46,471 nt of DNA from contig CAZKTF010000002.1 in assembly GCA_964555565.1 (NCBI GenBank), forward strand, positions 1 through 46,471, written 5' to 3'. This document shows positions 1-46,471 of the stretch, one piece after another; position 1 is the stretch's first letter; every line of letters begins with the position of its first letter. The notes under the pieces are model-generated. The model searched no databases. It worked only from the letters and a program-made list of their open reading frames with translations, and was not told where the DNA came from. The stretch comes from an uncultured Planctomycetota bacterium. GTDB taxonomy: Bacteria > Planctomycetota > JAJSAM01 > JAKLKS01. Made by a program: the position numbers and the translations under genes.

Positions 1-1
1 C

Positions 2-958
2 GGGGCACCCCCCGGGGCCCCCACCCCGCCCGCGCCGCCGGCCGCGTCCCCCATCGCGGGGTTCATCGCGGTCGCCACGGCCCCCCTGCGGGTGGACGGC
101 GCACCGGCCGCGGTGGGCCAGGCCGTCCACCGGGGGTCCGTCGTCGAGGCCCCTGCCGGCACGCGGGCCTCGCTCGTCCTCGCGGACGGGACCGAGGTGC
201 GGCTCGACCGGCAGGCGTCGGTGGCGCTCCTCGACCGCCGCTCCCTCGAGGTTCGTGCCGGGCGGGTCTGGTCCCGGGTGGTCGCGGGCGACCCCTTCGT
301 CGTCCGCGCCGGCGCCACGCAGGTGACGGTCCTGGGCACCGAACTCTCGATCGACCGCACGCCGCAGCGCACCGAGGTCCAGCTCTTCTCCGGCAAGGCC
401 CGCGTGGAGGCCGCCGGCGCCGTCCGCGACCTCGCGGCGGGACAGGCGACCGTGTTCCAGGACGGGAAGCTCTCCGACGCGCGACGCATCTACTCCGAGG
501 CCATCGCCACCGGCTGGATGCTCGAACTGTACGCCCGGTCCGGCCACCACGAGAGGGACCTCGCCGACCACATGGACCGTCTGCTCGCCGAGATGGGCCG
601 CCGCAAGGCCGTCACCATCGACGAGCAGACCCTCGTCACCGAGCTCGGCGGCACCTGCCGCGTCCCCCTCGCGCGCTTCCTCGTGAGCGAGCCGGCGCAG
701 CTCGAGCTCTCCGCGCGGCGGAAGGCCGCGCGCGTCCTCGAGTCCATCGCCGACGCCTCCGTGGCGGAGCCGCTGGCGAAGGCCCTCCGCGACCCCGACC
801 CCGAGGTGCGCGTCTCCGCCGCCCGGGCCCTCGCCCGGATCTCCGGCGACCGGTTCTGCCCCGACCCCGAGAAGTTCCGCGCCTCGTGCGACGCCACACT
901 CGCAGAGGAAGTGGACGCCTGGGTGAAGGCGGGTACGCCTCCCACCAAAGGGAAGTGA
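2..958 (+). CDS. FecR-domain protein with C-terminal HEAT-like repeat (5' end runs off the window)
   Basis: The frame is open from base 2, so the ORF-track start at 92 is internal. FecR-type segment GTRASLVLADGTEVRLDRQASVALL...VRAGRVWSRV...VTVLGTELSI. C-terminal LRDPDPEVRVSAARALARI resembles a HEAT repeat. Confidence 0.6.
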   Translation, partial: GAPPGAPTPPAPPAASPIAGFIAVATAPLRVDGAPAAVGQAVHRGSVVEAPAGTRASLVLADGTEVRLDRQASVALLDRRSLEVRAGRVWSRVVAGDPFVVRAGATQVTVLGTELSIDRTPQRTEVQLFSGKARVEAAGAVRDLAAGQATVFQDGKLSDARRIYSEAIATGWMLELYARSGHHERDLADHMDRLLAEMGRRKAVTIDEQTLVTELGGTCRVPLARFLVSEPAQLELSARRKAARVLESIADASVAEPLAKALRDPDPEVRVSAARALARISGDRFCPDPEKFRASCDATLAEEVDAWVKAGTPPTKGK

Positions 959-961
959 TCA

Positions 962-989
962 CACGGGGTCAGACCCCTCGTGCACTTTT
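962..989 (+). terminator. Putative rho-independent terminator
   Basis: Hairpin cacgggg-N7-cccctcgtg (7 bp including one G-U) at 962-982, then TTTT at 986-989. It starts 4 nt after the TGA at 956-958, between convergent genes. Confidence 0.4.
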
Positions 990-1083
990 CGCCCCGTCGC
1001 AACCACTTGCGACATCCGAACTTCGACAACCCGCAATCAGCCCCGTTTGCAAATCCGGCCCGCGCCGCCCGGCCACTCCCCCC

Positions 1084-1371
1084 CTACGCCGTCCACCGCC
1101 CCCCGTCGCCGCGGAGCCATACCTCCGTCGCCCCCTCGCCGCCGTCCCGAGGCTTGGCGAACTGCAGCGCCGCCACCGCCGGGTGGTCCTCCAGCTCCGC
1201 CCAGACCAGCAGCCGCAGCACCCCCGTCCCCTTCCCGTGCACCACGCGCAGCCGCCGCCCTCCGTCCCGCCGGCACCCCTCGAAGGCGTCCCGGAGCCGC
1301 AGCCGCGCCGCCTCCCGGTCCATCCCGTGGAGGTCCACCACCCGCTCCCCCCCGCCCCGCCCGCGGCCCAT
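1084..1371 (-). CDS. Smr (small MutS-related) domain protein
   Basis: VVDLHGMDREAARLRL...RVVHGKGTGVLR...DGGEGATEVWL matches the Smr domain pattern (DLHG...HGKG...GG.GAT). Confidence 0.75.
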   Translation of the reverse strand: MGRGRGGGERVVDLHGMDREAARLRLRDAFEGCRRDGGRRLRVVHGKGTGVLRLLVWAELEDHPAVAALQFAKPRDGGEGATEVWLRGDGGRWTA

Positions 1372-1416
1372 GCCGTTCCCCCCCTGCCCGCGCCCCCGGT
1401 AGGATGCCCCGCCCGG

Positions 1417-1488
1417 GGGCGATTAGCTCAGCGGTAGAGCCCGACCCTTACAAGGTCCAAGTCGGAGGTTCGAATCCTCCATCGCCCA
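1417..1488 (+). tRNA. tRNA-Val (anticodon TAC)
   Basis: Hand-folded cloverleaf: acceptor GGGCGAT/ATCGCCC, D arm GCTC-AGCGGTA-GAGC, anticodon loop CTTACAA, T arm GGAGG-TTCGAAT-CCTCC. One C-C mismatch at the top of the anticodon stem. CCA is not fully encoded. Confidence 0.9.
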
Positions 1489-1575
1489 CCGGGGCCCGCG
1501 CGCGGGCATGATACGGCCACGCCCCGGGGCCGGGCGCCCCGCGGGCGGCCGTTCCCCCTCTGGTAGTCTCGCGCG

Positions 1576-2805
1576 GTGGTCGTGGAAGGGATCCGGCACC
1601 TCGCGCGCACCGCCCGCGGCTTCTCCCCCGACACCCGGCGGTTCCTCGCGGGGATGTTCCTCATGGGGCTCGGCCACGGCGCGTTCATGGTGCACATGAA
1701 CCTCTACCTGAGCGCGCTCGGCATGGGGGAGGCCGCCATCGGACGCGTGATGTCGGCCGCGAGCGTCGGCATCGTCGCGGCCTCCCTCCCCGCCGCCGTC
1801 TGGGCGGAGCGCCTCCCCGCCGGCAGGATCTTCCTCCTCGCCGCGGCGGGGTTCTCCGGCTCCTCCCTCCTCATGGTCCTCTTCCCCCACCCGTGGGTCC
1901 TCCTCGGCCTCTCGTTCTTCTCCGGCGCGCTCTTCTCCGTCCACCTCGTCGCCGAGGGCCCCTTCTTCATGCGGAGCGAGGGCATCGAGCACCGCACCGA
2001 GCTGTTCGGGATCGCCGCGGCCCTCGAGACCCTGGCCTTCACGCTGGCCGCGCTGGGCGCGGGGCTGCTGGCGCGCGCGCTCGCGCGGGCCACCGGCTCC
2101 GAGGCCCTGGGGCTCCGCACGGCCCTCTCCGCCACCTCGCTCCTGAGCCTCCTGGCGCTCATCCCCTACTCCCGCATCCGCGCCCCCCCCCTCGCCGCCG
2201 CGCCGAGGCCCTGGCGCGCCTACGTCTTCACCCGCGACATGGGCCTCATCCTCAGGCTCGCCCTCCCCGCCTTCATCGTGGGATGCGGCGCCGGCCTCAC
2301 CATCCCCTTCCTCAACCTCTACTTCCGCGACCGCTTCCACCAGGACCCCGGGGCCATCGGCCTGTACTACGGCGTCGCCCAGGTCCTGACCATGGGAGGG
2401 TTCCTCCTCGGCCCCCTTCTCGCCCGCCGCTTCAGCCACGTCCACGCGGTCGTCGCCACCGAGCTGCTCTCGATCCCGTTCTTCCTGCTGCTCGCCCTCA
2501 CCGACCACCTCGGCGTCGCGCTCGCGGCCTTCTGGATGCGCGGCGCGCTCATGAACATGAACCAGCCCGTCTCCATGGCCTTCGCCATGGAGATCGTCCC
2601 CGCCCACCAGCAGGCCGTGGCGAACAGCGTGAGGACCTTCGCCTGGAACTCCGCCTGGATGGTCAGCACCGTGGCCGGCGGCTGGATCATCGAGCGCCAC
2701 GGCTACGCCCCGGGGATGTTCGTCACCATGGGCCTCTACCTGCTCGCCGCGTCCCTGTTCTGGACCTTCTTCCGCGGCCGCGTCGTCGCCCCCCCGCCCC
2801 GCTGA
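1576..2805 (+). CDS. MFS-type transporter
   Basis: 409 aa, hydrophobic throughout, with two six-helix-like halves (FLMGLGHGAFMVHMNLYL...; LPAFIVGCGAGLTIPFLNLYF...). GTG start. Confidence 0.8.
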   Translation: MVVEGIRHLARTARGFSPDTRRFLAGMFLMGLGHGAFMVHMNLYLSALGMGEAAIGRVMSAASVGIVAASLPAAVWAERLPAGRIFLLAAAGFSGSSLLMVLFPHPWVLLGLSFFSGALFSVHLVAEGPFFMRSEGIEHRTELFGIAAALETLAFTLAALGAGLLARALARATGSEALGLRTALSATSLLSLLALIPYSRIRAPPLAAAPRPWRAYVFTRDMGLILRLALPAFIVGCGAGLTIPFLNLYFRDRFHQDPGAIGLYYGVAQVLTMGGFLLGPLLARRFSHVHAVVATELLSIPFFLLLALTDHLGVALAAFWMRGALMNMNQPVSMAFAMEIVPAHQQAVANSVRTFAWNSAWMVSTVAGGWIIERHGYAPGMFVTMGLYLLAASLFWTFFRGRVVAPPPR

Positions 2806-2961
2806 CCCCGCGACGAGGGGCACCCCCCGGGCCCCGGGGAAAAGTGGCCGCCGCCCCCCGCCGGGGCTACGCTGCACGGACTCCCCCCGGGTCCTCCCGG
2901 AGGGACCGTGCGAGCGGGGCTCGACAGCGACCCGACCCGTCCGCCCGGCGCCGACTCCGGC

Positions 2962-3038
<77 letters not shown>

Positions 3039-3125
3039 CACTCCCGAGCCTGAACTGGGCTCCCCGTCTGGATTTGGAGCCGATCGGGCCCCTCGCGCCG
3101 ATGCCGAACTAGACCGAGCGAAACG

Positions 3126-3151
3126 GACACTGTAGCAAGCCCGTCGGGAGC
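3126..3151. repeat. IS left terminal inverted repeat
   Basis: gacactgtagcaagcccgtcgggagc is the exact reverse complement of 4704-4729. Confidence 0.9.
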
Positions 3152-3222
3152 GGGGCAGGGTTGAGGGTCATGCGACCGATGTACCTCCGAGGGGGGCCAG
3201 AGGCATCCCCGAGGAGGCAGCG

Positions 3223-4699
3223 ATGGTGCGGCCAGGGGAGTACCTTCCGGATCCCACCGAGGGGATCACGGACCCCGCGGATCTTCCCAAGCCGCTCCTC
3301 GTGCAGCAGTCGCGGGACTTCCGTCGTCGGCGCTGTCCGCGGTGTCGGCGGCCTTGCTACCGGGACAGCCGGGGGCGGCGGCGGCTGCACGACCTGGGGG
3401 ATGTGCGCAGCGGCCGGCCCCGGGAGCTGGAGATCGTGTACTCCAAGCACCGATGCGAGAGGTGCAAGACGTACTTCTCGGCCGACCTCTCGAAGCTGGC
3501 CCCGCCGTGGGGGCGCTACACGACGCGGGTGATGGCGTTGGCCGTGCGTGTGGTGGTGGAGGACGGACTTCCCTATCGAGCGGCGTCGTGGCACCTGTGG
3601 CGGGACCACCGGGTCTTCGTGCCATGGGCCACGGTGCAGAACTGGGTGGAGGCGGCGGGGGAAAAAAGGCGCGGCGTGCGTCGAGGCTGAGTACCTGGAC
3701 TGGGCGCTGGAGGGCTTCTCGGGGTACATCGCGGCCGACGAGCTCTACGACGGTCCTTTCTGCGTGCTGTCGGTCGTGGACAACCGCAACTTCCGGCGCC
3801 TGATGTACGAGGTGCTCGACCACGATCCCCGGGAGGAGGACATTGAGCAGTTTCTCCTCCGCCTCAAGACGGCCTTGGCGTGCCGGGGGCTGCGGGTGCG
3901 GGGGGCTACGACGGACGGCTCCCCGCTGTACCCCGGGCCGCTCGCGCGGGTCTTCGGCACGGTGCCTCACCAGGTCTGCCGGTTCCACGTCATCGCGGAC
4001 CTGACCAGGGCGGTGCTGCGGGCGGTTGCCAAGGTCCGCAAGGCCTTGGCGGCTCGGATGCCCCGGCTCCCGGTGGGGAGGCCCGCGGCGGGAGAGGCGC
4101 GGCGGGTGGCAGCGCGTAAGAGGAGATTGCGGGAGAAGGTCCAGAACCTCTTCGAGCACCGCCACCTCTTCGTGCGTCGCGAACTCACCCAGGCGCGGCG
4201 ACGGACCCTGATGCGGATCACTCGGGGGATGCCGGAACTCCGCACCCTGCGCCAGGTGATGGAGGAGGTGTACCGGCTCTTCGACCGACGGTGCCGGGCG
4301 CAGACGGCCCTGGCCAAGCTGCGCAAGCTCCGCGGTCGGGTCCGTCGTTTCCGCAAGGTGGGCAAGACCCTCCAGACGCTCTTCCACCGCAACATGGAGA
4401 AGGCGCTGGTCTTCCTGGACGACTCCCTGCTGCCCGGCACGTCGAACGCCGTCGAGCGCGGGAACCGTCGCCACCGCAAGATGCAGAAGACGGTCTACAG
4501 CGTCCGGACCCGGCGGAACCTCGTGGGCCGACTCGCCCTCGACATGCAGCGGGACCAGCACCGCGATGGCCGCGACCAGGCCCTCGACACTCTCCACGAA
4601 GTCCGGACCCCACGCCGCGCGTGGCGCGGGCCGAACCTCAGGCGCGTTGTCCGCCTCCACCACCACCACCGCCGGCTCCCCGAGGCCAGGGCCGGGTAG
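3223..4699 (+). pseudogene. ISL3-family transposase, split by a +1 frame change at a G5A6 tract
   Basis: ATG 3223 follows gaggagg. N-terminal zf-ISL3-like CPRCRRPCY...HRCERCKTYF. Downstream frame (from the 3548 ORF) has GYIAADELYDGPFCVLSVVDNRNFRRL, QVCRFHVIADL and SNAVERGNRRHRKMQKTVYSVRT, which are the ISL3 DDE-domain hallmarks. The frames switch at ggggg-aaaaaa (3657-3667). Confidence 0.8.
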
Positions 4700-4703
4700 C
4701 CAT

Positions 4704-4729
4704 GCTCCCGACGGGCTTGCTACAGTGTC
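4704..4729. repeat. IS right terminal inverted repeat
   Basis: gctcccgacgggcttgctacagtgtc is the exact reverse complement of 3126-3151. Confidence 0.9.
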
Positions 4730-5569
4730 AGCAACTACGTCAAGGCCCTTGCCCATGCGCGGACGGAGATTGCCAGGCCGAAGGGTCTGCCCCTGTGCTC
4801 GCGGTTGCTCTGCGAAGCCCATCGACGGCTCATGCACGGTGCCCGAGGGGCCGACAAGCAGCCCGGCGTCGTCCGGACCTCGCAGAACCGGATCGGCGGC
4901 ACACGCCCCGGAAACGCCCGATTCGTCCCCCCGCCTCCGGAGGAGGTCATGCCTGCTCTGGGCGCCCTGGAGCGCTGGCTCCACGGGGATGACCCGCTGC
5001 CTCCCCTCGTCCGGGCAGGCCTGGCGCACGTCCAGTTCGAGACGATCCACCCCTTCCTCGACGGGAACGGCCGCATCGGGCGCCTCCTGATCGCGCTCCT
5101 CATCGAGCATTGGAAGCTCCTCGGCTCCCCGCTCCTCTACCTCAGCGTGGCGTTCAAGCGGCATCACCAGGAGTACTACGACCGGCTCTCCGCGGTGCGG
5201 ACCGGCGGGGACTGGGAGGGGTGGACAAGGTTCTTCCTGGAGTGCGTCAGGGAATCCGCGGACGACGCCGTGGACGCGGCGCGGCGGCTGCACGCCCTCA
5301 TCGGGAGGGACCGCGCCCGGGTGGTCAACCACAAGTCGGCCACCGTCCCGGCGATCCGCCTGTTCGACCTCATGCCCGAGAACCCGATGGTCACCCTGCC
5401 GAGGACCATCGAGCTCCTGGACACCTCGAAGCCGACCGCCGGCAAGGCGATCGACGCTCTCGTCCAGGCCGGAGTCCTGGACGAGACGACGGGCCGGAAG
5501 CGCGACCGGGTCTACGCCTACGGGGCCTATCTGAAGATCCTCCAGGAGGACACCGGCCTCGGTGAGTAG
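4730..5569 (+). pseudogene. Fic-family protein, 5'-truncated by the IS
   Basis: The reading frame is open and Fic-like from the first base after the IS right end (SNYVKALAHARTEIARPKGLPLCSRLLCEAHRRLMHGARG...). Catalytic motif HPFLDGNGRIGR is present, with a C-terminal wHTH-like tail. The ~100-aa N-terminal domain expected upstream is absent, because only 87 bp separate tRNA-Asp from the IS. Confidence 0.8.
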
Positions 5570-5791
5570 GTGGTCTGCTACTGCTACCGCCACCACCAGG
5601 ACCGAAGCGGGCGCCGGAGTTGGATGCGGTTGCCTGCCGAGGAGGGTGGACGGAACGTGCGTCCGGTCCGGCTGCAACCAGCGCTGCAGGAAGTGGCCGG
5701 GGCGGGCTCCCTGTCCCCGGGAGCCTCGACTTGCCCGATGGACAGACCTGCCTGCATCAGGCAAGTAGCCACTTCCTGGCAAAGTCCACTC

Positions 5792-5841
5792 CCGGACTGT
5801 CGATCCTGAGGTCGGGGGTTCGAGTCCCCCCGGCCCCGCCA
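5792..5841 (+). repeat. Displaced tRNA-Asp 3' half (att-like direct repeat, R2)
   Basis: ccggactgtcgatcctgaggtcgggggttcgagtccccccggccccgcca aligns with tRNA-Asp from the anticodon stem to CCA. There is no acceptor-5' strand or canonical D arm upstream. Confidence 0.85.
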
Positions 5842-6160
5842 CCGCGACCGCCTTCGGCCCCGCGCGTCCCGCCGGCTTCGCGCGCGACTCCCCCCTCCTC
5901 GCTCCTCCCGGGAAGGGGCCTCGCGGGAGCGATGGATCGGGATGCCTTCCCCGGGGACCTCCCTCGTCATCGGCAGCGCGTCGTCGATGGCGGGGGTCCT
6001 CGTCCGGCGGGAGCCCCGTCGGCGGCCCGGGCGATCGCGGCCGTCCCCGGTGTCATCCCGCGCCGCTCGCGACCACCCCGCGGACGATCAGGCGGACGGG
6101 GCCTCCCGTCCACCCGACCCGAGGTCCGCCACGCGCGGCCGCCCGGGGATCCCCGGAGTC

Positions 6161-6445
6161 CTACGACGGCTCCGTCCCCTCGCGGTCGTCCTCGAGGGCG
6201 CGGACGGCGTTCTCCCTCCAGGGGCTGTCGGCGCCCTCGTCGGCGCCCCGGTCCGCGACGGAGGGGACGCCGCCCGGCTTGCCGTCCGTCACCTTCGGGA
6301 GGACGCCGTGGGCGATCTCGGCGTGGCACTCCCCGCAGTGGACGAAGCGGGTCCTCCCCTCGCACTCCGGGCAGGACCACTCCCCCATCCCCTCCCCGCA
6401 GGCCGCGCAGCGGGCGGCCGGCCTTCCGTATGCGGACCTCGTCAT
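6161..6445 (-). CDS. Small zinc-ribbon protein (hypothetical)
   Basis: ATG 6445 follows a GGGAGGGA Shine-Dalgarno-like run. Contains CAACGEGMGEWSCPECEGRTRFVHCGECH (three CxxC pairs). 94 aa, divergent from the 6618 gene. Confidence 0.4.
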   Translation of the reverse strand: MTRSAYGRPAARCAACGEGMGEWSCPECEGRTRFVHCGECHAEIAHGVLPKVTDGKPGGVPSVADRGADEGADSPWRENAVRALEDDREGTEPS

Positions 6446-6617
6446 GGGTCCCTCCCCCACTCCGCCCGGCGTTCTCCCTGCCAGGGCCGGGCGAAGGCGC
6501 GCAAGCATACACCGTCCGCCGCCGGGCGGGATGGCCTTGCCTCCTCCCGGCCGCCCGGGTCCCGGGGCCGGGTCCGGGGAGCGGCCCCGTACACTGGGGG
6601 CGGAAGGAGCCCCCGCG

Positions 6618-7244
6618 ATGAAGGACGGCGAGATCCGCTCGAAGGTCGCGCTGCTGCGGGACCTCGGGTACGGGGGGGACATGGCCCCCGTGGAGGCGGC
6701 CCTCCACGAGGCCGGGCTCTCCAACCCGCGGAAGGCCAACATCCACGCCTCGAAGACGGACGCCGTCCGGAAGGTGATCGAGGAGCGGTTCCTCCTCGTG
6801 TGCGCCCGGGGGGACTGCCGGCAGGAGGCGGCCGCCGCGCAGGACGGGAGGGCCGTGGCGGCGGCCTCGGTGCAGGCCCACTGCGAGTTCTGCGGCGGGT
6901 CGTCCAACGAGCGCGCCGTCAAGCAGATGCTCGAGGCCTGCCGCCGCCGGGGGTGGCGGCGGCTGTGCGTCGTGGGCGGGTCCCCGAACGCCCGCACGGC
7001 GCTGCGGCAGCTCGCCGGCCGGGAGCTGGACCTCAAACTCGTGGACGGGACCGTCGCCCGCAGCCGCGGCCAGGCCGACTCCGACCTCGGGTGGGCCGAC
7101 GTCGTGGTCGTCTGGGGCTCCACCCAGCTCGACCACAAGGTCTCCATCCTCTACAAGGGCCCCAACGTGATCCAGATGGCGCGGCGGAGCGTCAAGGAGC
7201 TGGCGAAGGCAGTCGTCCGCGCGGCGGAGGGGGGAGGGCGGTAG
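6618..7244 (+). CDS. Hypothetical protein with DUF2325-like C-terminal domain (tentative)
   Basis: ATG 6618 follows ggaaggag. C-terminal LCVVGGSPNAR...VDGTVARSRGQADSDLGWADVVVVWGSTQLDHKVS...NVIQMARRSVKELAKAV resembles the DUF2325 pattern (VGG ... aDvVv ... H ...). The assignment is from memory. Confidence 0.5.
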   Translation: MKDGEIRSKVALLRDLGYGGDMAPVEAALHEAGLSNPRKANIHASKTDAVRKVIEERFLLVCARGDCRQEAAAAQDGRAVAAASVQAHCEFCGGSSNERAVKQMLEACRRRGWRRLCVVGGSPNARTALRQLAGRELDLKLVDGTVARSRGQADSDLGWADVVVVWGSTQLDHKVSILYKGPNVIQMARRSVKELAKAVVRAAEGGGR

Positions 7245-7377
7245 CCGCCGCCGCACCCCCTGCGGTCGAAGACCCCGGCGGGATCGATTCGTGTTCCCGC
7301 GGCGGCCCTTCCGGGGGCGATGACGCAGACCACCCCGATGCCACCAGACGATCGCCCAAGTGATCGACGAATGCTGA

Positions 7378-7836
7378 CCGTCGGCTCGTTACGGCCCCGG
7401 CAGGCCCGGGGTGGACGCCATCGTCCGCGCCGTCGCCTCCGGCAGGGGGGTCGGACCCGCGGGCCGGACGGCGGGGCACGCGCTCGGGCTCTCGACGCAG
7501 GTGCCCGCCACCTCCGCCTACGCCGTGGTCGGCGCCCCCCCCACGGGCATCCCCGGTGTGAAGTTCCATTGCCGGAGGAACCTGCGACGCCTCAACCTCC
7601 GGTACCACGAGGTCGCCCTCCTGGAGGTGCTCCGGGACTGGCCGGGATCCGTGGAGGCAGACTGGACGACCCTCGTCGATCGGGTCGCTCGCGACAGGGC
7701 GGACGGCCTCCTGCGCCCCGACCGCCTTCGGGCGGCCGTCGCGGGGGAGCGGATGCCTGCGCTCCGTGAGCGCTTCGCCCGGCTGATGGCGGAGCTGCCC
7801 GGGCCCGCGCCCGCTCCCTCGGCGCGGCGGGCCTGA
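7378..7836 (+). pseudogene. abiEi: AbiEi-family antitoxin, N-terminally truncated remnant
   Basis: PSARYGPGRPGVDAIVRAV...GHALGLSTQVPATSAYAVVGAPPTGIPG...EVALLEVLRDWP... is collinear with residues ~65-210 of the intact copy at 37936-38568. An in-frame TGA at 7375-7377 replaces the N-terminal wHTH part. Confidence 0.7.
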
Positions 7837-7839
7837 CCG

Positions 7840-8057
7840 GTGGCCGGACTCCGCGACGCCCCCGACGACCGCTTCGCCCTGGTCTGGCGGGCCGCGGAAG
7901 CGCTGCGGCTGCCGCCCGAGTTCGTCGAGAGGACTTCCGGATCACCGAACTCCTCCGGAGCGTCGCGCGTCCCGTCGAGAACGCCTTCGTCGTCTTCAAG
8001 GGCGGCACGAGCCTCTCCAAGGGCTTCGCCCTGATCCAGCGGTTCTCGGAGGACGTG
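7840..8057 (+). pseudogene. abiEii: AbiEii/DUF1814 nucleotidyltransferase toxin remnant (frameshifted and truncated)
   Basis: MAGLRDAPDDRFALVWRAAEALRLPPEFVE matches the start of the 38572 copy. One base is missing near 7930 (gagaggacttccgg versus gagaaggactactgg). The shifted frame continues ITELLRSVARPVENAFVVFKGGTSLSKGFALIQRFSEDV, and homology then stops. Confidence 0.65.
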
Positions 8058-8163
8058 GGCCTCGGGCTTCCTCCGGGCCAGTTCCTCGCGCCTCGACTTG
8101 CCAGAGGCCACCAGGTTGCCGGCGTCCGGCAAGCAGCGGCTTCCCGGCAGGTCCCCGGTGGAC

Positions 8164-9738
8164 CTACGGATCCAGGCCGAGTTCCCTCCAGACGGGCGAG
8201 AGATCCAGACTGACCGCGGCGACGAGGGGCGCCGCCTCCCGCTCGATCTCCTTCAGCGCGGCCGCGGCGCGCTCCCTCTGCGCAGGGTCGCGGGCGAGCT
8301 CGCGGAGGGTCCGGCGGCCGGGAGCCAGGCGCGGGGAGTCCACCAATTCCTGGACGAACGCGAAAAGGATTTCCTTCATTCGGGCCGCCACGGCGGGCGG
8401 AAGCGGGTCCGCCCCCGGGGCCGCAAGGTCGAGCAGGGCCTCCTCGGGGTCCCTCCGCTCCCTGCCGACGAGCCGGACGAGACGGTTGCAGGCGGACTCG
8501 ACCCTCCTCCGCGCCTCGTTCGCGCGGCGGATCGAGTTCGTGACCACGTCCACGTGGCCCCGGTCCAGGTGTACGGAGGCGAGACCATCCTCCGCGCCTC
8601 CGCTCGTCCCGCCCTTGACCACGCGGAGGACGGGTTCCCCGTCCCGGTCCTCCCAGCCCGCCGCACCCTTGAGGCGATCGAGCCGCGCGCGGACGGCCTC
8701 CCGCGCGGAAGGGTCGAACGCGAATCGGTCCCGGCTCCAGGTGCGCAGCTCCCCGTCCTCGTTCCGCGATGGCGGCCGCCTCTCCCGCGTCCCCCCCTCG
8801 GGGGCGAACTCCCACGCGTCGAGGAGGCCGGCGATGGCGGTCGGGGTCCGGAGCGCGGAGGGAGCGACGGGCAGCGTCCCGAGGATCTCCCCCGCGACGA
8901 GCGACTCCACGACCTCCAGGGCCTGCATCGGGCCCAGGACCCGGGGATGGATCCCGCGGATCGTGCTCGCCCCGGGGCCGTCCACCACGGCGCCGAGGAA
9001 GGTGTCCCAGCGCACGAGGCTCCGCGACGCCACCTCCTCGGCCATGCGACGGCGCTCTCCAGTGAGGAGGTCGTGTACCTCGAGCCAGCGGCCGGGATCG
9101 ACCGCGGTCACCTCCCAGATCGACAGCCAGGACCGCCCCTCCGCCTCGATCCAGGATCGCTCTTCCTCCGGGACCTCGGCTCCCCGCTCGGCCAGGAACC
9201 ACTCGGCGACGGTCCTGCCGTCCAAGGGGTAGTGGAACGCGGCGCACGGAGCGAGGAGCGACATGAGCTCAGGTTCTCCCTCGGGGATCCAGGCGAAACA
9301 CTCCTCGGGGCGGAACGCGCGGCCGAATCGGTCCGCCGCGTACCGGAGGAGTTCCGGGATGCGGCGCGACTGCGAGTCCAGGAAGCGTCGCACGATGGCC
9401 GCCTCCGGAGTCGGGGCCTCCTCGGGCAGCGGGATGCGGACGGCCTCCAGGACCTGGGGCCAAGCGGGCGCATCGGCGGGATCAACCTCCTCATCGTGTT
9501 CATGGGGTCTCGCACGACCGGAGGCGTCGCGATCCTCGTCCGTGACCGGGCACCCGCAGGGCCACGTCGGCCCGGATCCCTCCCGCGGGGGGATGGGATC
9601 GTGGAAAGCGAGCCCCGGGGCGCCGTCCTCCCCCCCCTCCAGGACCCAACCCGGCGGCACCAGCCGGTCCGGGTGGCACTTCTTCACCTTCCTCCCGCTC
9701 CCGCAGGGGCAGGGGGCGTTGCGGCCGGGGGTGGCCAT
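8164..9738 (-). CDS. N-terminal SEC-C-motif protein, uncharacterised family (paralog 1)
   Basis: ATG 9738 follows GGGAGA. MATPGRNAPCPCGSGRKVKKCH is a SEC-C metal-binding motif. Collinear paralog of 30946-32454, including the C-terminal ...GRRTLRELARDPAQRERAAAALKEIERE helix. Confidence 0.75.
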   Translation of the reverse strand: MATPGRNAPCPCGSGRKVKKCHPDRLVPPGWVLEGGEDGAPGLAFHDPIPPREGSGPTWPCGCPVTDEDRDASGRARPHEHDEEVDPADAPAWPQVLEAVRIPLPEEAPTPEAAIVRRFLDSQSRRIPELLRYAADRFGRAFRPEECFAWIPEGEPELMSLLAPCAAFHYPLDGRTVAEWFLAERGAEVPEEERSWIEAEGRSWLSIWEVTAVDPGRWLEVHDLLTGERRRMAEEVASRSLVRWDTFLGAVVDGPGASTIRGIHPRVLGPMQALEVVESLVAGEILGTLPVAPSALRTPTAIAGLLDAWEFAPEGGTRERRPPSRNEDGELRTWSRDRFAFDPSAREAVRARLDRLKGAAGWEDRDGEPVLRVVKGGTSGGAEDGLASVHLDRGHVDVVTNSIRRANEARRRVESACNRLVRLVGRERRDPEEALLDLAAPGADPLPPAVAARMKEILFAFVQELVDSPRLAPGRRTLRELARDPAQRERAAAALKEIEREAAPLVAAVSLDLSPVWRELGLDP

Positions 9739-9937
9739 GGGTCGTCTCCCAGCTACGATGCCGTACCGCCAACGAGGGTACATCTCCCCGAGGACGCTCC
9801 CCGTGCCTGGAGAGAGTGGCAACGGATTGCGTTTCCACGGCCGGGCACGTCCGTCTAGAATGGTGGGCCTCTAACCTGAGCATCTGCTCCCCGCCCGACA
9901 TGGTGGCCTCCTAGTGGGGCCGCCCTCGGGCGGGGTT

Positions 9938-10534
9938 ATGTTTCCCGGACCCATCATGCGCAAGGAGCCGGCCAACAAGCGGACGGTCGTCTTCGTAGAT
10001 GGCCAGAATCTCTTCCATGGGGCTCGCGAGGCATTCGGCTACCCGGTCCCCAACTACGACATCTTCCGGCTCGCCTCGGACATCTGCATCCGGGAGAGGT
10101 TCGCGCTCGTCGGAGTGCAGTTCTACACGGGCGTCCCCGACAAGAACGACAGCGCGCACTGGAACCACTTCTGGACGGCGAAGACCGCGGTCATGGGAAG
10201 ACAGGGGGTCGTCGTCTACACGCGCCCCGTCCGCCGGGGCAAGGAGAAGGGTATCGACGTCCGCCTCGCCATCGACATCATCAGGATGGCCCACCGAGGG
10301 GAGTTCGACGTCGCCCTCGTGTTCAGCCAGGACCAGGACCTCTCCGAGGTCGCCGACGAGATCCGCCGGATCTCACAGGAGCAGGACCGCTGGATACGAA
10401 TCGTGAGCGCCTTCCCCTACAGCGCGAGTTCCCCGAACCAGCGGGGCATCAACGGGACGGACTGGATCCGGATCGACAAGGCCACCTACGACCAGAGCAT
10501 CGACACGAGGGACTACCGCCCGCCTCGGAAGTAG
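9938..10534 (+). CDS. NYN-domain (LabA/DUF88-like) putative RNase
   Basis: TVVFVDGQNLFHGA ... EKGIDVRLAIDIIRMA ... FDVALVFSQDQDLSEVA matches the NYN/LabA acidic-residue pattern. An alternative ATG lies at 9956. Confidence 0.8.
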   Translation: MFPGPIMRKEPANKRTVVFVDGQNLFHGAREAFGYPVPNYDIFRLASDICIRERFALVGVQFYTGVPDKNDSAHWNHFWTAKTAVMGRQGVVVYTRPVRRGKEKGIDVRLAIDIIRMAHRGEFDVALVFSQDQDLSEVADEIRRISQEQDRWIRIVSAFPYSASSPNQRGINGTDWIRIDKATYDQSIDTRDYRPPRK

Positions 10535-10546
10535 CAGCGGGGGCGA

Positions 10547-11332
10547 CTACAGGTCGGGCTCAACGTTCGCGTTGACGAGGAGCTTCCAACGGCTCGACCG
10601 CGGGACCCGCCCCCTCGGCGCGTTGCGAACCAGGGGAGTCTGTGAATGGGCCCTTCTGTGGACGAGCGGTTGAATCCCCCGGGCCAGCCCCCTCTTCCCC
10701 GCCCTCTCGAGGAGGAACCCGAGGCGCTGGGACCAGGACACCGGGCAGAGCCTGGCCGCCGCCCGGAGCTTCACCGGGTCGAGGGACTCGGCCAGTTCCG
10801 CGAGGACGGTCGCCACGTTGTCGAGGCCCCCGCAGCGGTGGGCATAGCCTACGAGCTCCAGCGCGGTCGTCTCCGGGCTCGAGAGGAGGAGGGTCCCCCG
10901 CGGCGTGTTCATGGCCTTCGTCGGCGTCTCCTCGAGGTCGTGGCGCGCGATGAACTCGACCTGGACCGAGCCGCACCGGAGCGGGCGACGGTTCTTCGCC
11001 ACCATCACCTGGAACCTCTGCGGTCGATGGTGGGCGGCACCGTGGAACTCGGCCGCCGTCAGGAGGCCCGCGTAGTAGCGGAGACCGAGGTGCTTCATCA
11101 GGTCCGGGACGAACTGGTCGGGCGGGAGGCAGCCCAGGGACCGGTACTCCGGCGGCACGATGACGTGGAACCCCCGGTACGGGGTCGCGATCGCCCCCTT
11201 CCTCTCCAGGCGGCGAAGAGCCGCCCGGGCAGCCACGAGGGAGCCCCCGAGCGCCTGCCGGGCCTCCCCGGTCGTGAAGTGGAGCCGGCCGCCCGCGGCC
11301 AGGTGGTCGATGTAGTCTGCGGCGGACTTCAT
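10547..11332 (-). CDS. abiEi: AbiEi-family antitoxin/transcriptional regulator, orphan (no toxin gene downstream)
   Basis: ATG 11332 follows GGAGG. N-terminal wHTH-like FTTGEARQALGGSLVAARAALRRLERKGAIATPYRGFHVIVPPEY, then the larger C-terminal domain typical of AbiEi_4-type proteins. The upstream extension to 11368 uses AT-rich rare codons. Confidence 0.65.
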   Translation of the reverse strand: MKSAADYIDHLAAGGRLHFTTGEARQALGGSLVAARAALRRLERKGAIATPYRGFHVIVPPEYRSLGCLPPDQFVPDLMKHLGLRYYAGLLTAAEFHGAAHHRPQRFQVMVAKNRRPLRCGSVQVEFIARHDLEETPTKAMNTPRGTLLLSSPETTALELVGYAHRCGGLDNVATVLAELAESLDPVKLRAAARLCPVSWSQRLGFLLERAGKRGLARGIQPLVHRRAHSQTPLVRNAPRGRVPRSSRWKLLVNANVEPDL

Positions 11333-11343
11333 GGGGCCTCCGG

Positions 11344-11396
11344 TGTCAACTCTTGCGAAATATACCATACGGCGTTACTTTTGGGAAGAGTTGACA
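11344..11396 (-). promoter_or_regulatory. AT-rich promoter/operator with 11-bp inverted repeat
   Basis: tgtcaactctt (11344-11354) and aagagttgaca (11386-11396) are exact inverted repeats. On the minus strand they bracket TTCCCA-N17-TATATT (plus-strand 11382-11387 and 11359-11364). Confidence 0.45.
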
Positions 11397-11500
11397 TGGA
11401 ACTTTGAGGAGCCGCCGGGAGGCCCCCAGCCCCCCGGTGACACCGAGGGGGACGCGCCTCCCGGGCCCTCCTCGCGGCGCCCCCCCCACCGGCTCTACGG

Positions 11501-14500
11501 TCAGGGGGCCTTGCCGCGTTCCTTCCACGCCTCGTCGATCTCGCGGTGGAGGCGGACGTTCCGGACCATGCCCTCGCGGCACTCCTCCGGCGCACGGGAC
11601 AGGACCTCGTCCAGGAGCCGTTTCGCCTCGTCGAGGTGCTCCCGGTTCCCGCTCGCGCGGAACAGGGCGAGGCGGGCTTCCATGCGGCTGGAGACGTAGA
11701 GACGCTTCTCGAGGCGCGCGAGGGCCTCCGCCGCGGCGGAGGCTTCCGCCGTGCCGGCCGCGGCCTGGTAGGCGAGGGCGACGACCTCCAGGTCAAGATC
11801 CGACCTCGCGGCGCCCATCCGGCGGGCCTCCTCGAGGAACGGTCCGGCCTCCTCGGAGCGCCCCGCGCGGACCAGCAGGGAGCCCAGCGCCAGGACGCCC
11901 TTCGCCGTCCGTACCCGGTGGCGCTCCTCCAGGGGAACAGCGATCGCCTCCCGGAGGATGTCCTCGGCCTCGCGGCTTCGCCCCTCGCTCAGCATCACCT
12001 CGGCGAGGGCGATCCGCATCTGCGGGACGAACCAGGGCAGCGGGACGTCGGCCTCCTGAGCGGCCCCCCTCTCGACGGCCTCGCGGGCCTCCGCCAGGAG
12101 CCCCAGCCCGTGGAGCGACACCGAGAGGTTCATGTTGTTCCCGATCGCCGCCATGCGGAACCCGACCTCCTTCGTCAAGGTCAGGCTGCGCTCCGTCCAC
12201 GCGCGCCCTCCCGCGTAGTCTCCCAGCGCGGTGAGCACGCACCCCAGGTTCCCCCCCGAGACCCCCTCCCCGCGCCGGTCCCCCATCTCCCGGGCGATGC
12301 CGAGGGAATGCTCGAGCAGGGGCCGGGCCTCCTCGTACCGCCCGAGGGTGAGGAAGAGGAGCCCGAGGTTCCCGGACGCGGCGGCCTCGCCGCGACGGTC
12401 GCCGATCTTCTTCGCCATCGCGAGCGACCGCTCCAGCTGGGCGGCGGCATCCTCGGAGCGGCCCAGCTCGCGCAGGACGTTCCCGAGGTGGCCCGTCGCT
12501 CGGGCCTCGGTCTCCCGATCGCCGGCTTCCCGGGCGAGGGCCAGGACCTCCCGCACGGTTTCCTCGGCCTCCTTCGTCCGCACCATCCAGAACTGGTACC
12601 ACCCGAGGCTCATGCGCGCCCGGGCGCGCAGTCCCGCGTCGCCGTCCGCGTCCGCCAGGGCAACGGCCTCCTCGACGGCCCGACCCTCCTGTTCCCGCCG
12701 GAGGAGCATGTTCAGCCGGGCCGCGGTGCGCAGCAGCACCTCGACCCGGTCCCGCCCGTGGACGAGCCCGGGGATCGCGAGGATCCGCGTCGCGAGGTCG
12801 ATAGCCGCATCGTTCCAGTAGGCGCCTTCCAGGTGCGTCAGGGCGGCGTCGAGATAGCGCCTCGCCTTCTCCCCGCGCCCGCCCTTGAGGTGGTGTTCGC
12901 ACAGTTCCACCGCGAGCGCGCCGGGGAGGTCCTTCGGATCCTTCGTGGCCACCCCCTCCCTCCCCTCCAGCGCCTCGCCGAGGGTGGCGTGGTACTCCTC
13001 GCGGAGGAGGTCGGGGAGGCCCGTGTACAGGACCTCCTGGACCTGGTGGTGGTCAAAGACGAACCGCCGCCCCGCGGAGCGGACGAGGCGGTGGGCCTTC
13101 TCGATCCCCGCGAGCCTCTGGAGGACGGGGATGCGCCCGAGGCCGAGGGCCTCCCCCACGAGGAGGGGGTCGAATTCGAACCCGCAGCAGGCGGCCACGT
13201 CGAGGAGGTTCCGCTCCTGCTCGTCGAGCCTCGCCGTGCGGGCCCGTATGAGGTCCGTCACCGAGGAGGGGATCTCGATCTCCCGGAACCCGCTCGTCTT
13301 CACCCAGGTGCCGTCGGGGTTGCGGCGGAGCGCCCCGCCCTCCCGCAGGCTCCGGAGGATCTCGAGGACGAAGAACGGGTTCCCGTCGGACTTCGCGCCG
13401 ATGCGGCCGCCGAGGTCCTCGGCGAGACTCTCGGAGCGGAAGGCCTCCACGAGGAGCCGCTGGAGGTCCTTGGGGCCGAGCCGCCCGAGCGCCACGCGGG
13501 ACGTGTGGCCGAGCCGGTCGAGCCCCGCCGTCCACTCCGCCGGGAGCCCGGGGCGCGCCGTCCCCACGAGGAGGACGCGGTGCCCGGGGATCGCGAGCGC
13601 GAGCGCCATCAGGAGCGCCCTCCCCTCCTCCGGGGCGAAGTGGAGGTCGTCCACGAGGACCACCGTGGGCCGGTCCCGGGCCAGGGCCCGCGTCGCCTCC
13701 ACGAAGGCGGTCTGGAGGGACTCCTTGGAGAGCGGCTCCGTCCCCTTCGGCGGAGGCTCCCCGCGCAGCAGCGCGGCGAAGGCCGGGACGAGCAGAGGCG
13801 TCGAGGCGAGGTGGGGTCCGAGCGCCCCTTCCAGGTCCTCCGCCCCGAACTGCTCGCGGTAGGCCGTCGAGAACGCCCCCGCCGCGGTGGCCGCCCCGCC
13901 CGGCGGATAGGAACCGTAGAGGAAGTTCAGGTCCTCCCCCTCCTGCTGGAGGAGGCCGGCCAGCTCGTCCACGAGCCGGCTCTTGCCGATGCCGGCCTCG
14001 CCCTCCACGAGGACGACCTGCCCCTCTCCGGCCTTGGCCTTCTCCCAGAGCGCGCGCAGCCGCGAGAGCTCGGTGTCGCGGCCGAAGAGGGCCGTCTCCC
14101 GAGGGATGCGGATGCGCCGGAGCGGCCGCCGCATCACCGCCCGGATCTCCCCCGACCGCCGCCGCCACCACGCCGACTCCTCGCCCTGGTCGAGGACCCC
14201 CGCCATCTCGGCCGCGGAGGCGAAGCGCTTCTCCCGGTCCCGGGCGACGAGCGTCTTCACGACCTCCTCGAAGAAGGGGGAGAGCTGCGGGTTGAGGATC
14301 GACGGGGGCTTCGGGTCCTCGTGGAGGCGCCGCCTGAGGACCGCCATCAGGTCCTCGTCCGCGAAGGGGTGCAGGCCCGTGCTGAGTTCGTAGAGCGTGA
14401 GCCCCAGCGCGTAGAGGTCAGCCCGGCCGTCGATGTCCTTCCCCCCGGCGAGGAACTGCTCCGGCGCCGCGTAGGGCACGGTCCCCACGAAGGCCCCGGT

Positions 14501-15298
14501 CAGCGAGAGCCGCACCGCCTCGTCCGCGAGCCGGGCCACGCCGAGGTCCATCACCTTCACGGCGTGGTCCCTCGTGATGAGGACGTTCTCCGGCTTGAAG
14601 TCCCGGTGCACCACGCCGATCTCGTGGATCGCGGCCAGGCCCCGGGCCGCCTCCCGGGCGACGTGCAGGCAGAGCGCCTCCGGCACCTTCCCGACCTCCG
14701 CCAGGAGGGACCGCAGCGTCTGCCCCTCCACGTACTCCATGACGAGGTAGTGGACGGACTTCCCGTCGAGGACGGCGGCGTCCACGTCGAGGGTGCGGAC
14801 GACGTTGGGGTGGCGGACCTTCTTCCCGATCTCCGCCTCGCGCAGGAACCGCTTGAAGAAGCCCTCGCCCGCTGCGAGGTGGGCGTGGACGACCTTGAGC
14901 GCGACGTCCTGCCCCGCGCGGATGCCGGCCGCCCTCCCCTCGCAGACGGCCCTGTAGACCCGGCCCATGCCGCCGGAGCCCAGTTCACGCACCAGGCGGT
15001 AGGGCCCGATGCGGCCGAGGTCGGCGTCCGGGACGGGAGCGCCCCGGGCGCCCGTCGCCACGGTGGGCTGCGGGGAGGGACCGGACTCCACGGTGATCCC
15101 GTCGTGGGAGTCCGGCCGGCCCCGGGGCTCCGCGGCGAGGCGGGCGTACTCCGCCGCAACGAGGTCGTCGCAGCCCGCGAAGAGCCGCTGGTACTCGGCG
15201 AGCGGCCGCAGCCTGCCCCGGGCCCGATCCGACGCCGCGAGTTCGCGGAAGGCGGACCGGATCTCCTCCGCCGTACGCGCTCCTTCCATGGCCGGCAA
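11501..15298 (-). CDS. Ser/Thr protein kinase fused to AAA/STAND-like ATPase and TPR repeats (PknK-like)
   Basis: Kinase motifs VALKVV, HRDFKPENVL, DLGVA and YAAPEQ. P-loop VLVEGEAGIGKSRL. Long C-terminal TPR-like repeats (LGNVLRELGRSEDA..., LGLLFLTLGRYEEA...). Confidence 0.9.
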   Translation of the reverse strand: MPAMEGARTAEEIRSAFRELAASDRARGRLRPLAEYQRLFAGCDDLVAAEYARLAAEPRGRPDSHDGITVESGPSPQPTVATGARGAPVPDADLGRIGPYRLVRELGSGGMGRVYRAVCEGRAAGIRAGQDVALKVVHAHLAAGEGFFKRFLREAEIGKKVRHPNVVRTLDVDAAVLDGKSVHYLVMEYVEGQTLRSLLAEVGKVPEALCLHVAREAARGLAAIHEIGVVHRDFKPENVLITRDHAVKVMDLGVARLADEAVRLSLTGAFVGTVPYAAPEQFLAGGKDIDGRADLYALGLTLYELSTGLHPFADEDLMAVLRRRLHEDPKPPSILNPQLSPFFEEVVKTLVARDREKRFASAAEMAGVLDQGEESAWWRRRSGEIRAVMRRPLRRIRIPRETALFGRDTELSRLRALWEKAKAGEGQVVLVEGEAGIGKSRLVDELAGLLQQEGEDLNFLYGSYPPGGAATAAGAFSTAYREQFGAEDLEGALGPHLASTPLLVPAFAALLRGEPPPKGTEPLSKESLQTAFVEATRALARDRPTVVLVDDLHFAPEEGRALLMALALAIPGHRVLLVGTARPGLPAEWTAGLDRLGHTSRVALGRLGPKDLQRLLVEAFRSESLAEDLGGRIGAKSDGNPFFVLEILRSLREGGALRRNPDGTWVKTSGFREIEIPSSVTDLIRARTARLDEQERNLLDVAACCGFEFDPLLVGEALGLGRIPVLQRLAGIEKAHRLVRSAGRRFVFDHHQVQEVLYTGLPDLLREEYHATLGEALEGREGVATKDPKDLPGALAVELCEHHLKGGRGEKARRYLDAALTHLEGAYWNDAAIDLATRILAIPGLVHGRDRVEVLLRTAARLNMLLRREQEGRAVEEAVALADADGDAGLRARARMSLGWYQFWMVRTKEAEETVREVLALAREAGDRETEARATGHLGNVLRELGRSEDAAAQLERSLAMAKKIGDRRGEAAASGNLGLLFLTLGRYEEARPLLEHSLGIAREMGDRRGEGVSGGNLGCVLTALGDYAGGRAWTERSLTLTKEVGFRMAAIGNNMNLSVSLHGLGLLAEAREAVERGAAQEADVPLPWFVPQMRIALAEVMLSEGRSREAEDILREAIAVPLEERHRVRTAKGVLALGSLLVRAGRSEEAGPFLEEARRMGAARSDLDLEVVALAYQAAAGTAEASAAAEALARLEKRLYVSSRMEARLALFRASGNREHLDEAKRLLDEVLSRAPEECREGMVRNVRLHREIDEAWKERGKAP

Positions 15299-15456
15299 GT
15301 GTACGGGAGACCAGGAGGAGGCTTCGCTCGTCGTCCGCGGCGGGGGCCTCCCCGGGGCGACGCCCCGCCCGGTCGGGCGGGTCCGGGGGTTCCCTCCCCG
15401 GACGTCGGCGAAGTTTGCCGATCCCGAATCCCCCGCCGCCGCGGGATCATGCCGCC

Positions 15457-16845
15457 ATGGCGGAAACCCGCGAGACGCCCGGCCGCGGCCCGCCGGACGA
15501 TCCCGGCGAGCACCGCGTCGCCATCGCCCTTCGCGAGGCGCTTCCCACCAGGCGCCACGGGGAGATGCTCTTCGACATGGTCGCGGAGCAACTCGGTCCT
15601 GCGGCGCGGATCGAGGCCTCCCCCGACGGGAATCACAGGACCCTCTACCGGCTCGACGGCTCGGACCCCCGGTGGGTGATCCCCTCTCCCCTCCTGACCC
15701 TCGACCGGAATCCCCGGCAGATCCTCCACATGGAGATTCCGGGCCTCAAGCCTGTCCCCCCGCTGCCGCCACGGCCGGGGAAGGCGCCCAACCTCCGCGG
15801 GCTCGGCCCCGGCTCCATCCAGCTCCAGGACGGGGTCCGGTACGTCCAGGTGGCCTACGCGGAGGACGGCCGGTGGTTCGAGCAGTCCCGCGGCGGCCCC
15901 CCGTCAACGCTGGAGGGGGTCCTCCCGCTCCTCGCCGCCAGCGGCGGCCCCGCGGTGGAGCGGCTCGCGGAGTTCATGGTCGCCCTCGACGTGGCCCGCA
16001 ACGGGCCGCTCCGGGTGTTCCTGCCGAAGCCCGAGGCCTGGAACGCGTGGGCGGCGTGGCAGAGGGGACTCTCCTACCTCCGCCTGGCCGTCTCCCGGGG
16101 GGCGATCCCGCAGGCCGCCCGGTGGGTCGCCACCGACCCGGTGGACGGGACCGCGCTCGCCTGGGGAGCGACCCGGGACGAGGCGCTGTTCGCCTGGAGC
16201 GCCGAGGTCGAGAGGGTCCGGCCGGGCTCGTCCCCGCCCCCGCGCCCCGAGCACCCCTCCTTCGAGCCGCCCGGGGAACCCGAATTGCCGCCGCCGCCGG
16301 ACGAGGAGGGCGAGGGGAAGGGCCCCCGAGGTCCCCTCCACATCCGGTTCGGCGTCTCCTTCGGCGAGCCGGATCCCATGCTCCCCCAGCCGGCACCGAC
16401 TCCTCCGTCTCCGGGGGTCATCCCTTCGGTGCTGATCTCACTCGCGGACCTCCCGCCCGAACCAGCCCCCATCGGACAGTGGCGGCGTTTCCTCGGCGGA
16501 AGCGGCGCCACCGTGCCGGCGGCCTTCCGGGAGGATCCCGCCGGGTGGACCCTCGTCGGCGCTCCGGCACTTGCGGCGCTCGGGGCTCCCGACGCCGAGG
16601 CCGCCATGGACGTGGCGGATCGGGCCCACGAGGCGTGGCTGCGGGAGAAGAACGCGAGGGAGGACCCCGCGACCCCCAAGACCGCCTGGACCATCCGCCT
16701 CTTCCGCCTCCTGGACGAGTCCACGGGGAGCCCCTGCCCTCCCGTCACGAACCAGGCCCTGCTACAGGGGAACCGGGAGGTCCCCCTCTTCGACGGCGAC
16801 TTCCTCGCCTACGGTGCGGCGAGGCTCCGGCGGACGAAGACCTGA
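15457..16845 (+). CDS. Uncharacterised protein, family A (paralog 1)
   Basis: MAETRETPGRG...EHRVAIALREALPTRRHGEMLFDM... is collinear with 21415-22776 over its full length. I recognise no domain. Its stop TGA overlaps the next ATG (TGATG at 16843-16847). Confidence 0.7.
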   Translation: MAETRETPGRGPPDDPGEHRVAIALREALPTRRHGEMLFDMVAEQLGPAARIEASPDGNHRTLYRLDGSDPRWVIPSPLLTLDRNPRQILHMEIPGLKPVPPLPPRPGKAPNLRGLGPGSIQLQDGVRYVQVAYAEDGRWFEQSRGGPPSTLEGVLPLLAASGGPAVERLAEFMVALDVARNGPLRVFLPKPEAWNAWAAWQRGLSYLRLAVSRGAIPQAARWVATDPVDGTALAWGATRDEALFAWSAEVERVRPGSSPPPRPEHPSFEPPGEPELPPPPDEEGEGKGPRGPLHIRFGVSFGEPDPMLPQPAPTPPSPGVIPSVLISLADLPPEPAPIGQWRRFLGGSGATVPAAFREDPAGWTLVGAPALAALGAPDAEAAMDVADRAHEAWLREKNAREDPATPKTAWTIRLFRLLDESTGSPCPPVTNQALLQGNREVPLFDGDFLAYGAARLRRTKT

Positions 16846-17480
16846 TGCCCACCAGCCGCCACCCACGACGAGAGCCCGCGCCTCGGCGGTCGAGGAAGCC
16901 GCCTTCGGCGCGTAGACCGGGGCCCGTGTACCAGGTGCTCGTGACGCTGCGGGAAGTGCGCCCGGCGGTCTGGCGTCGCGTCCTGGTCCCTGGAGACATC
17001 ACCCTTGGGCGACTCCACCGCGTGCTCCAGGCGACCATGGGGTGGGAGGAGAGCCACCTGCACATGTTCCGGGTGCAGGGACGGAGGTTCAGCGACCCCA
17101 GGTTCCAACTCGACGACGACTGGGACGTGAAGGTGCACGATGAGGGCCGCATCACGCTCGAGGCGGCGACCGGCTCAGGGAAGCGGTCCATCGTGTACGA
17201 GCACGACTTCGGTGACCGCTGGCACCACGATCTCAAGGTCGAGCGGGTGCTCGCGCCGGCGGACGCGCCGGCAAAGGTGCCGGCCCTCGCCGCGGGGGAG
17301 CGGGCCTGTCCTCCCGAGGACATCGGCGGCGCGCCGGGCTACGAGGCGTTCCTCTGGGCCATGGCCCACCCGAACCACCGCGAACACGAGCACTACCGCG
17401 AGTGGATCGGCGGCGAGTTCGATCCGGAGCGGTTCGACCTCGAGGCGGCCGACCGCAAGGTCCGCACCCGGACCCGCTGA
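16845..17480 (+). CDS. PRiA4_ORF3 (plasmid pRiA4b ORF-3-like) domain protein
   Basis: VYQVLVTLREVRPAVWRRVLVPGDITLGRLHRVLQATMGWEESHLHMF...YEHDFGDRWHHDLKVERV...CPPEDIGGAPGYEAFL is the characteristic PF07929-type pattern. The ATG overlaps the upstream stop. Confidence 0.85.
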   Translation: MPTSRHPRREPAPRRSRKPPSARRPGPVYQVLVTLREVRPAVWRRVLVPGDITLGRLHRVLQATMGWEESHLHMFRVQGRRFSDPRFQLDDDWDVKVHDEGRITLEAATGSGKRSIVYEHDFGDRWHHDLKVERVLAPADAPAKVPALAAGERACPPEDIGGAPGYEAFLWAMAHPNHREHEHYREWIGGEFDPERFDLEAADRKVRTRTR

Positions 17481-17552
17481 GTTGGTCAAGCGGGCTTGAC
17501 TACCGCAGTGGGATGGTCAATGCCTCTTTACCAGCGAGCAGCGATTGGCGCG

Positions 17553-18143
17553 TCAGCGTCGGTCCCGCGGACGCACAACCGGCCTCCTCGACCTCCACTC
17601 AGGGTCCGCCTCTCCGGCGAAGAGCCCCGGCTGGTCGGTGCTGGGCTCAGCTTTCTCGGCAAGTCGCAGGTCCGCCTCGTTCTGAAGGCGCCCATCACTC
17701 CGAATGTGAAGGAGATCAACCCCCCGGGTCGCGAGAACCCTCCCTACCAGGAGCCGGCGATGGCACCCGGTGGGGTCCTCCTCGCTGCAGAGGATGGCGA
17801 CCCTGGACCGCTTCGCCTCCTCGACCAGACGCCGGACCCCCGCCAGGAACGATGCCCCCCCGGCGAGACGGCCGTAGAGGACATGCCCCTCGGAGTCGTA
17901 GTACTCGTCCCCCTCGGGCCGCCCCCCCAGCTCCTGCAGAAGGAACTCGTAGCGGATCCCGGCCTTGGCCAACGCCGCTTCCAGGGCCGGCCGGTTGAAG
18001 TGCGGCGAGGAGCGGGACCGCGGGACGGACCGGATGTCCGCGACGGCCTCCACGGTGTTGTCCCGCAGGAGGCCGAGGAACTTCGGGAGCGGGTGGTTGG
18101 AGTGCCCGATGGAGAACAGTCCCGGCCCTGTCGGAGTGGTCAT
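17553..18143 (-). CDS. DUF488-family protein
   Basis: LFSIGHSNHPLPKFLGLL...VADIRSVPRSRSSPHFN...GIRYEFL.ELGG...AILCSEEDPTGCHR matches the DUF488 signature. Confidence 0.85.
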   Translation of the reverse strand: MTTPTGPGLFSIGHSNHPLPKFLGLLRDNTVEAVADIRSVPRSRSSPHFNRPALEAALAKAGIRYEFLLQELGGRPEGDEYYDSEGHVLYGRLAGGASFLAGVRRLVEEAKRSRVAILCSEEDPTGCHRRLLVGRVLATRGVDLLHIRSDGRLQNEADLRLAEKAEPSTDQPGLFAGEADPEWRSRRPVVRPRDRR

Positions 18144-19027
18144 GGTGCGGGCTTCGTAGGAGTGGCCGCGGAGAGGAGGACGACGCGGCAGTCGGCGTTG
18201 AGGACCTGCGTTCCCCCCTTCAGAGTGATCAGGGGCTGACTCCAGTAGCAGTGCCCTCGCACCACGAGCACGGGTGGCCGCCGCTCCAGGATCTCCCGAA
18301 CCGCCGGGATGCCGAGGAGCCCCAGCGACGGGAAGTCAGGCCCATCATGGAGCGCGAGGATATCGACCCCGGAGTCGAGTACACGCTCGACCGCCGCGAG
18401 GTAGTCGGACTCGGTCATGCGGAAGAGCCGGGTCGGCTTGCCGATCACCCCGGAGACACCACCGATCCTCAGACCATCGAGGTCCACGGTTTCTCCGTCA
18501 AGGAAGTGCGCCCTGGGGACCCCCAAGAGGGGCCGACGCTCCGATCGGTGCGCATGCTCCCCGAAGACGTCGTGATTCCCTGCGACTCCGGCGACCCACC
18601 GGAACCGGTCAGCGATTGCCCGCCACACCTCGCGGACATCTCCGTGCGTCCCCCTCTTGGCAAGCTCGGGATGGGCGTACAGGTCCCCGCACAGGATCAC
18701 CCCCACGCGATCCGCAGGCGGGAGCCGCCCGTCACCGCACCATCCAGCCAGGGTCTCCGCGACCTGGCAACCGAGAAGGCGGAGGGAACCCTCAGCCCCG
18801 GGTCGCGGTGGCTCTCGCCCCTGGAGGTCGGAGGCGACCACCAGGGTCTCGACGCCTGGCGGGAGGGCATTCACGACACCGCGGAGGACCGAGAGGTGTC
18901 GCTCGACCGCGACTCCCCCCCTTCCGGCATCCAGGTACTGGATCCGGTCCCACGGCTCCATCTCAATGCCCGACAGGTAGATACGCACGATGTCTCCTGT
19001 ACCTCGGGCCCGGCGTTCCGGCGACAT
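18140..19027 (-). CDS. Calcineurin-like metallophosphoesterase
   Basis: LVVASDLQG..., ILCGDLY, VAGNHD and ALHDGP motifs appear in the expected order. The stop overlaps the DUF488 start (ATGA at 18140-18143). Confidence 0.75.
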   Translation of the reverse strand: MSPERRARGTGDIVRIYLSGIEMEPWDRIQYLDAGRGGVAVERHLSVLRGVVNALPPGVETLVVASDLQGREPPRPGAEGSLRLLGCQVAETLAGWCGDGRLPPADRVGVILCGDLYAHPELAKRGTHGDVREVWRAIADRFRWVAGVAGNHDVFGEHAHRSERRPLLGVPRAHFLDGETVDLDGLRIGGVSGVIGKPTRLFRMTESDYLAAVERVLDSGVDILALHDGPDFPSLGLLGIPAVREILERRPPVLVVRGHCYWSQPLITLKGGTQVLNADCRVVLLSAATPTKPAP

Positions 19028-19071
19028 GGACTCTGGGGGGCCCCATCATCTGACTTCACTAAACTATGGCA

Positions 19072-19100
19072 CTTGACAATACGGTCAAGTATCGTATTTT
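19072..19100 (+). promoter_or_regulatory. Near-consensus sigma-70-type promoter with interleaved palindromes; probably a leaderless transcript
   Basis: TTGACA (19073-19078), 16-nt spacer, TATTTT (19095-19100). ATG at 19109. CTTGAC/GTCAAG (19072-77/19084-89) and AATACG/CGTATT (19078-83/19093-98) are interleaved inverted repeats. Local AT-rich patch. Confidence 0.5.
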
Positions 19101-19108
19101 AGTAAAGC

Positions 19109-20170
19109 ATGGCCAGGCAGATCGACCGGATCGCGCAGCAGGAGGTGCCCCGCCTGCTGGGGATGCACCTCGGGCTCCCGGTACCGACGGGCTGGAAGGT
19201 GGGCCGGCACGACCAGGGCTTCGAGATGGTGCTGGTCGGGCCTCATGGGAGGTTCCTCATCGCGGTGAAGTCGGCCGGGTCCAGCAGCCACCTCCGGGCG
19301 GTCATCGCGAGGTTGAAGGAACAGCAGCGCCGGCACTCGAGCAAGGACATCCCTCTGCTGGTCGTCCCGTACATGGGGGACCAGGGTCGGGACATGTGCC
19401 GCGAGGCCGGGATCTCCTGGATGGACCTGTCCGGCAACGCGGAGATCCGGGCTGCGGACCTGGTCGTCAACATCCGGGGTCGCCCGAACGTCTACCCCTC
19501 TCGGGGGCGCCCGTCGAGCGCGTTCGCACCCAAGAGCGCCCGGATCACCCGCTTCCTCCTCCAGGATCCGAAGGTGCCCCGCAGCCAGCGCGAGATCGCC
19601 AGGGCCGTCTCCCTTGGCGAGGGCTACGTGAGCCGGATCGTCCGCCGGCTCGTGGAGGACCTGTTGCTCACGAAGGACGAGTCCGGCCGGGTGCTGGTAC
19701 CCGAGCCCGACCGCTTGCTGGACGCGTGGAGCGACGAGGAGGACTTCGCGCGCCACCGGACTCAGCGTGGGTTCGTGGCCGCAAAGTCCGGGCAGGAACT
19801 CATCGACCGGCTGAACGATGCCCTGGCGCCCTCGGGGGAACAGTACGCGTTCACCGGCCTCGCGGGGGCCTGGCTCTTGACCAGGTTCGCCACGTTCCGG
19901 ATGGCGACCGTGTTCGTCCTCGCGCCTCCCTCCCCCACCGTCCTCTCCAAGGCGCGGTTCCTCGACGAGCCGAAGGGGGCGAACTGCTGGCTGGTCGTGC
20001 CGCGCGACGAAGGCGTGTTCCATGGCGCAAGGTCTGTCCACGGCGTACCCTGCGCGAGCCCGGTCCAGGTCTACGTGGACCTGAAGGACCACCCGGAACG
20101 GGCGAAGGAAGCCGCCGAGGAGATCCGTCGCACCTCACTGCCTTGGAGGTCTCGTGGTTCCGAAGCCTAG
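19109..20170 (+). CDS. wHTH regulator, AbiEi_3-like antitoxin candidate
   Basis: Central MarR-like SQREIARAVSLGEGYVSRIVRRLVEDLLL. C-terminal ...ASPVQVYVDLKDHPERAKEAAEEIR resembles AbiEi_3-type antitoxins. It sits directly upstream of, and overlaps, a nucleotidyltransferase gene. Confidence 0.55.
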   Translation: MARQIDRIAQQEVPRLLGMHLGLPVPTGWKVGRHDQGFEMVLVGPHGRFLIAVKSAGSSSHLRAVIARLKEQQRRHSSKDIPLLVVPYMGDQGRDMCREAGISWMDLSGNAEIRAADLVVNIRGRPNVYPSRGRPSSAFAPKSARITRFLLQDPKVPRSQREIARAVSLGEGYVSRIVRRLVEDLLLTKDESGRVLVPEPDRLLDAWSDEEDFARHRTQRGFVAAKSGQELIDRLNDALAPSGEQYAFTGLAGAWLLTRFATFRMATVFVLAPPSPTVLSKARFLDEPKGANCWLVVPRDEGVFHGARSVHGVPCASPVQVYVDLKDHPERAKEAAEEIRRTSLPWRSRGSEA

Positions 20171-21017
20171 CCGTGCGAGCGAGTATCCGCCGGGCGCCCT
20201 GGACCGCGCGCGCCGCGCCTGTCTGCTCGTCGCGACCGTTCTGGGGGACCTCATGGACGAGATCGTGATCGTCGGGGGGCTCGTCCCCCACTTCCTCGTC
20301 GGCGATCGAGAAGGTGAGGGCGCGGAACCCTACGCGGGCACCCTGGACCTCGACATCGGACTCTCCCTCGGCCTCCTCGACGAGGAGAAGTACAAGGAGG
20401 TCGCCAGCCGGCTGGGGGGACAGGGGTTCAAGCCCGACAAGAACGACCAGGGCAGCCCGACCTTCCAGCGATGGACCATTGACGACCGCGACGGAGGGCG
20501 GGTCCTCGTGGACTTCCTCATGCCGCCGCCTCCCCGGACACCGGACAAGACCCGGGTCCACCACCTCGAGGCCGGCTTCGCGGCCGTCCTCATCCCCGGG
20601 CTCCACCTCGCCTTCCGTGACCGGGTGCGCGTCGTCCTCGATGGCCGGACGAGTCGCGATGAGGTCGCACGACGGGAGATCTGGGTCTGCGGGCCAGGGG
20701 CGTTCATCGTCCTGAAGGCACTCGCGTTCCGCATGCGGGGTGAGAACAAGGACGCCTATGACCTGTACTACGTCCTGCGGCACCTGCCGGCCGGACTGGC
20801 GGACATCCAGGCACGAATCACTCCCTTCCTGGAGGACCCCAAGACGCAGGAGGCCCTCGGGTACCTCCACGAGGACTTCGGGGCGCCCGATCGCACCGGA
20901 CCCAAGCGGGCGGCGGCCTTCCTCTTCGGCCGGGACGACGACACCGTCCAGGCGGATGTCTCCGGCTTTGCGAGGACCCTGGTCGAACGCCTCCGTGGTG
21001 GTGGTCCAGTAGCCTGA
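20154..21017 (+). CDS. Nucleotidyltransferase-fold protein, AbiEii/DUF1814-like toxin candidate
   Basis: IVIVGGLVPHFLV...GTLDLDIGL (the hG[GS]...DxD NTase motif) and KDAYDLYYVL. Start uncertain: GTG 20154 overlaps the upstream gene by 17 nt. Confidence 0.6.
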   Translation: MVPKPSRASEYPPGALDRARRACLLVATVLGDLMDEIVIVGGLVPHFLVGDREGEGAEPYAGTLDLDIGLSLGLLDEEKYKEVASRLGGQGFKPDKNDQGSPTFQRWTIDDRDGGRVLVDFLMPPPPRTPDKTRVHHLEAGFAAVLIPGLHLAFRDRVRVVLDGRTSRDEVARREIWVCGPGAFIVLKALAFRMRGENKDAYDLYYVLRHLPAGLADIQARITPFLEDPKTQEALGYLHEDFGAPDRTGPKRAAAFLFGRDDDTVQADVSGFARTLVERLRGGGPVA

Positions 21018-21211
21018 CGCAGGACCGGTGACGAGATGAGGGACACACTTCAGGGCCCCCCTCGTGACTCGCCCCAGGGCCCCCCCGGGGAGAAGTTCCA
21101 CGGCCGCCAAGGGCCCTCGTAGGCTGCGTCACACCTCCCGTGCAGTTCGGGAGATACGCACGCCGGGGCTCGACAGCGGTGTGACCCGGCGTGCGCCGCG
21201 TGCCTCGCAGC

Positions 21212-21288
<77 letters not shown>

Positions 21289-21414
21289 CCGTAACCCCGC
21301 TCAAACCCGCGTGTTCCGCGGACTTGGGGCGGAAGGGCGCCCCGGTGGCCCTGGGGTGCGAGGCGATGCATGCTGCAGAGCGCGATTCCGACGCCGCCGT
21401 GGGACGATTCCGGC

Positions 21415-22776
21415 ATGTCGGAAGCCGGAGAGACTCCCGTCCGCGGTCGAGCGGACGACGCCGATGAGCACCGCGTCGCCGTCGCGCTCCGCGGCGCGCT
21501 CGCCACGCGCCGCCACGGGGAGATGCTCTTCGACATGGCGGCGGACCTCCTCGGGCCGGCGGCCCGGGTGGAAGCCCCCGGCGACGGGACCTACCGGCGC
21601 CTGTTCCGGATCGAGGGGCCGGAGCCCCGGTGGGTCATCCCCTGGCCTCTCCTCACCCTCTCCCTGAAGGCTCCGGGGCACCTCGAGATGGAGATCCCGG
21701 GCCTCAAGCCGGCTCCGCCGCGGCTCCCCCGGCCGGGGAAGGCGCCGAACCTCCGGGGTCTCGGGCCGGGCTGGATCACGATCCACGACGGCACGCGCCA
21801 CCTCCAGGTGGGCTACGAGGAGGACGGTCGCTGGTGCGAGACCTGCCGGCACGGCCCCCCGGGGACCCTGGAGGGGCTCCTCCCGGTGCTGGCCGGCGGC
21901 GGCGCCCCGGCGGTGGAGCGCATCGCGGACTTCGTCGCCGGCCTCGACATCGCCCGCCACGGGCCCGCCAGGGCGTACCTCCCCGGCCCGGGAGGTTGCG
22001 ATGCCGCGGGAGCGTGGACCGGCGGTCTCTCCGCCATCCGCGAGGCGCTCGCGCGTGGGACGATCCCGGAGGGCGCCCGGTGGGTCGCCGCCGACGCCTT
22101 CGGAGGCCGGGCGCTGGCCTGGGGCGCGACCCGGGACGAGGCGCTGTTCGCCTGGAGCGCCGAGGTCGAGAGGGTCCGGCCGGGTCCTGGTCCTCCCATG
22201 GGAATGCCGGAGCCCGGACCGGACCTCCCCGACCCGCAGGAGCCCTGGAAGGGGGAGGACCCCCAGGGGGCCCCCGGCCTGGGGTTCGGAATCCACTTCC
22301 CGGGGCCGGTCCCCCTCGGCCCCGCGCCGCCGCCCCCCCCCCCGGAGTCCGTCCCCGGCGCGCTGGTCCCGCTCGGGGACCTCCCGGCCGGCCCCCCGCC
22401 GCTCGGGGAGTGGAGGCGCTTCCTCGGGGCATGCGGGAACACCGTGCCCGCGGCGGTCCGGGCCGATCCCCAGGGATGGACCGTCGTCGGGGATCGGGTC
22501 CTCGCGGCGCTCGGAATCCCCGACATCGAATCCGCGATGGACGAGGCCGATCGCGGGCACGAGATCCTGATGCGGAAGCATTCCCTGCGGCGGCCGCCGG
22601 GGATCCCGGAGCCGCCCTTCCGCGGGCGACACTACCGGCTCGTGGCCGAGACCAGCGGAACGCCCGTGGTCCCCCTCGTGGAGCTGTCCGGGGGGCTGCA
22701 GGAGTCGCGCATCCCGGCCGTGGACGGGGACTCGATCAGCAGCCGGGCAGTGCGCGTGCGGCCGGCGAACGGGTGA
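21415..22776 (+). CDS. Uncharacterised protein, family A (paralog 2)
   Basis: MSEAGETPVRG...EHRVAVALRGALATRRHGEMLFDM... is collinear with 15457-16845. The ATG lies 127 nt after tRNA-Asp copy 2. Contains a C11 run (22333-22343). Confidence 0.7.
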   Translation: MSEAGETPVRGRADDADEHRVAVALRGALATRRHGEMLFDMAADLLGPAARVEAPGDGTYRRLFRIEGPEPRWVIPWPLLTLSLKAPGHLEMEIPGLKPAPPRLPRPGKAPNLRGLGPGWITIHDGTRHLQVGYEEDGRWCETCRHGPPGTLEGLLPVLAGGGAPAVERIADFVAGLDIARHGPARAYLPGPGGCDAAGAWTGGLSAIREALARGTIPEGARWVAADAFGGRALAWGATRDEALFAWSAEVERVRPGPGPPMGMPEPGPDLPDPQEPWKGEDPQGAPGLGFGIHFPGPVPLGPAPPPPPPESVPGALVPLGDLPAGPPPLGEWRRFLGACGNTVPAAVRADPQGWTVVGDRVLAALGIPDIESAMDEADRGHEILMRKHSLRRPPGIPEPPFRGRHYRLVAETSGTPVVPLVELSGGLQESRIPAVDGDSISSRAVRVRPANG

Positions 22777-22800
22777 CGGGCGTCCCGGATCCCCGGGGAG

Positions 22801-24693
22801 TCACGGGGCCGCCCCCGCCGGGGCCCCCCCCTCCGCCGGACGGACCGCCGGCGCCCGCCCCCGCGGCCGGACGTCCCCCATGTGCGTGAGGACCTCGACC
22901 ATGCGCTCGAGCGTCGGGCCGTCCCCGGGGCGGCCGAAGTTGCGGAGCACGATCTCCTTCGCGAAGAGGTGGACGAGGTAGCGCAGGCGACGGGACTCCT
23001 CCGCGGCCGCCTCCGCGTAGTCCCTGTGCGCGGTGTTGTACTCCCACGCGCCGTCGCGCAGCCGCGAACGCCAGGGTCCGCCGGGATCGTGGACCGGCAG
23101 CGGCTCGGGAATCCCCTCGGCGCCGGGGGCGGCCGCGGGGGAATCCACGACCAGGATCCGCGCCTCGGCCTCGGCCCGCACCTCGCCCTGGACGGCCCGG
23201 ACGAGGATGCGCGCCTCGACCGGCTCCTCGGGGGCCTCGTAGTCGGCCCGGTCGCCCCGCTCGCCCAGGATCCCGGGGCCGAGGAGGGTCCACGTGAACT
23301 CCACCGCACCGGCCGCGGGACGCCCGTCCGCGTCCAGCGCCGACGCGCGGAAGGTCCGCCGTCCCCCGGGCGGGAGGCGGACCAGGGAGGGCCGGATCCG
23401 CAGGGAGGCGAGGGGCCCCGGGGGGAACAGGGCGGGGCCCCCGGGGTGGGCGGCCTCCGGGAGGGGCTCCCCCTCCTCCCCGGGCGCGAGCGGTTCGCCG
23501 CCGGCGGCGGGCGGCGCCGCCCCGGGCGAACCCCCGTCCGCGGCCACGCGCCCCCCCGGCTCGCCGCGGCCCCGGATGTCGAACAGTTCGTACTCCGGGA
23601 GGAGACGCGCCATGGGGCGGAAGACGCGCCGGATCTCCCGGGCGAGGTTGCGGTCCTGCTCCTCCCCGCGGCGGTGGTCGTCCGCGGCGAGGGCGCCGGC
23701 GAGGGCGATCTCGAGCCCCCGGAGGGCGTCGAGGAACGCCAGCGCCGCACCGTCGTGGGCGAATCCCCGCCGCGTCCCCGGCGCGACGCTCAGTTCGGGG
23801 AAGTCCACGACGCCCTCCAGGCGCCCGGAATCCCAGGGGGCCCGCGACGTCCCCGACCCGTCGGCCCCGGCGACGTCGTCGAGCACCGTGGTCCCGCCGC
23901 AGGCCAGCGAGACCCTCCCCGGGTCGTCCTCGGGGTCGAGAAGGTAGACCTCGACGCGGGCGGGGTCGCGGCCGGGGACCGGCAGTTCCGCCAGTTCGCG
24001 CAGGAGCCGGCCGCGGAACCTCCGCGGGCGCACGGCGAACTCCTTCATGGAGCGGCCCCGGGCGACCCTGTCGTGGATGCGGACCGCCGCCGTGCGGGCG
24101 AGGAGCTGGCCGCGCAGTTCCGCGGCGAGGTAGGCGTGGAGGCGGCCGGGCCGGATCTGCCGCTCCGCCCCCTCGTGGACGCCGAGGATGGTCACCTCGG
24201 TGAAGGTGGCCGCTTCGTCCAGCCGCCGCGCGCGGGCGCGGCCGAGTTCGGCGTCGGGGGAATCCTCGTGAAGGCGGAGCGTCCAGGCCTCGGAGCCCGA
24301 CACGCGGCTCCGGATCTCCATGGTCCCGCCGACGGCCCAGAATCCCAGCAGGCCGATGCCGTACTGGCCCAGCGCCATCAGCCGCTGGCGCTCGGCGGGC
24401 GTGAGGGACCGCTTGTAGGAGTGGCCGATGGTGGTGGCGATGCGCCGGAGCGCCTCTTCGCGCAAGAGGTCGGGGAAGACGCCGCGCCCGTCGTCCCACA
24501 CGCGGAGCGCCCGGAGGCCCCTCTCGCTGAACCAGGTCAGATCGATCCTCGTGGCCTCCGCGTCGAGCGAGTTCTGGACCAGTTCCGCCACCGCCTTGCG
24601 CGGGTCATGCTGGCTGCGGGCGAGCAGCCGGATGAGGTCGAAGGGGTTCGCCGGCTTGAGCCGGATCCGGCGCGTCTGCGGGGCGCGGGGCAT
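22801..24693 (-). CDS. GHKL-superfamily (MORC/HATPase_c_3-like) ATPase
   Basis: Bergerat-fold motifs in order: ELVQNSLDA (N box), VWDDGRGV (G1), LGQYGIGLLGFW (G2). No HisKA domain and no TM helix. 630 aa. Confidence 0.8.
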   Translation of the reverse strand: MPRAPQTRRIRLKPANPFDLIRLLARSQHDPRKAVAELVQNSLDAEATRIDLTWFSERGLRALRVWDDGRGVFPDLLREEALRRIATTIGHSYKRSLTPAERQRLMALGQYGIGLLGFWAVGGTMEIRSRVSGSEAWTLRLHEDSPDAELGRARARRLDEAATFTEVTILGVHEGAERQIRPGRLHAYLAAELRGQLLARTAAVRIHDRVARGRSMKEFAVRPRRFRGRLLRELAELPVPGRDPARVEVYLLDPEDDPGRVSLACGGTTVLDDVAGADGSGTSRAPWDSGRLEGVVDFPELSVAPGTRRGFAHDGAALAFLDALRGLEIALAGALAADDHRRGEEQDRNLAREIRRVFRPMARLLPEYELFDIRGRGEPGGRVAADGGSPGAAPPAAGGEPLAPGEEGEPLPEAAHPGGPALFPPGPLASLRIRPSLVRLPPGGRRTFRASALDADGRPAAGAVEFTWTLLGPGILGERGDRADYEAPEEPVEARILVRAVQGEVRAEAEARILVVDSPAAAPGAEGIPEPLPVHDPGGPWRSRLRDGAWEYNTAHRDYAEAAAEESRRLRYLVHLFAKEIVLRNFGRPGDGPTLERMVEVLTHMGDVRPRGRAPAVRPAEGGAPAGAAP

Positions 24694-24844
24694 GGGTGGA
24701 TCCTACTTTCCCCCGCCCGCCGGGATTCCGCAAGGCCCGTCGCCGCCAGGTCGGCCGGGCCCCATCCGAGTGCTTCCGGAAGGACCCGGTCGGGTCTAGA
24801 TTCCCCTCCGGGTCGATCCACATCCGGACGAGGGAGGCTGCACG

Positions 24845-27532
24845 ATGATCACGACGGGTCTTCTCGATGGATTCCTCGGCGACGTGGGCGGCCAGGCGCT
24901 CCGCGAGGGGACCCGCTACGCGCGGGAGGCGAGGGTCGGGGACCTCGTCGGATCGACAGAGCGCGTCTCCACGGTCGTTCGCGGCCGCTCGGGCGACTTC
25001 GAGGTCGTCCTCTGGGCCGAGGCGGGGAAGCTCGCGCACCGCTGCAGCTGCCCCTCCTGGCGGGATCCCTGCAAGCACGAGGTCGCGGCGGCACTCGTCC
25101 TGAAGCAATCCGCCCGGCGCAAGGATGCCGCGGGTCCCCGCCTGCCCGCGGACACCGACGAGCCACGGCGCCGCGCCGTCGAGGAGAGGGTCGTGGCCGC
25201 GCGGCGCGAGGCCCTCCGGTTCCGTCCGGACCGCGTCCCGTTCCTGACGGGTTCGAGCGCCTCCGGGTTCGTCTACCGGGTGCACCTCCGCGGGAGTGCC
25301 GACGGCCCCCACTCCTGCGACTGTCCCGACTTCGAGGCGAACCGGCTCCACACCTGCAAGCACGTGGAGAGGGTTCGGGGGCAACTCCGGCGGGCGCCCG
25401 GCCTGCCCGCGGCCCACCGGCACGCCGCGTCTCGACCCCGCGTCTACCTCCACTTCGGCGAGATCGTCGAGCCCCGGCTCTTCGGAACGCCCGCGGGCCC
25501 CGGCTCCCGGGCCGTCCTGGGTGCCTTCGACCCCGGGGGCCGGGTCCTACGGCCGCTGGCCCGGGGGGAGGGCGAACTGAAGGCCTGGCTGACGGGGCTG
25601 GGGGAGTGGGTGGAGCCCGAGGCCATCGAGTGGCTGGACCGTAGGATCGCCGCGCGCCCCGTGCTTCCCATGGTCCGGGAATTCTCCCGACTGGTGCCGG
25701 GGTTGCGAGGCAGCCCCTACGACTACCAATGGGAAGGCGCCGCGTTCCTCGCGCGGGCGGGCCGCGGCCTGCTCGCGGACGAGATGGGCCTCGGCAAGAC
25801 GGTGCAGGCCATCGTCGCTGCAGTGGCGTTGCGGCGGGCGACCCCGGCCGTCGGCCGGGTGACCGTCGTGTGCCCCGCCAGCCTCCGCGGAGGCTGGCGC
25901 GAGGAGATCTTCCGCTGGCTCGGCGAGGAGCCGGTGCTCCTCGAGGGGGGCGCCCGGGCACGCGCCGGAGCGATCGCCGCCGGGGCTCCGTGGCTCGTGA
26001 CCCACTACGAGCAACTCCTCAAGGACCACCGCGAACACGCCGCGAGTCCGCCGGACCTCCTGATTATCGACGAGGCCCAGAGGGCCAAGGGGCTCAACAC
26101 CCGCACGGCCCGGGTGCTGAAGTCCATCGGGGCGCGCTTCCTCTTCGCCCTCACGGGGACCCCGCTGGAGAACCGCCTGGAGGAGGCCTACGCCATCGCG
26201 CAGCTCGTGGACCAGCGGCTCCTGCCGCCGCTGTGGCAGATCGACCGCGACCACTTCGTCCGGGAAGGAAAGGGCAAGCGGGTGGTCCTGTACCGCAACC
26301 TCGACGCCCTGCGCGCGCGCCTGGCCCCCGCCTTCCTGCGGCGGCGGAAGGAGGATGTCGCGATGGACCTGCCCGAGCGCGTCCGATCCACCGTGATGGT
26401 CCCGATGCACCCGGCCGTAGGGCCCACCTACGAGGACGTGATGGCCCAGGTGGCCATCCTCGCGAGCAGGAGAGTCCTCCTTCCCGCCGACCTCGACCGC
26501 ATGCAGCGGCTCCTGGTCATCGCCCGGCGCTGCTGCAACGGGCCGCACATGCTCGGGATCGAGGCGGAGGACGCGGCCGTCCCGAAGCTCGCCGAGCTGG
26601 AGGAGGTCCTCAGGGACCTCTGCATCGGGGAGGGGCGGAAGGCGGTGGTGTTCTCCGAGTGGACCGACATGACCGGGCGGGTCGAGAGGATGTGCGACCG
26701 CCTGGGACTGCCGGTGTTCCACCTGCGGGGGAGCGTCCCTGTTCGTGCGCGCCCGGCGTTGATCCAGGCCTTCCGCGAGTCCCCCGGGGCTGCGGTGTTC
26801 GTCTCCACGGACGCCGGGGGCCTCGGGCTCAACCTGCAGGTCGCCGACGTGCTCGTGAACCTGGACCTCCCCTGGAACCCGGCGCGCCTCGAGCAGCGCG
26901 CGGCGCGCGTCCACCGCATCGGTTCGAAGGGGACCGTGCAGGAGATCCTCCTCGTGGCGAAGGACTCGATCGAGGAGAGGATCCTCCGGCTCCACGACAC
27001 GAAGAAGGACGTCCTGGAGAACGTCTGGGTGCGGACCGGGAAGGACGAGATCGCCGCTCCGGGCGGAAGCGGCGCGTTCCGCGAGATGGTGCAGGCGCTC
27101 CTCAGCACCCGCGCGCCGCGGGTCGAGGAGGGCCTGCTCGTCGCCGAGGGCGCTCCGTCACCGGCGCGGGCCGGGGGTGCGGCCGGTCCCGCGGGATCGA
27201 CGGCAGGGCCGCGCCCCGCGGCGCCGGCACCCCCCCGCGTGCCCGCAGCGGCCGCGGTCACGCCGGGATCGCCTCCTGCCCCGGCTCCGGCCCGTCCGCA
27301 GGCGGCATGGCAGGTGGACCCCTCCGCGCTGGCCTTCGCCATGTCCGCCGTGGCCCCGACGCTCCCCCCGGATCACCGCCGCTCGCTCTCGGCGGTCTTC
27401 CGGGCCATGGCCGATGCCCTCGAGGCGTCTCCGGGGGCGCAGTCCACGACCGCGGCGCCCTCCTCGCGCAGACCAGAGCCGGAGAACAACCCTACGCGCC
27501 GTACCCGCAGAGACCCGTGCGGGGTGAATTGA
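24845..27532 (+). CDS. SNF2-family helicase with two N-terminal SWIM zinc fingers
   Basis: SWIM motifs CSCPSWRDPCKH and CDCPDFEANRLHTCKH. SNF2 motifs LADEMGLGKT, IIDEAQRAKG, ALTGTPLENR, LGLNLQVADVLVNLDLPWNPARLEQRAARVHRIGS. Pro/Ala-rich tail. Confidence 0.9.
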   Translation: MITTGLLDGFLGDVGGQALREGTRYAREARVGDLVGSTERVSTVVRGRSGDFEVVLWAEAGKLAHRCSCPSWRDPCKHEVAAALVLKQSARRKDAAGPRLPADTDEPRRRAVEERVVAARREALRFRPDRVPFLTGSSASGFVYRVHLRGSADGPHSCDCPDFEANRLHTCKHVERVRGQLRRAPGLPAAHRHAASRPRVYLHFGEIVEPRLFGTPAGPGSRAVLGAFDPGGRVLRPLARGEGELKAWLTGLGEWVEPEAIEWLDRRIAARPVLPMVREFSRLVPGLRGSPYDYQWEGAAFLARAGRGLLADEMGLGKTVQAIVAAVALRRATPAVGRVTVVCPASLRGGWREEIFRWLGEEPVLLEGGARARAGAIAAGAPWLVTHYEQLLKDHREHAASPPDLLIIDEAQRAKGLNTRTARVLKSIGARFLFALTGTPLENRLEEAYAIAQLVDQRLLPPLWQIDRDHFVREGKGKRVVLYRNLDALRARLAPAFLRRRKEDVAMDLPERVRSTVMVPMHPAVGPTYEDVMAQVAILASRRVLLPADLDRMQRLLVIARRCCNGPHMLGIEAEDAAVPKLAELEEVLRDLCIGEGRKAVVFSEWTDMTGRVERMCDRLGLPVFHLRGSVPVRARPALIQAFRESPGAAVFVSTDAGGLGLNLQVADVLVNLDLPWNPARLEQRAARVHRIGSKGTVQEILLVAKDSIEERILRLHDTKKDVLENVWVRTGKDEIAAPGGSGAFREMVQALLSTRAPRVEEGLLVAEGAPSPARAGGAAGPAGSTAGPRPAAPAPPRVPAAAAVTPGSPPAPAPARPQAAWQVDPSALAFAMSAVAPTLPPDHRRSLSAVFRAMADALEASPGAQSTTAAPSSRRPEPENNPTRRTRRDPCGVN

Positions 27533-27869
27533 CGAGAGGCAGGCGCATCTCCGAGTCACAGGAGTGCTTGCCGGCGCACGCAACGCAGAGGAGCGGGCGG
27601 CGGCACCCCTCGGTGCAGATGCGCTTCGCCGCGTCGCCGCAGCCTCCGCAGGGGAAGGAGACGGGGTCGTTGCGGGGTCGTTGCGGGCGCGCCGCGCGAC
27701 TCCGGCGCGCGGGCGTGCGCCCTCGGACCGCCCGGAGACCTTCAGCGACGGGCAGGTCGTGGTCCCTGCCTTCACCCACCCCGGCCGACGCGGACCGGAC
27801 GGGGCCGGCCGCCCCGGGGATGGCGCCCCTCGGCCCCGCGGTCGCGCGCCCCCGGCCCGGGGGCGGAGC

Positions 27870-29186
27870 CTACGTCGGCGCGGCCCGCCGGAGGAGCGGC
27901 GTGATCCGGAGGTAGGTCGCGGCGCGCCAGACCCACTCGACGGGACCCACGCGGAAGGCGCGGAGCCAGAGGACGCTCGCGACGACCTGGGCCAGGCCAA
28001 CGGCGAGGGCGAGGAAGAGGAGGGTCCCCCTGCCGACGGACGCGAACAGGCCCAGCCCCGCCCCGAGGAACACGGTGGTCCCCTGGAACAGGAGGGCCAT
28101 GACCGCCGACTGGGCCAGGTAGTTGGTGAACGCCATCCGGCCGGCCGCCGCCAGGGCCCGCAGCCAGGGATGCCCGGGGGCCGCGGCGCAGGCCCGCGCG
28201 AGGAGCGCCGCGTAGGCCCCGGCGAGCCCGAGGCTCCCGAGGTAGTGCGCGATCTCCCCTCCCACGGCCGCGGCCGGGTCGCGGGGGGCGATCCCCTGGA
28301 GGAGGATGGCCGCCGCGGTGAGCGGGACTCCCGCCCCGGCGCCCCACGCGAGGAGGCGGCGGAACCGCCGCGCGCCCTCCGCAGAGGCCGGGGCGAGGAA
28401 CCACCCCTCACCGGTCCACGCCATGCCGAGGAGGAACAGCCCCGCGAGCCGGGGGGCCCAGTAGGGGCCCGACACGAGCCAGGAGAGGGCCCAGGTGAAG
28501 CCGCGGAGGGCGGTCGCCTGCGCGAAGGAGCCCTCGCGGACCACGGCGATCTCGAAGTCGGGGTCGAACTCGAGCAGCTGCCTCCCGAAACCACCCCCGG
28601 GTCCCGCCTGCCAACCCGGGTCCACGCCGTCGGGGAAGGTCGGGGCGAGCCATCCCGACACGACCTGGGAGATCCCCCCCACGTCGGCGAGGAGGGCGGC
28701 GAGGAGGAGGACGAGGAGCGCCACGGGCAGGGCGAGGAGCGCCGCGCCCAGCGCACGCAGCAGCCGCGGCGGGAGCCCCGGCGCCCAGCAGAGCGCGAGG
28801 CCGAGGAGGGCGTACACCGCGGCGATGTCGCCGTACCAGAGGAGGACCCCGTGGGCGCACCCCAGGACCCACAGGAAGCCGAGCCGCCGGGCCGCCAGCG
28901 GGCCCCACCGCGCTCCCCGCTCCCGCGTCCGCGCGCGGAGGAGGGCCATCCCCGCGCCGAACAGCAGCGCGAAGAGGGTGTGGAACTTGTACTCGAACAG
29001 CGCGCGGACCCCGAGGTCCGCCGCCGCGTCCGCGGCCCCGGCCCCGGGGGGGAACGCGGGGTCCCCGGCGACCGTCACGGGGTAGGCGAAGAAGGCCGCG
29101 TTCACGGGCAGGATGCTCAGGATCGCGACGCCCCGCAGCACGTCGAGGTACTCGATGCGCCCGCCCCGGTCCTCGTCCACCCCCAT
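27870..29186 (-). CDS. DUF418/YeiB-like membrane protein
   Basis: RIEYLDVLRGVAILSILPVN at the N-terminus, multiple TM helices, and C-terminal FRVGPVEWVWRAATY. I prefer ATG 29186 to the TTG at 29267. Confidence 0.75.
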   Translation of the reverse strand: MGVDEDRGGRIEYLDVLRGVAILSILPVNAAFFAYPVTVAGDPAFPPGAGAADAAADLGVRALFEYKFHTLFALLFGAGMALLRARTRERGARWGPLAARRLGFLWVLGCAHGVLLWYGDIAAVYALLGLALCWAPGLPPRLLRALGAALLALPVALLVLLLAALLADVGGISQVVSGWLAPTFPDGVDPGWQAGPGGGFGRQLLEFDPDFEIAVVREGSFAQATALRGFTWALSWLVSGPYWAPRLAGLFLLGMAWTGEGWFLAPASAEGARRFRRLLAWGAGAGVPLTAAAILLQGIAPRDPAAAVGGEIAHYLGSLGLAGAYAALLARACAAAPGHPWLRALAAAGRMAFTNYLAQSAVMALLFQGTTVFLGAGLGLFASVGRGTLLFLALAVGLAQVVASVLWLRAFRVGPVEWVWRAATYLRITPLLRRAAPT

Positions 29187-29298
29187 GGCGCCCGCGATTG
29201 GACCACGGGACGGACCGGACCCGCAGCCCCCGGCTTCGGGGAATGGGCGCCCGCGCGCACGAGGCAAGCCTCGCTACCGGGGCCTTGTGAGGCATGTC

Positions 29299-29328
29299 TT
29301 GCACATTAACCATCCCATTGTGTATGCT
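29299..29328 (+). promoter_or_regulatory. Candidate sigma-70-type promoter in an AT-rich patch
   Basis: TTGCAC (29299-29304), 18-nt spacer, TATGCT (29323-29328). GGAGG at 29351-29355 and GTG at 29364 follow. Confidence 0.35.
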
Positions 29329-29363
29329 AATGTTCTAAGTAAGCCTCATTGGAGGTAGAGCAC

Positions 29364-30854
29364 GTGGCCAGCCGCCGGTCCACCGCCTGGAAGCCGAAGC
29401 CCGAGGACTACGGCCGGGTCTTCGGGGAACAGAACCCCTGGCACTCCACCGGGCAGGTGCCGGACACCCTCGCCTGTCCGGTCGAACGCCCCATGGGGCA
29501 GCAACTGTGGCGCCGGGTCCTCCATGACAACCCCACCCGCTATCAGCTCATCCTGGGGCCCCGACGGGTCGGCAAGACCACCTGCATGTACCAGACGGTC
29601 CGGCACCTCCTCAGGGAAGGCGTGCCCCCGCGGAGGCTCTGGTGGCTTCGACTCGATCACCCCCTCCTCATGTCCGTCCCGGTGCAGTCCCTCGTGCAGT
29701 TCGCGATCCATGACACCCGCACGAGGAAGCAGGGCGAGCCCCTCCTCGTGTTCCTCGACGAGCTGACCTATGCGAAGGACTGGGACCTCTGGCTCAAGAC
29801 CTTCTACGACGAGCGGTGGCCCGTTCGCATCGTAGGGACCTCGAGTTCCACCGCCGCCCTGAGGAACCGGCGGATGGAGAGCGGCGTGGGACGATGGGAG
29901 GAACAGTACCTCGCGCCCTACCTGCTCACGGAGTACCTCGACCTGGCCGGGCTCCGCGTCGAGGTCCCTCTCGAGGGCACGCTGCAAAGGACCCTCCGGG
30001 CCTCCATCCGGGGCGGCATCGACCTGCTCGGCGTGGAGGCGCACCGCCGCAGGTTCCTCCTCACGGGCGGATTCCCGGAGCTCCTCGCGCGCCTGCGGAA
30101 CGGAGAGGCGAACGAGGAGGAGCGCCTGCTCCAGTCGCAGCGGGTCCTCCGCAGCGACGCCGTCGAACGCGCCGTCTACAAGGACATCCCCCAGGCCTTC
30201 GGGGTGGACAACCCCATGATGCTGGAGCGGCTCCTGTACGTGCTCGCGGGACAGATCGCGGGCGTGCTATCCCCCAGGAGTCTCTGTTCGGATCTCGATG
30301 GACTCTCGCAGCCCACCTTCGACCGGTACCTCGCCTTCCTGGAGCGTGCGTTCCTCGTGTTCACCGTGCCCAACTTCTCGGGAAGCGAGAGGTCCGTGCA
30401 GAAGAGGGGACGGAAGCTCTACTTCGTCGATGGCGCGGTCCGCAACGCCGCCCTCCAGCGGGGACTCGCCCCGTGGAACGACCCCGCGGAGATGGGCCCC
30501 CTCCTCGAGAACCTCGCCGCCTCGCACCTCCACGCCCTGTCCCGGCAGGCCCAGGTGCGCCTGTTCCATTGGCGCGACAGGGGGGAGGAGGTGGACCTCG
30601 TGTTCGACCACCCCGAGGAGCCGCTTGCCTTCGAGATCTCGAGCCGGCCGGCTCACCCGAGGCACGGCCTGCGCGCGTTCATCGAGAGGTACCCCCGGTT
30701 CGCCCATCGGTGCTACGTCGTCGCCCCGGGAGTCCCGGCGCTGGCGCCGGAGGACGGGGAGGACGGCATCGGGAGCCTGCCCTTCGACCTGTTCCTCGTC
30801 GCCGTCGGCCGCCAGGCCGAGGCCGAACTGGGGCGACGGCTCTCCGCTGGTTAG
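29364..30854 (+). CDS. AAA ATPase with DUF4143-type C-terminal domain
   Basis: P-loop LILGPRRVGKTT, Walker B LVFLDELTYAKDW, C-terminal LENLAASHLHAL...FHWRDRGEEVDLVF. GTG 29364 lies 8 nt after GGAGG; the ORF-track TTG at 29349 is less likely. Confidence 0.85.
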   Translation: MASRRSTAWKPKPEDYGRVFGEQNPWHSTGQVPDTLACPVERPMGQQLWRRVLHDNPTRYQLILGPRRVGKTTCMYQTVRHLLREGVPPRRLWWLRLDHPLLMSVPVQSLVQFAIHDTRTRKQGEPLLVFLDELTYAKDWDLWLKTFYDERWPVRIVGTSSSTAALRNRRMESGVGRWEEQYLAPYLLTEYLDLAGLRVEVPLEGTLQRTLRASIRGGIDLLGVEAHRRRFLLTGGFPELLARLRNGEANEEERLLQSQRVLRSDAVERAVYKDIPQAFGVDNPMMLERLLYVLAGQIAGVLSPRSLCSDLDGLSQPTFDRYLAFLERAFLVFTVPNFSGSERSVQKRGRKLYFVDGAVRNAALQRGLAPWNDPAEMGPLLENLAASHLHALSRQAQVRLFHWRDRGEEVDLVFDHPEEPLAFEISSRPAHPRHGLRAFIERYPRFAHRCYVVAPGVPALAPEDGEDGIGSLPFDLFLVAVGRQAEAELGRRLSAG

Positions 30855-30855
30855 C

Positions 30856-30900
30856 CCGTCGCTCCCGACGTCGGGGGTCCCGGCCCCCCCGGCCCCGCCA
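30856..30900 (+). repeat. Decayed tRNA-Asp 3'-half copy (att-like, R4)
   Basis: ccgtcgctcccgacgtcgggggtcccggcccccccggccccgcca matches R2 (5797-5841) at 37 of 45 positions by hand alignment, including the terminal ccccccggccccgcca. It lies between convergent genes. Confidence 0.6.
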
Positions 30901-30945
30901 GGACAACGCTTCGTGGCACCGGGAAGCGGCCCCGCGCCCACCCCG

Positions 30946-32454
30946 CTACCGCACGAGGCCGACCTCTCCCCAGAGGCCGCCGAAGTCCACCCCGACGAGG
31001 TCGGCCGCGGGCCCCAGTTCCCGTTCCAGTTCCTTGAGCATGGCCTCGGCGCAGGAGCGCCTCTCCGGGTCCCGGGCGAGGTCGCGCAGGCTCCTCCCGT
31101 CCAGTTCCTCGTGTGCGGCGTCGAACAGGGCGCGGACCTGCGCCTCGATCCCCCCCCGGAGCCTCCGCGCCTCCTCCTGCGGCAGGATCTCGGCGAGGGC
31201 GGGGCCGGCCTCCGCCAGCATCCTCCCGGTGTCGGGCCGCATCCGCTCGCGGAACCGGACGAGGCCCGTGGCGGCGCGTTCGACCTTGCGCCGGAGGGAG
31301 TTGGCGCGGGTGACGCCGTCCGATTCGACGGCCAACAGCCCGTGGCCGACGAAGACGCGGCCGAGGGAGCCCTCTCCCCCCGGCCTCCCGATCTCCAGGA
31401 ACCTCGTCTCCCGGAGCTCCGTCACCGGGCCCGCCCCGTCGATGCGGCGGATGCTCGCGAGGACGCTCTCCTCCCGGGATGGCTCGTACTCGAACTCGTC
31501 CAGGACCACTCTCCCCCGGTCACGGCGGCGCTGGTTCTCGGGCCGATCGTGCATCGCCTCCTGGAGGGCCTCCTCCTCCCAGACGGCGAGGAGGCATTCG
31601 AAGCAGGGCGGTGCCCCTTCCCCGGGCTCCCGTCCCCGGCCGCAGTCGGAGTGGCCCCCGCCTCCGATCTCCTCCACGACGAAGCTCCCCCTCAGGGGCC
31701 CCAGGGCCGCCCTGTGGTGCCCCCCCATCACGGTGATCCCGCCCCCGTCCACGACCTGGGCGAAGAGCACGTCCCAGCGCTTCAGGTTCTCCGACCCGAT
31801 CTCCTCGGTCACCCGGAAGCGCGTCCCGGCGAGGAGGTCCCGGGCCTCGAACCCCTTCCCCGGGTCCCGGTCGAGGACTTCAAGGACGGTGAACCGCGAA
31901 GCGGCGGCGGCCTCGAGCCAGGAGCGGTCGTCCGGCCCGAGGTCCGCCCCCCGTTCCTCCAGGTACCAGGCCGCCGGACTCTTCCCGTCCACCTGGCAAC
32001 CGTAGATCATCCAGGGGACCACGATGGTGGAGAGCGACGGTGCCACGTCCGGATCCCAGCCCAGGTCGTCCTCCGGGCGGTAGGCCTTCCCGAAGCGGCC
32101 CGTGGCCCAGCGGAGGATCGCGGGCGCGAGCCGCGCCTCGGCGGCCGAGAACCGGCGGGCCGCCGCCGCCTCCGGGGTGGGCGGCTCGGCGGGGAGCGGG
32201 GACATCTCGCAGCGGAACTCCTGCCTCCAAGAGACGTCCACCCCGTCCCCGTCGAAGTCCTCCGGCGCCGCGATGGACTCCTCGAGCTCGTCGCTGTCCG
32301 GGAGGGGCCCGGGTCCGTCCTCCCCCGACCCCGTCTCCAGGGCGCCGCCCCCGACCAGCGTGAGCTTCGCCGGGCCGAGCCCGTCCGGGTGGCACTTCTT
32401 CGACTTCCTCCCGCTCCCGCAGGGGCAGGGGTCGTTGCGGCCGAGGGATGCCAT
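30946..32454 (-). CDS. N-terminal SEC-C-motif protein, uncharacterised family (paralog 2)
   Basis: ATG 32454 follows GGAGG. MASLGRNDPCPCGSGRKSKKCH. Collinear with 8164-9738 through to ...LDGRSLRDLARDPERRSCAEAMLKELERE. Confidence 0.75.
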   Translation of the reverse strand: MASLGRNDPCPCGSGRKSKKCHPDGLGPAKLTLVGGGALETGSGEDGPGPLPDSDELEESIAAPEDFDGDGVDVSWRQEFRCEMSPLPAEPPTPEAAAARRFSAAEARLAPAILRWATGRFGKAYRPEDDLGWDPDVAPSLSTIVVPWMIYGCQVDGKSPAAWYLEERGADLGPDDRSWLEAAAASRFTVLEVLDRDPGKGFEARDLLAGTRFRVTEEIGSENLKRWDVLFAQVVDGGGITVMGGHHRAALGPLRGSFVVEEIGGGGHSDCGRGREPGEGAPPCFECLLAVWEEEALQEAMHDRPENQRRRDRGRVVLDEFEYEPSREESVLASIRRIDGAGPVTELRETRFLEIGRPGGEGSLGRVFVGHGLLAVESDGVTRANSLRRKVERAATGLVRFRERMRPDTGRMLAEAGPALAEILPQEEARRLRGGIEAQVRALFDAAHEELDGRSLRDLARDPERRSCAEAMLKELERELGPAADLVGVDFGGLWGEVGLVR

Positions 32455-32552
32455 GGGCGGTCCTCCGGTGTCCCTTCGCGGATCGGGGGAGAGTCTACGA
32501 AACGCCGGGGACGCCCGGGCCTTGTCGGCGTCGGGGGATAGGCTCCCCCGGC

Positions 32553-32817
32553 ATGCAGCTCGAAGATGGGGACGTGCCCGATGTCATCGCCGTCGTGGAC
32601 GAGTAGGGAGCGAGGCTCGCCCCTCTTGGGGCTCCTCCGGCGGCGTTTGCCCCGGACGATCGAAGGGCTCCTGCCCGTCGGCGACGTCGCCATCGGCCCG
32701 CGCGTCCTCGCGGAGCGGAAGACCGTCGCGGACCTGGGAGGCGGCGAGAGTCGGAACGGGGATCCTCCAGCCGTCTCCGAGCCCCTCCCGTCGTACGGCG
32801 CCCGGTTGACGGCTTGA
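32553..32817 (+). pseudogene. ERCC4 (XPF/Mus81-type) nuclease-like fragment, frameshifted
   Basis: MQLEDGDVPDVIAVVDE stops at TAG 32604. The next frame continues RERGSPLLGLLRRRLPRTIEGLLPVGDVAIGPRVLAERKTVADLGG, which carries the D.RE ... GD ... ERKxxxD motif. No convincing continuation follows. Confidence 0.35.
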
Positions 32818-33022
32818 AGCGAGGCCCATGGCCTTCCCGAGGCGCACTTGCTCCGGGGCAGTTCGAGGGGTAATCGCCGTGCCGGTCCGGAGGATCGTCA
32901 GCAAGGTTCGGTTGCGAAGGGGACACCTGAAGCGACACGGACTCGAGATGGTCGCGCGTCGCGCCCGCTCCGAGGCGTGCCCGTTCTCGCCCCGGCGGGT
33001 ATGATCTCGGGCACTCTTGCAG

Positions 33023-33844
33023 ATGGACACGCTGACTGTCCCCCCGCTGCTGGTCCCCACTCTGTCCTGGGACGACGCAGGACGTGGCCGCAGACGGCGA
33101 GGTTCGGAAGTGTTCCCCGACGAGCTGGAGGCGCACCTCCGGGAGATCGCGGAGGCGGCCGTGCGTGCCGGGATCGACCCGGTCGTGGAGTCGGCGGAGC
33201 GGGCGGACCGGGCCGAGTTGGAATCCATCGCGCGTCAAGCATTCAGCGCCTTCGTCAAGCAGCGGAGTCGCATCTGGCCGCCGCTGGTTCAGTACATCTC
33301 CACGCACCCCCTCGTGGTCCTCAGGTTGCTTCGCGAGGTCTCTCAACTGGTGCGCGCCGAGTGGATCCGGCTCAAGGTTCCACGCCTCAGGGAGGATGAC
33401 CCTGCATCGCAGTCCGTCATGCGCCTTCGCCTGGCACTCAAGACCTACCAGATGACATTGGATCTCACGCTCGCCTCGGTTCCCCTTCTCGTGTCTACCC
33501 TTGCATCAAGGGGCCCTCCCAAGGAGATCGCTGAGCCCTCTGCCATGGCGCAGTTCCTGGACGGCCTTGACCTCGCGACGGCTCGTCTCGAGTTCGGGTT
33601 CCTGCTTGGGGTACGGCTCCTCGAGGATCGGCCGCTCGCGCGGAACTCGACTCTCGAAGTCGCTGTGGACTACGGGGCGAAAGGCGCCGACGAGCAACAC
33701 GTGATGGTGCGCGGTATGCTACGCAGGATCCTGGGTGACAAGACGATGCTGGGGAAGGTCACCCCTGGGTCTCGCCAGGCTGCCGATGAGGTTCCGCCCG
33801 AGGCGCTACTGGCCGACTGGGTCCGCGCCGTCCTAGCCGCCTAG
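33023..33844 (+). CDS. Hypothetical protein
   Basis: 273-aa helical-looking ORF with good coding appearance and no recognised motif. Its TAG stop lies inside the left arm of the palindromic element. Confidence 0.5.
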   Translation: MDTLTVPPLLVPTLSWDDAGRGRRRRGSEVFPDELEAHLREIAEAAVRAGIDPVVESAERADRAELESIARQAFSAFVKQRSRIWPPLVQYISTHPLVVLRLLREVSQLVRAEWIRLKVPRLREDDPASQSVMRLRLALKTYQMTLDLTLASVPLLVSTLASRGPPKEIAEPSAMAQFLDGLDLATARLEFGFLLGVRLLEDRPLARNSTLEVAVDYGAKGADEQHVMVRGMLRRILGDKTMLGKVTPGSRQAADEVPPEALLADWVRAVLAA

Positions 33845-34009
33845 GGTGTGTTTGAGAACTCCTGCGTCGCACCGAGGCCGAGCGAGGCGGCCCAGGGCAA
33901 GGCGACGCCGACGAAGCCGACCCGAGGGGAGGGTCGGCGAGGAGGCGCAACGCAGCCATGGGCCGACGCAGCCGGCCGAATGCAGCGGGGGTTCTCAAAC
34001 ACACCCTAG
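33841..34009. repeat. 169-bp palindromic MITE-like element
   Basis: Exact 19-bp terminal inverted repeats ctagggtgtgtttgagaac / gttctcaaacacaccctag (33841-33859 / 33991-34009). Inner complementary pairs ctgcgtcg/cgacgcag (33862-69 / 33964-71) and gccgaccc/gggtcggc (33916-23 / 33931-38). The outermost 4 nt on each side are CTAG. Confidence 0.5.
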
Positions 34010-34012
34010 CAC

Positions 34013-34435
34013 TTGGCCCGTCCCCTGCCCCGCGGCGCAGTCGTTCGACTGGATGCGACGATCATCGCCGTAGGCAGTGAGGCCGGGGCGACTCACCCTG
34101 TTCTCGCCGTAGTCGTCCAGGCGGACGCCTTCCGCCTCGGGAAGACGGTCGTCGTCGTCCCGTTCACGACGCGACTCGATCGTGCACGGAAGCCGTTCGG
34201 CGTGCTCGTTCCGCGCACAGCCGGCAACGGTCTGGCCGAGGACAGCGTCGCGATGTGCTGGCTCCTATGGTCCATCGACAAGGGTCGGCTGGAGAGACGG
34301 CCGCTTGGGAGGGTCTCCGACGCGACACTGGACCTGATCTCCAAGAACGTCGCTGCGCTCATCGACTACGAACCCGACTACCTCTCCCGCACGACACCCC
34401 CGGCGCCCGGGTCACCACCTGCATCCAGGCCGTAG
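34013..34435 (+). CDS. PemK/MazF-family toxin-like protein (orphan)
   Basis: RGAVVRLDATIIAVGSEAGATHPVLAVVVQADAF...KTVVVVPFTTRL...GLAEDSVAMCWLLWSIDKGRLERRPLGRVSD fits the PemK/MazF pattern. TTG start. No small antitoxin ORF upstream. Confidence 0.7.
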   Translation: MARPLPRGAVVRLDATIIAVGSEAGATHPVLAVVVQADAFRLGKTVVVVPFTTRLDRARKPFGVLVPRTAGNGLAEDSVAMCWLLWSIDKGRLERRPLGRVSDATLDLISKNVAALIDYEPDYLSRTTPPAPGSPPASRP

Positions 34436-34450
34436 GCCCCACGGGGCAAC

Positions 34451-34490
34451 CGACCTGGAGCCGGGGGTCCCGGTCCCCTCGGCCTCGCCA
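34451..34490 (+). repeat. Decayed tRNA-Asp 3'-end copy (att-like, R3)
   Basis: The last 18 nt, gtcccctcggcctcgcca (34473-34490), are identical to 3021-3038. Upstream, cgacctggagccgggggtcccg aligns loosely with cgatccggatgttgggggttcga. The downstream flank loosely resembles 3039-3066. Confidence 0.65.
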
Positions 34491-34613
34491 CCCTCTTCCC
34501 CCTGAACCGAGGGTCCCCCCCCCGGGGCGGCGTCCGGCCGCGCGCGATCTCCCCGACTCCGACCATGGACACCCCGCCCGCGGGCCCTACACTCGAGGGC
34601 CGGAGGAGGCCCC

Positions 34614-35813
34614 ATGGCCCGGCCCGCTGCGTGCGCTTTGCTCGCGACCCTGCTCCTCGGCGTCGCCCACGCGCAGGAGGCGCGGCAGGAGGGCCGCGTC
34701 ACGCGGTTCGACCCCGACACCGGGACGCTGGCCCTGGATGCGGGCGGCCGGGCCCGCACGCTTCGCGTCACCGCCGACACCCGGTTCACCGTCGGGAAGG
34801 GGACCGCCATCGCGAACCGCACCGGGCGGCTCGTCCTCCGCCGGGGCCTGGACCTCCGGTTCGCGGCGGGGGCCGGCGACGCGCTGGCCGAGGTCGTCCT
34901 CGACGCGCTGCCGCGCGCCGACACCTCGCGGATGAAGCCACTCCCGGATCTCGGGACCGGGACCTACGAGGGCCGCCCCGGCGGGCTCTACCCCGGGGGG
35001 AGGAACGAGCGCCCCGAGGCCCACGAGAAGGCGGGTCTCGCGCGGGCCGCCGCGGTGGTCCCGCGCGACGCGGACGGGAAGCCCGCGGCGAGCGGCCGCA
35101 TCGTGGTCCTCTCGGTCGGGATGAGCAACTGCACGCAGGAGTTCTCCGCCTTCCAGGCGCTGGCCGGGCGCGATCGGCAGGTGAGCCCGCGCGTCCTCCT
35201 CCTGGACGGGGCCCAGGGGGGGATGACGGCCTTCCGGATCCGGGACCCGGAGTCCCCGGAGGGGCGGAGGTACTGGACGACGAGCGACGCCCGCCTCGCG
35301 GCCGCCAGGGCCACCCCCGCGCAGGTGCAGGTCGTGTGGCTGAAGGAGGCCGACGCGTTCCCCACCGCGGGGTTCGACGAGTACGCCGCGAGCCTCCAGT
35401 CCGAGATGGAGAGCCTCGTCCGCACCCTCGCGCGCCGGTTCCCCAACCTGGCGCTGTGCTACCTCTCCAGCCGCACCTACGGCGGCTACGCCACGAGCCC
35501 CCTCAACCCCGAGCCCTATGCCTACGAGTCGGCCTTCGCGGTGAGGGGCCTCATCGAGGCCCAGATCCGCGGCGCCCCCGGCCTCTCATGCGACGCCTCG
35601 AAGGGCCGCCCCGAGGCCCCCTGGCTCGCCTGGGGCCCCTACCTCTGGGCGAACGCCGAGTCCCCCTCCGCCGACGCCCTCTCCTACGAGCCCGCCGACT
35701 TCGCCGCCGACGGGACCCACCCCTCCCCCCAGGGCCAGCGCAAGATCGCCGAGCGCCTCCTCCGCTTCTTCAAGACCGACCGCACGGCGCGGGGCTGGTT
35801 CCTCGGGACGTAG
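34614..35813 (+). CDS. Secreted protein, possible SGNH/GDSL-like hydrolase
   Basis: ATG follows ggaggagg. Signal peptide MARPAACALLATLLLGVAHAQ. VVLSVGMSNC (block-I-like Ser) and ADGTHPS (DxxH-like) suggest an SGNH fold. The function is tentative. Confidence 0.6.
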   Translation: MARPAACALLATLLLGVAHAQEARQEGRVTRFDPDTGTLALDAGGRARTLRVTADTRFTVGKGTAIANRTGRLVLRRGLDLRFAAGAGDALAEVVLDALPRADTSRMKPLPDLGTGTYEGRPGGLYPGGRNERPEAHEKAGLARAAAVVPRDADGKPAASGRIVVLSVGMSNCTQEFSAFQALAGRDRQVSPRVLLLDGAQGGMTAFRIRDPESPEGRRYWTTSDARLAAARATPAQVQVVWLKEADAFPTAGFDEYAASLQSEMESLVRTLARRFPNLALCYLSSRTYGGYATSPLNPEPYAYESAFAVRGLIEAQIRGAPGLSCDASKGRPEAPWLAWGPYLWANAESPSADALSYEPADFAADGTHPSPQGQRKIAERLLRFFKTDRTARGWFLGT

Positions 35814-35893
35814 GCGGGCCCCCCGCGGAGGATCGGCCGAGCGGTTGAACGCGGCGTTCCTGACCCACCGCGGATCTGACCAAGACAACGCTC

Positions 35894-36889
35894 TTAGCGG
35901 CTCAGGACTTTGCGGGCGTGACCCGCGAGAAGGTCTCGGTCGGGACGATCGGCCGGATCCTCGGGGACCCGCACATGCTGGCCGTCGAGAGGGTAGTAGG
36001 CGCGGCCGTTCTTCCAGCGGTCGCGGAGACGGGGGCTGACGCGAAACTCGAGGTCCGGGGTGACCGTCACGTAGCCACCGTCATAGAGCCGGTGCAAATC
36101 GGCGCGGAGGAGCAGGCCGTTGGAGACGGCGTGCGGGCCTCCCTCGGAGTACGGACGGATGTGGGCGGCCTCTAGAACGGGGACGCTGTGCTCCCCGGTC
36201 ACCGCGCAGGCCCACCCGTAGGCGTCCGAGACGGCGATCCGGAACGTGCCCTGGCCGAGCCGGGGGCAAACGAGGTGCGGGGGCCCGTAGCGAGCGCCTT
36301 CGGGGACGCCCTCCGCGGCCTCGCCCTGGGCGGGGGCTCGAGGTCCTCCGACGAAGGCCCGGACGCGGCACTCTTCCCAGATCCGGGCGCCCTCACCTTC
36401 GACAAGCGAGTAGGCCTTCCCGGAGACGATGTATCGGCTCCAGTCGGAGGGCTGGGCGACCCACTGCGCATCCTCAAAGAAGCAGGGTTCGCTGATCATA
36501 AGGCAGGTGATCGTGGGGTCGGGGTCCTCGGCGACCGCCTTCGCGCCCCGCAGCCGGCGCCGGATCCGCAAGATGCTCGCCCGGAGGTCCGCGTGCGTCG
36601 CGGCGCCGTTTGCCTCTAGGAAGGCCTCCCAGGCGAGGGAGAGGGGCACGCGCGAGGCGCGGGCGTAGTAGCCGAAGCCTCCAATGGCGCCGTGCGGCGC
36701 CTTGAGCCGTAACAGGAAGGGCTCTCCCGGCGAGGCGGCGTGGAACTCCTCCTCGTTCGAGGGCCGCCAGAAGTTGACCTCCTCAAGCGGCGCTCCCGCG
36801 CGCGCCCTCTCCGCGGCCAGCCGGCGCAGGTGGAGGAACCAGCGCTGGTCGGTGTTGGCGACGTATCCCGAGGGTTCCCGCGTCTCCAC
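35894..36889 (-). CDS. HNH endonuclease (HNH_2 type) with PUA/EVE-like N-terminal domain
   Basis: C-terminal RLGQGTFRIAVSDAYGWACAVTGEHSVPVLEAAHIRPYSEGGPHAVSNGLLLRADLHRLYD is the HNH_2 pattern. N-terminal NTDQRWFLHL...VNFWRPS...GEPFLLRLKAPHGAIGGFG is the module usually fused to it. Confidence 0.8.
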   Translation of the reverse strand: METREPSGYVANTDQRWFLHLRRLAAERARAGAPLEEVNFWRPSNEEEFHAASPGEPFLLRLKAPHGAIGGFGYYARASRVPLSLAWEAFLEANGAATHADLRASILRIRRRLRGAKAVAEDPDPTITCLMISEPCFFEDAQWVAQPSDWSRYIVSGKAYSLVEGEGARIWEECRVRAFVGGPRAPAQGEAAEGVPEGARYGPPHLVCPRLGQGTFRIAVSDAYGWACAVTGEHSVPVLEAAHIRPYSEGGPHAVSNGLLLRADLHRLYDGGYVTVTPDLEFRVSPRLRDRWKNGRAYYPLDGQHVRVPEDPADRPDRDLLAGHARKVLSR

Positions 36890-36985
36890 GCGGCGGATCG
36901 TACCCGGCCCGCGTGCGGTGGCCTACCGGCACCGTGTACAATCCTCCCGGGCGATGGGACCCAGCCGGGGCCGGGAGGAGGGCGG

Positions 36986-37765
36986 ATGATCCAGTTCGAG
37001 TCCAAGACGGACTTTCTCCACCCGGCCGAGATCCACGGGGCCTACTCCGAATGCCTGGAGGGGGCGACCGAGTGGCTCACGATGGTGATGCCCTGGTACA
37101 CGCCGAGTCCCCAGATCCGGGATCAGATCTTCGGGATGTTCGGCCGAGACGTGGCCCTGACGCTCGTGACCCGTCCTCTCTCGGACGAGAAGGACCCCGA
37201 GCACAAGGCGCAGCTGAAGGAGCTCATGGGCCGCCAGAGGATGGTGCGCCGCCAGCGCCTGTTCGGCCTGGGCACGGCCGTGGAGTTCCCACTCATCGAG
37301 CTGCTGCTCGTCAAGGACGTGCACGCGAAGACCATCATCCAGGACCGGAACTGCGTCGTCGTGAGCTCCTCCAACCTGAACCTGATGTCGATCGGGCGGA
37401 ACACAGAGTTCGGGATCCGATGCCGCGAGTCGGGCGTGGTCGAGAAAGCGCTCCAGGCAGTCGAGAACCTCCGGAGCTCCGACCGGTGCCAGTCGCATGC
37501 CAACGGGAAGGTCCGGCAGTGCTCCTGCGGCGAATGGCTCCTGGGCCAGGGCAAGCACGCGTGCGCAGCATCGGGCTCGAAGCAGGTCCCGGCGACGGAT
37601 ACCGCCGCCTCTGCGTCACCTCCCCCGCCGGCGAAGACCGCCCCGGAGAAGCCGAGGGCCCCGGCTGAAGGCGCAGGGTCCTCGAAGTGCCCTGGGTGCG
37701 GGAAGCCGAAGAAGCCCTTCTACCCGCTGTGCTACGACTGCAACGCGGGGAAGAAGGCCAAGTAG
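36986..37765 (+). CDS. PLD-family (single HKD, Nuc-like) nuclease with C-terminal zinc ribbons
   Basis: ATG follows gggaggaggg. HKD motif VHAKTIIQDRNCVVVSSSNL. C-terminal CSCGEWLLGQGKHAC and CPGCGKPKKPFYPLCYDC. Confidence 0.8.
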   Translation: MIQFESKTDFLHPAEIHGAYSECLEGATEWLTMVMPWYTPSPQIRDQIFGMFGRDVALTLVTRPLSDEKDPEHKAQLKELMGRQRMVRRQRLFGLGTAVEFPLIELLLVKDVHAKTIIQDRNCVVVSSSNLNLMSIGRNTEFGIRCRESGVVEKALQAVENLRSSDRCQSHANGKVRQCSCGEWLLGQGKHACAASGSKQVPATDTAASASPPPPAKTAPEKPRAPAEGAGSSKCPGCGKPKKPFYPLCYDCNAGKKAK

Positions 37766-37897
37766 CGAGGAGTCGAGCCGACCTCCGCGTTCTCGGCTAC
37801 GACCCCGGAGGGGCCGGTGCCAACGGCCTCGCCCTTGTCACGATTCGCGCCGGGCTGGCCTCAAGAGTCGGACCCTGCGTCCCATGGGAGAATCCCG

Positions 37898-37936
37898 TTG
37901 ACAGATTGCAAGGTTCTAGATACGATTTCCTTGCAA
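37898..37936 (+). promoter_or_regulatory. Near-consensus promoter plus inverted-repeat operator of the abiE operon
   Basis: TTGACA (37898-37903), 17-nt spacer, TACGAT (37921-37926). Inverted repeat TTGCAAGG / CCTTGCAA (37906-37913 / 37929-37936) spans the spacer and the start codon region. Confidence 0.55.
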
Positions 37937-38568
37937 TGTGTACCGTGGCTGCCACTGTCCGCAAGAGGATCCGAAGGGCCCGTCCGGGGACCTTCTTCCG
38001 GTCCTCCGACTTCGAGGGGACTCGATCCGCGGTCGAGTCCTACCTTTCCCGGCTTGCCGCGGACGAGAAAGGCCTCCTGCGGGTCCGACGGGGGCTCTAC
38101 TGGAAGGGCGTCCCGTCGCGATTCGGCCCCGGACGACCCAGAGTCGATGACATCGTCCGCAAGGTCACGGTGGGAAGCGGAGCAGGGCCGGCGGGCTGGT
38201 CCGCGGGCCATGCGCTCGGTCTCTCGACCCAGGTGCCGGCAACGGCGACATACGCCGTCGTCGGTCCTCCACCCACCGGCATTCCTGGAGCTGCGTTCTG
38301 CTCCCGGCGGAACCTGGAACGCCTCGGGCTCAAGTACCTCGAGATCGCCCTCCTTGAAGTTCTCCGCGATTGGCCGAGGTTTGTCGAGGCCGATTGGGCC
38401 ACGCTCGTGGTTCGGGTCTCCGATCTCCGGGACGCGGGTCGCATCCGGCCGGAACGCGTACGCAAGGCGGCAGAGAGGGAGAAGGTGCCGGCGCTCCGGG
38501 AGCGGGTCGCGGCGCTCGTCACCGAACTTGCTTCTCATTCCCACGTTCCTGCCCCGCGGCGGGCCTAG
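37936..38568 (+). CDS. abiEi: AbiEi-family antitoxin/transcriptional regulator
   Basis: ATG 37936. N-terminal FFRSSDFEGTRSAVESYLSRLAADEKGLLRVRRGLYW (wHTH-like), then GHALGLSTQVPATATYAVVGPPPTGIP...EIALLEVLRDWP. A DUF1814 gene follows 3 nt later. Confidence 0.8.
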   Translation: MCTVAATVRKRIRRARPGTFFRSSDFEGTRSAVESYLSRLAADEKGLLRVRRGLYWKGVPSRFGPGRPRVDDIVRKVTVGSGAGPAGWSAGHALGLSTQVPATATYAVVGPPPTGIPGAAFCSRRNLERLGLKYLEIALLEVLRDWPRFVEADWATLVVRVSDLRDAGRIRPERVRKAAEREKVPALRERVAALVTELASHSHVPAPRRA

Positions 38569-38571
38569 CCC

Positions 38572-39231
38572 GTGGCGCGGCTTCGGGACTCACCGGATAA
38601 CCTGTTCGCGCTCGTGGGACGGACCGCGGACGCGCTCCGACTCCCGGCCGAGTTCGTCGAGAAGGACTACTGGATCACCGAGACGCTCCGGAGCGTCGCG
38701 CGACCGATGGAGGGCGCCGAGGTCGTGTTCAAGGGGGGGACCAGTCTCTCGAAGGGGCACGGACTGATCGAACGGTTCTCCGAGGACGTGGACATCCTCT
38801 ACGAAGAGCTCTTCCCCCTCGAGATCCGCGTCCTCCATCCACAAAGGACACTGTTCGAGAAACTGGCGGCCCTCCACCATCTCGCGAGCGGCTTTCCGGC
38901 CTCCGGGATGGAGCTGCGTCGCGCGGCCCGTCACCTCTACGACGTCTTCCGGCTCCTGACCAACGCAGGGGTCCGGGAGTCTCTTGGCCGGTCGGCGAAA
39001 CTCGCCGAAGAGGTCGCTGCCGACATGGCGACCGTCAGTCGCGAGTGGGAGTGGCCCCATGCACCGCGACCGGAGGGCGGGTACGCCGCCAGTCCGGCGT
39101 TCGACCCGAACCACCCCTCACAAGCGATTCTCGCCGCCGGCCTCGAGGACACTCGCGCCCTGATCGTCGGCAAGATGCCCACGATCGAGGATTGCCGAAG
39201 GGCTGTCCGGGAGGCCGCGGACCTCCTCTGA
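38572..39231 (+). CDS. abiEii: AbiEii/DUF1814 nucleotidyltransferase toxin, unusually short (219 aa)
   Basis: FVEKDYWITETLRSV...VVFKGGTSLSKGHGLIERFSEDVDIL is the AbiEii NTase core. Only ~17 residues then separate it from ...RTLFEKLAALHHL..., which suggests an internal deletion. Confidence 0.7.
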   Translation: MARLRDSPDNLFALVGRTADALRLPAEFVEKDYWITETLRSVARPMEGAEVVFKGGTSLSKGHGLIERFSEDVDILYEELFPLEIRVLHPQRTLFEKLAALHHLASGFPASGMELRRAARHLYDVFRLLTNAGVRESLGRSAKLAEEVAADMATVSREWEWPHAPRPEGGYAASPAFDPNHPSQAILAAGLEDTRALIVGKMPTIEDCRRAVREAADLL

Positions 39232-39512
39232 TTGCAGGCAGACCGGTTGAGGGATCCGCGGCGCTTGTCCGGCTCCCGGTCCGGATCCCGCGATCCGATG
39301 CCCGTGCATGACCTCCAAGCCGATGAGGCCGGTGGACCCGGGCCCGGCGGCCGGGTCATCCCGTGGGACCTCCTCATTGCGGATGTGGTGATGCCCGGGT
39401 GACCTGCCCCCGCACGGCTTCTCCGACGGGCCGGGGCGAGGGGTCGCGCGGGGGCCGAGGGAGGGGGGACCGTCCGGCCGAGCTACTTGACAACTTGCGG
39501 ACGTCCCCTTGT

Positions 39513-42170
39513 CTACCCGAGCCTCTCGACGGCGGCCGCGATGGAGTTCCGCATCGAGTCCCGCCCGTGGCCGGTGCACGCCACCCACGGGATGGCGGCC
39601 TGGCTGCACATGCGCCGCACGTGCATGCCGAAGAGGGTGCGGACGTAGCGCATGAGGACGACCGCCTGCGACTGCCGGACGAGGTTCTCCACGCGGGGGA
39701 GTTCGCGGCCCCAGTTGCTCGACCAGCCCGAGAACTCGAAGGTGACCGCCACGTTGGGCCAGCGCTCCGCGACCCACCGGAGGATGTCGTCGCGGTACCT
39801 CTCCTGGGTCTCGTTGCCGCCCACGAAGAGGATCCGGCCCCGGACGGGGTCCGGGGCGGCTTCCGCCGCGGGCGCGGGGGCGGCCTCGAGGCGGCGCACG
39901 AGGACCGGGTCCGGGGTGACCGCGCCGAAGGCCCGGATCCGCTCGAGCAGGCCGCGGGCCTCCCCCTCCGCGTCCCGGTCCCCGCGGGCGAGGGTCGCGT
40001 GGGCGAGCGCCGTGAGCACGGCCGCGGCCTCGTCGAGCCGCCCCTGGGCCTCCAGCGCCCGGGCGCGGAAAAGGGCCGCGTCCTCGGGCTCCCACGCGGG
40101 GCGGTAGAACTCCTCGGCCTCCAGCGCCTTCAGCAGCCGCTCCCTCTCCGCGCCCGCCTGGGCCAGGGCCTCCAGCCCGTCAAGCGCCCTCCGCGCGAGG
40201 TCCATGTCCCGCGCCTGCTTCCCCAGCCGGAGGAGGGCGAGGAGATCGTCGAAACGCCGCGCCGGGGGCATGGCCTCGTCCTCGGCGCGGCGGACGAGCG
40301 CGTCGCGCAGGGACGGGAGCCTCGGGAGGAGGTCCGCCTCCCCCGCCGCGTCGAGGAGCGCGTCCCCCAGGACCGGCTCGAGCGCCTCGGCGACGCGCGT
40401 GGCGGCCCCGGGGTCGCAGGTGGCGATGTCGCAGAGGGCCTCCCGGACGATGTACGGGGCCTCCCGTCCGGCGACCCGGGCCCCGGCCACGAGCTTCTCC
40501 GCCGCGTGGTTCATGTGACCCGGCTCCAGGGTCGCGGCGAGGCACCGCGCCTGGTACAGCCGGGCGCGCGCCAGCACCCCGATCGGGGCGTAGACCCCCG
40601 GGCGCCTCTCCATCTCGGAGACCGCCCGCGACAGCACGGGGAGCGCCCCCTCGAGGTCCCCCCGCGCGAGGAGGAGGACCCCGAGGCAGAACTCGCCGTG
40701 CCCGCCCTCCCCCCCGACCCTGGCGGACTCGCGGAACCGCGGCTCCCCCTGCGTCAGGGTCCGGGCGGTCTCCGGGAGGTCGGCGCGGCTCTCCGGGAGC
40801 CGCACCTCCGCGAGCGAGCGGAACCCCGAGGCGACCAGCCCGAGGTCGGCGCGGATCATGGCCTCCCGGTCCCCGGGGCCCTCCCGAAGGAGGGACTCCA
40901 GCAGGGCCCGGGCCTTCTCCAGGTCCCCCAGCAGGCGCGCGCGGTGCGCCTGGCGGCGGCGGAGCTCGCGGCGGTCCTCGGGGGGAGGGGGCGTCCCGAA
41001 CCCCTCGAGAACGCCGAGGGCCCCTTGGAGCCGATCGAGGAGGAGGCCGGCCTCGTCGGCCCGGAGCGCCCGGAGGAGGTCGCTGGCGACCTCCAGGATG
41101 CGCTTGAAGAGGGCCGGGCCCGCCTGCGCCACGGCGGGCGGCTGGATCGCCTCGGCGGCGGCGGAGGGACCCTTCACCTCGAGGAACGCCTCGAACAGGA
41201 GCGGGGCGGCCACGGCCGCGGCCCGCCCCGCCGGGCCCTGCCCCGACCCGAGCGCGCGCGCCTCCTCGCGGCGGGCCTCCGCGAGCCCCACGATGGCGGC
41301 GCGGTCGTTCCGGCGCGCGAGCCCGGCGAAGACACCGCAGAGGTACCACGCCCGCCGATCGGCGCTGGCCTCCGGCCAGTCGAAGGACGGGTCCCGGCCC
41401 GTGAGGACGTCGAGGAACCCGCGGTGGAAGTAGGAGGCGTGGCGCCCGGGATTGAGGGCCACGAACTCCTCGACCAGGTCCCGGACCTGGTCCTCCTCCA
41501 GGCTCCCGACGCCCCCGGCGACGGAGGCCACGACGGCGTCGGTCACCAGGTGGTCGAGGTTGGTGAAGGGGTCCCGTCCCGCATCGAGGGTGGGCGTCTC
41601 CGTCTGCGGCGCCATCTCGGCCGCGACCGGGAGCGGGACCTCCTCGGTCGCCCCGCCGGCGACCCGCCGGGCCTCGACCGCGGCCCGGGCGGAGGGAAGG
41701 TCGCTCCAGAACTCCGGCCTCTCGGCCTCGAGGCAGTCGAGGTAGAGGCGCACCTCGTCGGCGTCGAACTCCCCGAAGATGCGGTCGGCGGCCGCCTCGA
41801 TGCGGTCCCGCGGCGGCGGGGTCCCCCGGTACACGACCTTCGCCTCGAACTTCCCGTTCTCGTGGGGGAGTCCCAGGGCATCCAGGAACCGCCGCAGCAT
41901 GTGGGGGCGCCGGCCGAGGAGCATGCGCTGGAGCGCCACGGCGACGAGGATGTCCGGAGGCTCCGGCTGCCGGGCGAGCATCTGCACGCGCTTCTCGTGC
42001 GAGAGGCTCTTCTCGACGAACACCGGCCGGGCGCGGAGCATGTCGGCCAGGTAGTCGATGCCGAACTGCCACTGCGAGTCCCCGCGCCGGACCCCCGTCC
42101 AGAAGGCCCCCGACGCCTCGAGGCGCTCCTCCGGGGAGAGCCCGCGCCAGATCCCGGTCCACGTGTTCAC
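39513..42170 (-). CDS. Large helical-repeat (TPR-like) protein with DUF2325-like C-terminal domain
   Basis: Long alpha-helical repeat region. C-terminal RILFVGGNETQER...SQAVVLMRYVRTLFGMHVRRMCSQAAIPWVACTGHG resembles DUF2325. I prefer GTG 42170 because the extension to 42290 contains rare TTT TTT CGA codons. Confidence 0.65.
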   Translation of the reverse strand: MNTWTGIWRGLSPEERLEASGAFWTGVRRGDSQWQFGIDYLADMLRARPVFVEKSLSHEKRVQMLARQPEPPDILVAVALQRMLLGRRPHMLRRFLDALGLPHENGKFEAKVVYRGTPPPRDRIEAAADRIFGEFDADEVRLYLDCLEAERPEFWSDLPSARAAVEARRVAGGATEEVPLPVAAEMAPQTETPTLDAGRDPFTNLDHLVTDAVVASVAGGVGSLEEDQVRDLVEEFVALNPGRHASYFHRGFLDVLTGRDPSFDWPEASADRRAWYLCGVFAGLARRNDRAAIVGLAEARREEARALGSGQGPAGRAAAVAAPLLFEAFLEVKGPSAAAEAIQPPAVAQAGPALFKRILEVASDLLRALRADEAGLLLDRLQGALGVLEGFGTPPPPEDRRELRRRQAHRARLLGDLEKARALLESLLREGPGDREAMIRADLGLVASGFRSLAEVRLPESRADLPETARTLTQGEPRFRESARVGGEGGHGEFCLGVLLLARGDLEGALPVLSRAVSEMERRPGVYAPIGVLARARLYQARCLAATLEPGHMNHAAEKLVAGARVAGREAPYIVREALCDIATCDPGAATRVAEALEPVLGDALLDAAGEADLLPRLPSLRDALVRRAEDEAMPPARRFDDLLALLRLGKQARDMDLARRALDGLEALAQAGAERERLLKALEAEEFYRPAWEPEDAALFRARALEAQGRLDEAAAVLTALAHATLARGDRDAEGEARGLLERIRAFGAVTPDPVLVRRLEAAPAPAAEAAPDPVRGRILFVGGNETQERYRDDILRWVAERWPNVAVTFEFSGWSSNWGRELPRVENLVRQSQAVVLMRYVRTLFGMHVRRMCSQAAIPWVACTGHGRDSMRNSIAAAVERLG

Positions 42171-42284
42171 GCCACCAGAGTACGGCGCGGCGGGGGCCCC
42201 GGCGAGGACGGCGATCCCCGACCCGACCCGGAACCGCCCGCGCTCGCCGCGGGCGCCGGGCGGCGTCGGTCGAAAAAAGGTGCC

Positions 42285-42299
42285 TGGCACCGCACCTGC
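42285..42299 (+). promoter_or_regulatory. Sigma-54-like -24/-12 element (weak call)
   Basis: TGGCAC-cgcac-CTGC has correct GG-N10-GC spacing, 166 nt upstream of the 42465 start. It overlaps the palindrome GGTGCCTGGCACC (42279-42291). Confidence 0.2.
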
Positions 42300-42464
42300 G
42301 GAAAGGTGTACCCTGTCCGTGGCGGCGAGTGGGTTGCCCCGCGGTCCTCACCATCCCTATTTCTCCAACCGCACGGGCGTGAAAGGCAGGGCCTCGCCCG
42401 CTACCGCCAACTGGGGGCCGGCTCGCGCTAGCCGGGCCGGCCCCCTAAGCCGGGAGGAGGGACC

Positions 42465-43826
42465 ATGCGGGGCCCGGCGTGGACGGTCCTGGTCCTGGCG
42501 GCCCTCCCGTCGTCCGCCGGGAGGGGTGAGGGGCAGGAGGCGCCCCCCGCGGGCGGACCCGTGGTCGTGGACGATTTCGAGGCGCCGGACCTGCGCCCGG
42601 GGTGGACCGCCTCGGCCGCGGAGATCCGGCGGGTCGAGGGGCCCAGCGGCGGCGCTCTCGAGATCGTCGGCAAGGGCCTCGCGAGGGACAGCCTCTCGGG
42701 GGCGGGAGTCCCGCTCCCGATCAAGGACCTCCGCCGCATCGGCGCCGTGGCCTTCCGGCTCGCGGTCCCGGAGGGGGCCGCGCAGGTCCAGGTGTTCCTG
42801 CGCAAGGGGGACTCCTTCCGTTCGCTCGAGGAGTTCCTCGAGATCAGGACGCGGGACTGGCAGGAGGTGGTCCTGCCGCTCCGGTTCATGGCCGGAGGGT
42901 CGGGCGGCCTCCTGCCGGATCCCTCCGACCTCGACCGGTTCCAGATCCAGTGGGACGGCCCGGGGGGCACGGTCCGGATCGACGACCTCCGCCTCCTGCC
43001 CGGCGATCGGGGCGAGGAGTCCTGGCGCCCCTCCGAGGAGGACCTGCTCGAGTTGGCCTTCGGGAAGGGGAAGGGGAAGATCCTCCAGGGGAAGCACTTC
43101 TCTCTCCTCACGGCCTCCCCCGCCTGGCAGGGCTCCGAGGCGACACGCTTCCTGGCGGACCAGGAGCAGGGCGTGGCCCTGCTCGAGTCCCGCTGGGCCC
43201 TCCGGGCGCCGGCCGGGACCCGGATCCCGCTCCTCTGCGCGAACGACCTGAACGAGTCCAACGCCCTCCGTTCATCCGCCTTGGCCGCCTTCCGGGCCAA
43301 GGGGATCCTCCATTCCAACAACCTCGACAGCGGGTTCGAGCCCTACGCGTTGACCTATCCACCCCCCACGAAGGCCTCCCTGGGGAAGCCCGGTTCCGAC
43401 GGCATGGCCACCTACATCGGGACCGTGCTCCGCGTCCACGGGAACAGCTGGATTGTGGAGTCGCTGTACTGGGCCTACCTGCGGCGGGCCTGCCCGGACC
43501 AGTTCCGCGATTGGGGGCGGATGGCCGGCAAGGTCACGGCGGAGGACTTCCAGGACCTCCTGCGGGGCAAGCCGGGCCGGGTACCGCCCTGGAGGCGGCT
43601 CCTCGACGGCACGGCGTCCTACCAGCAGCTCGGGGCGCTCCTCACGGTGTCGGAGTTCCTGGCCGCCTGCCACAAGGCGAAGCTCCCGAAGGTCTGGGAA
43701 GCCCTGCGCGCGATGGACGAGCCCCCGGACGTACAGGCGATGGACGTGATCGCCCGCGCCCTGGACACGACCCCCGAGAAGCTCGAGGAGCAATGGGCGC
43801 GCTGGGGGGCGGCGTCCTGGAAGTGA
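42465..43826 (+). CDS. Secreted hypothetical protein
   Basis: ATG follows gggaggaggg. Signal-peptide-like MRGPAWTVLVLAALPSSAG. 453 aa with no motif I can name. Confidence 0.7.
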   Translation: MRGPAWTVLVLAALPSSAGRGEGQEAPPAGGPVVVDDFEAPDLRPGWTASAAEIRRVEGPSGGALEIVGKGLARDSLSGAGVPLPIKDLRRIGAVAFRLAVPEGAAQVQVFLRKGDSFRSLEEFLEIRTRDWQEVVLPLRFMAGGSGGLLPDPSDLDRFQIQWDGPGGTVRIDDLRLLPGDRGEESWRPSEEDLLELAFGKGKGKILQGKHFSLLTASPAWQGSEATRFLADQEQGVALLESRWALRAPAGTRIPLLCANDLNESNALRSSALAAFRAKGILHSNNLDSGFEPYALTYPPPTKASLGKPGSDGMATYIGTVLRVHGNSWIVESLYWAYLRRACPDQFRDWGRMAGKVTAEDFQDLLRGKPGRVPPWRRLLDGTASYQQLGALLTVSEFLAACHKAKLPKVWEALRAMDEPPDVQAMDVIARALDTTPEKLEEQWARWGAASWK

Positions 43827-43933
43827 GCGGACGGCGGCCCCCCGGGCGCGAGGCGCGGGGCGGACCCGTCCGGTGATACCGGACCCTACCCGGAACCGCC
43901 GCGTTCGCCGCGGGCGCAGGGCAGCGCCGGCCT

Positions 43934-43959
43934 GAAACGGGTGCCTGGCACCGTGTTTC
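43934..43959. terminator. Imperfect palindrome between convergent genes (possible bidirectional terminator)
   Basis: gaaacgGGTGCCtGGCACCgtgtttc lies 4 nt beyond the stop of the minus-strand flavodoxin gene and 108 nt after the 43826 stop. No clean U-tract. Confidence 0.3.
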
Positions 43960-43962
43960 GCT

Positions 43963-44556
43963 TCACCCCCGCCCGCGGAGGAGCTGGAGGGTGATGGTCG
44001 CCACGCGCCGGCCGTAGGCCTCGGCGGTCTCCAGGTCGCCCCGCGGGGGGGCGTCGCCGGGCTTGACCTGGAAGCTGGCCGACATGGGGCCGACGAAGGA
44101 CCCGAGGCGGTTGTGGGCGCCGGGCCCGGGCCCCGCCACGCTGTTCATGGAGGCGGGCTCGTTGGCGGCCGGGTTCATGCCGAGGCTCACGTAGATCATC
44201 CCGTGCTGCATGGCGTTGACGAACAGGCCGACCAGGGTGTTCAGCTTGTCCCCGGAGAAGGAGCTGGAGTTGGTGAAGGCGCCGGCGACCTTGTCCTTCC
44301 AGGCGAGCGTGAACCACTTCTTCGCGGCGACCTCGAGGAACTTCTTCATCTCGGCGGACATGCTGCCCATGTAGGTGGGGCAGCCGAAGAGGATGGCGTC
44401 GGCCCCGTCGAGCTCGTCCAGGCGCGCGGCCGCCTCGTCGGTCGTGAGGAGGAGCGCCTTCACCCCCGCGACGCCGGCCGCGCCGCGGTGGACCGCCTCG
44501 GCCTGGACCTTCGTGTGCCCGTAGCCGCTGTGGTAGACGACGAACACGTTCGCCAT
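43963..44556 (-). CDS. Flavodoxin-like fold NAD(P)H:quinone oxidoreductase (WrbA-like)
   Basis: ATG 44556 follows GGGAGGAGGG. MANVFVVYHSGYGHTKVQAEAV...ADAILFGCPTYMGSMSAEMKKFLE is the WrbA/flavodoxin_2-type pattern. Confidence 0.85.
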   Translation of the reverse strand: MANVFVVYHSGYGHTKVQAEAVHRGAAGVAGVKALLLTTDEAAARLDELDGADAILFGCPTYMGSMSAEMKKFLEVAAKKWFTLAWKDKVAGAFTNSSSFSGDKLNTLVGLFVNAMQHGMIYVSLGMNPAANEPASMNSVAGPGPGAHNRLGSFVGPMSASFQVKPGDAPPRGDLETAEAYGRRVATITLQLLRGRG

Positions 44557-44776
44557 CGTTCCCTCCTCCCTTCCGCGCGCGTCCGCTCGGGTCCCGACCG
44601 CGCGACCGAGCCTATCAGGCCCGGTCCTCCCGTCCACCTCGTCCCTTCCCTCGACGCCGGCGCCCCCCCCGCGGCGCCCGCGGAGGACAGGCGAGGATCG
44701 GCCGGGTGCGCCCGCACGTCGGGCCGCGGGGCATTGCGGCCGCGGGCGCCGGGGCGTCGATGAAGGGGACGGCCCG

Positions 44777-44995
44777 ATGGACTTCACGCCCTCGTCCCTC
44801 TTCGCCTGCCTGGTCGTCAGCGCCGTCGGGTTCGCGCTGTTCACCTACGGCAGGAAGCAGCACCGGGTCCCGCAGCTCGCGACGGGGGTCCTGCTCATGG
44901 TCTTCCCCTACTTCGTGGGCGGGGCGGGCCTCGTGCTGGGGATCGGCGCGGGGCTGGTCGTCGCGCTCTGGATCGGCGTGCGCTCCGGCCTCTGA
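44777..44995 (+). CDS. Small two-TM membrane protein (hypothetical)
   Basis: 72 aa with two hydrophobic helices ([18 protein letters not shown]; [31 protein letters not shown]) and good GC3 codon bias. Confidence 0.5.
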
Positions 44996-46471
44996 ACGGC
45001 GCGGGGGGTCGGCCGGGGACGTCCCCGGTCCCACCCGGGCTTCGCCGTCTTCGGCATGTCCCCGGAGTGGGTGTGCTCGTGGAAGTCCCTGTCGGCGCGG
45101 GCGCGCCTGGCGAGGAGGGCCTCCTTCGGCGGGCGGTCGGGGATGAGAGCGTCGCAGCCGCTCCCGATGAGGTCGCGGCGCCCGGCCTTGAGCAGGGCCT
45201 CGCGCACCTCGAAGTGGTTCTCCGGCTTGAAGAACTGGAGCAGGGCCCGCTGGAGGCGGCGATCCCGCATGCCCCTCGCCACCGGCATCGGCCTGCCGGT
45301 CTCGGGATCGCGGCCCGTGTAGTACATCGCGGTGGCCAGGTCGTGGGGGGCGGGGATGAAGTCCTGGACCTGGTCCGGCTTGTACCCGTTCCGCTTCAGG
45401 AACACGGCGAGGTCGATCATCGCCGCGAGGTCCGAGCCCGGGTGGCTGGAGATGAAGTAGGGGACGAGGAACTGCCTCTTCCCCGCCCTCCGGCTCCCCT
45501 CCTCGAACTTCTCCGCGAAATCCTCGAAGGTGTGGTGGCGCGGCTTCTTCATCCTCTCGAGGACCGCCGGGTCCACATGCTCCGGGGCGACCTTCAGCCG
45601 CCCGCTCACGTGGTGCTCCGTCAGCTCCTCCATGTACTCCGGGGAGAGGCGCGCAAGATCCATGCGGATGCCCGAGGCCACGAACACCTTCCGCACCCCG
45701 GGGACCTCGCGCGATGCGCGCATCAGGTCGATCAGGGGGCCGTGGTCGGTGCCGAGGAGCTTGCAGATGACGGGGTGCACGCAGGAGAGGCGCCTGCAGA
45801 CGGCCTCGACCTCGGGCCTCGTGCAGCGCATACGGTACATGTTCGCGGTGGGACCGCCGATGTCGCTGACCACGCCCTTGAACTCCGGGTCGGCGGCCAT
45901 CGACCGCAGCTCCCCGAGGACGCTCTCCCTGGATCGCGACTGGATGGTGCGGCCCTGGTGCGCGGTGATGGAGCAGAACGTGCAGCCCCCGAAGCAGCCG
46001 CGCATGATGGTCACGGAGTCCTTGATCATCTCGAAGGCGGGGATGGCGCCCCTGTAGGACGGATGGGCGCGGCGCGTGTAGGGGAGGCCGTAGTAGAAGT
46101 CCATGCGCTCCGGGCTGACCGGGAGCCGGGGCGGGGTCACCACGACCGTGCGCGCGCCGTGGGGCTGGACCAGGGTCCTCGCGTTGAAGGGGCTCGTCTC
46201 GCGGTGGGCGAGGCGCGCCATCTCGAGGAACGCGTCCTTCGAGTCCCGGACCGCCTCGAAGCCCGGCAGCACGACGAACCCGGGGCCGGAGGGAGGCGGC
46301 TCGGAGGCGCCCAGGGCGTAGGCGACGCCGCGCAGGTCCCGGCAGTCCCGGACCGTCCCGCCGTCCCGGAGCCGCCGGGCGATCTCGACGATGGACTCCT
46401 CGCCCATGCCGTGGGCGAGCAGGTCCGCCTTCGCGTCGAGGAGGATGGAGGGGCGCACCCGGTCCGACCAG
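44908..46471 (-). CDS. ygiQ: YgiQ-family radical SAM protein (N-terminus beyond the window)
   Basis: [24 protein letters not shown]..., radical SAM cluster [17 protein letters not shown], ...[13 protein letters not shown]..., ...[12 protein letters not shown]... The frame is open to the window edge. Basic low-complexity C-terminal tail. Confidence 0.9.

Follow-up and report, generated by a model that had tools for sequence, protein, structure and literature searches.

The window analysed here, a stretch of 46,471 nucleotides that is a contig of a Planctomycetota MAG, contains divergent genes for a GHKL ATPase and a SWIM-finger SNF2 helicase. The explanation that we prefer, at roughly even confidence, is that the two chromosomal DNA-ATPase genes have separate distributions, lie side by side here and are at most facultative partners. 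As each gene usually stands alone in other genomes, the pair appears to consist of occasional partners at most, and not to be a self-contained new defence system. Along the lines of the preliminary description of this DNA, the two genes could also be seen as a discrete new two-ATPase conflict system (anti-phage, anti-plasmid or for element maintenance), carried as island cargo, with its effector in the C-terminal module of the GHKL protein or provided in trans by nucleases nearby. We regard such a system as unlikely.

The two genes and their products

The features of the locus are as follows.

22801..24693, minus strand: GHKL-S5 ATPase gene, 630 aa (ORF call, codon-position GC)
24169..24606, minus strand: Bergerat-fold ATP-binding domain, about residues 30-175 (translation, alignment, AF2)
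23794..24156, minus strand: S5-fold transducer-like domain after the GHKL domain, about residues 180-300 (Foldseek, limits from the AF2 model)
23602..23751, minus strand: single long helix, residues 315-364 (AF2 secondary structure, pLDDT)
23149..23406, minus strand: Ig-like (Big_2-type) beta-sandwich, about residues 430-515 (AF2, Foldseek)
22873..23103, minus strand: conserved C-terminal module of the GHKL protein, residues 531-607 (alignment, AF2)
24694..24844, no strand: divergent intergenic region, 151 bp (sequence)
24845..27532, plus strand: SWIM-SWIM-SNF2 helicase/translocase gene, 895 aa (ORF call, codon-position GC, Pfam)
24998..25102, plus strand: SWIM zinc finger 1, residues 52-86, CxC...CxH with C67, C69, C76 and H78 (best SWIM stretch in Pfam)
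25292..25384, plus strand: SWIM zinc finger 2, about residues 150-180, with C158, C160, C171 and H173 (Pfam)
25724..26923, plus strand: SNF2 ATPase core, N-lobe 294-568 (GLGKT with K318; DEAQ 409-412) and Helicase_C 585-693 (Pfam)
27308..27427, plus strand: conserved C-terminal peptide of the SNF2 protein, about residues 822-861, after a low-complexity Pro/Ala linker (SNF2 alignment)

Both open reading frames stand as first drawn, divergent and 151 bp apart, and codon-position GC supports coding in each (GC3 of 0.95 for the GHKL frame and 0.91 for the SNF2 frame). Judging from the translations, the catalytic motifs of both products are intact. The GHKL protein carries ELVQNSLDA, VWDDGRGV and LGQYGIGLLGFW, in agreement with the complete set of Bergerat motifs described earlier. 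ELVQNSLDA, DDGRG and GQYGIGLLGFW do not vary across 21 relatives, the invariant positions including E37 and N41 (motif I), D67-G71 (DDGxG) and G109-W119 (the GxYGIGLLGFW lid). HATPase_c_3 is matched over residues 32-140 (4e-12, 46.7 bits against a cut-off of 25), and the only other Pfam match is a weak HATPase_c. With motifs I, II and III in order and a matching fold, modelled at a pLDDT of 85-94 except in the lid, the protein belongs to the GHKL (Bergerat-fold) superfamily. A histidine-kinase dimerisation domain and a membrane segment had been reported to be missing; indeed, Pfam finds no HisKA domain in the protein, and transmembrane-level hydrophobicity is reached by no 19-residue window.

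The structural likeness continues beyond the ATP-binding domain. In Foldseek, the model aligns over 340-430 columns with MutL LN40, MORC2/3, SMCHD1, GyrB43 and Hsp90 N+M (E ~1e-9), which bears out the MutL/MORC-type resemblance suggested before. These columns extend past the GHKL domain of about 150 residues, and the model thus places the protein in the GHKL-S5 module class; pLDDT is 75-92 across the transducer-like region. The long helix that follows is a candidate for a coiled-coil or dimerisation role. It leads into a Pro/Gly/Ala linker (372-420), disordered in the AF2 model, whose length and sequence differ among the 21 aligned proteins. What had been read as a beta-rich region and a helical tail is resolved by AF2 into the Ig-like domain and a module of beta-hairpins and three helices. 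When the C-terminal half is modelled separately, the Ig-like region has a pLDDT of 95-98; it matches Sap S-layer, Rib and Big domains in Foldseek and, weakly, LigB at the sequence level. The C-terminal module has the motifs GIPEP..WRSR..W.FN..H.DY..RRLRYL..LFAKE.VL.NFG..LERMVEVLT, of which W541-R544, N553, H556, D558, K579, E580 and N585 are invariant in the 21-sequence alignment. No PDB fold was found by Foldseek for residues 531-607: the C-terminal model retrieved solely Ig-like-type targets, so that nothing matched the module itself. A nuclease hidden in this C-terminus was considered and rejected, the model of residues 425-612 giving Ig-like domains only against the PDB. A nuclease fold was detected with neither the full nor the C-terminal model, which speaks against a conflict system with its effector in the GHKL protein.

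The second gene was correctly described as joining two SWIM fingers to a complete SNF2 ATPase. Besides the two SWIM stretches, Pfam recognizes SNF2-rel_dom (6e-31, 108 bits) and Helicase_C (1e-20, 74 bits), and detects no Mrr-type or other nuclease fused to the protein. Both lobes exceed the Pfam cut-offs and GLGKT and DEAQ are invariant in the SNF2 alignment; the protein is thus an SNF2 family ATPase. Profile matches of the core in the PDB are ISWI, a Sulfolobus Rad54-like protein, CHD1 and Snf2 (E ~1e-50 to 1e-55). The C/H columns of both fingers are invariant, and finger 2 is retained even in the distant helicases of loci L018 and L027. The C-terminal peptide, VDP.AL..A..AVAPTLP..HRRSL..VFRA.A.ALE, with near-invariant A832, P838, L840, P841, R845, S847-A849, V851, R853, A856 and L859, is a candidate partner-binding helix.

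Distribution and linkage of the two families

The GHKL protein belongs to a widespread family of about 600 aa, with 955 full-length-type homologues at E<=1e-5 and relatives in 225 GTDB species. It is conserved over its full length in at least six phyla (members occur in Planctomycetota, Myxococcota, Acidobacteriota, Binatia, Eisenbacteria and Gemmatimonadota). Identity between phyla is 43-62%, and such slow evolution is not in favour of a conflict system. The nearest relatives, among the best 120 matches, are from Planctomycetota. Relatives reside on contigs of 1.0-8.1 Mb, one of them a chromosome record, mostly amid ordinary chromosomal genes: a DPP-IV peptidase and an amino-acid permease in synteny, histidine kinases and metabolic genes, with synteny holding at the lineage level. 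The only cultured carrier encountered is Saltatorellus ferox Poly30 (L047). The family is found in none of 72,556 plasmids and in none of 2.9 M viral contigs (IMG/VR). Carriage by mobile elements was rejected on these zero matches, and both the chromosomal setting and the absence from such collections argue against a dedicated conflict system.

Nor does the gene have a constant companion. Long ORFs were clustered over 83 loci of other genomes (81 distinct), and a conserved partner was rejected, as no neighbour cluster is common to more than nine of these loci. The commonest are ABC ATPases (9), S9/DPP-IV-type peptidases (6), histidine kinases (6) and DUF4143 proteins (5); a conserved nuclease or methylase cluster is not found among the 83 loci. 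As a nuclease or methylase partner is not conserved, the pair does not appear to be a self-contained restriction-like or defence system. Cooperation with the downstream DUF4143 ATPase, suggested in the preliminary description, is weakly supported: copies like that of the window occur at 3/83 loci and any DUF4143 gene at about 5/83, and the family is a multi-copy one. A Rosetta-stone fusion of GHKL and helicase was sought by a profile search over 1.84 billion representatives, with the best 150 matches inspected, and was rejected: full-length members among them measure about 510-670 aa and lack a helicase, and the few very long matches align to the Ig-like region only. Two apparent fusions were likewise dismissed, a long tblastn span in L040 being an ordinary 619-aa ORF and P0114 an ORF over-called at its N-terminus.

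The SNF2 family is larger, with 3304 homologues at E<=1e-20. Its nearest relatives (55-70% identity) carry the labels Acidobacteriota, 'Deltaproteobacteria', Verrucomicrobiae and Rhodospirillales, with few from Planctomycetota, and none of the clusters among the 120 nearest has a recorded contig that exceeds 230 kb. In close relatives, the gene is mostly solitary on the chromosome; two close-SNF2 loci free of GHKL lie at the same kdsB-pyrG-kdsD ... kdsA position. Close relatives in L085 and L086 are found amid SIR2-HerA genes and toxin-antitoxin clusters, a setting that favours a conflict role.

Linkage of the two genes was counted for adjacent genes only, and the pairing could therefore be stricter (in trans) or carry less meaning than adjacency implies. 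On the GHKL side, a SWIM-SNF2 gene adjoins in 2/83 loci from other genomes (81 distinct), leaving about 97% without this partner. On the SNF2 side, a GHKL neighbour is present at two of the nine other readable close-SNF2 loci, or three of ten counting the window, and is missing at 7/10 (70%). These absences weigh against a discrete two-gene conflict system, and the co-occurrence outside this genome on which the preliminary description had staked its proposal mostly fails, the partner missing at most loci. The recurrence of the adjacency is in favour of that proposal: the pair is adjacent in four other loci and in three arrangements, divergent in L084, tandem with a 75-bp gap in L088, and tandem with a 4-bp overlap in L018 and L027. 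The latter two are closely related and represent a single event among the five linked loci, the window included. Compared with the window, L084 is 36% identical in GHKL and 66% in SNF2, and L018 is 55% identical in GHKL and 41% in SNF2. The linked pairs join different GHKL and SNF2 clades.

It is possible, though we hold it to be rather doubtful, that the functions of the two genes have nothing to do with each other and that their adjacency is pure coincidence, for example because an SNF2 gene gained by horizontal transfer was inserted next to a native GHKL gene where a tRNA hotspot makes recombination likely. The mixed phyla of the SNF2 relatives versus the Planctomycetota of the GHKL relatives suggest different histories and the GHKL gene lacks a conserved neighbour, both in favour of such a coincidence; moreover, the best 120 matches of the one protein and of the other have no contig in common but the window. 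Against this stand the four further pairs with their different combinations of clades, two of them translationally coupled by the 4-bp overlap in non-island surroundings. Furthermore, the binomial chance of at least two of nine SNF2 loci having an adjacent GHKL gene is about 6e-6 if a rate of 4e-4 per locus is assumed, and still about 6e-4 if that rate is made ten times higher. Adjacency is thus more frequent than chance, a real statistical tendency. Co-residence in variable regions could inflate it, as both the window and L084 lie in defence-gene-rich stretches; however, the operon of L018 and L027 is surrounded by ordinary genes, so that more than defence-island crowding must be at work. We therefore retain facultative partnership in the preferred reading, because the linkage recurs in three arrangements, including the 4-bp overlaps, and the divergences of the two proteins are discordant between loci.

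The surroundings of L084 also fit a conflict system, its pair adjoining Fic and HNH_2 genes; so do those of L084-type GHKL genes in L171 and L172, which adjoin type I R-M genes and HNH_2. These close relatives of the L084 GHKL protein lack an SNF2 neighbour, and a GHKL sub-clade that is always SNF2-linked was rejected for that reason; in the sub-clade check, the hit lists had only contig 71155 in common.

The 151-bp spacer of the window presumably holds both promoters. GAGGGAGG sits 8 nt upstream of the SNF2 ATG; no match to the sigma-70 consensus is present in the spacer, and a comparison with the equivalent spacer of L084 reveals nothing conserved except the RBS, which is in keeping with coincidence. 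A shared operator was rejected on both grounds.

Local surroundings and known systems

Four features upstream of the pair lie in or at the edges of a segment bracketed by tRNA-Asp repeats.

2962-3038: first full tRNA-Asp copy, direct repeat (sequence comparison with 21212-21288)
3548-4699: ISL3 transposase
5814-5841: tRNA-Asp 3' remnant, direct repeat (sequence comparison)
21212..21288, plus strand: second full tRNA-Asp(GTC), right end of the repeat-bracketed island (ARAGORN)

The two full copies, which differ by one compensatory acceptor-stem pair, bracket 3.0-21.3 kb. The pair begins 1.5 kb past the second copy and is therefore outside, downstream of, the island. No integrase domain was found among the scanned window ORFs. 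An island boundary downstream of the pair was rejected, the sole match being a weak 16-mer on the opposite strand (38013-38028). The direct repeats are all upstream of the pair, so that its designation as lead cargo of the tRNA island is not supported, to the detriment of a conflict system carried by that island. The neighbourhood is rich in defence genes, a point in favour of such a system: a SoFic fragment, AbiEi, a PD-T4-6-like STAND kinase, PDC-M45B, PDC-S01/DUF4143, HNH and a DrmC/MkoB-like PLD gene lie around the pair. The immediate neighbours are a 468-aa ORF without family match upstream (21370-22776) and a DUF418 membrane protein downstream (27870-29267). It follows that, as had been stated, no nuclease or methyltransferase is adjacent; the HNH_2 and PLD-like genes are 8-10 kb downstream of the pair.

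The claim that the theme was undescribed does not hold, since SWI2/SNF2 helicases paired with GHKL-S5 ATPases are already described by Iyer et al. 2008 (PMC2292703), the only relevant work on such a system in the literature searched. Their MORC operon type 2 consists of a MORC and a SWI2/SNF2 helicase and frequently includes an HNH or EcoRII-like nuclease. As in prokaryotic MORC and paraMORC proteins, the N-terminal GHKL domain of the window protein has intact motifs and precedes an S5-type transducer, HATPase_c_3 is the best Pfam model, the family is sometimes found beside SWI2/SNF2 genes, and HNH_2 recurs near L084-type relatives. However, helicase linkage is 2/83 in this family as opposed to about 70% reported for MORCs (PMC2292703), a conserved methylase or nuclease partner is missing in mostly ordinary chromosomal surroundings, and the C-terminal half has a long helix, an Ig-like domain and a separate module in place of an RE-fold or TIR domain (Foldseek). 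By its neighbours, the family falls outside the MORC/paraMORC neighbourhood of an SFII helicase with a nuclease and/or methylase (PMC2292703).

By sequence, the closest relative in the PDB is MutL (E=4e-7, in the region of motif I), and about 350 columns align to LN40 with a TM-score of 0.5 on the target (Foldseek). The protein nevertheless scores only 19-35 bits on NCBIfam MutL models with cut-offs of 180-840, has its Ig-like domain and separate module instead of the MutL C-terminal dimerisation/endonuclease domain, and lies next to a helicase of SNF2 and not UvrD type. Identity as MutL was rejected (TIGR00585, 35 bits against 180, over residues 31-84 only, with no MutL-CTD match), as was Hsp90/HtpG (NF010683, 29 bits against 455), the likeness to Hsp90 being confined to the N+M engine at a TM-score of about 0.35 (Foldseek).

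The helicase resembles the stand-alone SWIM-SNF2 proteins, in which SWIM precedes a complete SNF2 core and the gene is usually solitary. The SCO1167/SCO6262 and pilus-expression-regulating Snf2 families are its best NCBIfam matches (199-205 bits, in the ATPase core), yet it remains far under their equivalog cut-offs of 1100-1200, and under that of RapA (64 against 576). It differs from all of these in its two SWIM fingers and family-specific C-terminal peptide. PADLOC HMMs for DrmD of DISARM, ZorD of Zorya, DpdE of Dpd and BrxHI of BREX match the SNF2 core (1e-61 to 1e-27), a likeness that favours a conflict role, but the matches span the generic helicase core only. The equivalog scores on the defence SNF2 models of NCBIfam are 96-127 against cut-offs of 500-1500, and a place in a named defence system was rejected (95.6 against 610 for DrmD, 126.8 against 1500 for ZorD, 105.8 against 500 for DpdE). 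None of the scanned window ORFs encodes DrmA/B/MI, ZorABC, DpdA-type or BREX-type proteins, and in ARMADA II a RapA-like SNF2 is present and GHKL absent. In agreement with the preliminary description, a named-system match for the pair was rejected, as PADLOC and NCBIfam gave generic core matches under the cut-offs; the lack of a system-level GHKL match in PADLOC and the NCBIfam scores far under every cut-off are further arguments against a conflict system.

A possible partnership of clamp and motor

From its domains, the first gene product would be a clamp of the GHKL-S5 class whose dimerisation depends on ATP, with an engine as in MutL, MORC, Hsp90 and GyrB-N to which the long helix, flexible linker, Ig-like domain and conserved C-terminal module would be appended. 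The second would be a SWIM-finger SNF2 translocase on double-strand DNA. Where the genes are linked, it could be imagined that a GHKL dimer clamps DNA, or a complex bound to it, and that the SNF2 motor translocates or remodels what is clamped. This scheme is drawn by analogy with the MORC-SWI2/SNF2 operons proposed in PMC2292703 and with the cooperation of a GHKL clamp and a helicase in MutL and UvrD, discussed in the same paper. In the window, the two genes may be co-regulated from the divergent spacer, and any role in conflict would be accessory and context-specific.

More speculatively, and in our estimation improbably, GHKL-S5-Ig and SWIM-SNF2 proteins would form an unrecognised facultative two-motor machine, nuclease-free and mostly encoded in trans, in which the clamp loads, or is driven by, the double-strand DNA translocase on chromosomal or invading DNA. 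The SNF2 C-terminal peptide might then dock with the Ig/C-terminal module of the GHKL protein. Such a machine would be the bacterial counterpart of eukaryotic MORC/SMCHD1 and SNF2 remodellers, with the linked loci as its exposed tip.

The practical result is mostly negative: adjacency on one contig is insufficient to file this locus as a new defence system. If the partnership of the two chromosomal ATPases is real, it would represent a nuclease-free bacterial combination of a MORC/MutL-like clamp and an SNF2 remodeller and would bear on the origin of the eukaryotic MORC/SMCHD1-SNF2 silencing machinery. It would also offer a first way into the function of two large orphan families, the GHKL-S5-Ig proteins of about 600 aa and the common bacterial SWIM-SNF2 proteins.

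The two ATPases and their architecture

Both proteins retain intact catalytic motifs. The window is a complete contig of 46,471 bp with a GC content of ~73%, and third-position GC marks two of its ORFs as coding amid many spurious ones. They are divergently oriented, with a spacer of 151 bp:

22801-24693, minus strand: GHKL gene, 630 aa, GC3 0.95
24845-27532, plus strand: SNF2 gene, 895 aa, GC3 0.91

The preliminary description of these genes is confirmed. The three GHKL motifs quoted there are all present in the translation, Pfam recognizes only HATPase_c_3 and a weak HATPase_c, with no histidine-kinase dimerization domain, and the protein has no hydrophobic segment of transmembrane strength, nor has the SNF2 protein. 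In the latter, Pfam finds two SWIM stretches, SNF2-rel_dom and Helicase_C; each SWIM finger reads CxC...CxH and the core is complete (GLGKT, DEAQ, Helicase_C). A peptide of ~40 residues (~822-861, window 27308-27427), with the clade motif VDP.AL..A..AVAPTLP..HRRSL..VFRA.A.ALE, is conserved at the C-terminus after a low-complexity Pro/Ala linker, and may serve as a docking helix for a partner protein.

An AlphaFold2 model of the GHKL protein, built on 21 relatives (mean pLDDT 75, folded parts >85), has the following layout:

residues ~30-175: Bergerat ATP-binding domain
residues ~180-300: second alpha/beta domain
residues 315-364: single long helix
between this helix and the Ig-like sandwich: disordered Pro/Gly/Ala linker
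residues 430-515: Ig-like sandwich
residues 531-607: small hairpin-plus-three-helix module

Foldseek against the PDB aligns the model over 340-430 columns (E~1e-9) with Hsp90 N+M, MutL LN40, SMCHD1, MORC2/3 and GyrB-43K, and on these alignments the first two domains form the GHKL-S5 "engine" common to the Hsp90/MutL/SMCHD1/MORC/GyrB clamps. Sequence comparison places the MutL N-terminus nearest among solved structures, through motif I only. The C-terminal half gave a better model when treated separately (pLDDT 86), and its structural matches are confined to Ig-like/Big_2 domains. The last module is strongly conserved (WRSR..W.FN..H.DY..RRLRYL..LFAKE.VL.NFG..LERMVEVLT); in this model it has no structural match and no recognizable nuclease fold.

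Distribution of the two families

The GHKL family is large and unusually uniform (955 matches). The closest named relatives in a homologue search carry Planctomycetota MAG labels, and near-full-length relatives show 50-63% identity in Planctomycetota and 43-47% in Myxococcota, Acidobacteriota, Binatia, Eisenbacteria and Gemmatimonadota; Saltatorellus ferox Poly30 is a cultured carrier. Searched by profile, 1.84 billion representatives yielded 308 clusters at E<=1e-30, with no helicase fusion among the 150 best matches. The plasmid and viral collections searched hold no members, and relatives occur on contigs of 8.1, 3.8, 2.6 and 1.0 Mb. Across 83 GHKL loci (up to 10 kb of flank), an SNF2 homologue lies nearby in only two, L018 and L027, which are close relatives of each other, and clustering of all neighbouring ORFs yielded no conserved partner. 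Elsewhere GHKL is flanked by chromosomal genes of ordinary kinds, and some synteny is seen at the level of lineages, for example, with a DPP-IV peptidase and an amino-acid permease. GHKL relatives of the type found at locus L084 mostly lack SNF2 (L171, L172) and have type I R-M genes and an HNH_2 gene alongside.

The closest labelled SNF2 relatives (55-70% identity) belong mainly to Acidobacteriota/Polarisedimenticolia, 'Deltaproteobacteria', Verrucomicrobiae and Rhodospirillales, with few Planctomycetota labels; among the 120 closest, no cluster is recorded on a contig of >230 kb. The window is the sole contig common to the 120 best matches of each protein. Ten SNF2 loci, the window included, have a readable upstream flank: GHKL is next door in three (window, L084, L088) and absent from that position in seven (L085, L086, L087, L090, L168, L169, L170). 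The pair had been proposed as a two-gene system; the two genes are adjacent in 2/83 GHKL and 3/10 SNF2 loci. Because the partner is absent from most GHKL loci and from 7/10 SNF2 loci, the pair is not an obligate unit. Linked pairs do occur outside this genome (L084, L088, L018, L027). Judged by the refuting condition attached to the preliminary description, the two-gene hypothesis is refuted in large part but not entirely.

Some SNF2 loci have surroundings of their own. L087 and L170 share one position, between kdsB-pyrG-kdsD and a DAHP_synth_1 (kdsA-like) gene, with one protein labelled Polarisedimenticolia; L170 also carries HEPN/nucleotidyltransferase genes, a PIN gene and an AAA_21/DUF4276 pair. 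At this position, SNF2 seems to be a stable chromosomal gene adjoining a small hotspot of insertion. In L086 (1-7300), a close SNF2 relative adjoins a clear defence cluster (AAA_13 ATPase, DUF932, SIR2_2-HerA pair, PDDEXK/RNase_H_2 protein).

The defence context and named systems

Copies of tRNA-Asp bracket 3.0-21.3 kb of the window:

2962-3038: full tRNA-Asp(GTC)
5814-5841: tRNA-Asp 3' remnant, 28 nt
21212-21288: full tRNA-Asp(GTC)

The difference between the two full genes is one compensatory base pair in the acceptor stem. The copies delimit two apparent tandem insertions: 3039-5841, with an ISL3 transposase and a truncated SoFic, and 5842-21211, with a SEC-C protein, NYN/HEC-09 protein, AbiEi, DUF488/PDC-M45B, metallophosphoesterase, a 1265-aa kinase-AAA_16-TPR STAND protein and a weakly matching AbiEi_2/AbiEii-like pair. 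The ATPase pair is not supported as lead cargo of this tRNA island: it lies just outside the bracket, no direct repeat of tRNA-Asp was found downstream of it in the window, and no integrase domain occurs among the scanned ORFs. Among the downstream genes are those for DUF418, a DUF4143/PDC-S01 ATPase and a SEC-C-motif protein, as well as HNH_2 and PLD (DrmC/MkoB-like) genes. The content of the bracketed and downstream segments makes this a region with many defence genes, which favours the idea that the pair is a discrete new defence system. This is nonetheless improbable, as the pair is not obligate and GHKL has no conserved partner among 83 loci. The suggested joint action with the DUF4143 ATPase is weakly backed, window-like copies of this multi-copy family occurring in 3/83 GHKL loci and any DUF4143 gene in ~5/83.

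An N-terminal SEC-C zinc motif is the sole recognizable feature of two proteins, one inside the bracket (8164-9822, minus strand, 552 aa) and one downstream of SNF2 (30946-32454, minus strand, 502 aa). The HNH_2 endonuclease gene (35894-36889, minus strand) and the PLD-like gene (36740-37765, plus strand) overlap at their called 5' ends by ~150 bp, which suggests that one of the two start codons has probably been miscalled; in L084 and L172, too, an HNH_2 gene adjoins L084-type GHKL. Just past the PLD-like gene, a 16-mer (38013-38028, minus strand) is similar to the T-arm/acceptor region of tRNA-Asp, with 2 mismatches; it could be fortuitous (0.19 such matches would be expected across the window) or the remains of a further insertion. 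The AT skew of 28001-29000 (+0.43, far above the remainder of the window) falls on the antisense strand of the gene for the DUF418 membrane protein and is probably a codon-composition effect of hydrophobic codons with T in second position.

PADLOC and NCBIfam bear out that the pair matches no named system. PADLOC gives nothing meaningful for GHKL and only generic helicase-core matches for SNF2 (DpdE, ZorD, DrmD, BrxHI). All NCBIfam matches fall far under their cut-offs: 35 versus 180 for GHKL against MutL, and, for SNF2, 96 versus 610 (DrmD), 127 versus 1500 (ZorD) and 199 versus 1200 (SCO1167 family). Nor is the theme itself undescribed: the pairing of a GHKL-S5 ATPase with an adjacent SWI2/SNF2 helicase has already been published, in the form of MORC operons (Iyer et al. 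2008, PMC2292703). The window-type GHKL family differs from MORC/paraMORC systems in context, with helicase linkage of ~2% versus ~70% there (PMC2292703), in having no conserved nuclease or methylase partner where one is expected, and in its distinct C-terminal half.

Recurrent adjacency and possible cooperation

The linked pairs are variously arranged. L084 is divergent, as in the window, with a gap of 220 bp; in L088, GHKL precedes SNF2 in tandem with a gap of 75 bp; and in L018 and L027, a SWIM-SNF2 gene comes after GHKL in tandem and overlaps it by 4 bp, as is typical of translational coupling. Identities to the window proteins are 36% (GHKL) and 66% (SNF2) for L084, 44% and 70% for L088, and 55% and 41% for L018. 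The pairs thus mix clades, and divergence this discordant is at odds with simple co-inheritance of a single ancestral pair. In L027, a gene (8735-9778, plus strand) for a 347-aa protein that weakly matches ParB_N (24 bits, just below cut-off) ends 16 bp ahead of the operon, of which it may be a third member in that lineage.

Adjacency has been shown to recur beyond chance. At least two GHKL-adjacent cases among nine SNF2 loci have p ~6e-6 if the rate per locus is taken to be 4e-4, and p ~6e-4 if it is ten times higher, which makes pure coincidence a rather unlikely account of the pair. Crowding in defence islands is also an insufficient explanation, since the L018/L027 operon is surrounded by FG-GAP proteins, a Na+/H+ antiporter and a dehydrogenase.

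The best-supported reading, to which we give about an even chance, is that GHKL and SNF2 are independently distributed chromosomal ATPases, able but not obliged to cooperate. By analogy with MutL-UvrD and the MORC-SWI2/SNF2 operons (Iyer et al. 2008, PMC2292703), a GHKL dimer would act as an ATP-gated clamp on DNA or a DNA-bound complex, which the SNF2 motor might then translocate or remodel. What is of most interest is the orphan GHKL-S5-Ig family itself, sporadically coupled to SWIM-SNF2 motors.
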